DNA from: an uncultured candidatus Brocadiaceae bacterium
Lineage (GTDB): Bacteria; Planctomycetota; Brocadiia; SM23-32
Direction of reading: 5' to 3'
NCBI GenBank assembly: GCA_964521715.1
Contig: CAZFSS010000013.1
Span: 7,327-71,326 of the forward strand
DNA length: 64,000 nt
Both the position numbers and the translations under genes were made by a program. The notes beneath the pieces are model-generated. The model made no database searches. It saw only the letters and a program-made list of their open reading frames with translations, and was not told where the DNA came from. Shown here one piece after another: positions 1-64,000 of the stretch (positions within the stretch are counted from its first letter, which is position 1; each line of letters begins with the position of its first letter).

Positions 1-1
1 C

Positions 2-382
2 AGCATAGTCGCCACGTTAAGGGGTCGCCCGAAGGCCCACATCTTCCATCATTCCGTCCCGGCGGAGACGGTGCACCGCGTGGCCAGCATCGTCCTGCTG
101 TCGGTGGCTGCGCTGGCCGGCGCCGTGTTCCTGCTGCTCATCACGGAGCAGGGCGCCGCGTTCGACAGGATAGTGTTCGACGCCATCAGCGCCTTCGGCA
201 CGGTGGGCCTGAGCCGCGGCCTGACCGGCCCCGACTGCCGGATGACGGCCTGGGGCAAGCTGATCATCACGGCGCTTATGTTCATCGGCAGGCTCGGTCC
301 GGTGACGCTCGTCCTGAGCATCGCCCCTCTGAAAGAGCGCGCCGTTTACGACTATCCTGAGGAGCAGATCCTGGTCGGCTGA
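2..382 (+). CDS. Trk/Ktr-type cation (K+) transporter membrane subunit, C-terminal part; the gene continues upstream of the window
   Basis: The frame is open from nt 2 with no stop. The motif 'DAISAFGTVGLSRGLT' is the last selectivity-filter P-loop of the TrkH/KtrB family, and the flanking residues are hydrophobic transmembrane sequence. Confidence 0.55.
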   Translation, partial: SIVATLRGRPKAHIFHHSVPAETVHRVASIVLLSVAALAGAVFLLLITEQGAAFDRIVFDAISAFGTVGLSRGLTGPDCRMTAWGKLIITALMFIGRLGPVTLVLSIAPLKERAVYDYPEEQILVG

Positions 383-403
383 GGGCGGCGCGAGTGCTCC
401 GAC

Positions 404-431
404 TTGAAAAGGTGGCGTCGTGAGGTAAAAT
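404..431 (+). promoter_or_regulatory. Candidate sigma70-type promoter for dnaJ (TTGAAA-N16-TAAAAT)
   Basis: TTGAAA at 404-409, a 16-nt spacer, and TAAAAT at 426-431, about 70 nt upstream of the dnaJ ATG. No CIRCE inverted repeat is present. Confidence 0.35.
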
Positions 432-501
432 GGAAAGAGGCGATGCGCGTGATCGTTGCGTTGGGCTAAGTTATTAGCCAGCATACTCTTGCGGTTGTCC
501 G

Positions 502-1620
502 ATGGCTGCCAAGGACTACTACAAAATCCTGGGTGTTGCGCCGGAAGCCAGCCACGAGCAGGTCCGTAAAGCCTACCGGCGCCTGGCCAAGAAGCACCAC
601 CCCGACCGGCAGGGAGGCAGCAAGGCCGCCGAGGAGAAGTTCAAGGAGATTGCCGACGCCTACAGCGTGCTGGGCGACCCCGAGAAACGCAAGCATTACG
701 ACCGCCTTCGCCAGGCGGGGATGAGCGGGGGCCGTTTCGATGGTTACCCCGGCTTCGAGGACCTGTTCGGCGAGGGCGCTCGGGGCAAGTGGCAGCGAGG
801 GGAAGGCGTCTCCTTCGGCGACCTTGGCAGTCTGCGTGACCTGTTCAGCAGCATGTTCGGCGGCGGCCGGGGCGCGGGCGAACGCGCCGCCAGGCAACGC
901 GGCCGGGATGTCATCAGTTCGATCACCATTCCGTTTGGGACGGCCGTTCGTGGCGGCAAAGTGGAGGTGAAGATCCCTCGGGAGAGGGCGTGCCCCAACT
1001 GCTCCGGCACGGGCGCCGCGCCGGGCACGCGCGTGGACACGTGTCCCCAGTGCAACGGAACGGGACAGGTGCTCAGCGGGCAAGGGGCCTTCAGCGTGGC
1101 GCAGCCATGCCCTGCCTGTTTCGGGCGGGGCAGGATAATCCAGACCCCGTGCGGCAAGTGCCAGGGGACCGGGACGACCGAGGAGCCGTCCGTCATCGAG
1201 GTGAAGATCCCCGCCGGCATAGAGGACGGCAAGAAGATGCGTCTGACCGGCCTGGGCCAGCCCGGCGTCGGCGGTGGAGGCGCCGGCGACCTCCTGCTGG
1301 AAGTGCACGTGCAGCCGCACCCTAAGTTCGATCGGAAGGGCCGCGAGATCTACAGCAAAACGCGCATCGACATGGTGGACGCGGCCCTCGGCACGAAGGT
1401 GGACGTGGACACGTTGCACGGGATCGTGACGGTCACCGTGCCTCCGGGCACGCAGCCCGGACAGAAGCTGCGCATCCCGGGCTACGGCCTCGAGACGTCA
1501 GACGGCAGGAAGGGCGACCACTACGTCGAGGTCCAGGTCAGAATTCCGCGCGACCTCACTGAGGAGCAGAAGAAGCTGCTGGAGCAGCTTCGGCGCGCCC
1601 CCGCCGCAGCCAAGCAATAG
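502..1620 (+). CDS. dnaJ: Molecular chaperone DnaJ
   Basis: N-terminal J-domain (YYKILGV...HPD), a Gly/Phe-rich region, four CxxCxGxG zinc-finger repeats (CPNCSGTG, CPQCNGTG, CPACFGRG, CGKCQGTG) and the C-terminal client-binding domain. Confidence 0.93.
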   Translation: MAAKDYYKILGVAPEASHEQVRKAYRRLAKKHHPDRQGGSKAAEEKFKEIADAYSVLGDPEKRKHYDRLRQAGMSGGRFDGYPGFEDLFGEGARGKWQRGEGVSFGDLGSLRDLFSSMFGGGRGAGERAARQRGRDVISSITIPFGTAVRGGKVEVKIPRERACPNCSGTGAAPGTRVDTCPQCNGTGQVLSGQGAFSVAQPCPACFGRGRIIQTPCGKCQGTGTTEEPSVIEVKIPAGIEDGKKMRLTGLGQPGVGGGGAGDLLLEVHVQPHPKFDRKGREIYSKTRIDMVDAALGTKVDVDTLHGIVTVTVPPGTQPGQKLRIPGYGLETSDGRKGDHYVEVQVRIPRDLTEEQKKLLEQLRRAPAAAKQ

Positions 1621-1690
1621 GGTGCGGCGCATGCGGGCTCCAAGGGGCGATTTGTGTCCCGCTTCCCTTGGCCTACAACGGGAGCTACAG

Positions 1691-2140
1691 ATGCAGGCTG
1701 ACCGAACTCGGGTGCATGCGAGGCCCCTGGACGACAGCAGCGTTTTCAACCAGTTCCTCCAGGACTTCTACACGCTGCGGCAGTCCATAAGGTCCCGCCA
1801 TCGCGATGTCTGGTACCCGCCCACGGACGTCTACGAAACCGACGATGAGATCGTCATCAAGGTGTCCATCCCGGGCGTGAAGCAGCCGAACGTCGCCGTC
1901 GAGGTGAGCGGAGAACTGGTGACCATATACGGCATGCGCAAGGGACCGGACCGCGGCAGCATCCGCACGTATCATCAAGTGGAGATACGCAACGGCTACT
2001 TTGAGCGCGCCATAATACTGCACAAGCCGTTTGATCCGAGCCTTGCGAGGGCGGAGCTTCACGACGGGTTCCTCCACATCTACATCCCGAAGGCGCCGGT
2101 GCTGGTGCGCCATACGCTCAGGATAAAGCTCAACGTCTGA
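1691..2140 (+). CDS. Hsp20/alpha-crystallin family small heat-shock protein
   Basis: Alpha-crystallin domain (DVYETDDEIVIKVSIPGV...GELVTIYG...GYFERAIILHKPFD). A GGGAG ribosome-binding site lies 8 nt before the ATG at 1691. The 1622 start given by the ORF track is probably an over-extension. Confidence 0.8.
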   Translation: MQADRTRVHARPLDDSSVFNQFLQDFYTLRQSIRSRHRDVWYPPTDVYETDDEIVIKVSIPGVKQPNVAVEVSGELVTIYGMRKGPDRGSIRTYHQVEIRNGYFERAIILHKPFDPSLARAELHDGFLHIYIPKAPVLVRHTLRIKLNV

Positions 2141-2186
2141 CCGGACACAGCCCAGGCCGAGTTCAGAGCCGAGCCGAGGACGACCG

Positions 2187-4655
2187 ATGACGCCGGACAA
2201 GCCGCAAGAGCCAGAACACGCAGACGAGCAGCGAACGGCAGGCGACGAGACGCCGGTGGGGCAGGACGACGAAACGCTCCTGGAAGGAGCGGAGCGCCCC
2301 GAGGCGCCGCGCGCGGAGGCAACCGAGCAGGTCGAGCTGCCGACGACGCTGCCGGTCCTGCCTCTTCGCAACGCCGTGGCCTTCCCTGCGATGCCCCTGC
2401 CGCTCCAGATCCGCGGTGAGAAGCGCTTGAAGCTCATCGAGCAGATCATGCTCGGCGACAGGTTCTTCATCGCGATTGCCGCGCAGGAGAAGGTTGACGA
2501 GGAGCAGGAGATCCAGGCGGAGGACCTCTACCGCTTCGGCACGGCCTGCGTGGTGCTCCACATGCTGCGAATGCCTGACGGTTCAATGCGCGTGCTGGCG
2601 CAGGGGATTTCACGCGCGCACGTTGATGGCTACCTGAAGCCCGAACTCCATCTCGAGGCGCAGGTGACGTACCTCGCCGACGAGCAGGTCGAGGACGTGG
2701 AAGTCACCGCGCTGTTCAGGAACCTGCGCAACCAGTTCTCCCGGCTTGCCGACATGATTCCGAACGTGGGCGAGGCCGTGAAAGTCGCCGTTGCCAACGT
2801 CGAAGAGCCCGGCCCGCTCTGCGACCTGATCGCCTTCAACCTGAACATCAAGGTGGATGAGAAGCAAGAGATCCTCGAGGCCCTGAACGTCAAGGAGCGG
2901 CTCCACACGATCACCAGACTGCTCGCGCGGGAGACGGAGTTTCTCGAGGTCGCCCAGCGCATCCAGTCCGAGGCGCGCAGCGAGATAGACAAGAGCCAGC
3001 GCGAGTACTATCTGCGCCAGCAGCTCAAGGCCATCCAGGACGAGCTCGGTGAGACCGACACGCAGGTGGCCGAAGCCCAGGAGCTGCGCAAGCAGATCGA
3101 GGAAAAGGACCTGCCCGAGGAGGTGCTCAAGGAAGCGGAGCGCGAGCTGGGGCGGCTGGAGCGCATCAATCCGGCCAGTCCCGAGTACAGCGTCGCCAGG
3201 ACCTACCTGGACTGGATCATCGCGCTGCCGTGGCACGAGAGCACCGCCGACAACCTGGACCTGGAAGAGGCGGCGCGCATTCTGGAGCAAGACCACTACG
3301 GCCTGGAGGACGTCAAGGAGCGCGTGCTGGAGTTCCTGGCCGTGCGCAAGCTGCGCGGGGACATGAGCGGCTCGATTCTGTGCTTCGTCGGCCCGCCGGG
3401 CACGGGCAAGACGTCCATCGGCAAGTCGATCGCGCGGGCGCTGGGCCGCAAGTACATACGCGTCTCGCTCGGCGGCACGCGGGACGAGGCCGAGATACGC
3501 GGGCATCGGCGCACCTACATCGGCTCCCTGCCGGGCCGCGTCATCAGCGCCATCCGCAAGGCCGGCTCGAACAACCCCGTGTTCATGCTGGACGAGGTGG
3601 ACAAGCTTGGGGCCGACTTCCGCGGCGATCCCGCGAGCGCCCTGCTCGAGGTGCTGGACCCCGAGCAGAACTCCACCTTCACGGACCATTACCTGGAGGT
3701 GCCGTTCGACCTCTCGAAGGTGCTCTTCATCTGCACGGCCAACTTCCTCGACCCCGTTCCGCCCGCCCTGAAGGATAGGATGGAGGTCCTGGAGTTCCCC
3801 GGCTACACGGAGGAGGAGAAGCTCCAGATCGCCAGGCGGTACCTGGTGCCGCAGCAGCTCGAGGCGAACGGTCTGACGGAGGACCAGTTGTCCATCACGG
3901 ACGAGGCCCTGATGAAGCTCATCAAGGACTACACGCGCGAGGCGGGCGTGCGGAACCTTGAGCGCGAGATCGCCTCCCTTTGCCGCAAGGTCGCCAAGGC
4001 CATCGCGACGGAGGAGAAGGCGCGCACCACGATCGACGAGGAAGCCGTGGGGTCGCTGCTCGGCCCGGAGAAGTTCGTGCGCGAGATGGCCGAGCGCGTC
4101 GACGAGCCGGGCGTGGCAGCGGGGCTCGCCTGGACCCCGGCAGGGGGCGAGATCATCTTCGTCGAGACGACCATGACGCCCGGCGACGGCAAGCTTACGC
4201 TGACCGGCATGCTGGGCGACGTCATGAAGGAGAGCGCCCAGGCTGCCCTCACCTACGTCCGCGCACATGCTCAGAAGCTCGGTATTGACCCTGAGGTTTT
4301 CAGGACCGGCAGCTTCCACATTCACGTGCCGGCCGGAGCGATCCCGAAGGACGGACCCTCGGCGGGCGTCACGATGGCGGTCGCGCTCGCATCGCTGTGC
4401 AGCGGCCGCAAGGTCAGGCACAACGTGGCCATGACGGGCGAGGTCACACTGCGGGGGAAAGTGCTCCCGGTAGGCGGGATCAAGGAGAAGGTGCTCGCGG
4501 CCCAGCGTGCCGGCATCGACACCGTCGTCATCCCACGCCACAACGAGAAGGACCTGGTCAACGTGCCCCAGTACGCCAAGGAAAAGCTCCGGTTCGTGCC
4601 CGTCGATACGGTCGAGGACATCTTCCGCGTTGTTCTGGAGGCCGCGCACGAGTAG
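2187..4655 (+). CDS. lon: ATP-dependent Lon protease
   Basis: Lon N-terminal substrate domain, Walker [10 protein letters not shown], and the catalytic serine motif [15 protein letters not shown] with the lysine further downstream. Length is 822 aa. Confidence 0.95.
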
Positions 4656-4661
4656 CACGGC

Positions 4662-4690
4662 TTGACAAGAGCGGGGGGCTGGAATAGATT
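4662..4690 (+). promoter_or_regulatory. Candidate sigma70 promoter for tRNA-Arg (TTGACA-N17-TAGATT)
   Basis: A consensus -35 TTGACA at 4662-4667, a 17-nt spacer, and TAGATT at 4685-4690, ending 11 nt before the mature tRNA 5' end. Confidence 0.45.
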
Positions 4691-4701
4691 GGTGAGTTGG
4701 T

Positions 4702-4778
4702 GCGCCCGTAGCTCAACTGGATAGAGCGGCGGCCTACGGAGCCGTAGGTTGGGGGTTCGAGCCCTCCCGGGCGTACCA
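4702..4778 (+). tRNA. tRNA-Arg (anticodon ACG)
   Basis: Manual cloverleaf: acceptor stem GCGCCCG/CGGGCGT with a G1-U72 wobble, D-arm GCTC/GAGC, anticodon stem GCGGC/GCCGT, loop CTACGGA giving anticodon ACG, T-arm GGGGG-TTCGAGC-CCTCC, discriminator A, and an encoded CCA. Confidence 0.85.
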
Positions 4779-5588
4779 CCCTTCTTCGCCGTTACGCCTT
4801 GCCTCTGCCCCGGCGGCCTCGTCGGAGACCCATCCGTTGCACAGCTTCTGCACGGCCATGCACTTCCGGAACAGCACGGGATCGGACTCCCTGAGGAAGT
4901 CCACGTCTCCCCCGTGCCTTGCCAGGTAGCAGTGGGTCTCCGCGAAGTCCTCGAAGTGGTCAAGCCACCCGTAAAGGCTCGGCATGCCCCGGACTCTGAG
5001 GTACCCTATGGGGGGAATGGACGAGACCGCTGCCGCGTACGCCAGCGCCCCCACGTAAGGAGGAAGATGAGGCGGCCCGCCCGCGTCCTCGAACTCCTTC
5101 AGGAAGGCAAGCCAAACGTCCCGCCTTCTGGTGGCGACGTTGAACTCGAAACTGTGGCTCGCCTCGTGCAGGAACAGCTCCCCGTCCCTCGGGGCGAAAA
5201 GCAGCACTTTCTCTGCCAGCGACCTGTTCTTGATGTGGATCGGAAAGCCCTCTTCATCCTCTCTTGAGTTCACGTAACCCCTGACGAGGAAGGGGAGGGG
5301 GTAGGTCGCCAGATTATCGAGGAAACTCTCCTCGATGATCACCGGGCCGATATTCCGCTTGAAGAATGAGGGAGTCCTGGCCAGGTCCCGATCGATCCTG
5401 TCGAGAAGCCCCGGGAGATTGCCGGACAGGTAGCACCGGCTCAGGGGGTCATCCGCCCTCACGGTCACGCCGTGCCTGGCACGAATGCCCTCGACCTTGG
5501 TCCTGACCGTGCTGACGCTCGTACATCCTGCGTTGAGCACAGCTGCAACAAACACAATGACCGCGCAAGGCGGCACGCGCCTTTCCAC
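4734..5588 (-). CDS. Secreted or lipoprotein-like putative zinc metallopeptidase (HExxH)
   Basis: N-terminal signal peptide with Cys (MERRVPPCAVIVFVAAVLNAGC), an HEASH motif (HExxH) with a downstream Glu. The last 45 nt overlap tRNA-Arg on the opposite strand. Confidence 0.5.
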   Translation of the reverse strand: MERRVPPCAVIVFVAAVLNAGCTSVSTVRTKVEGIRARHGVTVRADDPLSRCYLSGNLPGLLDRIDRDLARTPSFFKRNIGPVIIEESFLDNLATYPLPFLVRGYVNSREDEEGFPIHIKNRSLAEKVLLFAPRDGELFLHEASHSFEFNVATRRRDVWLAFLKEFEDAGGPPHLPPYVGALAYAAAVSSIPPIGYLRVRGMPSLYGWLDHFEDFAETHCYLARHGGDVDFLRESDPVLFRKCMAVQKLCNGWVSDEAAGAEARRNGEEGWYAREGSNPQPTAP

Positions 5589-5806
5589 GTTTCCCCCTCC
5601 ATGTCACGCGCTTGCTGCAACTGCGAGCTGCGGCTCACAGCGCCCAAGCGCGCTTACGCACCATCGCCCGCTTCCCCCAGCCGGTTAGCCCTTGCCGCGA
5701 GCCGGCCAGTCCGGGGCGAGTAGGCCTGACTGATTCACTTCCCATAGTATGGCGGACAAAGGACCCCGGATCAAGGGCCGCCGCACCAACATGGGCGCCG
5801 GCGCCC

Positions 5807-6586
5807 CTACCAGATCATCCTGACGGGCACGCCCGCGGCGTGGAGGAACTGTTTGATCTGCCCGATGCTGTACTTGCCAAAGTGGACCATCGAAGCGATG
5901 AGGGCGGCGTCCGCCTTGCCCTCAGTGAGCACTTCGCGAAGGTGCTCGGGCTTTCCCGCGCCACCGCTTGCGATGACGGGTATCCGGACGGACTGGCTCA
6001 CCATGCGGGTCGCTTGCAGGTCGTAGCCGGCTTCGGTGCCGTCGGCGTCGATGGAGTTGAGGCAGATCTCGCCTGCGCCCAGCTGCTCGGCCCACTGGGC
6101 CCAACGAACGGCGTCTTTCCCCGTGGCAACGCGCGCGCCCTCGACGTAGACCTCGTACCCGCTGGGTATCTCGGCGCTCCGTTCGACGCGCTTGGCCTGC
6201 ACTCCGAGGACAATGCATTGACTGCCGAACCGGCGTGCGCCGTCCGCAATCAGGTCGGGATTGCGCACGGCCGCCGTGTCTATGCTCACCTTGTCTGCGC
6301 CCGCCAGCAGCACACGCCGCATGTCGTCCACGGTTCTGAGCCCGCCGCCGACAGCGAAGGGGATGAAGACCCGCTCGGCGACGCCCCGCACCACGTCGAT
6401 CATGATGTCCTTCTTGGCCGGCGAGGCGCCGATGTCGTAGAAGACCAGTTCGTCGACGCCGCTCTCGCTGTAATGCTGGGCCATCTGGACGGGATCGCCC
6501 ACGTCCACGTTGTCCTGGAACCTGATGCCCTTGGTCGTCTTGCCCTCGCGCACGTCCAGGCAGATGATGAGCCGTTTCTTCAGCAT
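5807..6586 (-). CDS. hisF: Imidazole glycerol phosphate synthase, cyclase subunit HisF
   Basis: Full-length (beta/alpha)8 HisF signature (RLIICLDV...GADKVSI...VIASGGAG...). Confidence 0.93.
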
Positions 6587-6587
6587 C

Positions 6588-7205
6588 TCAGGGGTTCCAG
6601 GAGAGGAAGTTCTCCAGCACGTTCAGACCGATCCTGCCGCTGCGCTCCGGGTGGAACTGGCAGGCCACGAGGTTATCCCGCGCCAGGGCGCTTGTGAACG
6701 ATCCGTAGTAGTCGGTTGAGCCGATGGTCAGTCTCTCGTCCAAGGGGGCGGGCGCATAGCTGTGGACGAAGTAGAAGGCCGATCCGGTCGGCACGCCTTC
6801 CCATATCGGGTGCTCACGCACGAACTCCACCTCGTTCCATCCCATGTGCGGCACCTTTGCGTCCTGCGGCACGTCGAGCATCCTGACGCGCCCTGGAATC
6901 AGCCCGAGGCAGTCGGCGTCTCCTTCCTCGCTGTGCTCCAGGATGATCTGCGCGCCGAGGCAGATGCCCAGCAGGGGGCGGCCGGTCCCCGCGTATTCAG
7001 CGATGGCCTTGTCCAGGGACAGGCTTCGCAGGGTCTGCATCGCGGCATCGGCCGAGCCCACTCCCGGGAAGATAAGCCGCCCCGCAGCGCGCACCCGATC
7101 CGGGTCGCTGGTCACGTCTGCGCTGCGGCCGAGCCTCTCGACGGCCAGGCGCACGCTGGTCAGGTTCCCCGCGTGGTAGTCGATTATGGTCACTTCCTCG
7201 GCCAC
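6588..7205 (-). CDS. hisH: Imidazole glycerol phosphate synthase, glutamine amidotransferase subunit HisH
   Basis: Class-I glutamine amidotransferase triad (GICLGAQ...FHPE). I chose the GTG start at 7205 ([14 protein letters not shown]) with a GAGGAG site upstream. The longer ORF in the track is Arg-rich junk overlapping the tsaD region. The stop lies 1 nt before the hisF start. Confidence 0.85.
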
Positions 7206-7383
7206 GGAATGCTCCTCGGCGCGCCCTGATGAACCGCCCTCGTACAAAGTTACCAGAAACAGGAGCGGATCGGCAAGGAACGGGCTCCGGCAGCGGCCGG
7301 GAGAGAGGAGGGCACGCTTGTGACGTGCTCCACGCCGGCAGTAGAATGGCCGGGAAGCTGTCCCCATTCGCCCTGCGAACATC

Positions 7384-8397
7384 ATGCAAGTACTCGGCAT
7401 CGAGACATCCTGCGACGAGACGGCTGCCGCCGTGGTCGAGGACGGCCGCCGCATCGTGTCCAGCGTGGTGAGCACGCAGCACCGGCTGCACGAGCGGTTC
7501 GGCGGCGTCGTGCCTGAGATTGCCTGCCGGGCCCACATCGAGAACGTGCTGCCCGTCATCATTGAGGCGCTCGGGGAGGCGGGGTCGACTCTCGATGTGC
7601 TGGACGGCGTGGCCGTGACGACCACGCCCGGCCTCATCGGCGCGCTCCTCATCGGCGTGACGGCCGCCAAGGCGCTGAGCTGGGCTTTGGATCTGCCGCT
7701 GTTGGCGGTGGATCACCTGCAAGCCCACATCCTGGCAGCATGGCTCGGCAGGGAGCAGCCCGAACTGCCCGCCGTCAGCCTGGTGGTCAGCGGCGGACAC
7801 ACGAGCCTGTTCCTGACCGAGGGGCCCCTGGCGCACAGGCGCCTGGGCGGCACCGTCGACGACGCAGCGGGGGAGGCGTTCGACAAAGTGGCCAACATCC
7901 TGGGCCTCGGCTATCCGGGCGGCCCCGCCATCGAGGGGGCGGCGCGCCAGGGCGATCCCGCAGCCGTGGATTTCCCGCGGAGTTGGCTGGAGCCGGACAG
8001 CGCGGACTTCAGCTTCAGCGGACTGAAGACCGCCGTTCTGTACCACTGCCTCGGGCGAAACGCCTCCAAGGAGGCCATCTCGGCCGCGACGTACAGCCCG
8101 CGGTTCGTAGCGGACGTGGCCGCCAGTTTTCAGGAGGCCGTCGTTGACGTCCTGGTCGGGAAAGCGTGCGACGCGGCCGAGCGCCATCACGTCGGCAGCC
8201 TGATCGTGGGCGGGGGAGTTGCCGCAAACGGGCGCCTGCGACAGCGCCTCGAAGCGGAAGCCGACAAGCGGGGGCTGGCGCTTTACCTTGCGCCGTCCGA
8301 GCTCTGTACGGATAATGCGGCCATGGTAGCGGCGGCCGGCTGCCGGTTGCTCAAGGAGGGCCGCCGGGCGCCTCTCTCGGTCGAAGCGGAGCCGTAA
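7384..8397 (+). CDS. tsaD: tRNA N6-adenosine threonylcarbamoyltransferase TsaD (Kae1/Gcp family)
   Basis: MQVLGIETSCDETAAAV... and the ASKH-fold metal-binding motifs, HxxH and GGV(A)AN. Length is 337 aa. Confidence 0.92.
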   Translation: MQVLGIETSCDETAAAVVEDGRRIVSSVVSTQHRLHERFGGVVPEIACRAHIENVLPVIIEALGEAGSTLDVLDGVAVTTTPGLIGALLIGVTAAKALSWALDLPLLAVDHLQAHILAAWLGREQPELPAVSLVVSGGHTSLFLTEGPLAHRRLGGTVDDAAGEAFDKVANILGLGYPGGPAIEGAARQGDPAAVDFPRSWLEPDSADFSFSGLKTAVLYHCLGRNASKEAISAATYSPRFVADVAASFQEAVVDVLVGKACDAAERHHVGSLIVGGGVAANGRLRQRLEAEADKRGLALYLAPSELCTDNAAMVAAAGCRLLKEGRRAPLSVEAEP

Positions 8398-8412
8398 AGC
8401 AGGCGTGGACCC

Positions 8413-9177
8413 ATGCGAGAGAAGACCCTGAAGGACCTGCTCCAGCAGGTCGCCGCCGGCGGGCTGACGCCGGATGATGCGCTCGAAGCCATCCGCAGGC
8501 TGCCCTTCGAGGACATCGGCTTCGCCAAGATAGACCACCATCGGAGCCTGCGCTGCGGCGTGCCTGAAGTGGTGTTCTGTCTGGGCAAGTCACCGGAGCA
8601 GGTTGCGGCAATAGCCGAGCGGATCGTGGCCGCGGGCACGAATCTCCTGGCCACGCGGGCCGACGCGCGCCATTTCGAGGCGGTCAGGGCGGTTTGCCCG
8701 GACGCCGAGTATAAGCCGGGCGCCCGGGCCATAACCCTCAGACAGGAAGAAGTGGAGCTTCGGGGACGCGTCGTCGTCGTCACGGGAGGCACGGCCGACC
8801 TCCCCGTGGCCGAGGAGGCCGTCATCACGGCCGAGATGCTGGGCGCCCGAACGCAGTTGATCGCCGACGTGGGCGTGGCCGGCCTGCACCGGCTGCTCGC
8901 ATTCCGGGCGGAGCTGGACGCCGCGAACGTCGTGGTAGCCGTGGCGGGGATGGAGGGCGCACTCCCCAGCGTCGTGGGCGGGCTGGTGGCCAGGCCCGTC
9001 ATCGCCGTCCCGACCAGCATCGGCTACGGCGCCAGCTTCGGCGGCGTGACGGCGCTGCTGACCATGCTGAATAGCTGCGCCTCCGGCGTAGCCGTGGTCA
9101 ACATAGACAACGGGTTCGGCGCCGGCTACATGGCGGCCCTTATCAACGCCATGGCCGTCGGCGCCCGCACGCAGTAG
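8413..9177 (+). CDS. larB: Nickel-pincer cofactor biosynthesis protein LarB (PurE-like AIR carboxylase-related)
   Basis: N-terminal LarB-specific domain plus a PurE-like C-terminal half (VVVVTGGTADLPVAEEA...GMEGALPSVVGG). Confidence 0.75.
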   Translation: MREKTLKDLLQQVAAGGLTPDDALEAIRRLPFEDIGFAKIDHHRSLRCGVPEVVFCLGKSPEQVAAIAERIVAAGTNLLATRADARHFEAVRAVCPDAEYKPGARAITLRQEEVELRGRVVVVTGGTADLPVAEEAVITAEMLGARTQLIADVGVAGLHRLLAFRAELDAANVVVAVAGMEGALPSVVGGLVARPVIAVPTSIGYGASFGGVTALLTMLNSCASGVAVVNIDNGFGAGYMAALINAMAVGARTQ

Positions 9178-9197
9178 CGAACGCGCGGCGCGCAGGA

Positions 9198-10112
9198 ATG
9201 CTAGAGCAGATCCACCAACTGCCCGGTCTGCCGGATCGGGCCCGGGACGCGCACAAGGGCGACTTCGGGCGAGTCCTGATCGTTGCCGGTTCGCCGGGCA
9301 TGACGGGGGCCGGCTGCATGGCCGCCGTCGCCGCCCAGAGGGCCGGGGCCGGCCTTGTAACGCTGGCGCTGCCTGAGAGCCTGAACGTCATTGCGGAGAT
9401 CAAGCTGACAAGCGCCATGTCCAGGCCCCTCCCCGAGCCGGGCGCACCGGTGCTGGGGAGCGAAGCGGCCGAGGCCGTGCTGGCGGCCCAGGCTGAATTC
9501 GACGTGATGGCTCTGGGCCCGGGCATCGGCCGGGCGCCGCAGACGCAAGAGGCCGCGCGTCGGCTTATTGCCGAGCTAGCGCTGCCCCTGATCGTCGACG
9601 CCGACGGCCTGAACGCGCTGGCGGGGCATCCCCGGCTCCTGCGGACGGCCGGGGCATTGCGGCTGCTCACGCCACATCCCGGCGAGATGGCCAGGCTGCT
9701 CGGGCGCGGCAGCGCACGCGAAGTGCAGGCCGATCGCGTCGGGGTGGCAACGCGGTTCGCCCTGGACAACGACGTGATTCTGGCGCTGAAAGGCGCCGGC
9801 ACCGTGGTTACGGACGGTCAACGCTTCTACGTGAACTCCAGCGGCAACCCGGGCATGGCGACGGGCGGCACGGGCGACGTCCTGACGGGTCTGGCAGCCG
9901 GGCTGCTCTGCCAGGGACTGACGCCCTTCGAGGCCGTTCAGCTCGCCGTCTTCGTCCACGGGCTGGCTGGCGATCTGGCCGCCCGGGCCAAAGGCGAGCT
10001 GTCCATGACGGCCGAGGATCTGCTGGACTTCACGCCCGAGGCATTCCAGTTGGTGAAGGCCGCGGGGAAGGGCGCGGCCCCGGCCGATATCCTGGCACGG
10101 CTGGGCGGGTAA
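9198..10112 (+). CDS. nnrD: ADP-dependent NAD(P)H-hydrate dehydratase (YjeF C-terminal domain)
   Basis: HKGDFGRVLIVAGS...GAG, a central ribokinase-like fold, and a C-terminal GTGDVLTG motif. Confidence 0.85.
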   Translation: MLEQIHQLPGLPDRARDAHKGDFGRVLIVAGSPGMTGAGCMAAVAAQRAGAGLVTLALPESLNVIAEIKLTSAMSRPLPEPGAPVLGSEAAEAVLAAQAEFDVMALGPGIGRAPQTQEAARRLIAELALPLIVDADGLNALAGHPRLLRTAGALRLLTPHPGEMARLLGRGSAREVQADRVGVATRFALDNDVILALKGAGTVVTDGQRFYVNSSGNPGMATGGTGDVLTGLAAGLLCQGLTPFEAVQLAVFVHGLAGDLAARAKGELSMTAEDLLDFTPEAFQLVKAAGKGAAPADILARLGG

Positions 10113-10143
10113 GCCAGAAGGGGGCAAGGAGGGCCGCTGCTGG

Positions 10144-10440
10144 CTACCGGCCGGCCGGAGGAGGCGCGGTCAGGACGTCCGACGCGTCTGCCGTTAGTTC
10201 GGGGCGCTCGCTCCAGGCAGCGCGGACGGCGTCCAGGATCCGGCCCTCCGGGAACTCGCTCTGCGCTCCCACGCCCACCTGCGCCCGCTCGAGCGCCCCC
10301 TGGAAGGCGTTCATTGCGTGCGCGAGAGCATCCGCCCGGCGACCGGCCGCCTGCGACCAGAGGACGGCGCACGCGCAGGCCGCCAACCACACGGCCGCCA
10401 GCAGTCCGATGACCACGAGCCGTACGCGCGCACGCGACAT
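10144..10440 (-). CDS. Small membrane-anchored hypothetical protein, last gene of the PilMNO-like block
   Basis: Internal start MSRARVRLVVIGLLAAVWLAACA gives a single TM helix. Its position suggests a PilP-like or accessory protein. Support is weak. Confidence 0.3.
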   Translation of the reverse strand: MSRARVRLVVIGLLAAVWLAACACAVLWSQAAGRRADALAHAMNAFQGALERAQVGVGAQSEFPEGRILDAVRAAWSERPELTADASDVLTAPPPAGR

Positions 10441-10453
10441 CCGCCGTCCCCTC

Positions 10454-11257
10454 CTATTCGAAATCCAGCACGCCCAGGCCAAGCGTCACGTCCACTCGAT
10501 CCGCGTTCCCTGACGCCACCTCCAGCGACCGCAGGACGAAGCAGGGATAACCCGGAGGCGCTGCGGCGACTACGTCGAGGACGCGGGGCAGACCGCCGGA
10601 GGGCACACTGAACTGCAGCGTGACGGGCCAGACCGCATACCGCAGGGCTTCCACGCCCGCCTCTGCCCGGACTGGCGGGCCGGGCCGTGCAACCGGTCCG
10701 CCGATCGCGATCTGGGTGAGCGCGCAGGAACGCAGCGGACCGAACAGGGCCACGACCGCCTCCGCGATGCAGGCGTTCTTCTCGATGCGGTCGAGCTCTT
10801 CCCTGGGCGGCTCTCGTCCGGGCGACTCCCAGTCGTAAGCGGGCAGCAGCGTCCCGCCGGCGCTCCCTCTGGCGGCGGCGCGCAAGCGGTCTTTGAAGGC
10901 GGCGTAGTTGCGCTTCACGCGCGCAGGATCCCCCGTGTATGCCTCCAGCAGGTTGCCCTCGATTGCAAGATCACGGCGGACGTAGTAGCTGCGCAGACGC
11001 CCGTACTCGTCCCGCATGCCGGCCGTGTAGTCGCGCTCCGCAGCGATGCGTTGCCGCGTGGGAAGGATGGACATGTCCAGCCACCGGCCGAGCCTATCCT
11101 GTGCCTGTTCCAGCCGCTTCATGTCCGCGTCAGCCGCTGCCATGACGGGATGCAGCCGCAGCACGGCGAAGAGCACCGCGCCGGCGTAGAGGACCACCAG
11201 CGCCAGGTCCCACAGGCAGCGTTTCAGGTTTGTCCCTCGCATCGCGTCCGCCCTCAC
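10454..11257 (-). CDS. PilO-like pilus-assembly protein (N-terminal TM helix, coiled coil, C-terminal beta domain)
   Basis: TM helix (LWDLALVVLYAGAVLFAVL), a coiled-coil segment and a C-terminal beta-rich region. Its ATG overlaps the upstream stop codon (ATGA). Confidence 0.4.
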   Translation of the reverse strand: MRADAMRGTNLKRCLWDLALVVLYAGAVLFAVLRLHPVMAAADADMKRLEQAQDRLGRWLDMSILPTRQRIAAERDYTAGMRDEYGRLRSYYVRRDLAIEGNLLEAYTGDPARVKRNYAAFKDRLRAAARGSAGGTLLPAYDWESPGREPPREELDRIEKNACIAEAVVALFGPLRSCALTQIAIGGPVARPGPPVRAEAGVEALRYAVWPVTLQFSVPSGGLPRVLDVVAAAPPGYPCFVLRSLEVASGNADRVDVTLGLGVLDFE

Positions 11258-13158
11258 CGGCTTTCGGGACCCAGTATCTGGGCCGTCGTTGGAGGCGCCG
11301 CGCCTGGCACTTCGAACGCGACCACGAACTGCGAAGTCGGCTGGTCATAGTGCGCGGGCATGACGCGCGACACAACGCATTCGGCCTCGGCGTCGTCCTC
11401 GGCGAACGGACGGCTCAGCCTGATCTCCCCAGGCGACACCACGTCGGCGATGGGGTACCAGGGGCCGTCAGGAAGCGTCTTGATGAGGTCGCCTCGCCTC
11501 AGCACCTCCGTCCAGCCGGCGGCCTCGCACGTGACGGCCGTCCTCCTCTTGCGGAACGATGCCTTGCCGTTCGCCTTCGCCAGGGCGGGCGTGTTGCGCA
11601 GCGTCTCCAGCAGCCCTGTCATGAAAAGCTCGTGGGCCTGCAGGCGCGTGCCGCCCGGCGGGATACTCACAGTGCCGATGGCGCGCCCCGTCAGCCAGGG
11701 CCGAGAGACCTCGCCTTCGGCCGCCCCTTCGGCAGTTCGGGACTCGCCGCAACTGAGCGATGACAGACGGAACGTGTAGCCGGAATCGCCCCCGGCCGCT
11801 GCACAGGCATGCAACACGCCGTTCAGGATGTCGACCACCTGATGCTTGCCTGCCGCAGCGGCGGCAAGATACCGGACCTCGGCCTCCAGTGCGGACCTGT
11901 CCGAGGCCTCCGTCAGCTCTCGTCCCATCTCCGTTACCTGGCCGGCAAGCAGATCGTACTTTGGCAGCGGGCCCTCCACCGCTCGCAGAGCCCTCAGGCC
12001 GAAGCCGTAGAGGGACAGCACGATCGCCCAGGCCGCCACCGCCACTGCAAGTGCCAGGCTCCTGCCGAATGAGGCGCGCGCCTCGATGGTCTCCGCAGCC
12101 GGAAGGAACGAGACGCACGTCACGTCGTCCTTCAGCCCGGCGAGGGCCGCGCCCGTCGCGACGGCCAGGCGGTCCAGGTTCGCGCGGACGAAGTCCGAGT
12201 CGGCCCGCCGTGAGATCGCCACGCGGCTGAGCTCGCCCAGGCTCTGGAGTTCGGCGCCAATGGCGGAACTGAGCTGCCTCCTGAGCCCTGGCAGCCTTGC
12301 CGTCCCGCCGCAGACGTACGCCGCCCGGTACTCGGGCGGTTCCTCAGCGCCCCGCAGATGGGCCAAGTCCGCCGCTACCCGTCGGGACAGCTCCGCCAAC
12401 GTGGGGCGAAGCGCGGCAGCGATCTGGCGCGCGCGCGGCGACCGGGCTATGTTCAGCTTGACCCGTTCCGCCGCATCGAAGTCCAGGCGAAGCGCTTCCT
12501 GCAGCCGTTCCGTCATCCGGTTGCCGCCGAAGAACACGTGGCGCATCCGGAACCAGCCGTTCTCCATCAACACCAGGCTCGTGTTCTCCGCCCCGACGTC
12601 CAGGGCCAGGGCCGGGCCCTCTGCTCCCGCTTCGGAGCTCAGAAGCACGGCCAGAGCCAGAGGCGACACTGTGACCAGGTCGACCTGCCGGAGCTTCAGC
12701 TCCCGGAACCCGCGGAGGTAGGACTCCACAACGCCCCTGTTGATCGCCGCGAGCAGGCCGCGCCGGTCCGCGTCCTCCGGCCCTGGGGGGAAAAGCGTAT
12801 AGCCCCACAGCACGTCTTGCAGGCCGAATGGGACCCTGGCCTCGGCCTCCCGGCGGACGGCCTGCTCAAGATCGCCCTCCGCGCCCGCCGGCAGCAGGAA
12901 TTCGTGGACAAAGACGTTCTGGGCCGGGATGGCAACGCACAGGCGCCCCTTGTGCACGCCGTGCCTTTGCTGGAAGGCCGAGAGCGCCTGCCACAACCGC
13001 GCGTCCTTGGCAAGCTCGGCGGCGTCGCCCGGCGGAGGGCCTTCGAGCGGGATGATGTCTGCGTCCAGTATCTCGGCATCGGCCCCGGCCGCCCGAAGCA
13101 GCACCGCCTTCACGGCGGAACGGCCAAGATCGAAGCCCCAGGCTTCTCGCGCAAGCAT
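11254..13158 (-). CDS. PilM-PilN fusion-like protein: actin-like ATPase PilM domain + TM helix + periplasmic domain
   Basis: N-terminal PilM/FtsA-like fold (FDLGRSAVKAVLL...LDVGAENTSLVL...YVCGGTARLPGL), a TM helix (LALAVAVAAWAIVLSLYGF) at about aa 360-385, and about 250 aa of C-terminal extracytoplasmic sequence. Confidence 0.6.
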   Translation of the reverse strand: MLAREAWGFDLGRSAVKAVLLRAAGADAEILDADIIPLEGPPPGDAAELAKDARLWQALSAFQQRHGVHKGRLCVAIPAQNVFVHEFLLPAGAEGDLEQAVRREAEARVPFGLQDVLWGYTLFPPGPEDADRRGLLAAINRGVVESYLRGFRELKLRQVDLVTVSPLALAVLLSSEAGAEGPALALDVGAENTSLVLMENGWFRMRHVFFGGNRMTERLQEALRLDFDAAERVKLNIARSPRARQIAAALRPTLAELSRRVAADLAHLRGAEEPPEYRAAYVCGGTARLPGLRRQLSSAIGAELQSLGELSRVAISRRADSDFVRANLDRLAVATGAALAGLKDDVTCVSFLPAAETIEARASFGRSLALAVAVAAWAIVLSLYGFGLRALRAVEGPLPKYDLLAGQVTEMGRELTEASDRSALEAEVRYLAAAAAGKHQVVDILNGVLHACAAAGGDSGYTFRLSSLSCGESRTAEGAAEGEVSRPWLTGRAIGTVSIPPGGTRLQAHELFMTGLLETLRNTPALAKANGKASFRKRRTAVTCEAAGWTEVLRRGDLIKTLPDGPWYPIADVVSPGEIRLSRPFAEDDAEAECVVSRVMPAHYDQPTSQFVVAFEVPGAAPPTTAQILGPESR

Positions 13159-13288
13159 CGGCGTCCCTGGCTTCAGAGCACTCCGCTATGGACCGGATCC
13201 CGAGGTCCGGGCGCGCCCATGTTACCAGAAAGCTCCGGTCCTGGGAATACCGGCGAAGAGGGGATTCGCGCGAGGTTGGATGCGCGGC

Positions 13289-15595
13289 CTACTCGCTCCG
13301 GTCGGACGTGCCCAAGCCGCCCTCCGGCGCAGCGGCCACGCTGCGCAGCGCGTCTCTGACGTTGCGCTGTTCATCCTGCGTCAGACGATGTCCGCCGAAC
13401 CGCACCCGGTAGTAGAGGTCCGTGACGAGGTCGATGGCTCGAAGTATGCGGCCATCGTAAGCTTCGGATGCTGCCATCCTTGCGTCCGCCGCCCGTGCCA
13501 GCTCCCGGGGCGTGACGTGGGGCGGCCGGGGGAGGCCCCGCTTCCGAAGCAGCACAAGCAGTTCCTCGTAGAACGCGGGGGGACGGCCAGCCCGCAAGCC
13601 CCGCCAGCGCCATCCGAACCTGGGAGCCCAGGTAGTGGCCAGCAGGTACGCCGAGGCCACCACGACCGCCGTCGAGAGCACCGCCGCCGCTACGCGCAGC
13701 CACCCGAAGGACAGCAGCACCAGCGCGAGGCCACGTGCGACTTCGCCGGCTCCCGTCGCGAACGCCCGGGCAGAGGCCGTGAGAGCAGCCAGCACTCGCC
13801 GCTGCTGCCTCCTGTTGTAGCCGATCACGCTGCTGTTCCACTTCATGGCCGCCAGGAAGTAGAGGCGTCCGGTCACGCTAGATATGCGCTCCACCATCCG
13901 GCCGAAGATGCCCAGGTTGGCGACGTGCCTCCTCTCGGCGCTCTCGGTGCCGGGAGTGGGATCGAACTCCACCCATCCCAGCCCGCTGAAGTACACTTCC
14001 ACCCACGCGTGCGCGTGCTTGTCGCGGAACAGGTAAGTGCCGCTGGAAGGATCAAACTCGCCGCTCTTGAATCCGATGACCAGCCGCGTCGGTATGCCCC
14101 ACACGCGCAGTATGAGCGCCAGTGCAGTCGAGAACTGCTCGCAGCTGCCGCGATGCGTGGTGGTCAGGAACGCTTCGATTGGGTCCTGCTCGCCGAACTC
14201 CGGCAGGTCGAGCGTGTACGTGAACCTGTTGGTATCCATCAGGTAGCTCTGTGCGGCCACGACGTGTCCGTAGTCGCTTGAGGGCGCGTAGAGGCTGTCG
14301 ATCTCGGCGGCCGTGCGCTCCAACGTCGGCCTGAGGGAGGTGGGAATGTCCCAGAAAAAATAGCACGGGCCTGCCAGACGAGGCGCCCGCGCCAGGCGGA
14401 GCTGTTCCGCCGTGAATTCCGGCACGACCGACACGACCTCGTACGGCTGGCCTGGCCTGACTACGTCGCCGTAGAGCAGGTCATTGGACAGCGGTTCCGG
14501 AACCTCCCTCTGGGGCAGGCCTTGCACCTCCACGGGGCGGTAGAGGAAGAACAGACGATGCATGCCCCTCGATTCATACGTTACATCCTGCCGGATGAGC
14601 TGACGAGGGACGTCCGTGTCCTCTAGCCGGTAGACGGAAGTGGACCTGAACTCCTGGAAAGCCCTTCCGGACGCTCGCGCGTCGCTCGTGTCAGCAAGGC
14701 GCTGTGCGGTACCGTAATCGAACCACTGTCCGTCGCGGTACAGCGGGCGGGAAGCACCGCGCATCAAGAGACGGGGCGGCTTTACGGGCGTGCCGTTCGG
14801 CCTGTCCGCCGCGGTGAACTTCACCCGCAGCACCGCGCTGTTGCCCTGACGCATGCGGCCCACGTCATACAGCGAGATGTTCTCGGAGAAAGCAGTCACG
14901 AGCGCCGGCAGCGGCCGCCAGTCCCAGAGGATCGCGGCCCGCGGCAGGATGATGAACAGCACGGCGGTGCACGCAAACACCGAAGCGACGGGCAGCCAGA
15001 GCGCTGACACCAGATCTTGCCACGCCCCGGCCTGTCCCGCACGGTCCGCTGCAGCCGCTCCCGCGACGTCGGAGGCAGGGAACAGCTCCATCGCTATCAG
15101 GTTCGCCATCAGGCAGAGGCCGGCCAGGACGAACATGGGCAGGTAGGCGAGATCGAACGCCCAGACGCCCGCCACCAGTCCCTCAAAGACGGCCACAACC
15201 TGGATCAGCCGGATGTCCCGCGTCGGGCGAGGGCCGTAGACCTTCAGCACTTGCACTAGGATCAGGAAGTGGGCCAGCCCATAGCTGAGGTGCACGTCTG
15301 CGGCCACGGCCTGGATCAAGCCGAAGGCAAGGGCCGCAAGGGCAAGCAGCATGTCCGCCCGCGTGGATACGAGCGGCGGCCCGGTCGGACCCACGATGAC
15401 GGCATGCGCACCGCAGAGAACCAGGACGACGAACACGTACTGCCACGAGTGCTCTGCAACGGCCAGCAGAAGCGCGCCCGTCATGATGACGGCGTAGGTG
15501 GTGAGAAGCGTCGGCCAGTTCCCGGCCCCGCCGGCCCACGCCGCCTCCGCTTCGTTGGCTTCAGGTGACGAATATGTCATCGAACTGGGGCTCAC
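13289..15595 (-). CDS. Transglutaminase-like membrane protein (TgpA-like: DUF3488 N-terminal TM region + transglutaminase core)
   Basis: N-terminal multi-TM region, then the catalytic triad context GSCEQFSTALALILRVWGIPTRLVIGF ... HAWVEVYFSGLGWVEFDPT. Confidence 0.85.
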   Translation of the reverse strand: MSPSSMTYSSPEANEAEAAWAGGAGNWPTLLTTYAVIMTGALLLAVAEHSWQYVFVVLVLCGAHAVIVGPTGPPLVSTRADMLLALAALAFGLIQAVAADVHLSYGLAHFLILVQVLKVYGPRPTRDIRLIQVVAVFEGLVAGVWAFDLAYLPMFVLAGLCLMANLIAMELFPASDVAGAAAADRAGQAGAWQDLVSALWLPVASVFACTAVLFIILPRAAILWDWRPLPALVTAFSENISLYDVGRMRQGNSAVLRVKFTAADRPNGTPVKPPRLLMRGASRPLYRDGQWFDYGTAQRLADTSDARASGRAFQEFRSTSVYRLEDTDVPRQLIRQDVTYESRGMHRLFFLYRPVEVQGLPQREVPEPLSNDLLYGDVVRPGQPYEVVSVVPEFTAEQLRLARAPRLAGPCYFFWDIPTSLRPTLERTAAEIDSLYAPSSDYGHVVAAQSYLMDTNRFTYTLDLPEFGEQDPIEAFLTTTHRGSCEQFSTALALILRVWGIPTRLVIGFKSGEFDPSSGTYLFRDKHAHAWVEVYFSGLGWVEFDPTPGTESAERRHVANLGIFGRMVERISSVTGRLYFLAAMKWNSSVIGYNRRQQRRVLAALTASARAFATGAGEVARGLALVLLSFGWLRVAAAVLSTAVVVASAYLLATTWAPRFGWRWRGLRAGRPPAFYEELLVLLRKRGLPRPPHVTPRELARAADARMAASEAYDGRILRAIDLVTDLYYRVRFGGHRLTQDEQRNVRDALRSVAAAPEGGLGTSDRSE

Positions 15596-16919
15596 TGACG
15601 TCTATGAAAACCGAGCAGCCGGCCAGCGGACCGAGCACGGCCTCCTTCTCGTCGGCGTGCAGCGGGCCAGGCGTGATGAGGCAGACGCCGCCTGCTGCGA
15701 CCTGGTGGAGGTTCACCGCGCCGGCCAGGTCGGCAATCGTGTGGTCCGGCGTGGTTTGCGCCAGCGCCAGCACCTCCAGGAGCGAATAGAGATGGCCCTG
15801 GCCCGAATCATAGGGAAGCGAGTTGAGGTTCGGGCAGTAGGAGGCGAAGGCATAGAAGACGTTCCGTTCCCCCAGCAGAGCCGCCATGGACGCCGCGAAG
15901 CTCACCGCCTTCTCGTAGCGCTGCAGCCGGGCTGGTGCGTGCTGCGTGTCTTGCGGCGGCGCGTATGAATCGAGCAGTATCAGAACGCTGTTGATCTCCC
16001 GCCGCTCGAACTCCCGGACGTACAGCTTGTGCAGGCGCGCGCTGGTCACCCAGTGGATGTGGCGCGGATTGTCGCCCGGCTTGTACTCGCGCAGCGACCG
16101 GAACTCCCCCTGCTGGTCCTTGCGTCGGAGTTCCAGCAGCCAGCGCGCCTCGCCGGCCTTGTGACGCAGCAGCGCTTCCTCCTTGATGAACCCCATGCGA
16201 GGCAGGACCAGGACCTCCCGCTCGGACTGGATCTCCACGGCGGCTTCCACCATGCCGAAGGGGAAACGCGTCGCCACCGTGATGGGACGCGTCCTGTGCA
16301 TCCCCCGATCAGGGAAGTACTGGCGCAGCAGCACCGAGCGGCCCTGTCCGGGGGCCAGCTTGCGGATGGTGTGAACGAGTTGGGGCTCCGGGCCGTCGTT
16401 TCCGTCACGGCTGACCCTGAGCCCGAACGCGCTCAGGCCGCCCCACGCCGTCTTCTGGTTCCGGACGGCTACCTCCACGCGAAACGGGTCGCCCGCAAAG
16501 ACGTGCTCCGGCATGTCCCAATCGGCTCTCGTCTGCCTGAGCATCAAGGCGGGAAGGACGATCGCGCAGACCCCCATTCCCAGCAGGAACGCAGCCGTTA
16601 GGTACACCAGATTCATGCCCCACTGAAGCGAGGCGAAGCAGAACGTCAGGCCCACGCAGCAGTACACGAGGCCCCAGGGCGTGAGTCGATAGCGGAAGCG
16701 AAGCCTCGTCTTCGGGGCGGCCTTGAGGACGAGCGATGAGACGAAGACGCTCACGAACTGCCATACCACGACCGTAAGGAGTATGAGAAGCGCGCTCTCG
16801 CGGTCGCCCAGGATCAACAGAGGGGGGACGCTCAGGCACGCGGCAATCCACAGGATGAGGCCCACCAGTCTGGTGAGCCGCGAGAGGCGGGCCAGGACCC
16901 CTTTGCCGACCTCTGACAT
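15561..16919 (-). CDS. DUF58 (vWA-like) family protein with N-terminal TM helices
   Basis: REYKPGDNPRHIHWVTSARLHKLYVREF is the DUF58 signature. It sits between MoxR and TgpA as in the canonical triad. Confidence 0.85.
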   Translation of the reverse strand: MSEVGKGVLARLSRLTRLVGLILWIAACLSVPPLLILGDRESALLILLTVVVWQFVSVFVSSLVLKAAPKTRLRFRYRLTPWGLVYCCVGLTFCFASLQWGMNLVYLTAAFLLGMGVCAIVLPALMLRQTRADWDMPEHVFAGDPFRVEVAVRNQKTAWGGLSAFGLRVSRDGNDGPEPQLVHTIRKLAPGQGRSVLLRQYFPDRGMHRTRPITVATRFPFGMVEAAVEIQSEREVLVLPRMGFIKEEALLRHKAGEARWLLELRRKDQQGEFRSLREYKPGDNPRHIHWVTSARLHKLYVREFERREINSVLILLDSYAPPQDTQHAPARLQRYEKAVSFAASMAALLGERNVFYAFASYCPNLNSLPYDSGQGHLYSLLEVLALAQTTPDHTIADLAGAVNLHQVAAGGVCLITPGPLHADEKEAVLGPLAGCSVFIDVSEPQFDDIFVT

Positions 16920-16961
16920 ACGGCCTCCCGCACTGCGTGCGGCGTCGCCAGCGGCCGCCCG

Positions 16962-17933
16962 CTACAGGGGCACGGGGATTTGCTGCAGCACGTCCCGTAC
17001 GATGCGGGCCGCCTCCTCGAAGCCGCCGCCCGGTCCGCCGGCCCCACGATGCAGGCGCATTCTGTGCGACAGAACAGACACGGCCAACTCCTTGACGTCG
17101 TCGGGCTCAACGTAGTCCCTGCGCCTGAGCAGGGCGAGAGCCTGCGAGGCCCTATAGAGGTGAACGCCTCCGCGAGGGCTGACCCCTGTGACGACGCCCT
17201 CGTGCGTCCGCGTTGCCTCTACCAGGCGGATCACGTAGTCCAGGACTTCTTCCGCCACGCGCACGCGCCGCACCTGCACCTGGAGCTCAACCATGCTCGG
17301 GCCCCGCATCACGGGCATCACGTCCTCGATGGGGTGGGATATGCGCTGAGCCCGCACGATTTCCTTTCCCTGCTCCGTGGTGGGATAGCCGAGGTTCATG
17401 CGCAGGAAGAACCTGTCCAGCTGCGACTCGGGCAGGGGATAAGTTCCTTCGAACTCGAACGGGTTCTGCGTGGCGAGGACGCAGAAAGGCTGCGGCAGCG
17501 GGTGGGTCACGCCGTCCACCGTGATCTGGTACTCGTTCATTGCCTCCAGCAGGCAGCTCTGCGTCTTCGGCGTGGTCCGGTTGATCTCGTCGGCCAGGAC
17601 GATGTTGGCGAAGAGCGGGCCCCGTTTGAACACGAAGCGCGACTTGCTCTCGTCGTAGATGTTGACGCCGAGCAAGTCGGCCGGCAGCAGATCGGGCGTG
17701 AACTGGATTCGCCTGAACTCGCAATCCAGAGCGGACGCGATGGTGTGCGCCAGCATGGTCTTGCCGACGCCTGGCACGTCTTCGATGATCAGATGCCCTC
17801 CTGCCAGCAGCGCCACCAGGGCCAGCTCGACGCGGTCCCTCTTGCCGATGTAAACCTTCTCGATCTCCTCGATCAGCCGGCGGATGGCGTCTGCGGAAAC
17901 GTCCACGTCCGGGGACTTCGTCTCACTCTCCAT
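16962..17933 (-). CDS. moxR: MoxR-family AAA+ ATPase
   Basis: Walker A DVPGVGKT, Walker B LADEINR, sensor regions, and the MoxR-typical C-terminal domain. Length is 323 aa. Confidence 0.92.
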   Translation of the reverse strand: MESETKSPDVDVSADAIRRLIEEIEKVYIGKRDRVELALVALLAGGHLIIEDVPGVGKTMLAHTIASALDCEFRRIQFTPDLLPADLLGVNIYDESKSRFVFKRGPLFANIVLADEINRTTPKTQSCLLEAMNEYQITVDGVTHPLPQPFCVLATQNPFEFEGTYPLPESQLDRFFLRMNLGYPTTEQGKEIVRAQRISHPIEDVMPVMRGPSMVELQVQVRRVRVAEEVLDYVIRLVEATRTHEGVVTGVSPRGGVHLYRASQALALLRRRDYVEPDDVKELAVSVLSHRMRLHRGAGGPGGGFEEAARIVRDVLQQIPVPL

Positions 17934-18314
17934 CTGCTGCTCCTACAGGGGAGAGACAGGGCGCCATCCATGCACGGCCGTTCGTTGGAGCGGTCAACGT
18001 CGGGCGGGCCAACGCATGCCTGCGCCGCACTTCAGTATATGCCAGGCCGGCGGCAAGCGCAACATCAAGGGCTTAAGCGCTTGACCGGCAAGGCGATACG
18101 CTGAGCCCCGACCGCATGCGCCGGACCGGCTAGCCCGCACTGAGCACAGCCCGGCTGCCGGCACGGCCAGAAGAAGCTTGATTTCGACCCCCTTGTCTCC
18201 GATAATTGGTGCAGCGCGCCTCCTGGTGGCGCGTTTCCTTCTTCTGGTCATTTTCGGACGACTCCACGGTACTGCCGCAGAGGGCGCGGATCCCGCCGGC
18301 CGACGGAGGCACAG

Positions 18315-20297
18315 ATGCGCATCGGCGTGGCCTATTACCCCGAGCACTGGCCCGAGGACCGCTGGCCGGTGGACGCCCGGATGATGCGGGAGACGGGCAT
18401 TGACGTCGTCCGAGTGGGCGAGTTCGCCTGGTCCCGGCTCGAACCCAGACGAGCCCAGTTCGACATGGCATGGCTCGAACGGGCCATCGAGGTGCTCGCC
18501 AGCGAAGGTCTCAAGGTCATCATCTGCACTCCCACCGCCGCGCCGCCGCCCTGGCTGTTCAACCGCCATCCCACCATGGTTCCCCGGGATCCGGAGGGCC
18601 GGGACTGGTTCCCCGGCAGCCGGCGCGACATGTGCCTGAACAGCCGTCCCTACCGCAGGTACGTCCGCCGCATCGTGCGCGAAGTGGCCAAGACGTTCGC
18701 GCACAGGCCCGAGGTCTTCGCCTGGCAGATCGACAACGAGCTGGGCTGTCACGCGAGCGGACGCTGCTACTGCGACGACTGCGAGCAGGCCTTCCGTGAG
18801 TGGCTCATGAGGCGCTACGGGACCATCGGGCGGCTGAACAAGCAGTGGGGGACCGCCTTCTGGAGCCAGGAGTTCAATGACTGGCATCAGATACCCGCGC
18901 CGCGCCGTACGCCGGCCGGCGTCCATCCATCGCTGATGCTCGACTACCAGCGGTTCATCTCAGCCACGGTCCGAGACTTCGTCCAGGAGCAGCGCGAGCT
19001 CATCGAGGAGCAACCAGGCGGCCAGAAGCCCATAACCACGAACTGCCTGGGCCTGGCGACCGACCAGATAGACCAGTTCTCCCTGGCGCTGCCTCAGGAC
19101 GTCGCCTCTCTCGACAATTACCCCGTCGACGGGTCCGATCTGGACCACGTCTGCCTTCAGCTTGACATGGCTCGTTCGGTCAAGGGCGCTCCGTTCTGGA
19201 TACTGGAGCAACAGGCGGGGGCGACCATGATCCCCGGCAGACGGAGCCAGCCCCGGCCGGGGCAGTTGCGCCTGTGGTCCTATCAGGCGGCCGCGCGCGG
19301 CGCGGAGCTAATCAGCTACTTCCGCTGGCGCACCTGTGCCTTCGCCCAGGAGATGCACTGGTACGGCATGTTGGAGCCGGACGGCACCACAGGGCGCCGC
19401 TACGACGAACTAAAGACAACGATAGCGGAGTTGAAGCAGAAGGCGGAGATGTGGGCGGGGAAGCTGCCCGCTGCGCCCGTCGGCATCGTCCTCGACTACC
19501 ATGCCTACTGGGCTCTGCGGGCCGACTCGATGTCGGCGGACCTGGACTACCTGGGCCAGTTCAGGACGTTCTACGGCTTACTGCGCCGCGCGGGCCTGCC
19601 GGTGGCGATCGTCCGGCCGGGCCAGGACCTGGCGCCCTACAAGGTGGTCGTCGTTCCCATGCCTGTGCTCGGCCGCGCGGACGACGCGAAAGCGTGGCAG
19701 TCCTTCGTGAGCCAGGGGGGGACGCTGCTGGTCACGGCGCCGGCCGGCTACAGAACCGAACAGAACACCTGGCTGATGGGCCCGCCGCCGGGGCCGCTTG
19801 CCGAAGTGCTCGGCGTCGAGGTCGTCGAGCACGACATGCTCAGGGGCGATGCGGGCAACCGCGTGACTCTCGGCGACGCCGAGTATCGCGTGGGCGGCTT
19901 CTGCAGCGTTCTGGAGCTGCGTGGCGCGGAGGCCGTAGCCTCTTACGAAGACGAGTACTACGCGGGCACGCCGGCCGTGACCAGGAGGGGCCACGGCGCC
20001 GGAAGGGCGTACTTCCTGGGAGCGACGGCCGGCCCGGAGCTGTACGGAGGGCTCCTGGAAATGGCGCTCCGCGACTCGGGACTCCGACCGCACCCGTGGA
20101 GCTCCGAGACGGTTGAAACCATCCCCTTGCAGACCGTCGGGGACGAGCCGCCTCTGACTTTCGTGCTCAACCACGGCGCGCAGAGCGCGGACCTGGACCT
20201 GGGGGAGGGGACGGCGTATCGCGACCTGCTGACTGGCCGGGAGCACAGCGGGCGGATGCGTCTGGACGGTTACGGCGTGGTCCTGCTGGCCGGCTGA
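18315..20297 (+). CDS. Glycoside hydrolase family 42 beta-galactosidase
   Basis: GH42 N-terminal TIM-barrel signature (GVAYYPEHWP...RVGEFAWSRLEP), central trimerisation and C-terminal domains. Length is 660 aa. Confidence 0.88.
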   Translation: MRIGVAYYPEHWPEDRWPVDARMMRETGIDVVRVGEFAWSRLEPRRAQFDMAWLERAIEVLASEGLKVIICTPTAAPPPWLFNRHPTMVPRDPEGRDWFPGSRRDMCLNSRPYRRYVRRIVREVAKTFAHRPEVFAWQIDNELGCHASGRCYCDDCEQAFREWLMRRYGTIGRLNKQWGTAFWSQEFNDWHQIPAPRRTPAGVHPSLMLDYQRFISATVRDFVQEQRELIEEQPGGQKPITTNCLGLATDQIDQFSLALPQDVASLDNYPVDGSDLDHVCLQLDMARSVKGAPFWILEQQAGATMIPGRRSQPRPGQLRLWSYQAAARGAELISYFRWRTCAFAQEMHWYGMLEPDGTTGRRYDELKTTIAELKQKAEMWAGKLPAAPVGIVLDYHAYWALRADSMSADLDYLGQFRTFYGLLRRAGLPVAIVRPGQDLAPYKVVVVPMPVLGRADDAKAWQSFVSQGGTLLVTAPAGYRTEQNTWLMGPPPGPLAEVLGVEVVEHDMLRGDAGNRVTLGDAEYRVGGFCSVLELRGAEAVASYEDEYYAGTPAVTRRGHGAGRAYFLGATAGPELYGGLLEMALRDSGLRPHPWSSETVETIPLQTVGDEPPLTFVLNHGAQSADLDLGEGTAYRDLLTGREHSGRMRLDGYGVVLLAG

Positions 20298-20382
20298 GTC
20301 CCGCACGGCGCCGAGCCCGCCTTCAGGTTTGCCTGCGCCGCACTCCGGCGGCCCGAGTGCCTCCAACCAGAGCATCTTTCGC

Positions 20383-21159
20383 ATGACGATAGCCGACGAG
20401 TTCAACAGGCTCATAGGCATCATGCGCAGGCTGCGCAGCGACTGCCCGTGGGATCGCAGCCAGAATCACGATACGCTGCGGCCCTACCTGCTGGAAGAAG
20501 CTTACGAAGTGCTCCATGCCCTGGACCAGGGCCGTTACGACGAACTGCGGGACGAACTGGGCGACCTGATGCTCCAGATCGTCTTCCACGCCGAGATCGC
20601 GGAAGAGGACGGCCGGTTCACCATCGAGGACGTCCTGCGCGGCATCAACGACAAGCTGGTTCGCCGGCATCCGCACGTCTTCGGCGACAAGGAAGCGGAG
20701 ACGCCCGCCGATGTGGTGCGCCGATGGGAGAGCATCAAGACCGGAGAGGAGCAGAGGCCCTCGTCTCTGGACGGCGTGCCCGCTGCGTTGCCCGCGCTGC
20801 TGCGGGCCGCGCGCGTCCTGAGCAAGATCCGGCAGACGGGCGTTGATCCCTTCGAGGGAATGGACCTGGCAGGGGCGGCGCGCCGGTGGCTCGAGCGCCT
20901 GTCCGGCGCGATGGCCGGCCACGACGAGGCCGGCGCCGAGCATGCAGCCGGCGTGCTGGCGATGGTGATCGGCGAGATGGCCGCGCGCGCTGGGGCGAGC
21001 GCCGAGGACGCGCTGCGCAACGCCGTCGGGCGCCTGAGCGCGGAGTTCCAGCGACACGAAGCACGTCTGCGTGAGGAGGGACGCAGCCTCACGGCGCTGT
21101 CCGGCGAGGAACTCGACCGCGTCGCAGCGCGCCTTCTGGCGGCTTGCGAGGAGGCGTGA
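20383..21159 (+). CDS. mazG: Nucleoside triphosphate pyrophosphohydrolase MazG
   Basis: Tandem MazG domains (RLRSDCPWDRSQ...EEAYEV...ELGDLMLQIVFHA). The internal Met start aligns with the E. coli MazG N-terminus. The ORF-track start at 20329 is a possible alternative. Confidence 0.85.
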   Translation: MTIADEFNRLIGIMRRLRSDCPWDRSQNHDTLRPYLLEEAYEVLHALDQGRYDELRDELGDLMLQIVFHAEIAEEDGRFTIEDVLRGINDKLVRRHPHVFGDKEAETPADVVRRWESIKTGEEQRPSSLDGVPAALPALLRAARVLSKIRQTGVDPFEGMDLAGAARRWLERLSGAMAGHDEAGAEHAAGVLAMVIGEMAARAGASAEDALRNAVGRLSAEFQRHEARLREEGRSLTALSGEELDRVAARLLAACEEA

Positions 21160-21160
21160 G

Positions 21161-21934
21161 GTGCATGCCATTCTCCTGGCCGCCGGCTACGGAACGCGGC
21201 TCCATCCCCTCACCCGCGACCGCGCGAAGCCCCTTCTTCCCGTGGGCGGGCGGCCGATCATTGACCACCTGATCGACCGCCTGGAGGCCGCCCCGGAGAT
21301 CGACCGCATGCTCTTGGTCACCAACGCCCGGTTCGCGGAGGACTTCGAGCGGTGGGCGGCCGCGCGCAGCTTCGCAAAGCCTCTGAGCGTCTACTGCGAC
21401 GGGTCCACGTCGAATGAGGACAGGCTGGGAGCCGTGGCCGACATGCAGCTTGCCGTGGAGCGCGGCGGCATAGCCGGCCAGGAAGCCTACATCCTGGCCA
21501 CCGACAACCTGCCGCGCTTTGACCTGACGGACATCATCGGGTTCTCCAGAGCCAGGCGCGCCAGCGCCGTGTTCGGCTGCCGGACGGAAGACCCCGAGGT
21601 GCTCGCACGCGTTGGCGTCGCCGAGGTCGACGCGGAGGGACGGGTCACGGGCTTCGAGGAGAAGCCCGAGCATCCAAGGGGCAACCTGCGCGTGCCGCCT
21701 TTCTATGTCTACGCTTCGGAGGCGGTTGCGTCCATCGCGCAGTACCTGGCCGGAGGAGGCAACCCGGACGCGCCCGGCCACTTCCTGCAATGGCTTGTGC
21801 CGCGCCATCCGGTCTACCTTCTCCGACGACCGCAAGGCACGCGCGACATCGGCACGCTGGAGAGCTACCGACAGGTCTGCGCCGAATTTGAGACGTCGGC
21901 GGAAGGGCAGGGGGGCGCTTGCCGTTTCCCTTGA
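21161..21934 (+). CDS. Sugar-phosphate nucleotidyltransferase (G1P thymidylyl/uridylyltransferase-like)
   Basis: LAAGYGTRLHPLTRDRAKPLLPVGGRPII is the NTP-transferase signature. The GTG start at 21161 lies 1 nt after the mazG stop, with a GAGGAGG site upstream. Confidence 0.8.
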   Translation: MHAILLAAGYGTRLHPLTRDRAKPLLPVGGRPIIDHLIDRLEAAPEIDRMLLVTNARFAEDFERWAAARSFAKPLSVYCDGSTSNEDRLGAVADMQLAVERGGIAGQEAYILATDNLPRFDLTDIIGFSRARRASAVFGCRTEDPEVLARVGVAEVDAEGRVTGFEEKPEHPRGNLRVPPFYVYASEAVASIAQYLAGGGNPDAPGHFLQWLVPRHPVYLLRRPQGTRDIGTLESYRQVCAEFETSAEGQGGACRFP

Positions 21935-22034
21935 CGGGCACCACGGCTTGAAGTACGCTGAGGGCTCACGGTCGCATGTCGGAACCTGCCACTCAGCCGT
22001 CTGGGCGCTTCTTCTCGTTCTCCCGGAGGTGACG

Positions 22035-23345
22035 ATGCTACGGACCAGCAGGGAATTGAGGGCGGTCCTCGAGGCGATGTATCCGTTCGATAAGAAGGGC
22101 AAGCTTCTGCCCCTGAAGGACAGATGCACCATGCTGGCGTCCAACGCCAATTTCGACCTGGAGATTCAGCTGCGGGGGTTCACGATGGCGTCCGCCGCCT
22201 TCGACGGCAGCCCCCAGATCGTCCAGATCAGCTACACGGCGACGGACCAGACCGGCAGCCACCCCAAGAAGCTCCCGCCGATCGAGGGGGTCGTGCGGAA
22301 CACCGCGACCAGGCCCGCGCCCGTCGGCGCACAGAGGGCCCGGCAGATGCTCGACTGGTATACCGAGGACTACGAGGCCGACCTGGTCTGGATGAGCCTG
22401 GACCATTACACTTCGCCCAAGTTCTCGCTCGACAAGTACGCCGAGAAGTGCGGCAGCAGCGGCATGAATGAAGCGATAGCGCGCGCCCTGCTCGAGGATG
22501 CCAGCGAGTGCCTGGGGGTCAAGGCGAACAAGAAGCAGCTCCAGGCGTACCTCAACTACCTGACGGGCGACGAGTTCGGCAGCTATGCGCGCGACTTCTT
22601 CGGCTCAGTTGACCTCAGCAGGCCGGCCTGGGCCATGATCGACACGGGCGATACGCCGGCCGCCGTCAACCTTGCCAGCACGATGTGGTTCGTTGACACC
22701 GTGCGCAACGGCCTCGACGACGAGGAAGTGATCATCGAGGCCGAGTTCTCCGCAACGGGCAGCAGCGGCGAAGAGGAGGAATACGCCTACTGGCCCGGCC
22801 GGGACGCCCCGAAGGGCGCGCCCACAATGACGGAAGATGACCAGGAGAGCTTCCTGAAGCGCATCTGCGCGTTCGTCCAGAAGACCAACGCGGACGCCAT
22901 CGCTTACGAAGTCGGCAGCAAGCACGCGGCCAAGGCCGGCGAGGAATTCGCCATCGACGCCGGCAAGCTCAAGGCCGTTCAGGTCGCGCTGAAGGAGCTG
23001 ACCGGCCGGCACATAGGCTACGCCGGGCACGGCGGCACGGGCTTCAAGTGGGAAAGCGATCTGATCGGGCCCATCTTCAAGCGCAACATCAACACCCAGC
23101 ACCTCTATGCCGGCACGATGTCCCAGGTCAAGTGGGTCGACAAGTACCGCGCGGCCATCGAGAACAGAGAAAAGGATGCCATCGGGCGCGGCCGCAAGCT
23201 CGCAGAGGTGAACGCCGCCGCCGAGTCCGCCATCGGACTGCTCAAAGAGTGCCAGTGCTGGCAGAAGGGCCCGCAGTTCCGCCGGATGCTGGCGGGCGTG
23301 GAGGAGAAGGCGGCGCAATTCCGCGATTCCGCCGCGAAGGAGTGA
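22035..23345 (+). CDS. Divergent class II (metal-dependent) fructose/tagatose-bisphosphate aldolase-family protein
   Basis: Motifs line up with E. coli FbaA: IVQISYTA (like IVQFSNGGA), MSLDH (like LHTDH), EAEFSATGSSGEEE (like LGCTGGEEDG), VGSKHAA (like FGNVHG), YAGHGGTG (like FVFHGGSG). The three His Zn ligands are conserved. I trimmed the start to the ATG at 22035, which has a GGAGGT site upstream. Confidence 0.55.
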   Translation: MLRTSRELRAVLEAMYPFDKKGKLLPLKDRCTMLASNANFDLEIQLRGFTMASAAFDGSPQIVQISYTATDQTGSHPKKLPPIEGVVRNTATRPAPVGAQRARQMLDWYTEDYEADLVWMSLDHYTSPKFSLDKYAEKCGSSGMNEAIARALLEDASECLGVKANKKQLQAYLNYLTGDEFGSYARDFFGSVDLSRPAWAMIDTGDTPAAVNLASTMWFVDTVRNGLDDEEVIIEAEFSATGSSGEEEEYAYWPGRDAPKGAPTMTEDDQESFLKRICAFVQKTNADAIAYEVGSKHAAKAGEEFAIDAGKLKAVQVALKELTGRHIGYAGHGGTGFKWESDLIGPIFKRNINTQHLYAGTMSQVKWVDKYRAAIENREKDAIGRGRKLAEVNAAAESAIGLLKECQCWQKGPQFRRMLAGVEEKAAQFRDSAAKE

Positions 23346-23469
23346 CGCGGACGGCACGTCCATCCGCAGGCCGTCCGGAATGCACGAGGGGAGCGCCTCA
23401 GGGCGTTCCCCGCTTGTTTGTACCGGGACCGCCCGGAGCAGTCCTTGCATCGCGGCTCTTGGGCCCGCC

Positions 23470-25146
23470 TCAGAACTCCATCCGACGGAAGGCCCGCACA
23501 CCGGCCAGCATGGGGATTATGCAGGCGCAGGCAGAGAGGGCCACGATGAAGGCCATGCCCAGGGCCAGCCATGCAGCGAAGGCGCGTCCCGCCATCATGC
23601 CCGTCGCGTGGGAGTGGAGCAGCACCACGGCCGGAGCCAGCGTGAAAGTGATGAAGCAGATGCTGCACATCAGGTTCAGCGTACCCCCGAAGCTGCTCAC
23701 GATTCTGGACGGGTTGTCCGTGCCCATGGTCGGATAGAGCGCGCCGAGTCCCGTCGCCAGGCCATTCAGGCCGCAGCAGATGCACAGGACCACGACCATG
23801 TGGATGCCGAGCGTCCAGAGGGGCAGGCCGAGCAGGACGTCGCTGAGTGCGATCAGGCTCGCGCTGATCGCGAAGGTGCCAACGGTCGCGAAAAGGAACT
23901 TGCCCCACAGGATCAGCGACCGGCGGATCGGCAGCAGGCCCATCACCCATATCCGCCTGCCCTCCAGGCTCAGTTGAGGGAAGACGAACCGGCTCGTCAG
24001 GGTGGCCAACGTCAGGCACGTCGCGCAGAGGTTCAGGACCGAGATGAGGCTGTGCCAGTAGGGCTCCAGGCCCGTCAGCCTGAACCTGGGCAGGTTCAGG
24101 ATGTAGAGGCCGAGCAAGCCGAAGAAGAGCAGGAACTGCGACCACTGCGAAGGATCCCGCACGAAGGTCCTCAAGTCCTTCGCGATCAGTAGGCGCAGCC
24201 GCACGGGAAGGAACCACAGCAGGCGCCGCGCGGCGAACTCGCTCAGGCGCGTGCCTCGATACCTGCGCTTGGTCGATGTGCCCTGCACCCTCTGCCACGT
24301 CCACCGGTACAGGCCGTGACTGAGCCGATGGGCGGCCATGCCCAGGAACATCACGTTGGACAGCAACAGCAGCGTGAGAAAGGCGCCTTCCCCAAGGCCG
24401 CCCCCGGCCGTCGCCAGCATGCCGTGACTGACCCACTGGCTCGGCAGTGCCCAGTGCTGGCAGAACGCGATGCGGTCTATGATGGACCTGATGCCGGCCT
24501 CGCTGAAGACGTTCTCAGGACGGTGCCACCACAGGGGGAGAAGCCAGACGCCAAGGCCGGCCACGCCTGCCGCCGACAGTGCAATCAGAGCTGTCTTCCT
24601 GCGGCGGGGCAGAACGGCGACGGTCACGAGGGCGAAGAAAGCCCCCAGCTCCATGGCGAAAACGGTGAACAAAAGCGCCAGCGCGAGCGCGATGGGGTAG
24701 AAGTACCACGGCACCGGGAACACGATGCCGTAGGCCAGGATCATGGGGACGACCAGCGTCACCATCCCCCACGAGCTGAGCACTATGGACTCGGCGCCGC
24801 GGTAGGCGAACGCATTCTCCGCCCGGATTGGCAGCGTGAACAGGAACTGCGTCTCTTCGCTCCGATACAAGGACGTGTAGGAGATGATGGCGTTGCTTAT
24901 GGTCATCATCACCAGCAGCGAAACGAAGAAGAACGCAAACAGGTAGTCCAGCACGATCACCTGGATCGCCTTGAAGCCGCGCAGAAACATGAAGGCGTCC
25001 AGGAACATCCCGAACATCAGCACCCAGAAGAGCACGACCAGGGCGCCGACGACGCACACGCGCAGCTTCGAGCCCCCAAGGAACTCCGCCGCCGAATACC
25101 TGGCCATGCGGAGCCTGACGCAGATCAGCCGGAGCAGTTCTCCCAT
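23470..25146 (-). CDS. Polytopic ABC exporter permease (ABC-2-like, about 12+ TM helices)
   Basis: 558 aa, almost entirely hydrophobic helices. It lies immediately downstream of an ABC ATPase on the same strand. Confidence 0.6.
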   Translation of the reverse strand: MGELLRLICVRLRMARYSAAEFLGGSKLRVCVVGALVVLFWVLMFGMFLDAFMFLRGFKAIQVIVLDYLFAFFFVSLLVMMTISNAIISYTSLYRSEETQFLFTLPIRAENAFAYRGAESIVLSSWGMVTLVVPMILAYGIVFPVPWYFYPIALALALLFTVFAMELGAFFALVTVAVLPRRRKTALIALSAAGVAGLGVWLLPLWWHRPENVFSEAGIRSIIDRIAFCQHWALPSQWVSHGMLATAGGGLGEGAFLTLLLLSNVMFLGMAAHRLSHGLYRWTWQRVQGTSTKRRYRGTRLSEFAARRLLWFLPVRLRLLIAKDLRTFVRDPSQWSQFLLFFGLLGLYILNLPRFRLTGLEPYWHSLISVLNLCATCLTLATLTSRFVFPQLSLEGRRIWVMGLLPIRRSLILWGKFLFATVGTFAISASLIALSDVLLGLPLWTLGIHMVVVLCICCGLNGLATGLGALYPTMGTDNPSRIVSSFGGTLNLMCSICFITFTLAPAVVLLHSHATGMMAGRAFAAWLALGMAFIVALSACACIIPMLAGVRAFRRMEF

Positions 25147-25163
25147 AAGCCGTCGAACGCCCC

Positions 25164-25886
25164 TCAGCCCTCCTCAGTGAGTCTGAGGAAGGCGTCCTCA
25201 AGACGCCGGTCGGTGCGCGCCGTGGCGCATATTTCGTCCAGGTCCCCGAGCGCGATGATGGAGCCGTCCCTGATGATGCCGACTCGGTCGGCGGTCTCTT
25301 CCGCCACGGCGAGCGTATGCGTGGACATGAACACGGTGACGCCCGTGCGCGTCAGGTCCCGGAGGACCGCCTTCAACGTGCGCGTCCCCTTCGGGTCCAG
25401 GCCGACCATCGGCTCGTCAACCACCAGCACGCGGGGGTCGTGCAGGAGGGCTGCGCTGACGACGACGCGCTGCTTCATGCCGTGCGAATAGGTCTGTGCC
25501 AGCTCGTCCAGGAATCCGTCCGTCTCGAACAGCCCGGAAAGGCTCGCGATCTTGTCGTCGACCGCCGCGCGGCCCATGCCGTACATCGCCCCGACGAAGC
25601 GCAGGAACTCCCGTCCCGTCAGCTTCTCGTAGAGGAACGGCTGATCCGGCACGTAGCTCAGCAGGGATCTCGCCTCGATGTAGTCCTTCTGCACGTCGTG
25701 CCCGCATAGGATGACGCGCCCCTCCGTCGGTCGCAGCAGGCCGGCCATCAGCTTGATGGTCGTGGTCTTGCCCGCGCCGTTCGGTCCGACGAAGACGAAC
25801 AGCTCCCCGGCCGGTATCTCCAGGTTCAGGCGGTTGACCGCGACGGTCTCACCGAAACGTTTGGTCAGGTTCTCCAGTCTGATCAT
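25164..25886 (-). CDS. ABC transporter ATP-binding protein
   Basis: Walker A GPNGAGKTT, ABC signature SHGMKQRV, Walker B VLVVDEP. I chose the Met at MIRLENL as the start. Its ATG overlaps the upstream GT9 gene stop. Confidence 0.85.
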   Translation of the reverse strand: MIRLENLTKRFGETVAVNRLNLEIPAGELFVFVGPNGAGKTTTIKLMAGLLRPTEGRVILCGHDVQKDYIEARSLLSYVPDQPFLYEKLTGREFLRFVGAMYGMGRAAVDDKIASLSGLFETDGFLDELAQTYSHGMKQRVVVSAALLHDPRVLVVDEPMVGLDPKGTRTLKAVLRDLTRTGVTVFMSTHTLAVAEETADRVGIIRDGSIIALGDLDEICATARTDRRLEDAFLRLTEEG

Positions 25887-26953
25887 CCGCCGCTCCCTGG
25901 CCCCAGTGCGCGTTGGCACACGTCAAACACCATCTGTGCGGTCATCTCCTCCATGCACCGATGGTCGAGCGGGCACGCCTTCCTCTGGCACGGGCCGCAG
26001 TCGACGTCCAGGCGGACCACGTGATCGTTTGCATGCTCGCTCGTCGAGTAGCCGGGATGCGTCGGCCCCATCACGCAGACGGTCGGCACCTTCAGGGCGA
26101 CGCCGTAATGGCGCGGCCCGGAATCCGTCGTCACAAGCAGCCTGCTGCGCGCAACGACGCACTTGAGCAGATGCAAGTCCACGCCGCAGTCCGACAGGTC
26201 CACGATCGGAACGGCGGAGCCGGCCATGACGCCGTCGATGGTGCGCTGCTCGTCCGCCCCGCCGATCAGCGCCACGTGGCCGCCGTATTCCTCCTGCAGC
26301 ATCTCCGCCAGCTCGGAGAAGCGTGCCTCGGGCCAGCGCTTGGAAGGTCCGAACCCGGCACCGGGATGCAGCAGGACGAGGCCGCGATCGGGTTCAACTC
26401 CGCACGACAGGAGTATAGCATTCGCGGCTTCCATGTCGGCGTCGTCGAACGGAAGCTCCATCTCCCGGCCCCGATCAGTGATCCCCAGCCGCTCGCAGAG
26501 CCCCAGGTAGTAGTCAACCATGTACGTCGGCTTGAACCGGCCGTTCTCGGCGGGCCTGGGCACGGCGTCCGTCAGCAGGAACGACCGCCAATCGCGCGCG
26601 TAGCCCACGCGCCGCCCTACGCCGCCGAGCCGGAACATGAGCGCCGAGCTGAAGGAATTCGGCAGCACGAACCCGAGTTCGTAACTTCCTCTGTGTAGGC
26701 GCGCCGCGCAGCGCAGGAACTCGCTGGCCCCGCCGATCATGCCGGGGTGGTAAACGATCGACTCGTCGAACCAGTTGCCCTTGCGAAGGACGGGCTCGAC
26801 GCCGTCGCGCACGACTGCGGCGATATGCGCATGGGAGAAATGCGCGCGCAACGCCCTCAGCGCCGGCGTGGCCATGACCACGTCGCCCACCCAGTTCGGG
26901 ATGCGGACGCAGAGGCGTTGGACGCCGTCGCGTGGAACGAAGTCGCTTGCCAT
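25883..26953 (-). CDS. Glycosyltransferase family 9 (ADP-heptose:LPS heptosyltransferase-like)
   Basis: RIPNWVGDVVMATPALRAL... and LLHPGAGFGPSKRWP are GT9 hallmarks. Confidence 0.8.
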   Translation of the reverse strand: MASDFVPRDGVQRLCVRIPNWVGDVVMATPALRALRAHFSHAHIAAVVRDGVEPVLRKGNWFDESIVYHPGMIGGASEFLRCAARLHRGSYELGFVLPNSFSSALMFRLGGVGRRVGYARDWRSFLLTDAVPRPAENGRFKPTYMVDYYLGLCERLGITDRGREMELPFDDADMEAANAILLSCGVEPDRGLVLLHPGAGFGPSKRWPEARFSELAEMLQEEYGGHVALIGGADEQRTIDGVMAGSAVPIVDLSDCGVDLHLLKCVVARSRLLVTTDSGPRHYGVALKVPTVCVMGPTHPGYSTSEHANDHVVRLDVDCGPCQRKACPLDHRCMEEMTAQMVFDVCQRALGPGSGG

Positions 26954-27105
26954 TCTCCCAAAACCATCCCGTCGAACTAGTCAGGCCGCGCGCAATTGTG
27001 CTGGCAGTCCGGATCACCTATTATAGCTGGCCGCGCCCATGGAATTCATCCCTCACCCAGCGGGGGAGGGCAGGGCGCCGGAGTCGCAGGAAAGGAGGCC
27101 AGGGC

Positions 27106-27903
27106 ATGAGAATAGCCGTGAACGGTGCCGCCGGCGCGATGGGGAAGCGAGTGATCGCCGTCGCCGTCGAGACGGAAGACTGCGAAGTGGTTGCGGCGCT
27201 GGAAAGCGCCGGCCATCCCGACGTGGGAAAGGACGCCGGCACTGTGGCGGGCGTCGGGCCGCTCGGCGTGGCGATCTCGTCTGGGCTTGCCGCGCACGCC
27301 GAGGTGCTGGTGGACTTCAGCGCGCCGGCGGCCACGGTCCGCCGTGCCCGGGAGTGCGCCGACGCGGGGATCGCCATGGTCATCGGCACCACCGGCCTGT
27401 CGGCCGAGCAGCGCTCGGAGATCGAGGAGCTGGCGTCTCGGATACCGGTTCTGGCGGCGCCGAACATGTCCGTCGGCGTGAACCTGCTTTACGACCTCGT
27501 CGAGCACGCAGCGCGAGTGCTGGGCCAGGGCTATGACGTCGAGATCATCGAGGCGCACCATCGGCGGAAGAAAGACGCCCCCAGCGGGACGGCCATGGAG
27601 CTGGCCCGGCGGCTCTGCGCCGCCCTGGGACGGGATCCGGATGCCGCACTGCTGTACGGCCGCCAGGGACAGGTCGGTCAGCGCACCGCCGAGGAGATCG
27701 GCGTGCACGCGGTGCGCGGAGGAGACATCGTGGGCGACCACACCGTCATGTTCGCTGGACCGGGCGAGCGCATCGAGCTGACGCACCGCGCATCGAGCCG
27801 CGAGGTCTTTGCCAGAGGGGCGATCCGGGCTGCCAGGTTCCTGCGGGACCGGGACCCCGGGCTCTACACGATGCGGGATGCGCTTGCTGCGGGGGCGGAG
27901 TGA
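27106..27903 (+). CDS. dapB: 4-hydroxy-tetrahydrodipicolinate reductase DapB
   Basis: MRIAVNGAAGAMGKR (NAD(P)-binding), EAHHRRKKDAPSGTA (the DapB E-H-H-x-K-x-D-APSGTA signature). An AAAGGAGG site lies 8 nt upstream. Confidence 0.92.
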   Translation: MRIAVNGAAGAMGKRVIAVAVETEDCEVVAALESAGHPDVGKDAGTVAGVGPLGVAISSGLAAHAEVLVDFSAPAATVRRARECADAGIAMVIGTTGLSAEQRSEIEELASRIPVLAAPNMSVGVNLLYDLVEHAARVLGQGYDVEIIEAHHRRKKDAPSGTAMELARRLCAALGRDPDAALLYGRQGQVGQRTAEEIGVHAVRGGDIVGDHTVMFAGPGERIELTHRASSREVFARGAIRAARFLRDRDPGLYTMRDALAAGAE

Positions 27904-27952
27904 GGGGCCCCACTGCTGGCAACAGGGCAGCGACAGCCGGCGGCATCGGGCG

Positions 27953-27980
27953 AAAAAAAGAGACCCCGTCGAGGGGTCTC
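27953..27980 (-). terminator. Rho-independent terminator (8-bp GC stem GAGACCCC/GGGGTCTC + U7 tract on the minus strand) downstream of flp
   Basis: Hairpin at 27960-27980 followed on the minus strand by TTTTTTT (A-run 27953-27959 on plus). On the plus strand it could also serve dapB. Confidence 0.6.
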
Positions 27981-28016
27981 CTTCGTGCGATCTGGGTACT
28001 GCGTAATGCAGTAGGA

Positions 28017-28048
28017 GAGGTCCGTCCCGCGTGCGCGGGACGGACCTC
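28017..28048 (-). terminator. Very stable 15-bp perfect inverted repeat (GAGGTCCGTCCCGCG-TG-CGCGGGACGGACCTC) 10 nt after the flp stop
   Basis: A perfect palindrome seen directly. A third 6-bp hairpin TACTGC-GTAAT-GCAGTA (27997-28013) lies between the two. Confidence 0.55.
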
Positions 28049-28058
28049 TCACCGCCAC

Positions 28059-28244
28059 TTAGGTGCCGGCGTTCCCGATCGTGTCGCTCACCTGCGTCAT
28101 CTTGTTCGCGGCCTCGCCGCCGAGAGCGGTCAAAGCAGCGATAACGACGATTGCCACAAGCGCCAGAATCAGCGCGTACTCCACGAGGCTCTGACCCTTC
28201 GTGGAGTGCAGAGCCAACCACAGCTTTACCAGGAACCTGTTCAC
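28059..28244 (-). CDS. flp: Flp/Fap family type IVb pilin (Tad pilin)
   Basis: 61 aa. Prepilin-peptidase motif G/QSLVEYALILALVAIVVIAALTALG (G-x4-EY then a hydrophobic helix). It is a lone gene with no tad/cpa genes in the window. Confidence 0.75.
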   Translation of the reverse strand: MNRFLVKLWLALHSTKGQSLVEYALILALVAIVVIAALTALGGEAANKMTQVSDTIGNAGT

Positions 28245-28610
28245 CGTCCGCCCTCCGCCTTATAGTGTAGTAACGGGCTACAGACTCAACTTCTGCCCCT
28301 TATAGGCGCAAAGGGTATGCCATTGGCCCCTTTGGGGCCTCCGCGGGGCTGTTCCGGAGGCCATTCGGTGCATAAGCTATTTCACAGCAACAGGTTACGA
28401 CGTTGGCTGTCCCCCTGTGGAGAAAACGGCCGGTTTCTGGCTGCCGTCTCGTTTTGAGCCTGACCGGGGGTTCGCGGCTCGCAGGGCAATCCCGTCCGTC
28501 TGCCGCGCCGGCCCGCCGGACATGGCCTCCAGAGGGCCTTCAGCGCCCTTGCAAAGCAGCCGCAGGCCCGATACCATCTGCCGTCCGTTCCTGACAGAGA
28601 GCGTGTTGGC

Positions 28611-29651
28611 ATGGCTGAAATGATGAGAGCTGCGCTGCTGGTGCGGCCGGGACGAATGGAGATCCGGGAGGTGCCGGTCCCCCGGCCCGGCGACGGCGAG
28701 GTCCTGGTGCGCGTGCGGGCCGTGGGCATCTGCGGCTCGGACGTCCATTTCTTCGCAGGGCACGTTCAGAAAGAGACTGAGTTCCCACTGGTGCTGGGCC
28801 ACGAGTTCGCAGGAGAGGTGACAGCCCTGGGTCACGGCGTTGAGGGCATGGACCTGGGCGCCCGCGTCGCCTGCGCTCCGGATCGGCCTTGCGGTATGTG
28901 CGAATGGTGCCGCAAGGGCGAGGCCAACGTCTGCCCGAACGTGCGGTTCGCCGCCTCGCACGGCGAGCCGGGCTGCTTGTCCGAGTACTACGCCGTGCAC
29001 GCGGGCCAGCTCTATCCGATCGCACAGTCCGTCGAGTTCGAGGAGGCCGCGCTTTTCGAGCCGATGGCTACAGGGCTTCACATCGTGGAGAACCTGGTCA
29101 AGCCTGAGGGAGGCGAGAGCTACGCTATCATGGGAGCCGGGCCAGACGGACTGACGGCGCTGTGCGCAGCCAGACATAATGGGGCCTCCGCTGTCTACGT
29201 CAGCGATTTGGTGCCGGAGAGGCTCCAGGCCGCGCTGAAGATGGGCGCCGATGAAGTGTGTGACGCGCGGGGTCAGGATTTCGTCGAGTTCCTGCTCGAA
29301 CGCACGCAGGGCAGGGGGGTCGACGTGGCAATCGAGGCCGCTGGCGCCGTTCCCTCCATCCAGCAGGTCTTCCTGGCCACAGCAATCCACGGCAGGGCCG
29401 TCGTGCTCGGAATCCCGCGCCAGGACAGGGTCGAGATCAACCTGACCGCGGCGAGACGGCGCGAGCTGACATTCATTGCCGCCCGCCGAACGGTGGGCAA
29501 GTACCCCCGCGCGCTCGAGTACATCCAGAAGGGCTGGCTTGACGCGGAAGTCATGATCACGCATCGGTTCCCGCTCGACCGGGTGCAGGAAGCGTTCGAG
29601 CTTGTTCGTGACCGCCGCGACGGCGTGCTGAAGGCCATGATCGTGCCGTAG
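28611..29651 (+). CDS. Zinc-dependent medium-chain alcohol/polyol dehydrogenase (threonine/sorbitol dehydrogenase-like)
   Basis: GICGSDVHFFAGH...GHEFAGEV (catalytic Zn), the C-x2-C-x2-C-x7-C structural Zn site (CGMCEWC...C), and the Rossmann motif GAGPDG. Confidence 0.88.
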   Translation: MAEMMRAALLVRPGRMEIREVPVPRPGDGEVLVRVRAVGICGSDVHFFAGHVQKETEFPLVLGHEFAGEVTALGHGVEGMDLGARVACAPDRPCGMCEWCRKGEANVCPNVRFAASHGEPGCLSEYYAVHAGQLYPIAQSVEFEEAALFEPMATGLHIVENLVKPEGGESYAIMGAGPDGLTALCAARHNGASAVYVSDLVPERLQAALKMGADEVCDARGQDFVEFLLERTQGRGVDVAIEAAGAVPSIQQVFLATAIHGRAVVLGIPRQDRVEINLTAARRRELTFIAARRTVGKYPRALEYIQKGWLDAEVMITHRFPLDRVQEAFELVRDRRDGVLKAMIVP

Positions 29652-30966
29652 GCAGATGGGTCCATCGGCTTCGCGAACGGCGAGCGTCGCGGGCACCTAA
29701 ACATGACCGGGGGAGTCAACAATATTGCCCGGCTTGTTGCCTTTGCTTGGTTGCGGCCGTCCAGGAGCCACGCGCAAGGCGTGATCTGCGGGGGCGTGCG
29801 GAACTTGCCGGATTTGCCTGATGGAAGCCGCCTTCTCGGCAGCAAATGCCGTGTTTTCTGTAAGCCATTGCCCCGCAGAGCCTTGCAGGGCTTAATGCCG
29901 CCGACAGCCGTTCCTGGTGGCGCCTCGGCGCGCTTTCCCGCGAGGAGGTCCCTCCGGATCCGACGTTCTGGGCAGCCGTCCCGGCATCTCATGCCTCCGA
30001 CGGCCCGAGTCCAAGAGCGGCTAGCGGCCGTGCGCTCCGCATCCGTTCTCGCCATCCCGTAGATCGCGGCGCCGATGGCGCGCTCAACCGGATTCGCGCC
30101 GCGGAACCGCCTTCCTTCGCCATATCCACCGGTTCTGTCGAGACACAAGCCCAACGGCTCGGGGGACTTCTGAGGAGCTCAGCGCCCCGATCTCTATCGA
30201 GCCGAGCCCGCCAACGCAGCTTCGCAACGGCCGCATGAGGCCGAACTACCTGCTCTGTAGCCTAAAGGGCCGCGCTCCCACGCCCGTGGGACAGCGCTAC
30301 CAGCGCCGTCGCCGCCAGCGAAGACGGCCAACTGCGAGCCCGACGGCGCAAAGCACGCCAAGAGGCCCCGTCCCGCTGGCCGGCAGCGCTTCAGGCTCGT
30401 CTTCGTCAGCTGACGGGCGGAGTGCTGCAGCGGCATGCGGCCAGGGCGCGTTCCGGGGCCGGACATAGCAGGAGCTAGTTTGTGTTGTACATAATATATG
30501 TTATCGGACGTTGCACATACGCCCACTAGTCTCGGACAAGTAAAATGACACCAATGACACGTAAGATGGCACAAAGGGGGCGCCGCCGGCGTACACACGA
30601 CGAACGCGGCGCAGGAATGCGCTTCGCGTTCAAAAGCGGCGTGTATAGTATCAGACGAGGGCGCAGAGGAACGAACCGCCGGACCGCACCGGGGCGGGGC
30701 CAAACTGCCCCGCCCGGCACTCCGTGACGGCGCTTTGCACGCGCCCTGAAATCATCGTTCACCGCCCTTGCAGCGGCCATGCACCGGCGCTGCCCGGAAA
30801 CCGGGGCGCTGTGGCCGCCTCTGAGGCGCGTTGCCAGGCCGCGTCAGGGCAATGCCCGGCGGCCCGATGGTCGCCCCACAGAGGCCCTGGTGCCGCCTCG
30901 CGCCCCGCCTGGTGAGACCGACCGTGCGGCGTTGTGCTTCGCCCGGCATGGTTGCCCCTTATCATT

Positions 30967-31320
30967 TCAACAGCCCCCTTTCCGCCACGGCCAGAGGCCA
31001 GCCGCCGTCAACTGCGCCCGCCAGGCGGTTATCAGTTCCTCCAGGAGCATGTGGCTCATGTACACCACGGCGACCCACGCCTCTTCACTCAATCCGGCGC
31101 TCGCCGCTTCGCGCGCGACCCCGCCGATCACGATCGCCTCCGGCGAAAGCTCCACGTGAGTCTCACCGGCCTCGACGGCGCGCTTGTAGGCGGCCATCAT
31201 CTCGCCGATGCGGGCCGCGAGTTCCACCCGCACCCCGTTCCCCTGCGCCCGCCGTGCCGCCTCCAAGATGGCGTCGAGGTCGGCAGGCGTGAGACTGTCC
31301 TGGCCGTCCGCCATCATCAT
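30967..31320 (-). CDS. Hypothetical protein downstream of the tape-measure gene (ATGA-coupled)
   Basis: The MMMADGQ... start overlaps the tape-measure TGA stop. The longer ORF in the track overlaps the tape-measure gene in another frame and is Arg-rich junk. Confidence 0.35.
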   Translation of the reverse strand: MMMADGQDSLTPADLDAILEAARRAQGNGVRVELAARIGEMMAAYKRAVEAGETHVELSPEAIVIGGVAREAASAGLSEEAWVAVVYMSHMLLEELITAWRAQLTAAGLWPWRKGGC

Positions 31321-33284
31321 GTCCTCGCCTGCGAGAGGTGCTTCAGTTGGGCTTTCATCCGCGCCAGTTCGTCCCGCATGATCTTTGTGAACTGCTGCAT
31401 GGCCATGACCTCGGCGTTCGTGAGCTGCCGGTCCGCCAGGAACTCCTGCCACAGCTTCTGCTCCTGGGCGAACCACGCCGCAATGGCCTCGTTCAGGCCG
31501 GCCTCTTGCTGTAGCGGCGTCAGCGCCATGAGCGGCGCCACCACGGGCGCGGCGGCCGCACCGGCCCGGCCTTCGATGCGTTGCAGCACGGCCAGCATGT
31601 CCGCCAGGAGTTGAGTGTTTTCCTCCCCGCGTGCGGCCGCGCGTTCGGGGGCTGCCGCGCCGATCTCGGCCGCGCCGGCAGCCGCGCCGATCACCCCGGC
31701 GCCTGCCGCTTCCGCTGCCTGACCGGCCCGAAACCGCAGGGCCTGGAGCGGGTCCATGAGTGGGCCGGTCAGCCGCTCGAACATCGCCGATATCCAGTTG
31801 CCCGCCCGGAAGGTCGGCGGAACCGGCTGCCCGCCGGGACCGCGCACGCCCCACAGGCCCGGCCCCTTCGTCGCTTCTACCATCTGGCCGGCGCCGAGGC
31901 CTTGCAACCTCCGGCCCCATTCCCTTACCGCCGCGCCAAAGTGCTCTGACAAGTAGGCGACCACCTGGTCGATCAAGTCCATCGCCTTGTTGGCGAGGAG
32001 TCCGAGGGTCGCCTCGGCCAGCGTGCGGATGTCCGCGAAACTTTCAACAACCAGCCCCGGAAGGTTCGCAACCGTGTCCTTGAACCCCTGCCAGACGGCG
32101 CCCCAGTCCCGCGTCGTGAGCCAGGTCCATGCGCCCTCGAAGGCGGCCACGATCTGCTGCCCGATCTGCCCCACCTGCTCGCCGAGCCGCTGGAACGCCG
32201 GGGAGTCTCTCAATCGGTCCAGCCAGGCCGCCACGTTGTTGAGCGCCGGCACCAACGCGCCAGTCAGGGCCTCCGTTAGCGCCTCCACGTCCTCCCAGAA
32301 CGCCCGCCATATCTGCTTCATGGGGGAGAGGCGCGCGACCTCCGCAGCCACGCCCCCGAACCGTTGCGCCAGCACCGCCGCGAGGTCCGCGACGTTCTTG
32401 ATGCGGGCGATGGTCTCCGCCGGGATGCCAAGCTCAAACAGGCGCATCTTCGCCCGGCCCAGGTCCTCCCCGCGCGCCGCCACCTGGACAAAGAGGTCCG
32501 CCACCTCGCCCAGACTCACACCGGCGCCGACCGCCGCGTCCGCGATCACCTGGAGGTACTGGGCGGGCGCGCGCAGGTCCGTCCGCGCGAGTTTCACGAG
32601 AGCCCCGGCCAGTTCCTCCTCCGCAATTCCAACGGCCGGACTGAGCCGCGCGATCTCCTTCCACGCCGCCTCCCATCCCGCCCCGAGCCGGCGCTTGAGC
32701 ACCGCCTTGAGCCGCATCTCGGCCAGGTTCCCCGCAATGCCCTTGACCATCGCGGCGCCGACCGCCGCCCCGATCCCGAGACCCGCCACTACGGCGGCCT
32801 TCGCCACCTTGCCGAGCACGGAAGCGACCGCGCCGATAATCGACTCGATGGCGCCGATGATCTTCTGCACCAGACCGGCCACAACGTTCAGCACCGCGCC
32901 CGCAATGTTCGCCGCGATCCCGACGAGGCCCTGGAGGATATTCGCCGCCGTCCCGACCACGCCCGAGAGGATTCCGCCCACGCCGGGGATCAGGGAAGCG
33001 AACGAGTTCAGAATGCGGACCGGAATTAAGGCCAACGACGTGGCGCCCTTGATGAGGTCGGACAGCATTCCGCCGATCCCGCCCGGCCGTGTGGCGAGCG
33101 CGCCGGCGATCCGGCCGCCGACGCCGCCCCCAAACATGCGGGCGAACCCGCCGCCCAGGCCGGCGCCGAGTCCAGTGCGGAGCTTCCCCGCCAGGTCGCC
33201 CAGGTCCTTGCCCAGCTGTTTGATCTGCGCCCCGGCGCGCCCCTTCAGTTCAACCAGGATTCCGTACTTCAGGTCCTTGCCCAT
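31317..33284 (-). CDS. Phage tail tape-measure-like protein
   Basis: 655 aa, Ala/Gly-rich with repeated small-xxx-small glycine-zipper-like hydrophobic segments (GIAANIAGAVLNVVAGLV..., GLGIGAAVGAAMVKGIAG) and long predicted alpha-helical and coiled regions, the typical composition of tape-measure proteins. No enzymatic motifs. Confidence 0.5.
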   Translation of the reverse strand: MGKDLKYGILVELKGRAGAQIKQLGKDLGDLAGKLRTGLGAGLGGGFARMFGGGVGGRIAGALATRPGGIGGMLSDLIKGATSLALIPVRILNSFASLIPGVGGILSGVVGTAANILQGLVGIAANIAGAVLNVVAGLVQKIIGAIESIIGAVASVLGKVAKAAVVAGLGIGAAVGAAMVKGIAGNLAEMRLKAVLKRRLGAGWEAAWKEIARLSPAVGIAEEELAGALVKLARTDLRAPAQYLQVIADAAVGAGVSLGEVADLFVQVAARGEDLGRAKMRLFELGIPAETIARIKNVADLAAVLAQRFGGVAAEVARLSPMKQIWRAFWEDVEALTEALTGALVPALNNVAAWLDRLRDSPAFQRLGEQVGQIGQQIVAAFEGAWTWLTTRDWGAVWQGFKDTVANLPGLVVESFADIRTLAEATLGLLANKAMDLIDQVVAYLSEHFGAAVREWGRRLQGLGAGQMVEATKGPGLWGVRGPGGQPVPPTFRAGNWISAMFERLTGPLMDPLQALRFRAGQAAEAAGAGVIGAAAGAAEIGAAAPERAAARGEENTQLLADMLAVLQRIEGRAGAAAAPVVAPLMALTPLQQEAGLNEAIAAWFAQEQKLWQEFLADRQLTNAEVMAMQQFTKIMRDELARMKAQLKHLSQART

Positions 33285-33302
33285 TCGATCAGCTCCGTCG
33301 CC

Positions 33303-33629
33303 TCACAGATAAGATGGCATGTGCGACAGCACCTGGCAGAGGGCCAGCCTCACGTCGGCTGATACGCTGTCCGCTGTCAGTTTTGAGCCCAAGAAGGGGG
33401 CGCCCAACAGATCGGCCGGCCCGATTGCGGCCGTCTGCCAACCCTGAGCGCCACGGCGCCCGTATCGCCTGTCGGCCATGCCGTCCAGCCGGCTGTAGGC
33501 CCACACGAGGCGGTTGACGCGCCGTGCGCAATCCGTGCGCGCTTCCGCCAGCAGCGGCGTGCCCCAGGGTTCCAACGTGCATCGCGCCAGCACTGCCTCA
33601 TGACCCGTCTCTACGCTTGTGTCTGCCAT
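33303..33629 (-). CDS. Hypothetical protein immediately upstream of the tape-measure gene (possible tail assembly chaperone position)
   Basis: 108 aa, positional inference only. Confidence 0.25.
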   Translation of the reverse strand: MADTSVETGHEAVLARCTLEPWGTPLLAEARTDCARRVNRLVWAYSRLDGMADRRYGRRGAQGWQTAAIGPADLLGAPFLGSKLTADSVSADVRLALCQVLSHMPSYL

Positions 33630-34071
33630 TGCATCCTCCCACTACATACGCCACAGAGAAACCGGGGCAGGCCGGCAGGCCGTGCGCTTACCGCGACCCG
33701 CCCCGGAAAAAGGCGCGCCGAGTGACGACGCGCCGTTGCATGCAAGGGCAGGGCGCCCGGAAAAAGGAGACGAAAACAGGCGCCCCGCCCGACTGGCGCG
33801 GCCGCGCCGATCTGCCCGAGCCGGGAGGCCAGAAGCGTGGGCAACCGGCTGTGCAACCGCTGCCCCCGCCGAGAACGGCCGTGCAGATCCGCGGGCCGTG
33901 AATTCAGAGGCCCGTGCCCGCTGGAGGTCGCGGGCCGGGCCAAAGTTGAAGGGGCGCCGGAGCAACCAAGCGCCCCCTCTGCGCTGGGCAGGCACCACGG
34001 TGCCGGGACGGCGTTCGGTCCCCAGCGCCGCTCTCACTACGTGGATCGTGCCCGCCGCACAGAACAACATG

Positions 34072-34737
34072 TCACGCAACCTCGCCGTCGTCCGTTCCGC
34101 CGAAGTCAATCTCTCCCATGCCCACGGCCGGCGCCGAAGGCCCACTCGCCGCCCGCAGCGCCCGGACCCACACCACCGTGTTGTGCCGATGATCCAGCCC
34201 GACCTCGCACGGCAGGATGGACGTCAACTCGCCGCGATACCTCTCCCGGATCGCCTGATCTATGCGGCCGCCGACCTCGCCATCAGCTTCCAGATAGCGC
34301 CCCAAGTTCAAGGATTCGTCCGCCCGCCAGCCCTTCGAGGGCTGTCGGAAACCGAGCAGCATGGCCGTCCAGTTGTCGAGGTCCGCCGAGGCCATGATCT
34401 GCAGCACTTCGAGCCGCCCAATCAGGCTAAGGCCAAACCGGCCGGAATCGAGCGCTGCCTCCAAATCCCCAGCCCTCACACACGCGATCCCGTCGACGTC
34501 GTACGTTGGCAACGTCACGTGGCCCCGCTCGCTCCCGCCCTGCATCGCCGACCCGACCAGCCGACGGACCATCGGCATGTTGAGGTAGGCGCCATCAGGC
34601 CGAAGGATCAACTTCGGTTCCAAGGCCTGCGCCTCGCGGTTGCGCGCAAAGTCTTTCCCCGCCAGCAGCGCGGTCTCCTCCTGCCGGCGCTGCTCCAACA
34701 ATTCCGCCCTTTTCTGCTCCGCTGCCCATCGATCCAT
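34072..34737 (-). CDS. Hypothetical phage-associated protein
   Basis: 221 aa ORF in the co-directional gene block. No recognisable motif. Confidence 0.3.
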   Translation of the reverse strand: MDRWAAEQKRAELLEQRRQEETALLAGKDFARNREAQALEPKLILRPDGAYLNMPMVRRLVGSAMQGGSERGHVTLPTYDVDGIACVRAGDLEAALDSGRFGLSLIGRLEVLQIMASADLDNWTAMLLGFRQPSKGWRADESLNLGRYLEADGEVGGRIDQAIRERYRGELTSILPCEVGLDHRHNTVVWVRALRAASGPSAPAVGMGEIDFGGTDDGEVA

Positions 34738-34743
34738 GTCCCT

Positions 34744-35160
34744 TCACGCTCCTCTCTCACGAGCGCTCAACTGCTCGTATCGCTCAACGAGAACCGCCAG
34801 GCGCCACAGCCCAGCGGCGTCGTCCAGATCGCCTTGGACCCAACGCCGGAACCTGCGGCCCGTGACGCCCAGGACGGCGGCCAGAACCCGCAAGGCTGTC
34901 CGTACGTCGAGGCCACATGCCGCCATCATCGCCCCTATTGCGTTCACAACCAGAGTCGCCCGCACCTCCCGGTCTTCCCGCCGCACACCCGCCTGTTCTA
35001 CGTGAACATACTTCCGCCCACGCCCGCCCTTGATCCTCCAACCCGGCGCCGCGAACTCCGGTTCAGGCAACCGAAGTTCGCCCAACCGCCGCGCCCGCGT
35101 CCCGCCCGTCCGCACGATCTCGCCGACCATCCCGTCCTCGATCTCGCCCACGTCAAGCAC
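34744..35160 (-). CDS. Hypothetical phage-associated protein
   Basis: 138 aa. It overlaps the upstream gene by 8 nt. Confidence 0.3.
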   Translation of the reverse strand: MLDVGEIEDGMVGEIVRTGGTRARRLGELRLPEPEFAAPGWRIKGGRGRKYVHVEQAGVRREDREVRATLVVNAIGAMMAACGLDVRTALRVLAAVLGVTGRRFRRWVQGDLDDAAGLWRLAVLVERYEQLSARERGA

Positions 35161-35677
35161 CGGAACCTCCCTTCAGAAATTTCAGGATGCTGGCCAGTCC
35201 GATCCCCCGCTCGCGGTGCCTATTGGCGAGCCGGCGGCCCGTCGACACCCGCCGCAACCGGCCGGACCTGACGTAGCGTCGGAGAGTGGAGACGCTGCAG
35301 CCGAACAGCTTCGCAGCCACCTCATACGTCACAACCCGCGGCACCCGCCTGCGGTTCTCTCGTTCGGCTTGCAGAGCAAGAGCCAGCTTGCAGACGACAT
35401 CCGCCCTGGCCGCCGGCGTGAGTCCATCATCATCGGCCGCCTCTTGGAGCCGCCGTTCTAGCGTCACGATCAGCACGCGCCGGTTGAAACGCCGGTTCGC
35501 CTCCCGTAGAGATTCCCAGTCCAGCCCCGCCTTCTCTTCCTCAACCTCCCAACGGTAGAGCGTACCCGTGCTCACGCCCAGGCGCCGGCTGATGTTCTGG
35601 CGGCTGTAACCCCACGAATACATCCGCCGGGCCAGGTCCAGGAATCGTCGCTTTTGGTGTGTCCTGATGACGCTCAC
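35153..35677 (-). CDS. Double helix-turn-helix DNA-binding protein downstream of the transposase (in the MuB position but with no ATPase motifs)
   Basis: Two HTH-like segments (ISRRLGVSTGTLYRWE; AAKLFGCSVSTLRRYVRSGRL). Its ATG overlaps the transposase stop (ATGA). No Walker A or B motif. Confidence 0.4.
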   Translation of the reverse strand: MSVIRTHQKRRFLDLARRMYSWGYSRQNISRRLGVSTGTLYRWEVEEEKAGLDWESLREANRRFNRRVLIVTLERRLQEAADDDGLTPAARADVVCKLALALQAERENRRRVPRVVTYEVAAKLFGCSVSTLRRYVRSGRLRRVSTGRRLANRHRERGIGLASILKFLKGGSGA

Positions 35678-38190
35678 GCCGCGCCCTCCCCCGCCTCGCC
35701 ATCACCCGGCAGCAGGCCGAACTCGCGGAGCAAATCCCGATCCTGCGCACTCAAGTCCTTCACCAACCCCGCGTCCATGGCGGCCACATCGTTCTTGAAG
35801 GCACCAAGCGTGTCATCAACGTCGGGATAAAGAGGATCGGCTGCCGCCTCCTCCAACTCGCGCAAGATCAACCGCAGGCGAACCGCAGCGTCCCGCCGCG
35901 AGGCCGCGCAGTCGCTCCAAGGCAACTCGCCTCCATCCGTGAGGTCCCCGACGACGACCACATCCTCCAGCCCATCCGGCGGCCGGTGCTTCGATTCGGC
36001 GTCCAGGTCGATTTTTGCCTGCGCCACGAGGGCGGCCTGCCGCCCCACGAGCGGAGTAGGCCAAACATCATACCGGGCCAGAGCCGACGCAAGTGACGGC
36101 GGCATGTCGCGCGTCCATTTCGCCGGCAGGGCCGCGAATTCGGCAGCCGCCCGCGCGAACAGCCCATCCCTCGTCTCCGCATCGGCCTCCCGCTCGCCCT
36201 CCAAGATCATGTCACAGACCGCGCGCACCGGCGTGTCCTCGGACCAGTCAAAGTCCGCGATGTCGAGCCACTCTTCGCTGTAGATCGACCCCGGCGGGAC
36301 GGGGAAGCACGGCTCGTAGGCCGGCTTCGCGGCGGCCTCGATCTGGCGCCGCGCCTCGGCCCCAGCGCCTTTCAGAAGCACAACCTCGCCGGCCCGGCGC
36401 TTCCCTCGGGCTTCGCTCGCAAGCCGCGCCGCGACCGCGCGATAGGCCCCGAGCGGATCGACCACAGAGTCCGGCACGTCGCGCAGTTCTGCCGCCGCCT
36501 GGCGCAGGTGCTCCCGCTGCTCGCGGCCCGCGCGCCGGGCCTTTTGATTCGCCGGCCCGTCGGTCCCCCACACGGCTTTCGGCGCCGGGCGCAAGGCGAT
36601 AACCTCGCCATCGTTTAGATAGGCGAAGGCTTCGCCGTCCGCCCACCTCACGGAGACCTGCTGCCCGGTGTAGAGAAAGAGCCGCTCACCGGCCCAGTAG
36701 TTTCCGTCGAGCAAGACACCGTAACCTGTCACCCTGCGCCGGCCCGTCTTTTGGAGCAAGAATGCGAGAGCCCGCTCGTCTTCGATTCGAGGCCGCTGCG
36801 CGGCCGCGTAGAGTTCGACGGGCGGCGCCGTCCGCTCGCCGCAGACGTGCTCGTGGTTCCACTTCTCAAGCTGCCGGGCGAAGAGCTCCGCGAACTCCTC
36901 CCAACTCAGCAATTGGCCCTTCACGACATGCTGCGCCAGGCGCTCGGGCTTGTCCTTCGCGTCGCGCCCGCACCAGCCCGGCAGCAAGCGCTCCCACCGG
37001 CGAAACGCGCCGAGCAAAGGCTCCGCGGCCTTCCCCCAGGGCGCGTAAGGCAGACACGTCGTCACCCGAATCCCCAGAGCCGCGAAGAGCGCGCCTTCCT
37101 GCTCGGGATCAAGCAGGGCCGGCCACGTATCGCAACCGCCGAGCTCTTTCGTCCGAGGTCGGCGCAGCCTGGATGCTCTGCCGCCGAGGCGGCGCGCCGT
37201 GAACTCTCTGCCATTATCCCGCTGAAAGGTGTCAGGTTTGCCCCAGGTCAGGAGCGCCTGCCGGAGCACCTGGCCGACAACCTCCGCGTTCGGCTGCCGG
37301 GACAGTGCGTAGGCGACCAACGCGCCGCTGCCTACGTCCCAGACGACCGTGACCCACGGCCTCCGCGCCTTGCCTGCGTCCGAGATCATGATATCGGCCA
37401 GGAAGTGATCGGCCGACCAGGCGCTCCCCGGCGCCGGGACTTCCCGCCCCACCTTTGGCCCCATGTCCGACCTATAGGCGCGCGGCCCCTCCCGAAAGAG
37501 CTTCTTTTCAAGCGGCGAGATGCCGGCCACGAACCGCGCGACGCTGCGCTCGGATGGTGCGTCTTGCCCCGTCTCCGCTGCCCAGCCGCAGACGGTGTAT
37601 TCGTAGACTTGGGCCGCCGTGGGCCGCCCTTCCGTGAGATACAGGGCGCGGACACGCTTGGCCAACTCGGGCGGGATGCTCGGATGCTTCCCCCGCCGCC
37701 CCACGCCACGCCGATCAATCAACTCGCCCTCGCGGCCGGCCCGCAACGCGCGCTCCCAGCGCCGGAGCGTGCTGATGCTGACACCCCACTCCGTGGCGAC
37801 TGAGCGCCAGGCGGCGTTCTTCCTCCCGCGTGGCGACCGCGCCGCGCGTTCCTCGGCAAGCGCCACGGCCGCGCGTTTTTCAGCCGCGCCGATCAGCTTC
37901 GCCCCGTCGCCGCCCGCAATCAGGGCGGCGGCGTCCGGCGTCATGCCATCCGCCAGGACCGGCACGCCGCCCGGCGCCGGCGGCCCTTGCGCAGGAGCGA
38001 GCGCCGCCACTTTCGGTTGGAGCTGCGAAAGGAGCACGCCGAACTGCGGGCGCCCATTCCGGGCCTGCCCGATAGGCACGGCCAGGTAGACGCCCGCCTG
38101 AATCCCCCGCCGGATTGTGCGCTCTGACACCCCCAACACCTGGCCCGCCTCTTCGATGGAAACTATGGGTTTGCCCACGTCGTCGAGCAC
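35674..38190 (-). CDS. Mu-family DDE transposase (MuA/TnsB-like; rve integrase core)
   Basis: N-terminal HTH (IEEAGQVLGVSERTIRRGI) plus a second DNA-binding region. The catalytic core has D in WSADHFLADI, D in FQRDNGREFTA and E in PYAPWGKAAEP, with D-D-E spacings of about 63 and 65 residues as in Mu/TnsB-family enzymes. The C-terminal domain is long. Confidence 0.75.
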   Translation of the reverse strand: MLDDVGKPIVSIEEAGQVLGVSERTIRRGIQAGVYLAVPIGQARNGRPQFGVLLSQLQPKVAALAPAQGPPAPGGVPVLADGMTPDAAALIAGGDGAKLIGAAEKRAAVALAEERAARSPRGRKNAAWRSVATEWGVSISTLRRWERALRAGREGELIDRRGVGRRGKHPSIPPELAKRVRALYLTEGRPTAAQVYEYTVCGWAAETGQDAPSERSVARFVAGISPLEKKLFREGPRAYRSDMGPKVGREVPAPGSAWSADHFLADIMISDAGKARRPWVTVVWDVGSGALVAYALSRQPNAEVVGQVLRQALLTWGKPDTFQRDNGREFTARRLGGRASRLRRPRTKELGGCDTWPALLDPEQEGALFAALGIRVTTCLPYAPWGKAAEPLLGAFRRWERLLPGWCGRDAKDKPERLAQHVVKGQLLSWEEFAELFARQLEKWNHEHVCGERTAPPVELYAAAQRPRIEDERALAFLLQKTGRRRVTGYGVLLDGNYWAGERLFLYTGQQVSVRWADGEAFAYLNDGEVIALRPAPKAVWGTDGPANQKARRAGREQREHLRQAAAELRDVPDSVVDPLGAYRAVAARLASEARGKRRAGEVVLLKGAGAEARRQIEAAAKPAYEPCFPVPPGSIYSEEWLDIADFDWSEDTPVRAVCDMILEGEREADAETRDGLFARAAAEFAALPAKWTRDMPPSLASALARYDVWPTPLVGRQAALVAQAKIDLDAESKHRPPDGLEDVVVVGDLTDGGELPWSDCAASRRDAAVRLRLILRELEEAAADPLYPDVDDTLGAFKNDVAAMDAGLVKDLSAQDRDLLREFGLLPGDGEAGEGAA

Positions 38191-38204
38191 GTCAAGGCCC
38201 TCCT

Positions 38205-38585
38205 CTATCGGAAAGGCTCTGCCCTTTCCCTTCTCTGCGCGAGCGTCCGCAGCGCGTGCGCTACGTCCACCTCTCCGCGCACCGCATCGCCCAACGCAAT
38301 CACCCGCGCATCGTAGTGACCCCCAACGCTGAAGAGCACGCGCGGCGTGTGCCCCGAATGCCGAAAGGCGGCTTCGAGGTCCACGCCCAAGAAGCGCCAG
38401 CGCTCACAACGCAGCAGCCCCGCCACCACGCGCTCGGCGACTTCCTGTGCCCCGCCCCTGCCGACCTTCACATGCGCATCCCGAGCCAATATCCGCAACG
38501 TCCGGTCACGTCGCCGGACCAGCCGGCCCGGCCGGCCGGCCCGGTCAACCGCGAGGCTCGCCGATTCGCCAGAGCAGTACGTCAC
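38205..38585 (-). CDS. Hypothetical protein between the Ner-like gene and the transposase (GTGA-coupled start)
   Basis: The GTG at 38585 overlaps the Ner-like TGA stop. The Arg-rich N-terminal extension in the track overlaps the Ner-like ORF and is probably spurious. Confidence 0.3.
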   Translation of the reverse strand: MTYCSGESASLAVDRAGRPGRLVRRRDRTLRILARDAHVKVGRGGAQEVAERVVAGLLRCERWRFLGVDLEAAFRHSGHTPRVLFSVGGHYDARVIALGDAVRGEVDVAHALRTLAQRRERAEPFR

Positions 38586-38896
38586 GCGCCGCCCTCCCCG
38601 CCCGCGCCGCGCTCTACTTCTACTCCCCCGCCCGCGCCGACGCGGCCCCGTTGACTTTGCCGAAGCGGCGGGGTATCCTTCCCGCGTTCGGTCAAGGCGG
38701 CCCCGATGGCCTCTCGCAGGCGCGCCAACGTGTCGCGCCGGCACGGCCAATCACAGAGCAGCTGACTCACACGCTGAGGCGACGCCCCATAGTGTTGGGC
38801 GACGGCCTGGCGCGACAGCCGATGGCGAGCACAGAACGCGCGAAGCTCCGACGAAGTCCTTGGAATACCCGGTTCTCGTGAGGTCGCTTGGGCCAT
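38582..38896 (-). CDS. Ner-like small HTH DNA-binding protein (early regulator position)
   Basis: HTH segment LRAFCARHRLSRQAVAQHYGASPQRVSQLL. I chose the internal Met at 38896 so that the gene does not overlap the divergent repressor gene. Confidence 0.45.
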   Translation of the reverse strand: MAQATSREPGIPRTSSELRAFCARHRLSRQAVAQHYGASPQRVSQLLCDWPCRRDTLARLREAIGAALTERGKDTPPLRQSQRGRVGAGGGVEVERGAGGEGGA

Positions 38897-38945
38897 TGCG
38901 GATGCAAGTATACCAGAACAAATCCCCGATTGCAAGTTAAAACGG
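38897..38945. promoter_or_regulatory. Divergent promoter/operator region with a direct repeat TGCAAGT x2
   Basis: TGCAAGT at 38903-38909 and 38931-38937, 28 bp apart, in the 49-bp gap between divergent HTH regulator genes. Confidence 0.4.
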
Positions 38946-39359
38946 ATGGAGTTCGAAAGCATATCGGAAACCCCTGCGGATCGGCTCGCGCAGGCTCTCG
39001 CATACGTCCCCCACACCCAACGGGAAGTGGCCGGTCGCTTAGGGATGTCAGAGACGCACCTATCCGCAGTCAAGAACGGCCACGAGCCATTGTCGCCGCG
39101 CGTTGCGCGTGGACTTCAAGAGGCGTTCGGCATACGGGCGGAGTGGCTTCTGCACGGCACAGGCGTAATGCTCGACGCTCAGTCCGAGCTTTGGGGGGCG
39201 ACCACGACAACCTCCCCCGGCGCGGTGTCGGCCATCTACCGCAAGACCTTCTTCTGCGGTGCCTGCGGCCAGCCCGTGGCTTTGAACCGGACGCCCTGCC
39301 CGCACTGTGGCTGCCGGTTGCTCTGGCCGGCCGATCCGGCAGAGGCCGAAGCGGAATAG
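38946..39359 (+). CDS. XRE-family (Cro/CI-type) HTH repressor with a C-terminal zinc-ribbon
   Basis: HTH segment QREVAGRLGMSETHLSAVKNG. C-terminal CGACGQP...CPHCGC is a 4-Cys zinc ribbon. Confidence 0.7.
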   Translation: MEFESISETPADRLAQALAYVPHTQREVAGRLGMSETHLSAVKNGHEPLSPRVARGLQEAFGIRAEWLLHGTGVMLDAQSELWGATTTTSPGAVSAIYRKTFFCGACGQPVALNRTPCPHCGCRLLWPADPAEAEAE

Positions 39360-40451
39360 GCTCCGTCCGGTTTCTGCCGGTCAAAAACCGGAGTAGAAGC
39401 CCGTTCTCGCTTGCGCCAAAGCCGGTTTTCGGGTATCATGGAAGCATCGTTGAGCACGAGTCGCGCCCGAACTGCCCGTTCAGGCACGACGCCAGGGAGC
39501 CGGGGAGCCCACCTCGGCTCCCTGGCCCTTTATGGGGCGGGCTTTGTATAGCGGTTTCACCCGCACGTCTGACCCGCTTTGGCATGCCGTTTGCTGTGTG
39601 TCCGTAGGATTGTCCGCCATTGTCCCTTGGATCGGCCGCCGGCGGCCCGGCCCCGAGGGCTGCAAGGCCCCTGAAACGCCCCTGCATGGCCGTTTCAGGC
39701 CATCTGCCCGTCCGTCCCCGCCGCTGCCGAAAACGCGCATTCTACGCGGATTCGGTTCAAATCGATGCATCCCCTTTTTTGCCCCAACTCCATGCCTCCC
39801 ATACCTTTACGCCCACGGACATTGTCCCATCTTCCTTGTCCCCCACTACCCACGCCAACAGGCCTCTCGTCGATGGGCTGCGCGTGCGGGCGCCGGCCAA
39901 CGGCATGGCCGCGTCTTCCATCATAGCCGGCTGGAGGAAGATGGTGTAGGAGAACGCCATGAACGTCGTGACGCCGCCCAGGACCTCCCGCCCTAGCATG
40001 CTGCCACGCTCGCCGACTCCGAACATCTCCCCAATGGATGGCATGGCCCAGGTCCTCCGATGAAGGCATCCCGGGAGTCCAGGCGGCCCCCCTGCCGGCA
40101 GGCCCGATGCGCGGCGGACGGGCCCTCGGACACCCACTTCTTAGGGGCGGATTATAAGGCCGACGGGTGCCGCGGTCAACGCGTTGGCGACGGCTGCCGG
40201 GGCCGCTTGGGGCGGTAGTCTGGGGGCACTTCAGCGTCGTGGTCTGCCAGTATGGCAGGCGGAATCGCCTCGCCCAAACGGCTGCACCGCGCCTTCGGAA
40301 GGCGCAACGGCGCCTGAACTCCTAAGACGCTGCGAAGAAAGGCCTTAGGGTCCCGCGCCGCAGGCATGGTATTGCATTTGCGCTTGATATGGACTACACT
40401 GAGGGGTTTGCCAGTTCGAAGAGACTGTAAGCGAAAGGAAGGTCGATGGCA

Positions 40452-42368
40452 ATGGCTCGGGAGCGCATCATAGGAATAGACCTTGGAACAACCAACTCCG
40501 TCGTCGCCGTCATGGAAGGCGGCAAGCCCACCGTGATCCACAACGAAGACGGCGCCCGCCTGACGCCGTCGGTCGTGGCGTTCACCGAGGACGGAGAGCG
40601 GCTGGTCGGGGTCAAGGCCAAGCGGCAGGCCGTGACGAACCCGGCGAACACGGTGTTTAGCATCAAGCGCTTCATGGGGCGCCGGCACAGTGAGGTCTCG
40701 GCCGAAGAGAAGATGGTGCCGTACCAGATCGTGGGCGGGCCGCAGGAGCTGGTCAAGGTGAAGGCCGGGGGCAAGGAGTACACCCCACCCGAGATCTCGG
40801 CCATGATACTGCAGGCGCTCAGGCGAGCGGCGCAGGATTACCTGGGCGAGGAAATCGAGAAGGCCGTCATTACCGTCCCCGCCTACTTCAACGACGGCCA
40901 GCGCCAGGCCACGAAGGACGCGGGCACGATCGCCGGGCTCAAAGTCGAGCGGATCATCAACGAGCCGACGGCCGCTTCGCTCGCCTACGGGCTCGAGAGG
41001 AAGGAGGACGAGAAGATCGCCGTCTTCGACTTCGGAGGCGGCACGTTCGACATCTCGATCCTGGAGGTCGGCGAAGGCGTGTTCGAGGTGAAAGCCACGA
41101 ACGGCAATACGCATCTGGGCGGCGACGACCTGGACGATTACCTGATCCGCCACATCGCCGACGAGTTCAAGAAGCAGCAGGGCATAGACCTGCGCCGGGA
41201 CCAGATGGCGCTGCAGCGGCTCAAGGAGGCCGCCGAGGCGGCCAAGTGCGACCTGTCCACGTCCACGGAGACGGAGATCAACCTGCCGTTCATCACGGCC
41301 GACAGCAGCGGACCGAAGCATCTGCACATGACCATCAACCGGGCGAAGTTCGAGGAGCTGGCCGGGCCCATCTTCGAGAAGCTCAAAGGCCCGTGCAAGC
41401 AGTGCCTGGAGGACGCGAAGCTGAGGCCCGAGGAAATCGACGAGGTCATCCTCGTCGGCGGCTCGACCCGCATCCCCATAGTCCAGCAGATCGTCAGGGA
41501 CATCTTCCACAGGGAACCGCACAAGGGCGTCAACCCCGACGAAGTGGTCGCGGTCGGCGCGGCCATTCAGGGCGGCGTGTTGGGGGGCGAGATCGAGGAC
41601 GTTGTCCTGGTTGACGTGACGCCCCTCTCTCTGGGCATCGAGACGCTGGGCGGCGTGACGACCGTGCTGATCGGCCGCAACACGTCGATCCCCACCAGCA
41701 AGAAGGAGGTCTTCAGCACGGCGGCGGACAATCAGACCAGCGTGGAGATCCACGTTCTGCAGGGAGAGCGCCAGATGGCGGCGGACAACCGCACGCTCGG
41801 GCGCTTCCAGCTTGCGGGCATCCCCGCTGCCCCCCGCAGCATGCCGCAGATTGAGGTCAGTTTCGACCTCGACGCGGACGGCATCCTCAACGTGAAGGCG
41901 CAGGACCTCGGCACCGGTAAGGTGCAGGACATCGAGATCAAGAGTAGCTCCGGCCTCACGGAGGATCAGATCGACAAGATGCGTGGGGAGGCCGAGGAGC
42001 ACGCCGATGAGGACCGGCAGCGCCGCGAGCTCGCCGAAACACGCAACATGGCCGACCAGCTCGTCTACACCACCGAGAAGACGCTGAAGGAGCACGGAGA
42101 CAAGCTCCGCGGGGAAGAGCGCAAGACCGTCGAAGACGCCCTCGAAGGGCTGCGGAAGGTCAAGAACGGCGACAACAGGGAAGAGATCCAGCAGAAAATG
42201 GAGGCCCTCCAGACGGCCTCTCACAAGCTGGCAGAGGCGATCTACCAGCAATCCAGGGCCCAGCAGCAGGCCCGGCCAACAGGCGCCGCCGGGGGCGCAC
42301 GCGAGCAAGAGGCGGCGCGAGGCAACGACGAGGACGTCGTGGACGCGGATTTCGAGGTCAAGGAGTAG
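40452..42368 (+). CDS. dnaK: Molecular chaperone DnaK (Hsp70)
   Basis: [26 protein letters not shown], and an EEVD-like acidic C-terminus. The start is either 40446 or 40452; I prefer 40452 for its spacing from the AAAGGAAGG site. Confidence 0.95.
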
Positions 42369-42497
42369 CCGCATCGTTGGCGTCCCGACGTGCCAGCAGG
42401 CATTGCGCGGGAATCCGGTGCCGCAGCAATCTCTGCCGGGCCGGCATCGGAAGCCAGAGGCGATCCCGTTCACTCCTAGCCCGTAAAGACAACGCCA

Positions 42498-45131
42498 ATG
42501 CGCGCCGAGCGCTTCACCATAAAGGTGCGGGAAGCTCTGGAAGCGGCGCAGTCCGCCGCCAGGAGCAAGAACCACCAGCAGATCACGAGCGCCCACCTGC
42601 TCCAGGCGCTGCTTTCGCAGTCGGGCGGCGTCGTGCGGCCCATACTGCAGCGCCTCGGCGCCAACGTGGAGGCCATCGGCCGCGACCTGGAGGCCGAGCT
42701 GGACAAGCTGGCGCAGGTCCGCGGCGCTGGAGCGGGACAGGCCTACCTGGCGCCGGACCTCGCGCAGGCCCTGGACGAGGCGGAGCGGCAGGCCCGGCAG
42801 CTGCGCGACGAGTACGTGAGCGCGGAGCACCTGCTGCTGGCCTTCACGGGGCAGAGCGATTCGGCCGCCGGCGAGGCGCTCCGGAAGCACGGGGTGAGCC
42901 GGGAGGGGCTGCTCGCGGCCCTGAAGGAGGTGCGCGGCACGCAACGAGTCACTGACGAGAGCCCCGAAGAGAAGTACCAGGCCCTGGAACGCTACGCGCG
43001 CGACGTGGTGGAGATCGCGCGGCGGGGCAAGCTCGACCCCGTGATCGGACGGGACCGCGAGATCCGGAAGGTCATACAGGTGCTCGGACGCCGCACGAAG
43101 AACAACCCCGTCCTGGTGGGCGACCCCGGCGTCGGCAAGACGGCCATCGTCGAGGGGCTCGCGCAGCGCATCGTCAACGGCGACGTTCCGACGAGCCTGA
43201 AGAACAAGCGCGTGCTCGCCCTAGACATGGGGGCGCTGGTGGCCGGGGCAAAGTACCGGGGCGAGTTCGAGGATCGGCTGAAGGCCGTCCTGCGCGAGAT
43301 CGAGGCGCGCGGCGACGTGATACTTTTCATTGACGAGCTCCACACCGTCGTCGGCGCCGGGGCGGCCGAGGGAGCCGTGGACGCGTCCAACCTGCTCAAG
43401 CCGGCGCTGGCGCGCGGCGAGCTGCACTGTGTCGGCGCCACCACGTTGGACGAGTACAGGAAGCACGTTGAAGCGGACGCCGCGCTGGAGCGCCGCTTCC
43501 AGCCCGTGCGCGTGGACGAGCCGACCGTGGAGGACACAATCGCCATCCTGCGGGGCCTGAAGGAGAAGTACCAGGTCCACCACGGCGTGCGCATCACGGA
43601 CAGCGCTCTGGTCGCCGCCGCCACCCTGAGCCACCGCTACATCACGGACAGGTTCCTGCCGGACAAGGCGATCGACCTGATGGACGAGGCCGCCTCCAAG
43701 CTGCGCATGGAGATAGACAGCGTTCCCGTCGAGCTGGACCAGGTCAGGCGGCGGATCACCCAGCTTCAGGTCGAGGCGGAGGGCCTCAAGAAGGAGGACA
43801 GCGAGGCCGCAAGGAGCCAGATGAAGCGGGTCGAGAAGCAACTGGCGGATCTGCAGGCCGAAGAGCATGCGCTGCGTGCGCAGTGGGAGAACGAGAAACG
43901 CATCATCACCCGCATCCGCGAGCTCAACCAGCAGATCGACGAGGCCCACACCGAAGAGCAGGCCGCCCAGCGCGCCGGCGACCTCCAGCGCGTCGGCGAG
44001 ATCCGCTACGGCAAGATGCTGGAGCTCCATAAAGAGCTCCAAGAACAGCAGGAGCGGCTCGCCGAGATCCAGTCCGGACAGCAGCTCCTCAAGGAAGAAG
44101 TCGACAGCGAGGACATCGCCGAGATCGTCTCGCACTGGACCGGCATTCCCGTCCAGCGCATGCTGGAAACCGAGCGGCAGAGGCTGCTGCACATGGAGGA
44201 CGAACTGGGCAAGCGGGTCGTCGGCCAGGATGAGGCCATACGTGCGGTCTCGCAGACGGTCCGGCGGGCGCGCGCCGGCCTTCAGGACCCTGACCGGCCG
44301 CTGGGCTCTTTCATCTTCCTGGGCCCGACGGGCGTGGGCAAGACCGAGCTATGCAAGGCTTTGGCCGAGTTCTTGTTCGACGACGAGGACGCCTTGATCC
44401 GCTTTGACATGAGCGAGTTCATGGAGCAGCACTCGGTGGCCAGGCTGATCGGCGCCCCGCCGGGTTACGTGGGTTACGAGGAAGGCGGCCGCCTGACCGA
44501 GTCCGTCCGCAGACGTCCCTACAGCGTCGTGCTGTTCGATGAGATCGAGAAGGCGCATCGGGACGTGTTCAACGCCCTGCTCCAGGTGCTGGACGACGGC
44601 CGGATGACCGACGGCAAGGGGCGCACCGTGGACTTCAAAAACACGATCATCGTCATGACGTCGAACATCGGCAGCCATTGGATTGCCGACGAGGCCGCCG
44701 TCCGCGACCGCGCTGGACTGAAGGGACGCATCATGCTCGCCCTGAGGGAGAGCTTCCGCCCGGAGTTCCTCAACCGCATAGACGAGATCATCGTGTTCGA
44801 CTCCCTTTCGCCCGAGCTGGTCAAGGAGATAACGGACATCCAGCTCGAACGAGTGCGGCAGCGGCTGGCCGAGCGCGACATCTCGCTACGGGTCGATCCG
44901 GCTGCCGAGGACCTGCTCGCCGCCGAGGGCTACGACCCCATCTACGGCGCCAGGCCGCTGAAGCGAACCATCCAGAGGAAGGTCGAGAACCCCCTGGCGG
45001 AGGCCATGCTCGAGGGAAACCTGCTGCCAGGGGGCACCGCAGTGGTGAGTGCGGAGCGCGGCGAAGTGGTCGTCACCGCCGACAGCCCCTCCGCCGAAGA
45101 AGCGGCTGCCAGCGCCGAGGAGCAATCGTGA
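42498..45131 (+). CDS. clpB: Chaperone disaggregase ClpB
   Basis: Clp N domain, NBD1 (GDPGVGKT), a long coiled-coil M-domain, NBD2 (GPTGVGKT), 877 aa. Confidence 0.95.
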
Positions 45132-45916
45132 GAGACTCGCTTAGGGTCGCCGTCTTTCAGATGGAGACGGCGTTCGACGTCGGACAGAACGCCGGGAAGA
45201 TACACGCCGCATTGGACCGCGCTCGCGACGAGGAGGCCGAACTGCTCCTGGTGCCCGAATGCGCCCTGAGCGGCTACCTGCCCGAGCCCGACCTGGATTT
45301 CGATGCTCTGCGGCAGGCCGAAGGTGAGCTGGCCTCTCACGGCGCGGAGGCCGGCGTCTGGCTGGCGCTGGGGACGACCCGCAGCGAAGGCCCGGAATGG
45401 TTCAACGCAGTGCGGCTCTACTCCCCCGCCGGCCAGGTCGCGGCCGTTTACGACAAGACGCACCTGACCGGCGACGACCAAGAGACCTTTGCGGCCGGCG
45501 ACGCGCTTCCGGTCTTCCGGACCGGAGCGTGGACGGTCGGCATTCAGGTATGCTTCGACATGCGTTTCCCGGAGAACTGGCGCATTCTGCGGCGCAAGGG
45601 CGCTGAGCTGGTCATCCACCTGTCGAACGCATCCCGCTCGGCGCCGTGGAAGGTGCCCGTGCTGGCCGGCACCGTGCGGAGCCGCGCGGCGGAGAATGGC
45701 ATGTTCGTGGCCAGCGCCAATGACGCACGCGCCCCGCAGATGATGGTGAGCGCGATCTACGACCCCGACGGCAAGGAGTTAGCAAGCGCTCCCGAGAACG
45801 AGGAAGCCATGATCTTCGCTGACCTGGACCGGTCTCTGGTCAAAACGGATTTCCTCGAGCATCGGCGCACGGACCTATGGAACCGGCCCGAGAACCGATC
45901 TCTGCTTCTGGGCTAG
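45128..45916 (+). CDS. Carbon-nitrogen hydrolase (nitrilase superfamily)
   Basis: The Glu-Lys-Cys triad context ([11 protein letters not shown] ... VYDKTHL ... [12 protein letters not shown]). The GTG start overlaps the clpB TGA stop (GTGA). Confidence 0.75.
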
Positions 45917-45939
45917 GCCCCCTCCCCCGCCGTTGCGCC

Positions 45940-46872
45940 TCAGGAGTGCGCGGTCAGCTCTCTGATCCGGGTCTCGGCGTGCATGGCGGCCGTGATGGCT
46001 TCGCCGATGGCCGTCCCGACCTGCCGGTAGGAGCCCTTGCGGACGTCGCCGACGGCGTAGACGCCTTTCACGTCCGTCTCCATGTTGTAGTCCACGGGGA
46101 TGACGCCGCCGGCGCAGTCGGGCAGCAGGTTCTTCAGATACTGCGTGTTGGGATCGTGCCCGATGAAGATGAATACGCCGTCGCAGTCCAGCCGGGACTC
46201 CTCGCCCGTCTTCACGTCGCGCGTCGTGACGCCGGCCACCTTGCTCTCGCCGTGGATCCCCGTCACGATCGTGTCCAGGACGAACTCGATCTTCCCGTTC
46301 TCCCGGGCCTCCTGGACGTGGACGGCCCGCGCGCGGAAGCCCTGGCGCCGATGAATCAGCTTGACCTCCGAGGCGAAGCGAGTCAGGAACACGCCTTCCG
46401 TTATGGCGGCATCCCCCCCGCCGACGACGACAAGCCTCTTGTCTCGGAAAAAGGGCCCGTCGCACGTGGCGCAGTAGCTTACGCCTCTGCCGGCAAGCTC
46501 CTTCTCGCCCGGCACGCCCAGCTTTCTGTGGTCGGCACCCGAAGCGATGATGACGATGGGCGCCACGTATTCGCCGCTCTCGGCCTGCACGCGCTTCAAC
46601 GGGCCCTCTGCCACGACGTCCTTGACCGCGCCGCTGACGACCTCGACGCCGAACTTCTCGGCGTGCGCTTTCATCCTCTCAACGAGGTCCGGGCCAGCGA
46701 TGCCCTCGGGGAAGCCCGGATAGTTATCCACGTCGTAAGCCTCGACAATCTGGCCACCTACGACAAGCCGCTCCAGCACGACGGCCTTCATCAGCGCCCG
46801 TCCGCAATAGAGGCCGGCGGCCAGCCCCGCCGGCCCGGCGCCGATGATGATCACGTCCACCTTCTCTGCCAT
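45940..46872 (-). CDS. trxB: Thioredoxin-disulfide reductase
   Basis: FAD motif VIIIGAGPAGL, redox-active CATC, NADPH motif VVVGGGDAA. I chose the Met at MAEKVDVIIIG as the start. Confidence 0.9.
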   Translation of the reverse strand: MAEKVDVIIIGAGPAGLAAGLYCGRALMKAVVLERLVVGGQIVEAYDVDNYPGFPEGIAGPDLVERMKAHAEKFGVEVVSGAVKDVVAEGPLKRVQAESGEYVAPIVIIASGADHRKLGVPGEKELAGRGVSYCATCDGPFFRDKRLVVVGGGDAAITEGVFLTRFASEVKLIHRRQGFRARAVHVQEARENGKIEFVLDTIVTGIHGESKVAGVTTRDVKTGEESRLDCDGVFIFIGHDPNTQYLKNLLPDCAGGVIPVDYNMETDVKGVYAVGDVRKGSYRQVGTAIGEAITAAMHAETRIRELTAHS

Positions 46873-46999
46873 GGCATGAAGCCCTTCTTCATCCCGGTGC
46901 ATAGAGGCCAGGATATGCCAAAGCCAACGCGGGCAACGACGGCCGGGCCTGGCCCGGAGGTGCCGTGACCGCCCGGCGTCTCAGCGGTCCCTCCTCCGC

Positions 47000-47410
47000 T
47001 CAGAGCCTTCGCTGGATGGCTTCCTGAAGGGCCAGCAGCTGGCCCTTCTTGTAGGAGAGCTGACGCCAGCCCAGAGAGAAGCCATCGTCGGCCCGACGAG
47101 GGATCACGTGCATGTGACAGTGGTCCACGATCTGTCCGGCCGGGCCGCCGTCGTTCTGAAGGATGTTGAAGGCCGGGCTGCCCGTCGCCTCGATCACGGC
47201 CGCTGCCACCCGCCTGGCCACGAAGATCATCACGTGCAGCTCGTTCTGCTGCAGGTCCAGAAAGCTGCTGACGTGTCGCCTCGGGACGACGAGCGCGTGC
47301 CCCGGGTTCACGGGGTTGACGTCCAGGAAGCTGATGACCCTATCGGTTTCGACAAGTACCGCCGCTGGTATCTCCCCCGCGATGATCTTGCAGAACACAC
47401 AATCGTCCAT
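47000..47410 (-). CDS. HIT-family (histidine triad) nucleotide hydrolase
   Basis: CVFCKI... and the HCHMHVIPR triad. Confidence 0.85.
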   Translation of the reverse strand: MDDCVFCKIIAGEIPAAVLVETDRVISFLDVNPVNPGHALVVPRRHVSSFLDLQQNELHVMIFVARRVAAAVIEATGSPAFNILQNDGGPAGQIVDHCHMHVIPRRADDGFSLGWRQLSYKKGQLLALQEAIQRRL

Positions 47411-47706
47411 CGGTCGCTCCCCGCTGACTGAAGCCCGTCATGAATGAGGGCCTACATTATACGGCCCGCCCCCCCGACTGCGAAAGCGTCGCTGGTCGGC
47501 CCCGGCACCCAAGGCCGGGGCGTCCTTTCACTGCTTGGGCTATCCGCCGCCCCCTTGCAGCGCCCGCGCGGCCGACCGGCCATGTCGGGCCATACTTCAA
47601 AACCGCCGGGGAATCTGGTAAAGTGGCGAAGCGCCGTGTTGCGCGCTCGTGCCAGGTCGTGGCATGCTTCGCGGCAGCGGCCGGGGTCTTTTCTTCCAGG
47701 GAGCAT

Positions 47707-49074
47707 ATGGCTACCGATTTCAGGGCAATCGGGTGGCGGAAGGCACTGGCCCTCCTGCTGGTTGTGGCTTTCCTGCTGGTTCTGGCTGGTCCGTTCCTGC
47801 TTCGGCGGGGGAAGGCAGAACAGACGCGGAAGCTCGTCATTATCTCGCCCCACTCGGAGAGCATAGAGGACGAGTTCGAGCGGGCCTTCTCGGCGTGGAC
47901 GGCTGAGACCGAGGGGTTCACCGTCGACATCGAGTGGCTCGACCTGGGCGGCACGACGCAGGCAATCAAGTTCGTCCAGGATCAGTTCGAGCGAAGTCCT
48001 GACGGAATCAACGTGGACGTCTTCTTCGGCGGGGGCGAGGACCCCTTCCTCCTGTTCGGCAGGAAAGGGCTCCTGCATCGCTGCAACATACCGGAGGACA
48101 TCCTCGCGCAGATCCCGCGCACCTATGCCGGCACGGAGGTGTACGACGAAGAGCAGCGGTGGTTCGGGGCCTGCATGTCCAGCTTCGGGATCCTCTACAA
48201 CAAGGAGCTGCTCAAGAGGCTGGGCCTTGCGGAGCCGCAGACGTGGGCTGACCTGGGGCGGCCGGATTACTTCACGTGGGTGGCCGCTGCCGATCCGAGG
48301 CAGAGCGGCAGCATGCACATGCTTTATGAGATCATCTTGCAGGCCTACGGCTGGGATGAAGGCTGGGGGCACGTGGTGCGCATCGGGGGGAACTGCCGGG
48401 CGTTCAGCCGGGCGGCCAGCGACGTGCCCAACGAGATCGCCATCGGCGAGGCCGCATGCGGAATGGCGATCGACTACTACGCCCTGCGCGCCGTGGCGGA
48501 GGCGGGCGAGGAGAAGATGGGGTTTCTGCTGCCGCGGAAGTTGACGGTTTTCAACCCGGACGGCATCGGCGTTCTGAAGGGCGCGTCGAACATGCGGCTG
48601 GCGGAGCGGTTCGTCCAGTTCGTCCTGTCCGAACGCGGGCAGCGGCTCTGGATGCTGAGGAAGGGAGCGCCGGGCGGGCCAACCGAGCACCAGCTATACC
48701 GCCTGCCCGTCATCCGCGGGATGATCGAGCGCTACGCGCAGGACGCGGTCGTGCGGATCGATCCTTTTGGATCCGAGCCCGGCTTCGCATTCGACATGGA
48801 GAAGAAGAACAACCGCTGGGGCATACTCAACGACCTGCTCGGCGCCTGCATTATCGACATGCACAGGGAGCTCGCCAGGGCCTGGGACGCCGTGCGCACG
48901 CTGCCGGAGGACGATCCGCGCGTGCGGCTTCTCCTGGCGCCGCCTGTCTCGGAGGACGGGCTGCTGGAGATGGCCCGCGGGAAGTGGGAGGATCCGGGCT
49001 TCCGGGCGGACACGACTGCCGCCTGGTCCCGCCAGGCAGGCGAGACGTATCGCAAAGCGGCCGAGGAGAAGTAG
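47707..49074 (+). CDS. ABC transporter periplasmic substrate-binding protein (Fe(III)-type family 1 SBP)
   Basis: N-terminal TM/signal anchor (LALLLVVAFLLVLAGPF), then an SBP fold. It is followed by a fused double permease and an FbpC-like ATPase. I chose the internal Met at 47707, which has an AGGGAG site upstream. The upstream extension in the track is Arg/Pro-rich. Confidence 0.7.
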   Translation: MATDFRAIGWRKALALLLVVAFLLVLAGPFLLRRGKAEQTRKLVIISPHSESIEDEFERAFSAWTAETEGFTVDIEWLDLGGTTQAIKFVQDQFERSPDGINVDVFFGGGEDPFLLFGRKGLLHRCNIPEDILAQIPRTYAGTEVYDEEQRWFGACMSSFGILYNKELLKRLGLAEPQTWADLGRPDYFTWVAAADPRQSGSMHMLYEIILQAYGWDEGWGHVVRIGGNCRAFSRAASDVPNEIAIGEAACGMAIDYYALRAVAEAGEEKMGFLLPRKLTVFNPDGIGVLKGASNMRLAERFVQFVLSERGQRLWMLRKGAPGGPTEHQLYRLPVIRGMIERYAQDAVVRIDPFGSEPGFAFDMEKKNNRWGILNDLLGACIIDMHRELARAWDAVRTLPEDDPRVRLLLAPPVSEDGLLEMARGKWEDPGFRADTTAAWSRQAGETYRKAAEEK

Positions 49075-50138
49075 TGGTCAGCATCTCGCTCAGGGGCGTC
49101 AGCAAGAGCTACGGCGACACGGTCGCTGTGGAGGACGTGTCCTTCGAGGTCGGCAAGGGGGAGCTCTTCTTCCTGCTGGGGCCTTCGGGCTGCGGCAAGA
49201 CGACCATCCTGCGCCTGATAGCCGGCTTCCTCAGGCCCGATCGGGGGGCCGTGCTGTTCGACGGGCGGCCCATCGACGACGTGCCGCCTCACCGACGGAA
49301 CACGGGCATGGTCTTCCAGAGCTACGCGTTGTGGCCGCACATGTCCGTCGCTGAGAACGTGGCCTACGGACTCAGAGAGCGCAAGGTCATGGGCCACGAA
49401 CGCGAGGCGCGCGTGGCGGCGGCCCTGGAGACGGTGCGCATGGCCGCTTACCGCGACCGGATGCCCAACCAGCTCTCGGGCGGCCAGCAGCAGCGCATCG
49501 CGCTTGCCCGCGCGCTGGTGATCGAGCCGGACGCCGTTCTGCTAGATGAACCGCTGTCCAATCTGGACGCGCGCCTGCGACTGGAGATGCGAAGGGAGAT
49601 CCGCCGCATCCATGACGAGACGGGCATCACGATGCTGTACGTGACGCACGACCAGAAGGAAGCCCTTTCCATGGCCGAGCGGCTTGCGGTGATGGGCATG
49701 GGGCGACTGGAGCAAGTGGGGACTCCGAGGACGCTCTACCGCCGGCCCGGCAATCGGTTCGTGGCTGAGTTCATCGGGGAAGCCAATTTGATCGAAGGGA
49801 CGCTGACGCGTCGCGATGGGAACCGCGGCACGCTCGATTCGGCGCTCGGACGGCTGGACGGCGTCGTGGCCGATGATGGGTTGAAGACGGGCGACCGAGC
49901 GATATGCATCGTGCGTCCCGAATGCCTCAGACTCGCAGGCGGCGAGCGCAATGCCTTCAAGGCGCGGGTCGAGAGCGCCGTCTATCTCGGCGAGGTGGAG
50001 CAGTTCGTGCTTTCGGCGGGCGGGATGGAGCTTCTTGCCGTGCAGTCCAACCCCGGGGCGGAACCCCCGGCCGGAGGGGACGAGATCGCCGTGCATTTCA
50101 GCGCCGACGACGCCGTGATCCTCCCGTACGAGCAGTGA
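49074..50138 (+). CDS. ABC transporter ATP-binding protein (FbpC/PotA-like, with a C-terminal TOBE-like domain)
   Basis: Walker A GPSGCGKTT, signature LSGGQQQRIALARAL, Walker [12 protein letters not shown]. The GTG start overlaps the SBP stop (TAGTG). Confidence 0.85.
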   Translation: MVSISLRGVSKSYGDTVAVEDVSFEVGKGELFFLLGPSGCGKTTILRLIAGFLRPDRGAVLFDGRPIDDVPPHRRNTGMVFQSYALWPHMSVAENVAYGLRERKVMGHEREARVAAALETVRMAAYRDRMPNQLSGGQQQRIALARALVIEPDAVLLDEPLSNLDARLRLEMRREIRRIHDETGITMLYVTHDQKEALSMAERLAVMGMGRLEQVGTPRTLYRRPGNRFVAEFIGEANLIEGTLTRRDGNRGTLDSALGRLDGVVADDGLKTGDRAICIVRPECLRLAGGERNAFKARVESAVYLGEVEQFVLSAGGMELLAVQSNPGAEPPAGGDEIAVHFSADDAVILPYEQ

Positions 50139-50148
50139 GGGACCGACC

Positions 50149-51819
50149 TTGAGGCGCACCCGCACCGTCCTGGTGCTGATCGTCGCCGCCTTCCTGCTGG
50201 CGTTCCTTTTCTACCCCCTCTACTACTCCTGCCGTCAGGCGTTCTTCGTGGAAGGCGCGTTCACGTTGAAGTTCTTCAAGTACCTCTACACGGACATGCT
50301 CACGCGCCGCTCCATCATGAACAGCCTGGCCCTCGCGTGCATCGTGACCGTCATCACGGCGGCAGTGGCCCTGCCCCTCTCGTTGATCGTGGTGCGCTAT
50401 AGATTCAAGGGCAAGCAGGTTCTGACGTCCATGCTGCTGGTCCCGATGATCATGCCGCCCTTCGTCGGAGCCATCGGCATGCGGCAGATCCTGGCCCGGT
50501 TCGGCTCGGTGAACCTGCTGCTGATGGACGCGGGCCTGACCCACTCTCCCATAGACTGGCTGGGCGGCGCGCGCTTCTGGGGCGTGGCCATCATGGAGGT
50601 GCTGCACCTCTATCCGATCATGTACCTGAACTTCGTCGCCGCGCTCGCCAACGTGGACCCTTCGCTGGAAGAGGCCGCGGTGAACCTCGGCTCCAGCGGG
50701 CTGCGGCTCTTCCGCAGGATCACGCTGCCCCTGATGATGCCGGGCGTGTTCGCGGGGTCCGTCATCGTCTTCATCTGGGCCTTCACGGACCTGGGCACGC
50801 CTCTCGTCTTCGGCTACCGCAACGTCGTGCCCGTCCAGATCTTCAATCAGGTGACGGACCTGGAGAACAATCCCCGCGCCTACGCGCTCGTGGTCGGCGT
50901 GCTGGCCCTGACGATCCTGATCTTCATGACGTCCAAGAGGCTCTTCGGGCTGAAGGCGTACCAGTCGTTGACGCGCGGCCCCGTGCAGGGCTCAGAGAAG
51001 CGCGCGGGCGTTCTGGCCGGCGGCTTGATGGCGGCCTTCATCCTCGGCGTCGTCACGGTCGCGTGCCTGCCGCACGTGGCAGTGGTCCTGACTGCGCTCA
51101 AGGAGGAATGGTTCATGACGGTGCTGCCGACCAGTTACACGGCGCGGCATTTCACCGACGCGCTGGGCCACAAGCTGACGCTGCCGAGCGTTCGCAACAG
51201 CATCCTCTACAGCAGCCTTAGCACGGTGGTGGACCTTGGGCTCGGGACCGTAATCGCTTACCTGCTGGTGCGGCACACGTTCCGCGGGGCCGCGTTGCTG
51301 GACGCCGTGGTCATGCTGCCGCTGGCGATTCCGGGCCTGGTGCTTGCTTTCGGCTACGTCGCCGCCTTCACAGGGACGGCCCTCGACCCTCGGGAGAACC
51401 CGGTGCCCCTGCTCGTCATCGCCTATGCCATACGGCGGCTCCCCTACATGGTGCGCGCCGCTTATGCCGGCTTCCAGCAGCTCAACGTCCAGCTCGAGGA
51501 AGCCGCAATCAACCTGGGCTCCCCTCCCCTGCGCGCCATGCGGCGGATCACGGCCCCCCTGCTGAGCGCCAACCTCATCGCGGGCGGCATCCTGGTCTTC
51601 TCCTTCGCCATGCTGGAGGTGAGCGACAGCCTCATCCTGGCCATGAAGGAGCGGTTCTTCCCCATTACGAAGGCTATCTACGAGTTGATCCAGCGGATCG
51701 AGGACGGTCCCTACATAGCGAGCGCGCTCGGCGTGTGGGCGATGGCGTTCCTGGCCGTCTCGCTCGTGACGGCCAGCATCCTGCTGGGCCGTCGCATGGG
51801 CCAGCTCTTCCGAGCTTGA
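50149..51819 (+). CDS. ABC transporter permease with duplicated transmembrane domain (FbpB-like iron(III) permease)
   Basis: 556 aa with two tandem BPD-transporter permease domains, each carrying the EAA-like loop. Confidence 0.8.
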   Translation: MRRTRTVLVLIVAAFLLAFLFYPLYYSCRQAFFVEGAFTLKFFKYLYTDMLTRRSIMNSLALACIVTVITAAVALPLSLIVVRYRFKGKQVLTSMLLVPMIMPPFVGAIGMRQILARFGSVNLLLMDAGLTHSPIDWLGGARFWGVAIMEVLHLYPIMYLNFVAALANVDPSLEEAAVNLGSSGLRLFRRITLPLMMPGVFAGSVIVFIWAFTDLGTPLVFGYRNVVPVQIFNQVTDLENNPRAYALVVGVLALTILIFMTSKRLFGLKAYQSLTRGPVQGSEKRAGVLAGGLMAAFILGVVTVACLPHVAVVLTALKEEWFMTVLPTSYTARHFTDALGHKLTLPSVRNSILYSSLSTVVDLGLGTVIAYLLVRHTFRGAALLDAVVMLPLAIPGLVLAFGYVAAFTGTALDPRENPVPLLVIAYAIRRLPYMVRAAYAGFQQLNVQLEEAAINLGSPPLRAMRRITAPLLSANLIAGGILVFSFAMLEVSDSLILAMKERFFPITKAIYELIQRIEDGPYIASALGVWAMAFLAVSLVTASILLGRRMGQLFRA

Positions 51820-51877
51820 ATCCGACCTCTGCGGGCAAGTATGCTCTGGGTTTGACCTGTCACGGAAGGAGAGCCAA

Positions 51878-52759
51878 GTGCTCGTCAACCCCTTCGAAGC
51901 CGAAGGCAAGTGGTACAAGGCCAACCTCCACACGCACACGACGGCGTCCGACGGGAAGTGTGAACTGGAGGAGCGCGTCGAGCAGTACCGTGCTAACGGC
52001 TACGACGTGCTGGCCATCACGGATCACGGCGTCGTTTCCGACGCGACCCATTTGGGCACGGACGACTTCCTGGTGTTGGACGGCGTCGAGCTGACCGTCA
52101 CGCCCTTCGAGAATGGGCGTTTCTACCACCTGCTCTGCATCAACACGCCGTCGGACCTGTCGTTCCCGGGGGACTTGAGCCCGAACTTCCTCATCTTCCA
52201 CCTGAAGACTCAGGGCGCCGAATGCCTCATCGCGCATCCGTACTGGAGCGGCAACACGCTGCCGGAGCTCCTGTACCTGGAAGGACACGTCGGCATAGAG
52301 GTCTTCAACGCGGGATGCCAGAACATCGGCAAGGCGTACAGCTCCGTGCACTGGGACGACATGCTGGAGGCCGGAGTGGAGGCGCTGGCCATCGCGGTGG
52401 ACGACGTGCACAGCGCCGGCGATTACCTGGACCTGTTCGGCGGGTGGACGATGCTCAAGATGCAGGAACTCAGCCCCCAGGCCGTGCTGGAGGCGCTCCG
52501 GACGGGCTGCTACTACTCCTCTTCGGGGGCGGAGATCCTGGACTTCTGCGTCACGGAAGGCATGGCGAGGCTCCGTTGCGAGGACGCTTTGGAGATCCAT
52601 CTGATGGCGTCGGCGTGGCACGGATGCAGCCTCTACGCGGGCGACGGTCCGCCGCTGACCGAGGCGCACGTCAATGTGGACTCCGACTGGAAGTACATTC
52701 GCGCCGAGATCGTGAACGCCCGGGGCAAGCGCGCGTGGGCGAATCCCATCTTCCTGTGA
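51878..52759 (+). CDS. PHP-domain metal-dependent phosphoesterase (TrpH/YciV-like)
   Basis: NLHTHTTASDG and LAITDHG motifs match the TrpH/YciV PHP family. Confidence 0.7.
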   Translation: MLVNPFEAEGKWYKANLHTHTTASDGKCELEERVEQYRANGYDVLAITDHGVVSDATHLGTDDFLVLDGVELTVTPFENGRFYHLLCINTPSDLSFPGDLSPNFLIFHLKTQGAECLIAHPYWSGNTLPELLYLEGHVGIEVFNAGCQNIGKAYSSVHWDDMLEAGVEALAIAVDDVHSAGDYLDLFGGWTMLKMQELSPQAVLEALRTGCYYSSSGAEILDFCVTEGMARLRCEDALEIHLMASAWHGCSLYAGDGPPLTEAHVNVDSDWKYIRAEIVNARGKRAWANPIFL

Positions 52760-52868
52760 GCTCCGCCGGGCCGCAGCGGCCGGGCGGCTTCTGCTTGACA
52801 TTGCCGGGTGTGCGGCTAAAGTAGTGGTCGGACTGCCCCTCGTCAATCCGACCCGTCCGGAGTGTTCC

Positions 52869-53738
52869 GTGCGTTTGAGACCAATCTGCATCGTCTGCGT
52901 GGCTTTCCTGGCCGTGCTGCTCGGGGGTTGCGGCGGCGGAGCGCAACAGGGCAGTGTCGAAGACCTCCTCGAGGAGGGGTGGCGCGCTTACTCGACGGGT
53001 GACTTCGACTTCGCCGTCCAGACCTTCGAGTCTGCCGAGCGCAAGCCGGGCCTGACGCCCGAGCAGCATTTCTCAGCGCTGCTCGGCGTCGCCACCACCT
53101 ATCACCTCCGGTCGAATCCCGACCTCGAACAAGCGCGCGCATGGTACGAGCGTCTCGGAGAACTGCCCGCGGGTGAGGCGAAGCGGCAAAGCCTGTTCGG
53201 ACTCGGGCTTATAGACCTGGCCCAGGGCAAGGGCGGCTCCGGCCAGACGAAGCTCGTCAGGCTGATACAGGACTTCCCGGAGAGCATGGAGGCGAACGAG
53301 GCCGTCATACACGTGGCGGATTCGCTCCTCAGGCCCAGCGCAAAGGGCGGGGAGCCGGGCCAGTTCGAGCTGGCCGGGAGTGCGATGGTGGATCGCGGGT
53401 TGAACATGCTGGAGGAGCGTTTGAGGGGTTATCCCCACAATCCCCTGGCCGCTGCGATGCACCTGATGCTGGCCGTGGAGTACATCGAGCTTGAGCAGTT
53501 CGCGAAAGCCGTAGAGCACCTGCAGGCCGCCGAGCTGGAGGGCATCGCCGGAGTCAGAATGCAGAGCGTGAACCTTTGGCGCATCGCCCGCATCGCGCAG
53601 ATGGAGCTGAAGGACTACGGCCTGGCCGAGCAGTACTACGCCAGGTACGTTGAGGAGTTTCCCAGGACGACCCTCTATTACAGGGCGAGCAGGAGCCTCG
53701 ATCGCGTTCGCGCACTGAAGGCGGAGGAGGGGTCATGA
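52869..53738 (+). CDS. TPR-repeat lipoprotein
   Basis: Lipobox after the signal peptide (VAFLAVLLGGC), then several TPR-like helices. The GTG start at 52869 has a GGAG site upstream. The ATG at 52824 is an alternative start. Confidence 0.6.
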   Translation: MRLRPICIVCVAFLAVLLGGCGGGAQQGSVEDLLEEGWRAYSTGDFDFAVQTFESAERKPGLTPEQHFSALLGVATTYHLRSNPDLEQARAWYERLGELPAGEAKRQSLFGLGLIDLAQGKGGSGQTKLVRLIQDFPESMEANEAVIHVADSLLRPSAKGGEPGQFELAGSAMVDRGLNMLEERLRGYPHNPLAAAMHLMLAVEYIELEQFAKAVEHLQAAELEGIAGVRMQSVNLWRIARIAQMELKDYGLAEQYYARYVEEFPRTTLYYRASRSLDRVRALKAEEGS

Positions 53739-55399
53739 GCGACGCGAGTCAGCTATGGGCGAAGCTCAGGAGATATCCTGCCCTTCTGCTGCTCGTGGCG
53801 GTGTACGTCATTTCTTGCCTGGTCGTCGTGGGCAACGTCATCCGCGGGTCCGGCGGCGGCCCCGGCGAAGAGAAGAGGAAGGTCCTGCGCTTCGCCCACT
53901 GGCAGCTCGAGCCCGGCATACGCAGCGCGCTGGACCAGTTGATCGCGGACTACGAGGAGCTCCACCCCGACATCGAGGTCCGGCAGATACTGATCCCGGA
54001 GGAAGGCTATTTCCGCTGGGTGAACACGCAGCTCATCGGGCGCACGGCTCCGGACATGATCGAGTGCGGCCTGGGCGGCACGGTGGCCTGGGCCCTCTGG
54101 CCGAAGTTCTACGCCCGATACTTCATGCCGCTCGACCGCTACGTGGACCAGCCGAATCCTTACAACAAGGGCACGGAGTTCGAGCAGACGCCGTGGCGGA
54201 AGACCTACTTCGACGAGATGGACGGAGGCTACGACGAGTCGCTCCAGAGCTATTACCGCGTGCCGCTGTCGGCGTTCACGGTGAGGCTTTACTACAACAA
54301 GGGGCTGATCGAGGAGGTCTGGGGGGCCTCCTTCCCGCAGACCTACGAGGAGTTCATAAAGCTCTGTGAGAAGCTGGTTCAGTACGGCAAGGACAGGGGC
54401 AGGAAACTCGTCCCAATAGCCGGGTCGGGCTACAATTTCCGCCAGTTCTTTGACGCCTACCGGACGGCGTTCACGGCCGATTACCTGGATCGGCTGGACA
54501 AGGACTACGACGGCACCGTGAGCAGGATCGAGTCCGCCGGTCCCCTCTACTCGGGCGCCGTGAGCATGGATGAGCCGCCGATCCGCGCCAACTTCGAGTT
54601 CGTGCGGGAGCTTTCGGCCTATTTCCCCCAGGGCTACACGTCGCTCGACCGGGACGAGGCCGTGTTCCTGTTCCTGCAGGGCCACTCCGCCATGATCACG
54701 ACCGGCAGTTGGGACTACAAGAGCCTGGGCGTTCAGTCCGAGTTCGAGATAGCCGTGGCGGACATCCCGCTGCCTTCGAAGGATGATCCGCGCTACGGCC
54801 GGTACGTGGCCGGTCCGGAGACCGAGGCCGGCCTTGAAGGCGGCTTCCCCATGGCCATCACCAAGATCTCCAAGAATGCGGACCTGGCCCTGGACTTCCT
54901 CCAGTATGCTTCGTCGCTGCGCAAGAACGAGGAGCTCAACAGGGCGATGTACTGGCTGCCGGTCATCAAGGGGGCGGAGCCGCGCGAGGATCTGCGCCCG
55001 TTCGCGCCGCGCATAGAGGGCTTCTCACCGTCCATCGAGTACGAGGGTCCGGGGGCGGAGTTGGCATACAGCCAGGCAACGCCGGACTACCTGTCGGGCA
55101 AGATCAGCTACGAAGAGCTCGCCGAGGAACTCGTTCGGGCGTACCATCGTGATGGCCCGCTGGGCGTCGACGAGTACTTCAAGAACAACGAACAGACGCT
55201 GGACCAGCAGATGCGGTTCGCCGCCCTTCGGCGGGCGGCCATCGCGGGCGCCGAAGGCGCGACGGCCGTGCTGACGGGCGACAGCGAGATGCAGTACAAG
55301 AGGATTATAGAAGCCTACGTGGCCCAGCTCGGCGTCCGCAACAGCGAGATCGGAATCTGGGCCGAGAACGTGAAGCGGCTCGCAAGCACCGGACGTTAA
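53735..55399 (+). CDS. Extracellular solute-binding protein, family 1 (carbohydrate ABC transporter SBP, large)
   Basis: N-terminal signal anchor, then an SBP fold. It is followed by MalF/MalG-like permeases and a MalK-like ATPase. Its ATG overlaps the upstream stop. Confidence 0.7.
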   Translation: MSDASQLWAKLRRYPALLLLVAVYVISCLVVVGNVIRGSGGGPGEEKRKVLRFAHWQLEPGIRSALDQLIADYEELHPDIEVRQILIPEEGYFRWVNTQLIGRTAPDMIECGLGGTVAWALWPKFYARYFMPLDRYVDQPNPYNKGTEFEQTPWRKTYFDEMDGGYDESLQSYYRVPLSAFTVRLYYNKGLIEEVWGASFPQTYEEFIKLCEKLVQYGKDRGRKLVPIAGSGYNFRQFFDAYRTAFTADYLDRLDKDYDGTVSRIESAGPLYSGAVSMDEPPIRANFEFVRELSAYFPQGYTSLDRDEAVFLFLQGHSAMITTGSWDYKSLGVQSEFEIAVADIPLPSKDDPRYGRYVAGPETEAGLEGGFPMAITKISKNADLALDFLQYASSLRKNEELNRAMYWLPVIKGAEPREDLRPFAPRIEGFSPSIEYEGPGAELAYSQATPDYLSGKISYEELAEELVRAYHRDGPLGVDEYFKNNEQTLDQQMRFAALRRAAIAGAEGATAVLTGDSEMQYKRIIEAYVAQLGVRNSEIGIWAENVKRLASTGR

Positions 55400-55411
55400 C
55401 CGGCGGGAGCC

Positions 55412-56383
55412 ATGGCAAGGGAACGCGTCAGATTCCGGCAGATAGGCAGGTACTGGCCGCTCTACGTCATGATGCTGCCGACGCTGGCCCTGGTGGCCGT
55501 CTTCATGTACTGGCCCGCGATCAGCGGCATCTACCACAGTTTCTATCGCTGGGACGGAGACGAGCTGGCCACGTGGACCGGGTTCCAGAACTATTCCAGG
55601 GCCTTCACCGACCCCACACTCGGGCGCTCCTTCATCGTGGTCGGGATCCTGTTCGTCGCCAGCCTCTTCAAAATGGTGCCGTCGATCCTCACCGCCGTAG
55701 TCATCCACCGCGTGACCAGCGACAAAATGCGCTACCTCTACCGCTTGCTTTTCGTCGTGCCGATGGTCATCCCCTGGATGGTCGTCCTGCTGATGTGGAA
55801 GTTCTTCTACAACCCGGTGGTCGGCCTGCTGAACAGCTTCCTCAACGGAACCCACTTGATGGCCCTCCTGGTCGCCGTCAATGGATGGCTCATCGAGGCG
55901 GGCATCGCCACGGGCGAGCCCCTCTTCAAGGCCGGCATGAACCCGGCGTGGCTCGGCGACTCCTCGCTCGTGCTGCCGGCCCTGATCTTCTGGGGGTTCC
56001 CGTGGATCGGCATCATCGGCGTCCTGATCTACCTGTCGGGCCTGGAGCGGATACCGCGGTCGGTCTACGAGTGCGCCGAACTGGACGGCGTGGGCTGGTT
56101 CGGCAAGTTCCTCTACATCGAGCTGCCCCTGATAGCGACGCAGGTGCGCATCAACTTGGTGCTGCTGATCATCGGAGTGTTGCAGGCGTACGACTTGATA
56201 CTGGTCCTGCTGGAAGAGTCGGGCGGCCCCGGCGGAGCGGCCATGGTGCCGGGCCTGTACATGTACTACAACGCTTTCGTGCGGCGTGAGGCGGGATACG
56301 CCTGCGCCATCGGCGTTCTGCTCTTTTTCGTCATCCTGATACTGACGCTCATCAACACTAAGCTCGTCCGGGTGGAGAAATGA
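55412..56383 (+). CDS. Carbohydrate ABC transporter permease (MalF/UgpA-like)
   Basis: Six TM helices and an EAA loop (YECAELDGVGWFGKFLYIELPL). Confidence 0.85.
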   Translation: MARERVRFRQIGRYWPLYVMMLPTLALVAVFMYWPAISGIYHSFYRWDGDELATWTGFQNYSRAFTDPTLGRSFIVVGILFVASLFKMVPSILTAVVIHRVTSDKMRYLYRLLFVVPMVIPWMVVLLMWKFFYNPVVGLLNSFLNGTHLMALLVAVNGWLIEAGIATGEPLFKAGMNPAWLGDSSLVLPALIFWGFPWIGIIGVLIYLSGLERIPRSVYECAELDGVGWFGKFLYIELPLIATQVRINLVLLIIGVLQAYDLILVLLEESGGPGGAAMVPGLYMYYNAFVRREAGYACAIGVLLFFVILILTLINTKLVRVEK

Positions 56384-57210
56384 GCAGGGCATCGGAGAAC
56401 CCGATAGCGCGCGTCTTGAAGCACGGCTACCTGTGGGCCATGCTGGCGCTCGTCTTCCTGCCCTTCTACGTCATGCTCGTTGTCAGTTTCAAAGACAACA
56501 AGCAGTTCTACAACCAGACCTGGCTGCCCACCTGGCCCCTGCACTGGGGGAACTGGGCGGAGGCATGGGACACGGTCGGCGTCTACATCGCCAACTCCGT
56601 GTTCCTGGCCGTCACGGCGACACTGGTAACGCTGGTCGTGGGCGTTCTGTCCGCCTACGTGTTTGGACGGTATCGCGTGCCGTTCGGCGAGCTGTTCTGG
56701 GCCGGCCTGATCATCCTGATGCTCATGCCGGGAGTGGCGCACCTGATCCCGTTGTTCAACCTGATGCGGCGGCTCGACCTGCTCAACTCCCTTCTCGGGC
56801 TCTCGATCGTGTCCGCAGCCGGCGGCCAGGTCTTCTGCCTCTACGTGCTGCGCAACTTCATCGAGGACATGCCGAAGGAGTTCTTCGAGTGCGCCCGTAT
56901 TGACGGCGCCTCTCACTTGCAGCAGGTGATCCACGTGGTGATCCCGCAGTCCGGCGGCATCATCTCGGCGCTCGCCATCATGGGCTTTGTCGGAGCGTGG
57001 AACTCCTTCATCCTCCCCCTGATCACGATCCGCGACACCGAGCTGCTGCCCCTGGCGGTCGGGCTCTACCGCCTTCAGGGAGCATACGTCAAGCAGTGGG
57101 GTCCGTTGATGGCGGCCTACTTCATCTCGGCGGTGCCGCTGGTCATCCTGTTCGCGTTCACCATGAGGTTCTTCATCCGGGGAATCACCGAGGGCGCCAT
57201 CAAGGGCTGA
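56380..57210 (+). CDS. Carbohydrate ABC transporter permease (MalG/UgpE-like)
   Basis: EAA loop ARIDGASHLQQVIHVVIPQ. Overlaps the upstream gene by 4 nt. Confidence 0.85.
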   Translation: MSRASENPIARVLKHGYLWAMLALVFLPFYVMLVVSFKDNKQFYNQTWLPTWPLHWGNWAEAWDTVGVYIANSVFLAVTATLVTLVVGVLSAYVFGRYRVPFGELFWAGLIILMLMPGVAHLIPLFNLMRRLDLLNSLLGLSIVSAAGGQVFCLYVLRNFIEDMPKEFFECARIDGASHLQQVIHVVIPQSGGIISALAIMGFVGAWNSFILPLITIRDTELLPLAVGLYRLQGAYVKQWGPLMAAYFISAVPLVILFAFTMRFFIRGITEGAIKG

Positions 57211-57237
57211 AGCGAGACGCAGTTTGGAGATGGAAAC

Positions 57238-58380
57238 ATGGCCGAAGTGAGATTCGAAGACGTCTCCAAGGTCTACGAAGGGGACGTGCGCGCCGTTAAC
57301 GATGTGGACCTGACGGTTGAGGACGGCAGTCTGCTCGTCCTGGTCGGCCCCTCGGGGTGCGGCAAATCCACCACGCTCCGAATGGTCGCGGGCCTGGAGG
57401 AGATCACGAGTGGCAGCATCTACATCGGCGGCGAGCGCGTCAACGACGTCCTTCCCAAGGACCGCGACATCGCCATGGTCTTTCAGAACTACGCCCTCTA
57501 CCCCCACATGACCGTCTACAACAACATGGCCTTCGGCCTGAAGCTGCGCAAGTACCCCCGTCAGGAGATCGCGGAGCGCGTCGCCGAGGCCGCCGAGCTG
57601 CTGGAGATCAGCTCGCTTATGCGCAGGCGCCCGAAGGAGCTGTCGGGCGGGCAGGCCCAGCGCGTGGCCGTCGGCAGGGCCATCGTCAGGCACCCCAAGG
57701 TCTTCCTGTTCGACGAGCCGCTGAGCAACCTGGACGCCAAGCTGCGCGTGCAGATGCGCGTGGAGATAGCGCGCCTTCACGATCGCCTCGGCACGACGAT
57801 GATCTACGTCACGCACGATCAGGTTGAGGCCATGACGCTCGGCACCAAAGTGGCCGTGATGAAGGACGGCTACGTCCTTCAGGTTGCCGAGCCGCTGGTC
57901 CTCTACAACCGTCCCATCAACAAGTTCGTGGCCGGCTTCATCGGCAGCCCGCCCATGAACTTCATTAACGGCAGATTGGAGCAGCGTGCCGGGGGCATCT
58001 GGCTTGTGGGCCGCGAGCTGGAGCTTAAGCTCGATCGGGATGTCGCGCCCGCCGTGGCCTCTCGCGTGGGCAAGTCCGTGCACCTGGGCATCCGGCCGGA
58101 GGACATCCACGACAGCGCCCTCATGCCCAGAGCGCCGCGGGAGAACGTCAAGACGATGCACGTCGAGGTCGTCGAGCCGCTCGGCGCGGAAACGTTGGTG
58201 TACCTGCGCGCGCATCAGAGCCGTCAGGACATCGTCGCCAAGTTTGACAGCCGAAGCGAGCTGCGCGTCAACCAGGACGCCTCCCTAGCATTCGACATGA
58301 CCAAGGCCCACATCTTCGACGCCGAGACAGAGGAATCCCTGACCTACGGAGGCGGAAGGGCCGCGGCAACGCTTTCCTGA
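57238..58380 (+). CDS. Sugar ABC transporter ATP-binding protein (MalK/UgpC-like, with a C-terminal TOBE domain)
   Basis: Walker [35 protein letters not shown], and a C-terminal regulatory domain. Confidence 0.9.
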
Positions 58381-58455
58381 TCCGGGTGCCGCCCGGGTCC
58401 CCTTGATCGGCGAAGCGTTCTTCGTGAGGTCGCCGCCCTGCCGACGGAGGCGTCC

Positions 58456-58863
58456 ATGAGCAGCTTCGATGCCAAGACGAGGTACGCGCTGCTGGCAACG
58501 CTGGATCTCGCACAGCACCACAGCCCCAAGAAGCCTGTCAAGGCGCGCGAGATAGCGGCGCGGACCGGCGCGCCCGCCAAGTACCTGGTTCACATCCTCC
58601 TGCGGCTCAAGCGCAAGGCCCTGGTCAACAGCACGCGCGGCCCCAGCGGCGGCTACTGGCTGGTGCGCCCTCCCGAGTTGATCAGCGTGGCTGAGGTGAT
58701 CGCCGCAGTGCAGGAAAGCCGCAAGCGCGGGCGCTCTGACCGCACCGAGGACTCGCACGAGCAGATCGTCAGCCGCCTGTGGACCGACGCGGAGCGCAAG
58801 CGGCACCAATTCCTGTCGCAGGTGACGCTGGCGGACCTGCTCAGCGGCAAAGACGCGATCTAG
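58456..58863 (+). CDS. Rrf2-family transcriptional regulator with no cysteines
   Basis: TRYALLATLDLAQHH plus a winged HTH. The 135-aa protein contains no Cys, so it cannot carry an Fe-S cluster. Confidence 0.7.
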   Translation: MSSFDAKTRYALLATLDLAQHHSPKKPVKAREIAARTGAPAKYLVHILLRLKRKALVNSTRGPSGGYWLVRPPELISVAEVIAAVQESRKRGRSDRTEDSHEQIVSRLWTDAERKRHQFLSQVTLADLLSGKDAI

Positions 58864-58867
58864 GAAC

Positions 58868-59737
58868 CTACCCCCCGGGGCCCCTGACGGCCAGAACGCC
58901 CCGGGCGACCCGCCGCGCGTGCGTGAAGCCCGCGTGCCGGAGGCGCTGCATCACCCCCCGCGCGTAGTCCCTGCCCGCCCTGGCTCCCGGTTCGCCCACG
59001 TAGTGGTAGAGCAGCCCTCCCGGCGAGAGGACGCGGCCGAACTGGGCATACAGGGCCTCTGCATACAGCTCCCCGGCGTGGAAAACCGTCGGCGGATCGT
59101 GGAAGACGCAGGCAAACCGCCCGCCTGCGCACTCCTGCACCAGACGCCGCACGTCGGACTGCACGATCTCGACGTTCCGCGCCGTAAAGAGGCCCTCGGA
59201 CCAGGGATTCACGGCGGCGACCTCCAGCACGTTGGGGTCCACCTCACACGTGACTACGCGCTCGAAGCTCATCTGCGCCAGCAACTGGGCGCTGTAGCCC
59301 AGCCCGCAGCACGTGTCCAGGCACTCGCCATGGCGCGCCGGCAGAACGCCGACCTTCTCCGCCTCATCCTGCCAGGGGTCCATGCCTACGATCGCGTGCA
59401 TGGCGGCGCCGTTGATGACAATGGTCGGCGCGCGGCCTTCGTAGGGCTGGAAGAGCTTGTAGTACTTCCGGTCCGCCTCGCTGTAGAGGTAGACCTTCTG
59501 GCAACCGCCTGCGCGGATCTCGATGCAGTCCTCCGGCGAGGAGAAGCAGGCCGCCAGGTCCTTCTTGGTCGGCTTCTGGCCGTCCGGCAGGACGATCTCG
59601 GCCCCCCCCACCGAGACGTCGGCCGTGGTGCGCCCCAGATCCAGGCTGACTTCCAGGACGCCGCTGTCGGCATCCACGAGCCGTCGGGCGGTCCTGCCAG
59701 AGATGACGGGAGTGCGATGCGGCTGAGGAGGATGCAT
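58868..59737 (-). CDS. Class I SAM-dependent methyltransferase (DPP(F/Y)-type, N2-guanine/N6-adenine RNA methyltransferase-like) with an N-terminal extra domain
   Basis: Motif I LDTCCGLGYSA and motif IV VFHDPP. Confidence 0.6.
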   Translation of the reverse strand: MHPPQPHRTPVISGRTARRLVDADSGVLEVSLDLGRTTADVSVGGAEIVLPDGQKPTKKDLAACFSSPEDCIEIRAGGCQKVYLYSEADRKYYKLFQPYEGRAPTIVINGAAMHAIVGMDPWQDEAEKVGVLPARHGECLDTCCGLGYSAQLLAQMSFERVVTCEVDPNVLEVAAVNPWSEGLFTARNVEIVQSDVRRLVQECAGGRFACVFHDPPTVFHAGELYAEALYAQFGRVLSPGGLLYHYVGEPGARAGRDYARGVMQRLRHAGFTHARRVARGVLAVRGPGG

Positions 59738-59767
59738 GGGACGATTGCCCCAGCGGCGTGGCGCGGT

Positions 59768-60487
59768 TCACAAGGCCAGGCGGTCGCCGAGGGCCTCAAC
59801 CTGTGCCCGGACCATGTGCTGAACGCCCGCCTCGGCCAGGCGGACCATTTCGTCGTGTTCGTGCCTGCCGAAGGGCTGTCCTTCGGCCGTGCCTTGCACC
59901 TCAATGAACCTGCCGTCGTGCGTCATGACTACGTTCATGTCCACGGAGGCAGCCCGGTCCTCCTCAGCGCAGAGGTCGACCATGGGCCATCCGTCAACGA
60001 TGCCGGCACTGACCGCCGCGACCCCCGCCAGCAGCGGGATGCCGTCTATCTGCTTCCGTTCCTTCATCTTCCACAGCGCATCCACCAGCGCGATGAATCC
60101 CCCCGTGATGGACGCGGTGCGCGTGCCGCCATCCGCCTGGACGACGGCGCAGTCGATCCAGATCGTGCAGGTCGGCATCCGGTGCAGGTCCACGGCAGCG
60201 CGCAGCGACCGGCCGATGAAGCGCTGTATCTCCTGCGCCCGCCCGCTGATCCGCCCTTGCAGGCTCTGCCGTTCGGGATTGGCGCCGGGCAGCATGCAGT
60301 ACTCGGCCGTCACCCATCCCTTCTGTTCGGCCAGGCAATGGGGTGGAACGCGGTCCTCCACCATGGCCGTGCAGATCACGCGGGTCTTGCCCGCCTCGAT
60401 GAGCACCGAGCCTTCGGCGTAGCAGGTGTAGTCCCGGCGGATCGCCAAGGGACGCACCTCGTCGGGCATTCTGCCGTCTGTTCGCAA
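59768..60487 (-). CDS. rph: Ribonuclease PH
   Basis: RPH fold. GRxxDE...TRV, AEGSVLIEAG and the phosphate-binding GGTRTAS motif. The start may be the internal Met at 60469. Confidence 0.9.
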   Translation of the reverse strand: MRTDGRMPDEVRPLAIRRDYTCYAEGSVLIEAGKTRVICTAMVEDRVPPHCLAEQKGWVTAEYCMLPGANPERQSLQGRISGRAQEIQRFIGRSLRAAVDLHRMPTCTIWIDCAVVQADGGTRTASITGGFIALVDALWKMKERKQIDGIPLLAGVAAVSAGIVDGWPMVDLCAEEDRAASVDMNVVMTHDGRFIEVQGTAEGQPFGRHEHDEMVRLAEAGVQHMVRAQVEALGDRLAL

Positions 60488-60583
60488 TGTCGGGTCCCCC
60501 CTTTGCCGGGTGCGGCACAGGCCTCCCAGGCCCGCGATGACATATTAGCAGCTTGGCCGGCGGAATCAAAGCCCGGAGGGCCC

Positions 60584-62086
60584 TCAGCGCGCGTCCCGCA
60601 GGCTCTCCTCCCCGTCGCGGCTGAGCAGGCGCTGGAGCCGTTCCCGCTCGATGCGGACCCGCATGTTGGTGGGGTTGGAGCAGCTCACTGTGCCTTGCCC
60701 CGAGCCTTTCAGCCGGCGCACGTTCTTGCACTGCGTGTAGACGACCTCGGCGTGTTCGGCCCCGCGTATCTTCGAGAAGTGGACGACCAGGTGCGCGGCG
60801 TCCAGCAGGGCCTGCTGGCTCACGCTTCTGTCAGGCGGCTTTCGGATGACGACGTGAGGGCCGGGCCAGTCGGTCAGGTGCATCCAGTAGTCGTTCCCGC
60901 GCGCAATGCTGAACGTAAGGCGCTCGTTCTCCGCTCGACTCCGGGCCACCAGTATCTCGAAGCCATCCGCCGACCGGAAAGTGCGGGGGCCGGACACGCG
61001 CTTCCTTCGTGCGCTTTCGGCGCGGTCCTCTGCGAACCGCACGCCGAGCCCTCGGGCCTGCTGCTTCATCTCTGACAGGGAGTCGACTCCCTGCGCGGCA
61101 GCCGCCCGTTCCATCAGCCCTTCCAGAGCCGCAAGCTCCTGGCGGGTCTGATCGGCCCTGGCGGTCAGTTTGCCTTGCGCGGCCTTGGCCTTCTTGTACC
61201 GAGCGAAGAGCCGGTCGGCATTCTGCTGCGGCGACAGCGCGGGGTTGAGCTCGATTGTCACGTCCGGACGATCGGGCTCGAACAGATCCTCCACCACGAC
61301 CTGCCGGGAGCCCGGTTTCAGCTCGGCAAGCGCTATCATGAGCAGCTCCCCCTGCCGGCGGAGGGACTCGGCGCTCCGTGCCTGCTCCAGGTCCGCCGTC
61401 ACCTTGCGCAGTCGCCTGCGGGCTCGGCGACGCGCGGCGTTCAAGGCGCCGGTCAGTTCGAGGCGCAGGCTCTCCACCTGCTCCTTAGCCTCCAGGCGGG
61501 CGTAGTGGGACTGGATGGCCCGGCTCAGCGCCAGGGGATCGCCTTCCAGCCCGGCTTGCGCGAAGCGGTTGGCGCGCGCCTCCGGCCGCCCCGCCGGCGG
61601 CTTGAGCGGTTCGTACTCCGCGCCGGGGATCAGGGGTCGGCTGCCCGACTCCCGCCGACACAGCGCGCTCAGTATCCTGTCGGACTCGTCGAGCACGATC
61701 AGGTTGCTGCCCGTGCCGGTCAGCTCGGCGACCAGCGCGACCCGGTGCGGCCGAAGCAAGCTGTCGCGTTCGATCGATTCGATAACGACGACGCGGTCGC
61801 CGGGCGCCTGACGCAGCGCCTCGATGGGCGCGTTCGTCAGGTGCTGCCGGACGAGGTTACAGAACCCCACGGCGGGCTTGCCCCCCTCCGGCCGTGACGT
61901 GAGCAGGTGGATGCGGCTGAAAAGAGGGTGGGCGCACAGCAGCAGCCAGTAGCGTTCCGCGTCTTTGAGCACGCTCAGGATCAGCTTGTGCTGGTCGGGC
62001 TGGTCGATGCGCTCTATCCTGCCGCCTTCGAGCTTCGGCTTCAGGTCGCGCACCACGGCCTCGATTTCTGCGGTCGAAAGCGCCAT
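60584..62086 (-). CDS. NFACT-family protein (FbpA/RqcH/Rqc2 homolog, ribosome quality control)
   Basis: N-terminal NFACT-N, central coiled coil, and a C-terminal DUF814/NFACT-R segment (FSIARGNDYWMHLTDWPGPHVVIR). Length is 500 aa. Confidence 0.75.
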   Translation of the reverse strand: MALSTAEIEAVVRDLKPKLEGGRIERIDQPDQHKLILSVLKDAERYWLLLCAHPLFSRIHLLTSRPEGGKPAVGFCNLVRQHLTNAPIEALRQAPGDRVVVIESIERDSLLRPHRVALVAELTGTGSNLIVLDESDRILSALCRRESGSRPLIPGAEYEPLKPPAGRPEARANRFAQAGLEGDPLALSRAIQSHYARLEAKEQVESLRLELTGALNAARRRARRRLRKVTADLEQARSAESLRRQGELLMIALAELKPGSRQVVVEDLFEPDRPDVTIELNPALSPQQNADRLFARYKKAKAAQGKLTARADQTRQELAALEGLMERAAAAQGVDSLSEMKQQARGLGVRFAEDRAESARRKRVSGPRTFRSADGFEILVARSRAENERLTFSIARGNDYWMHLTDWPGPHVVIRKPPDRSVSQQALLDAAHLVVHFSKIRGAEHAEVVYTQCKNVRRLKGSGQGTVSCSNPTNMRVRIERERLQRLLSRDGEESLRDAR

Positions 62087-62318
62087 GCGCCACTGGAGTC
62101 AGAGCAAGGGGGAAGCGATGCCTCGGAGCCGTCCGCCAGGCGTGAGATCCAGCGTATCGCGTCCAGTCCGCGAAATCAAAAGCGGGATGCCGGCCGGCTG
62201 AGAATGTTTTGCAATGCCCGGCGAGAGCGCGTATAATCGAGGCAGCTCGAGCGAGGCGGGCTCGCGGCCCTTCCTCACCGGGCCAGTGGGGTTGTCTTCA
62301 CGTTGGGGAGGCGAAGGA

Positions 62319-62540
62319 ATGCTGGCTTTCTTTGGGCTTCCTGGCGGCGGAGAGTGGTTTGTCATACTGATTGTCGCCCTGCTGCTGTTCGGGTCCCGCT
62401 TGCCCTCGGTGATGCGTTCGCTGGGCAGGAGCCTCACGGAGTTCAAGAAGGGGCTGCACGAGGCCGAGGACGAGGTCACGTCCGCCACGAAGTCGGTCGA
62501 AGACAAGAAGGACGACGACTCGGCATCCCCTGTCGGCTGA
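62319..62540 (+). CDS. tatA: Twin-arginine translocase subunit TatA/E
   Basis: GGGEWFVILIVALLLFG TM helix, then an amphipathic helix (LGRSLTEFKKG) and an acidic tail. The ATG at 62319 has a GGGGAGG site upstream. Confidence 0.85.
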   Translation: MLAFFGLPGGGEWFVILIVALLLFGSRLPSVMRSLGRSLTEFKKGLHEAEDEVTSATKSVEDKKDDDSASPVG

Positions 62541-62615
62541 CGTCGCCGGTACCGAGCTCGACCTTCCCTCTCAAGCTGCTCCCATCTCTCGTGTCGCCAC
62601 AGGCTGGGGCGCGCC

Positions 62616-63953
62616 ATGCCACTGTGCGTGTGGAGGACCGATGAGCCGGGCTTCCGGCGACGGCTCTCCGAACTGGTCGGGAAGCTCGGCCTTGAAGAAG
62701 GCCTGCGGGCCGCCGGGGCTGCGGCGCAGGAGCCGCCCGTGCAGGCGGTGCGCAGGATCATCGCCGACGTGCGCGCCCGTGGGGACGATGCGCTCATCGA
62801 GCACACCGAGCGCCTGGATGGGTGCAGGTTGGCGGCCGCCGACATCCGGGTGAGCGCCGACGAGATCGAGGCGGCGACTGAGCGGTGCCCCGCCGGGCTG
62901 CTTGAGGCCATGCGGCTGGCCGTCAAGAGGATACGCGCGTTCCAGGAAGCTATCCTGTTGCGCAGTCCGCGGCCCCTCACGGACGGGGGACGGACGCTGG
63001 AGCTGCGATATCGGCCCGTCGACTCGGCGGGCATCTACGTTCCCGGCGGCGCGGCGCCGCTGGCATCCAGCGTCCTGATGGCTGTCGTGCCGGCACAGGT
63101 CGCCGGCGTCGCGCGCATCGCCGTGGCCACTCCCCCGCAGCGCGACGGTGCCGTGTCCGTCGACCGCCTGGCGGCTGCCCGGATCGCCGGCGCCGACGAG
63201 GTCTACAGGATCGGCGGCGCCCAAGCCATCGCGGCCTTAGCGTTCGGCACCGAGACGGTCGCGCCCGTAGACTTCATCGCCGGGCCCGGCAATATCTACA
63301 CGACGCTGGCAAAGCGGGAGGTCTTCGGTCAGGTCGGCATCGAGATGCTGCCCGGGCCGAGCGAAGTCGTCATAGTAGCGGACAGCTCGGCTGACCCCTC
63401 TTACGTGGCCGCCGACCTCATCGCGCAGGCCGAGCACGACCCCGGCTCCTCCGTCCTCCTGACGGACAGTGAGGACCTGGCGCAGAAGGCGCTCGGAGCC
63501 GTTGAGAAGCAGTTGGCTGACCTCCCGCGGGCCGACGTCGCGCGCGCCTGCCTGGAAGCCTACGGCGCCCTCATTGCTGCTCGCTCGATGGATGAATGCA
63601 TCGAGCTGGCCAATGAACTGGCGCCGGAGCACCTCGAGATCCTGACCCGCGACGCCTGGCAGGTGGCCGATCGCGTGCGGCACGCCGGCGCCATGTTCGT
63701 CGGCCCGTGGTCGCCGGTCGCGGTCGGCGACTACGTTGCCGGTCCGTCGCACATCCTGCCCACGTCCAGGACGGCCCGGTTCGCCAGCGGCCTGACGGCC
63801 AACGACTTCCTGAAACGCTCCAGCGTCATCTCGTATGAGGCCGCGGCCCTGAGCGAAGACGCCCAAAGCATCCAGCAACTGGCCCAGGCCGAGGGACTCG
63901 ACGGGCACGCACGCTCGGTGCGGATAAGGGTCGCCGGCAAGGGGCGCAAGTAG
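62616..63953 (+). CDS. hisD: Histidinol dehydrogenase
   Basis: IDFIAGPGNIYT..., the catalytic His pair (AEHD ... GDYVAGPSHILPT), and SVL/EHL motifs. Length is 445 aa. Confidence 0.92.
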   Translation: MPLCVWRTDEPGFRRRLSELVGKLGLEEGLRAAGAAAQEPPVQAVRRIIADVRARGDDALIEHTERLDGCRLAAADIRVSADEIEAATERCPAGLLEAMRLAVKRIRAFQEAILLRSPRPLTDGGRTLELRYRPVDSAGIYVPGGAAPLASSVLMAVVPAQVAGVARIAVATPPQRDGAVSVDRLAAARIAGADEVYRIGGAQAIAALAFGTETVAPVDFIAGPGNIYTTLAKREVFGQVGIEMLPGPSEVVIVADSSADPSYVAADLIAQAEHDPGSSVLLTDSEDLAQKALGAVEKQLADLPRADVARACLEAYGALIAARSMDECIELANELAPEHLEILTRDAWQVADRVRHAGAMFVGPWSPVAVGDYVAGPSHILPTSRTARFASGLTANDFLKRSSVISYEAAALSEDAQSIQQLAQAEGLDGHARSVRIRVAGKGRK

Positions 63954-64000
63954 CTCGGCGATTACGTTCGGGGGCGCGGTTCCCGCTCCGAAGCGTCGTC

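Follow-up and report, generated by a model that had tools for sequence, protein, structure and literature searches.

What kind of mobile element carries a Mu-type transposase and a tail tape-measure gene, yet has neither MuB nor the other virion genes? This question is raised by a locus within a 64,000-nt stretch of DNA from an uncultured candidatus Brocadiaceae bacterium, hereafter referred to as the window. Mu-type transposition is usually studied as MuA plus MuB within a 37-kb phage. An earlier note on this DNA had left two alternatives, i.e., a heavily decayed prophage or a compact transposon with a tape-measure cargo. The second is favoured over the first here because the ORFs are intact and coupled, the ends and the target duplication are intact, and reduced relatives exist. 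We put at about two in three (0.68) the probability that positions 30527-39848 constitute a complete, compact 9.3-kb Mu-family transposable element, which belongs to a MuB-less lineage and carries a tape-measure operon as cargo.

Ends, target duplication and the adjacent dif site

The mobile unit extends over 9,322 bp and is smaller than the island initially delimited (29652-40445). Imperfect inverted ends, end repeats that occur nowhere else in the window and a CCCAC duplication mark its limits (Table 1). The inverted ends (TAGTCTCGGACAAG.../TAGTGGGGGACAAG...) are identical at 19 of 27 positions. The two copies of CCCAC, which provide the 5-bp target duplication that had been predicted, are placed exactly where the inverted-end similarity ceases, with a chance probability of ~0.0017 per register. 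A PWM scan of all 64 kb gives scores of 31.3, 31.3 and 30.5 at the three end sites only (next best 14.7), and a 19-mer search for the end repeats returns two matches versus 0.02 expected. Inverted repeats are present at both ends, with a single site on the repressor side and a tandem pair on the far side, where the outer repeat lies 7-8 nt from the terminus. This is the layout of the Mu family, and the end repeats are putative transposase-binding sites. Both outer junctions are independently assembled in Logan contigs at 100% identity. Two observations count against the preferred reading: the inverted-end score that includes the duplication (19/30) does not exceed background by itself, and the termini read TAGT...ACTA, i.e., TA...TA instead of the 5'-TG...CA-3' that is usual in the superfamily and had been predicted. 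The case for these ends rests on the coincidence of the inverted ends with the site repeats. Since neither an empty site nor a second copy was found (every contig bearing the alcohol dehydrogenase (ADH) gene contains the junction or ends before it), mobility is deduced from structure.

Table 1. Features of the element and its immediate surroundings (window coordinates).
Feature	Position	Strand	Remarks
Canonical dif-type XerC/XerD site	30484-30511	.	Just outside the element; reverse complement ACGTCCGATAA CATATA TTATGTACAAC
Target-site duplication CCCAC, left copy	30522-30526	.	Identical to 39849-39853
Mobile element proper	30527-39848	-	Genes on the minus strand save the repressor
Two tandem putative transposase-site repeats, tape-measure-distal end	30534-30574	-	30534-30553 and 30555-30574, 21-bp period
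orf117, 117 aa	30967-31320	-	GC by codon position 0.70/0.51/0.86; ATGA overlap with tape-measure stop
Tail tape-measure homologue, 655 aa	31317-33284	-	phrog_1535, E=1.2e-9; phrog_1272 also matched
orf108	33303-33629	-	Upstream of tape-measure gene, in tail-assembly-chaperone position
Noncoding gap, ~440 bp	33630-34071	-	Two terminator-like hairpins, 33712-33734 and 33777-33791 (terminator scan)
orf221	34072-34737	-	Founding member of the ORF221 family; homologues in relatives
orf138, small protein	34744-35160	-	8-nt overlap with DUF1804 gene; weak matches to HTH proteins preceding ORF221 in relatives
Double-HTH protein, DUF1804, 174 aa	35153-35677	-	PF08822, 34.3 bits vs cut-off 29; 4-nt overlap with transposase stop
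Mu-type DDE transposase, 838 aa	35674-38190	-	phrog_310, E=2.4e-68 (residues 105-573); rve, E=1.9e-9
orf126, small early ORF	38205-38585	-	Called in Logan contig L001
HTH protein in Ner position, 104 aa	38582-38896	-	Weak HTH matches
Promoter-like site TTGCAA-17-TATACT, upstream TG	38907-38935	-	Between repressor and Ner-like genes; consensus match only
XRE-type repressor, 137 aa, C-terminal zinc ribbon	38946-39359	+	HTH_3, E=3.7e-6; phrog_2328 'transcriptional repressor', E=1.4e-9; divergent from early operon
Single putative transposase-site repeat, repressor-proximal end	39822-39841	+	7 nt from terminus
Target-site duplication CCCAC, right copy	39849-39853	.	Identical to left copy

The heat-shock genes thought to flank the island on both sides do so on the right, with dnaK and clpB, whereas dnaJ, hsp20 and lon (502-4655) lie ~25 kb off the left side, where the immediate neighbours encode an ABC transporter, a GT9 transferase, DapB, a Flp pilin and ADH. 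The base composition of the island is that of the host (GC3 0.82-0.87), and GC skew gives a signal neither for nor against a replication terminus at this place. A tblastn search of the flanks and gaps, with every ORF from related loci as query, returned noise only and no remnants of phage genes, and an Rfam scan of the island gave no match. A short ORF (39757-40044) that might be the N-terminal part of a purine permease interrupted by the insertion was left aside, as Pfam is blank and the rebuilt empty site contains a 65-aa ORF only.

The AT-rich motif at 30484-30511 was first taken as a transposase site or an element end and proved to be a dif-type site, the sole one in the window. It matches published dif sequences (e.g., 22/28 to Syntrophus dif, PMC2731167) and is 21/23 identical to a site beside the relative L014. 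Its XerC arm lies 10 bp from the CCCAC duplication and 15 bp from the element terminus. The end region of L014 reaches ~16 bp from the XerD arm of dif, although the terminus of L014 cannot be fixed because a single end is available. Could the site belong to the element itself, or the element be an IMEX that uses host XerCD at dif for integration or cointegrate resolution, with CCCAC a coincidence? Two related elements do have a dif-type site within 15-16 bp of their distal end region, unrelated viral contigs contain this motif as well, sometimes close to the contig ends, and the junction bears a repetitive terminal sequence (CCCACTACCCAC). However, Xer-mediated integration leaves dif-like sites at both junctions, whereas dif is found here on one side only and next to a 5-bp duplication. 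The inverted-end similarity ceases exactly at 30527/39848 and never covers dif, the motif is oppositely oriented to the genes in the two elements, and an intact DDE transposase is encoded together with its cognate end repeats, which makes either reading very unlikely. The dif adjacency, which speaks for the compact-element reading, is limited in that it is seen in two elements, on opposite sides of dif; the family members L008 and L045 are not at dif.

One could also suspect the assembly, i.e., that the contig fuses two Mu-like elements through a stretch common to the DUF1804 gene and that the compact gene set is unreal. Indeed, Logan contigs of the window element and of a second element, P0002, from the same samples both end at a common 30-mer in this gene, and 35421-35572 is spanned by no Logan contig. 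Yet the common stretch amounts to 30 nt only, the DUF1804 reading frame is unbroken, the transposase-DUF1804 adjacency recurs in relatives, and the outer junctions carry matching 5-bp duplications and end repeats, as for a single insertion. An artefact of this kind appears highly improbable.

An early operon with a long transposase and no MuB

The early region is organised as the earlier note had described it: a repressor of the XRE type (HTH_3 and phrog_2328 matches) diverges from an operon that opens with a divergent HTH protein in the Ner position, followed by a small ORF, the transposase, a double-HTH protein now assigned to DUF1804, and small ORFs of 138 and 221 aa. The site between the repressor and the Ner-like gene is a candidate early promoter. 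Positional homologues of the 104-aa HTH protein occur upstream of the transposase in 25 related loci, while orf126 has no family match. The 838-aa protein is a DDE transposase of the Mu family, as had been proposed, judging from its phrog_310 and rve matches. Its D261, D325 and E390 are invariant across 35 relatives, and the DDE core is intact. The Mu-transposase C-terminal domain PF09299 is weakly matched (16.4 bits vs a cut-off of 21.7); precomputed matches to this domain exist in relatives, namely in P0002 and in the L008 transposase. Single-protein scans of genomes and viral contigs for transposase relatives returned nothing, and a word-based homology search gave one distant match; an exhaustive HMMER search with a 12-sequence alignment was required to recover relatives, of which there are 851 at E<=1e-10. 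The closest transposases among GenBank phages are those of BalMu-1, RC1/RS1 and Mushuvirus, at ~24-25% identity.

No MuB is found in the 64-kb window with an HMM that matches 47 times in relatives, and no coding frame of the element contains a Walker A motif. No portal, capsid or terminase gene is detected in the 64 kb with family HMMs derived from relatives, in agreement with the initial description. Tail tube and distal tail genes are not matched either, the tape-measure gene being the only virion gene that these HMMs detect in the window, and Pfam and PHROG scans of the island ORFs concur. TnsC/TniB ATPases and TniQ/TnsD selector domains are likewise found in no island ORF. The transposase has a C-terminal extension of ~200 aa, and its length tracks the absence of MuB, with 838-880 aa in elements without MuB versus mostly 640-770 aa in those with it.

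In full-length relatives, the DUF1804 gene lies just upstream of that of the large terminase, as also reported for phage SuMu. This is a small-terminase-like position, for which a role in packaging specificity is putative. In L008, DUF1804 paralogues sit within the early operon and may simply be regulators. The equivalent of orf138 is fused to ORF221 in L092. ORF221 homologues are encoded by L008, L012, L014, L018, L027, L045, L085/86 and L092, and the family appears, from its distribution, to be specific to MuB-less compact elements. ORF221 itself has no match in Pfam, PHROG or PDB, a PDB profile search giving spurious calmodulin matches only, and its AlphaFold2 model is poor (pLDDT 48). The ~440-bp gap that follows is indeed noncoding and probably marks the end of the early operon. 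Its GC content is flat across codon positions (0.71/0.71/0.71), giving no coding signal, and a 142-aa gene called there was therefore rejected.

The tape-measure operon and the compact lineage

The tape-measure identity suggested for the 655-aa protein is borne out by phrog_1535 and by full-length homologues in phage tail modules. Its N-terminal region is hydrophobic and rich in Gly/Ala, residues 105-184 form a hydrophobic run, and the extreme C-terminus is conserved; N- and C-terminal columns are invariant across 11 homologues. It is 58-61% identical to the tape-measure proteins of L010, L091 and L092 and has no match among GenBank phages. Homologues in L005, L010, L091 and L100 sit between the tube/chaperone and distal-tail genes, and on this comparison the protein is a genuine homologue of the tape-measure proteins of Mu-like siphophage tail modules. 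The small ORF noted between the gap and this gene is confirmed as a 108-aa ORF; its match to the chaperone of L005 is weak (E=1.3e-3, with a small database), and it matches no family in Pfam and PHROG scans. On the other side, the supposition that only noncoding DNA is distal to the tape-measure gene proved wrong, because orf117 is well supported. It weakly matches the equally placed L014_157 (E=8e-4) and L092_182, and these similarities assign it to a p157/p182 family found downstream of the tape-measure genes of compact relatives. We know of no function for a lone tape-measure gene, which counts against the preferred reading, and the literature searched offers no precedent for a stand-alone tape-measure cargo.

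Several relatives carry the same block of ORF221, tape-measure gene and small ORF. L092 repeats it with the ORF138+221 fusion, a small ORF, the tape-measure gene (61% identity) and p182, while L014/L019 group the transposase, tape-measure gene, p157, DUF1804 and an ORF221-like gene within ~7 kb. The clearest case is L045 (=L085/L086), a complete element of 6,844 bp that has a repressor gene (rep), an 880-aa transposase, an ORF221-like gene and DUF1804, but no tape-measure gene. Its termini are TGG...CCA, flanked by a 5-bp CCAAA duplication, and its sites follow the layout of the window element, one plus two in tandem (five site matches vs 0.17 expected). In L008, inverted 14-mer repeats are present, and ends and duplication are not definable. 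Because these diverged relatives share the same reduced gene set, the compact MuB-less elements appear to form an undescribed lineage rather than the product of random decay. Its core comprises a repressor/Ner-type switch, a DDE transposase of 838-880 aa, a DUF1804 double-HTH protein and an ORF221-family protein.

This interpretation has to be weighed against that of a defective prophage, in which a ~36-kb Mu-like transposable siphophage lost MuB, lysis, head and most tail genes by internal deletions. The tape-measure gene and the chaperone-like ORF plainly come from a tail module (58-59% identity to L010 and L091), the normal place of DUF1804 is ahead of the terminase, and the 440-bp gap, like the 440 bp that separate orf117 from the terminus, could be the scar of a deletion. 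L014 keeps a fragment-like ORF that matches the C-terminus of the Mu gpI protease/scaffold and could be a remnant. Compact and phage contexts interleave in tape-measure identity, as repeated independent decay could also produce, and internal deletions in situ would equally spare the ends and the duplication; all these points weigh against the compact-element reading. However, there are no pseudogenes or frameshifts, and all ORFs of the element are intact, with overlaps of 4 nt, 8 nt and ATGA that couple transposase-DUF1804-orf138 and tape-measure-orf117 translationally. Promoter- and terminator-like signals are sensibly placed, and decay would have required three or more deletions, every one of them with clean operon junctions as its result. 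Diverged elements with different gene orders share this reduced set, the 6.8-kb relative is a complete element that has both TG...CA ends and a duplication, MuB absence goes with the long transposase type, and ORF221 and the orf117/p157/p182 family are confined to compact contexts, being absent from the full-length relatives surveyed. Decay of a prophage is, on balance, unlikely.

A sharper form of the compact-element reading, which we consider possible and hold only tentatively, is that of a helper-dependent transposable satellite: its own transposase would replicate it, and DUF1804 and the tape-measure protein would direct its packaging into virions of a co-resident Mu-like siphophage. Some satellite-like features are there: virion genes are lacking save the tape-measure gene, and the element-specific functions kept are immunity, transposase and ends, a DUF1804 protein whose gene adjoins the terminase in relatives, and a tape-measure protein with conserved termini. 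Consistently, the compact L019 shares both its MAG and its sample with a 36-kb Mu-like phage (L006/L098), and the tape-measure proteins of the two are 42% identical over their full length (DNA 77% over the first 389 nt). L014 and L012 have scaffold-like ORFs, and conflicts among Mu-like siphophages are known to involve the tape-measure protein (Tab of JBD26, PMC10884400). Yet no helper phage was identified for the window's genome, the tape-measure-less L045 belongs to the same family, the early-operon position of the L008 DUF1804 paralogues would fit regulators just as well, and packaging is something that we only infer.

Proposed transposition cycle and comparison with known systems

Altogether, these observations suggest a model in which the repressor keeps the divergent early promoter off. 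Upon derepression, the early operon (Ner-like, orf126, transposase, DUF1804, orf138, orf221) would be read up to the terminators in the 440-bp gap. The transposase would then pair the ends and move the element without a target ATPase of the MuB type. Target capture may be taken over by the long C-terminal extension of the transposase and/or by ORF221 or DUF1804, perhaps through recognition of dif or Xer. The tape-measure operon (chaperone-like ORF, tape-measure gene, small ORF) would have been acquired from the tail modules of Mu-like siphophages; in what is the least certain step, it most likely exploits or interferes with tail assembly by a related helper phage, in the manner of a satellite. 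The element is probably autonomous, and we only infer its possible roles in parasitising helper phages and targeting dif. It is doubtful, if conceivable, that all of this defines a new class, a MuB-less, Mu-derived 'transposable satellite' inserted site-specifically next to the chromosomal dif site by a long transposase and/or ORF221/DUF1804 that recognise dif or bound Xer, and equipped with a tape-measure protein with which it takes over or sabotages the tails of helper Mu-like siphophages.

A natural MuB-less lineage of 6.8-9.3 kb asks how target capture and the avoidance of self-insertion are achieved without an ATPase. Its members keep phage-type immunity, and some acquired tape-measure or scaffold-like genes, which raises the question of whether they are parasites of Mu-like phages, the stand-alone tape-measure cargo being a candidate hijacking or interference factor. 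Two elements within ~15 bp of dif raise that of dif as a safe-harbour target, in which case dif targeting would not be limited to the IS1202 insertion sequences. Genetic tools could also be made from compact MuA-only systems whose ends are defined.

The 'dif hunters' IS1202 and ISAjo2 insert a few bp from the XerC arm of dif/pdif (Harmer, Pong & Hall 2023, PMC10132070). Like the window element, they combine a TnsB/MuA-like DDE transposase that has N-terminal HTH domains with 5-bp duplications and no TnsC/MuB-type ATPase. They are 1.5-kb single-gene IS with TGT...ACA ends, inserted 5 bp from the XerC arm in a fixed orientation (PMC10132070), whereas the window element is 9.3 kb long and phage-derived, its duplication lies 10 bp from the XerC arm, and the related L014 case, the second of only two, is on the XerD side.

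Tn7-like and Tn5053-like transposons (TnsB/TniA + TnsC/TniB + TniQ) share with the window element a related DDE superfamily, 5-bp duplications, multiple end-binding sites (putative here) and, if the dif adjacency reflects targeting, site-specific 'safe harbour' insertion. In contrast, the window element has no detected TnsC/TniB or TniQ/TnsD homologue and carries phage-type regulators and cargo. Phage satellites (P4, PICI/SaPI, cf-PICI, PLE) are similarly small, have their own regulation and replication/integration functions, lack most virion genes and keep a packaging-specificity gene, a part that DUF1804 may play here. The known ones rely on integrases in place of a Mu-type transposase, and the literature searched describes none that carries a tape-measure gene.

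Further parallels are with transposable Mu-like siphophages (Pseudomonas D3112/B3/DMS3/JBD26 type, RcapMu-like RC1/RS1, BalMu-1), which share the divergent repressor and Ner-position HTH protein, the MuA-family DDE transposase (phrog_310), the 5-bp duplication, DUF1804, a siphovirus-type tape-measure protein, and transposase sites that are single at one end and tandem at the other. These phages are 35-40 kb long, against 9.3 kb here. Unlike them, the window element lacks MuB, lysis, terminase, portal, capsid, tube and distal tail genes, has TA...TA termini and a transposase ~100-200 aa longer at its C-terminus, and encodes ORF221 and an orf117-family protein, neither of which was seen in the full-length phages surveyed. 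Laboratory mini-Mu units likewise retain Mu ends and early functions while virion genes are absent; they transpose and can be packaged by helper Mu (see also PMC5847225). Mini-Mu, however, results from engineered deletions and usually relies on both MuA and MuB, whereas the window element is natural and MuB-less, with accessory genes and a tape-measure operon of its own.

Ends of the element and integrity of the contig

The element is delimited by a 19-20-nt repeat, TTGTSCCATCTTMCKTGTC, present in one copy at 39822-39841 (+) and as a tandem pair at 30555-30574 and 30534-30553 (-) with a period of 21 bp, all copies facing outward. Scanned with a weight matrix over its full length, the window gives scores of 30.5-31.3 for these three sites and at most 14.7 elsewhere. 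This arrangement of a single site opposite a tandem pair resembles L1 versus R1-R2 of Mu. The similarity between the two arms ends 7-8 nt past the outer repeats, at TAGT (30527) and ACTA (39848), and the five bases directly outside both termini are CCCAC. The divergence of the arms at these positions, together with CCCAC on both sides, therefore defines a 9,322-bp unit and a duplication of 5 bp, the hallmark of Mu-type transposition; taken by itself, the inverted-repeat-plus-duplication score is no better than background, and the junction sequence is somewhat repetitive. The island proposed in the earlier note is real, with its boundaries corrected from 29652-40445 to 30527-39848. The expected 5-bp target duplication is present, while the termini are TA...TA (TAGT...ACTA) and not the TG...CA that had been anticipated. 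The predicted empty site, with one CCCAC, reads ...ATCGGACGTTGCACATACGCCCACGCCAACAGG....

Independent Logan assemblies from several samples contain both junctions with 100% identity (left, contigs L087, L088 and L090; right, L001), and a chimeric join is argued against by the matching duplications at both junctions. The sole stretch that these contigs leave uncovered is 35421-35572, a region in which a 30-mer of the DUF1804 gene is shared with another element from the same samples. This second element (L002-L004, from the window's sample series) is also MuB-less and Mu-like, with a 162-aa repressor, a 94-aa ORF in the Ner position and a 766-aa transposase, 29% identical to that of the window and directly followed by a DUF1804 gene; over its first 35 aa, the product of this gene shares 80% identity with the window's DUF1804 protein. 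The contigs of both elements end at the shared 30-mer.

The G+C content is ~67% in the window, and the codon-position composition of the island is that of its surroundings. Of the heat-shock genes said to flank the island, dnaK and clpB do lie on the right, but dnaJ, hsp20 and lon are 25 kb away on the left, where the alcohol dehydrogenase (ADH) gene is preceded by genes for an ABC transporter, a GT9 transferase, DapB and a Flp pilin. The latter is a lone 61-aa Flp/Fap pilin gene at 28059-28244 (-), with dapB on one side and ADH on the other. Upstream of dnaK, a near-consensus sigma-70-like promoter at 40151-40179 (-) (TTGACC-17-TATAAT, 11/12 match) is directed toward the repressor-proximal end of the element. 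A short ORF at 39757-40044 (-) runs from host DNA over the element terminus and shrinks to 65 aa in the reconstructed empty site; it has no Pfam match, and its N-terminus, GREVLGGVTTFMAFSYTIFLQPAMM, may resemble TM1 of AzgA-type purine permeases.

Gene content and the MuB-less lineage

Genes and gap of the element, with positions in the window
Feature	Position	Strand
XRE repressor, 137 aa	38946-39359	+
HTH protein in Ner position, 104 aa	38582-38896	-
orf126	38205-38585	-
Transposase, 838 aa	35674-38190	-
Double-HTH protein, 174 aa	35153-35677	-
orf138	34744-35160	-
orf221	34072-34737	-
Gap, ~440 bp	33630-34071	-
orf108	33303-33629	-
Tape-measure-like protein, 655 aa	31317-33284	-
orf117, 117 aa	30967-31320	-

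The transposase, whose DDE residues are intact, strongly matches the Mu-phage transposase family phrog_310 (E=2.4e-68) and also rve (E=1.9e-9), with only weak matches to Mu-transpos_C and Mu I-gamma, and its assignment to the Mu family holds. The double-HTH protein exceeds the DUF1804 threshold, and the repressor matches HTH_3 and a PHROG repressor family. The transposase and DUF1804 genes overlap by 4 nt, DUF1804 and orf138 by 8 nt, and the tape-measure gene joins orf117, which the earlier note had overlooked, through an ATGA overlap. The repressor and Ner-like genes are separated by a promoter-like site, and the gap contains two terminator-like hairpins; a gene-caller ORF within the gap was dropped, its codon-position G+C being flat.

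This layout suggests that the repressor controls the divergent early promoter and that the early operon (Ner-like gene, orf126, transposase, DUF1804, orf138 and orf221) would stop at the gap terminators. The transposase would bind the three end repeats and move the element without MuB, the AAA+ ATPase of target capture, a function that its C-terminal extension and/or ORF221 or DUF1804 may supply. The operon formed by orf108, the tape-measure gene and orf117 would be a cargo under separate control.

An exhaustive HMMER search returned 851 transposase relatives at E<=1e-10, and relatives' loci were retrieved with an alignment of the closest transposases and annotated with HMMs built for the purpose. 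Most surveyed relatives are ordinary Mu-like phages, which carry rep, ner, A, MuB, GemA, DUF1804, large terminase, portal, protease, gpT and gp36. The MuB-less subset comprises the window, the related loci L018, L027, L045 (= L085/L086) and L014/L019, and the second element, P0002 (L002-L004). MuB-less transposases with a complete ORF and an ORF221-family neighbour (window, L018, L027, L045) measure 838-880 aa and MuB-bearing ones mostly 640-770 aa, the extra length lying after the conserved core. An orf221 homologue is present in most MuB-less elements and in the MuB-bearing L008; none was detected in the full phages surveyed. In some of the Mu-like phages (L030, L032, L035 and L038; = IMG/VR L074, L075), the head module of DUF1804, large terminase, portal, protease, gpT and gp36 is encoded on the other strand, diverging from ner-A-B at the left side of the repressor, an order unlike that of classical Mu.

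L045 has both element ends within one contig. A 16-mer, CGCGTGGAATGAGAAA, occurs there five times versus 0.17 expected: one site by each terminus, a further one within the left end, and a tandem arrangement at the right end. The boundaries that fit best, 8815-15658, enclose an element of 6,844 bp that ends in TGG...CCA and is flanked by a duplication of 5 bp (CCAAA). The entire gene set consists of a repressor, an 880-aa transposase, a small ORF, an ORF221-like protein, a small ORF, DUF1804 and two tiny ORFs. L045 shows the MuB-less lineage to be one of compact, complete transposons, with the tape-measure operon as an addition. The possibility that the island is a heavily decayed prophage is disfavoured. 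It is best described as a compact, complete transposon of the Mu family that belongs to an undescribed lineage without MuB, carries a tape-measure operon of phage origin and is inserted beside dif.

The tape-measure operon and its possible roles

On sequence grounds, the tape-measure gene is genuine. The 655-aa protein matches PHROG tape-measure families, and its 11 homologues share its length, a Gly/Ala-rich hydrophobic N-terminal region and an extreme C-terminal motif; no match was found among GenBank phages. The nearest homologues with visible context (58-59% identity; L010, L091) belong to ordinary siphovirus tail modules. The earlier identification stands. These modules, like those of L005/L098 and L100, run from tube through chaperone(s) and tape-measure gene to a conserved 262-282-aa distal tail protein, and in L005/L098 and L100 they adjoin Portal_Mu, Mu protease, gpT and gp36.

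The block recurs in compact contexts. L092 repeats the block of the window: orf138 and orf221 are fused, and there follow a 63-aa ORF, a tape-measure gene (61% protein identity to the window's) and a 182-aa protein with relatives in orf117 and in p157 of L014. In L014/L019, the transposase is 42% identical and the tape-measure gene starts 1 nt downstream, with p157, DUF1804 and an ORF221-like gene; host genes come after the locus. L014 also encodes a 208-aa ORF (5806-6432), absent from the source annotation, in which an N-terminal stretch of ~100 aa matches the scaffold portion, at the C-terminal end, of the Mu gpI protease (PF10123, E=2e-4), with 34% identity to residues 268-373 of the L005 protease; two similar ORFs adjoin the tape-measure gene of L012. 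L008, to which L012 is similar, carries rep, two DUF1804 genes, A, MuB, GemA, an HTH gene, an ORF221-like gene, small ORFs, the tape-measure gene and three small ORFs, with inverted 14-mer repeats ~13.8 kb apart and host-like genes outside. The region past this compact element (14.0-22.2 kb) encodes an HTH protein, an HtrA-like protease and a DHQ synthase, with a DUF1804/large-terminase/Portal_Mu block at 18.2 kb that represents a second element or else a phage interrupted by host-like genes.

What comes after the tape-measure gene depends on the context: members of the orf117/p157/p182 family or other small ORFs in compact loci, and the 262-282-aa family in phages. The tape-measure identities of the two contexts interleave, which points to more than one exchange of the module with phages. 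Two roles of the cargo were considered. It could serve satellite-like exploitation of a helper Mu-like siphophage: DUF1804 lies directly upstream of the terminase gene in full relatives, as in phage SuMu, and one MAG holds both a compact relative and a 36-kb phage. Alternatively, it could interfere with tail assembly of rival phages, by analogy with the Tab defence of Mu-like Pseudomonas phages, which targets the tape-measure protein (PMC10884400). Neither Mu-type satellites nor tape-measure genes carried alone as cargo were found in the literature searched.

The neighbouring dif site

A 28-mer located 15 bp outside the left terminus (reverse complement ACGTCCGATAA CATATA TTATGTACAAC) agrees with published sites of dif, the XerC/XerD dimer-resolution site (PMC2731167), and is the only dif-type site in the window; GC skew gave no indication of whether the locus is a replication terminus. 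L014/L019 carries a near-identical site (21/23) by its distal end region, ~16 bp from the last direct-repeat pair. The tape-measure-distal end faces the XerC arm in the window and the XerD arm in L014. It is extremely unlikely that two related elements lie within ~15 bp of dif by chance. L008 and L045 are not located at dif, so any targeting would be a sub-lineage property or facultative. The same dif-type motif, ATAATATNTGTTATCNGACGT, also occurs in five viral contigs outside the transposon family (L093-L097, IMG/VR, 39-50% G+C), near a contig end in three cases; L094 and L097 have a ribosome-binding site and an ATG no more than ~20 nt beyond it. These contigs are probably Xer-exploiting elements.

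For the window element, Xer-mediated integration is unlikely because dif is present at one junction only and the duplication is of the transposase type. The satellite and dif-targeting readings are interesting and testable extensions. For dif-adjacent insertion by a TnsB/MuA-like transposase, a precedent is provided by the IS1202/ISAjo2 elements, which insert 5 bp from the XerC arm with 5-bp duplications and whose TnsB/MuA-like transposases act without an ATPase partner (PMC10132070).
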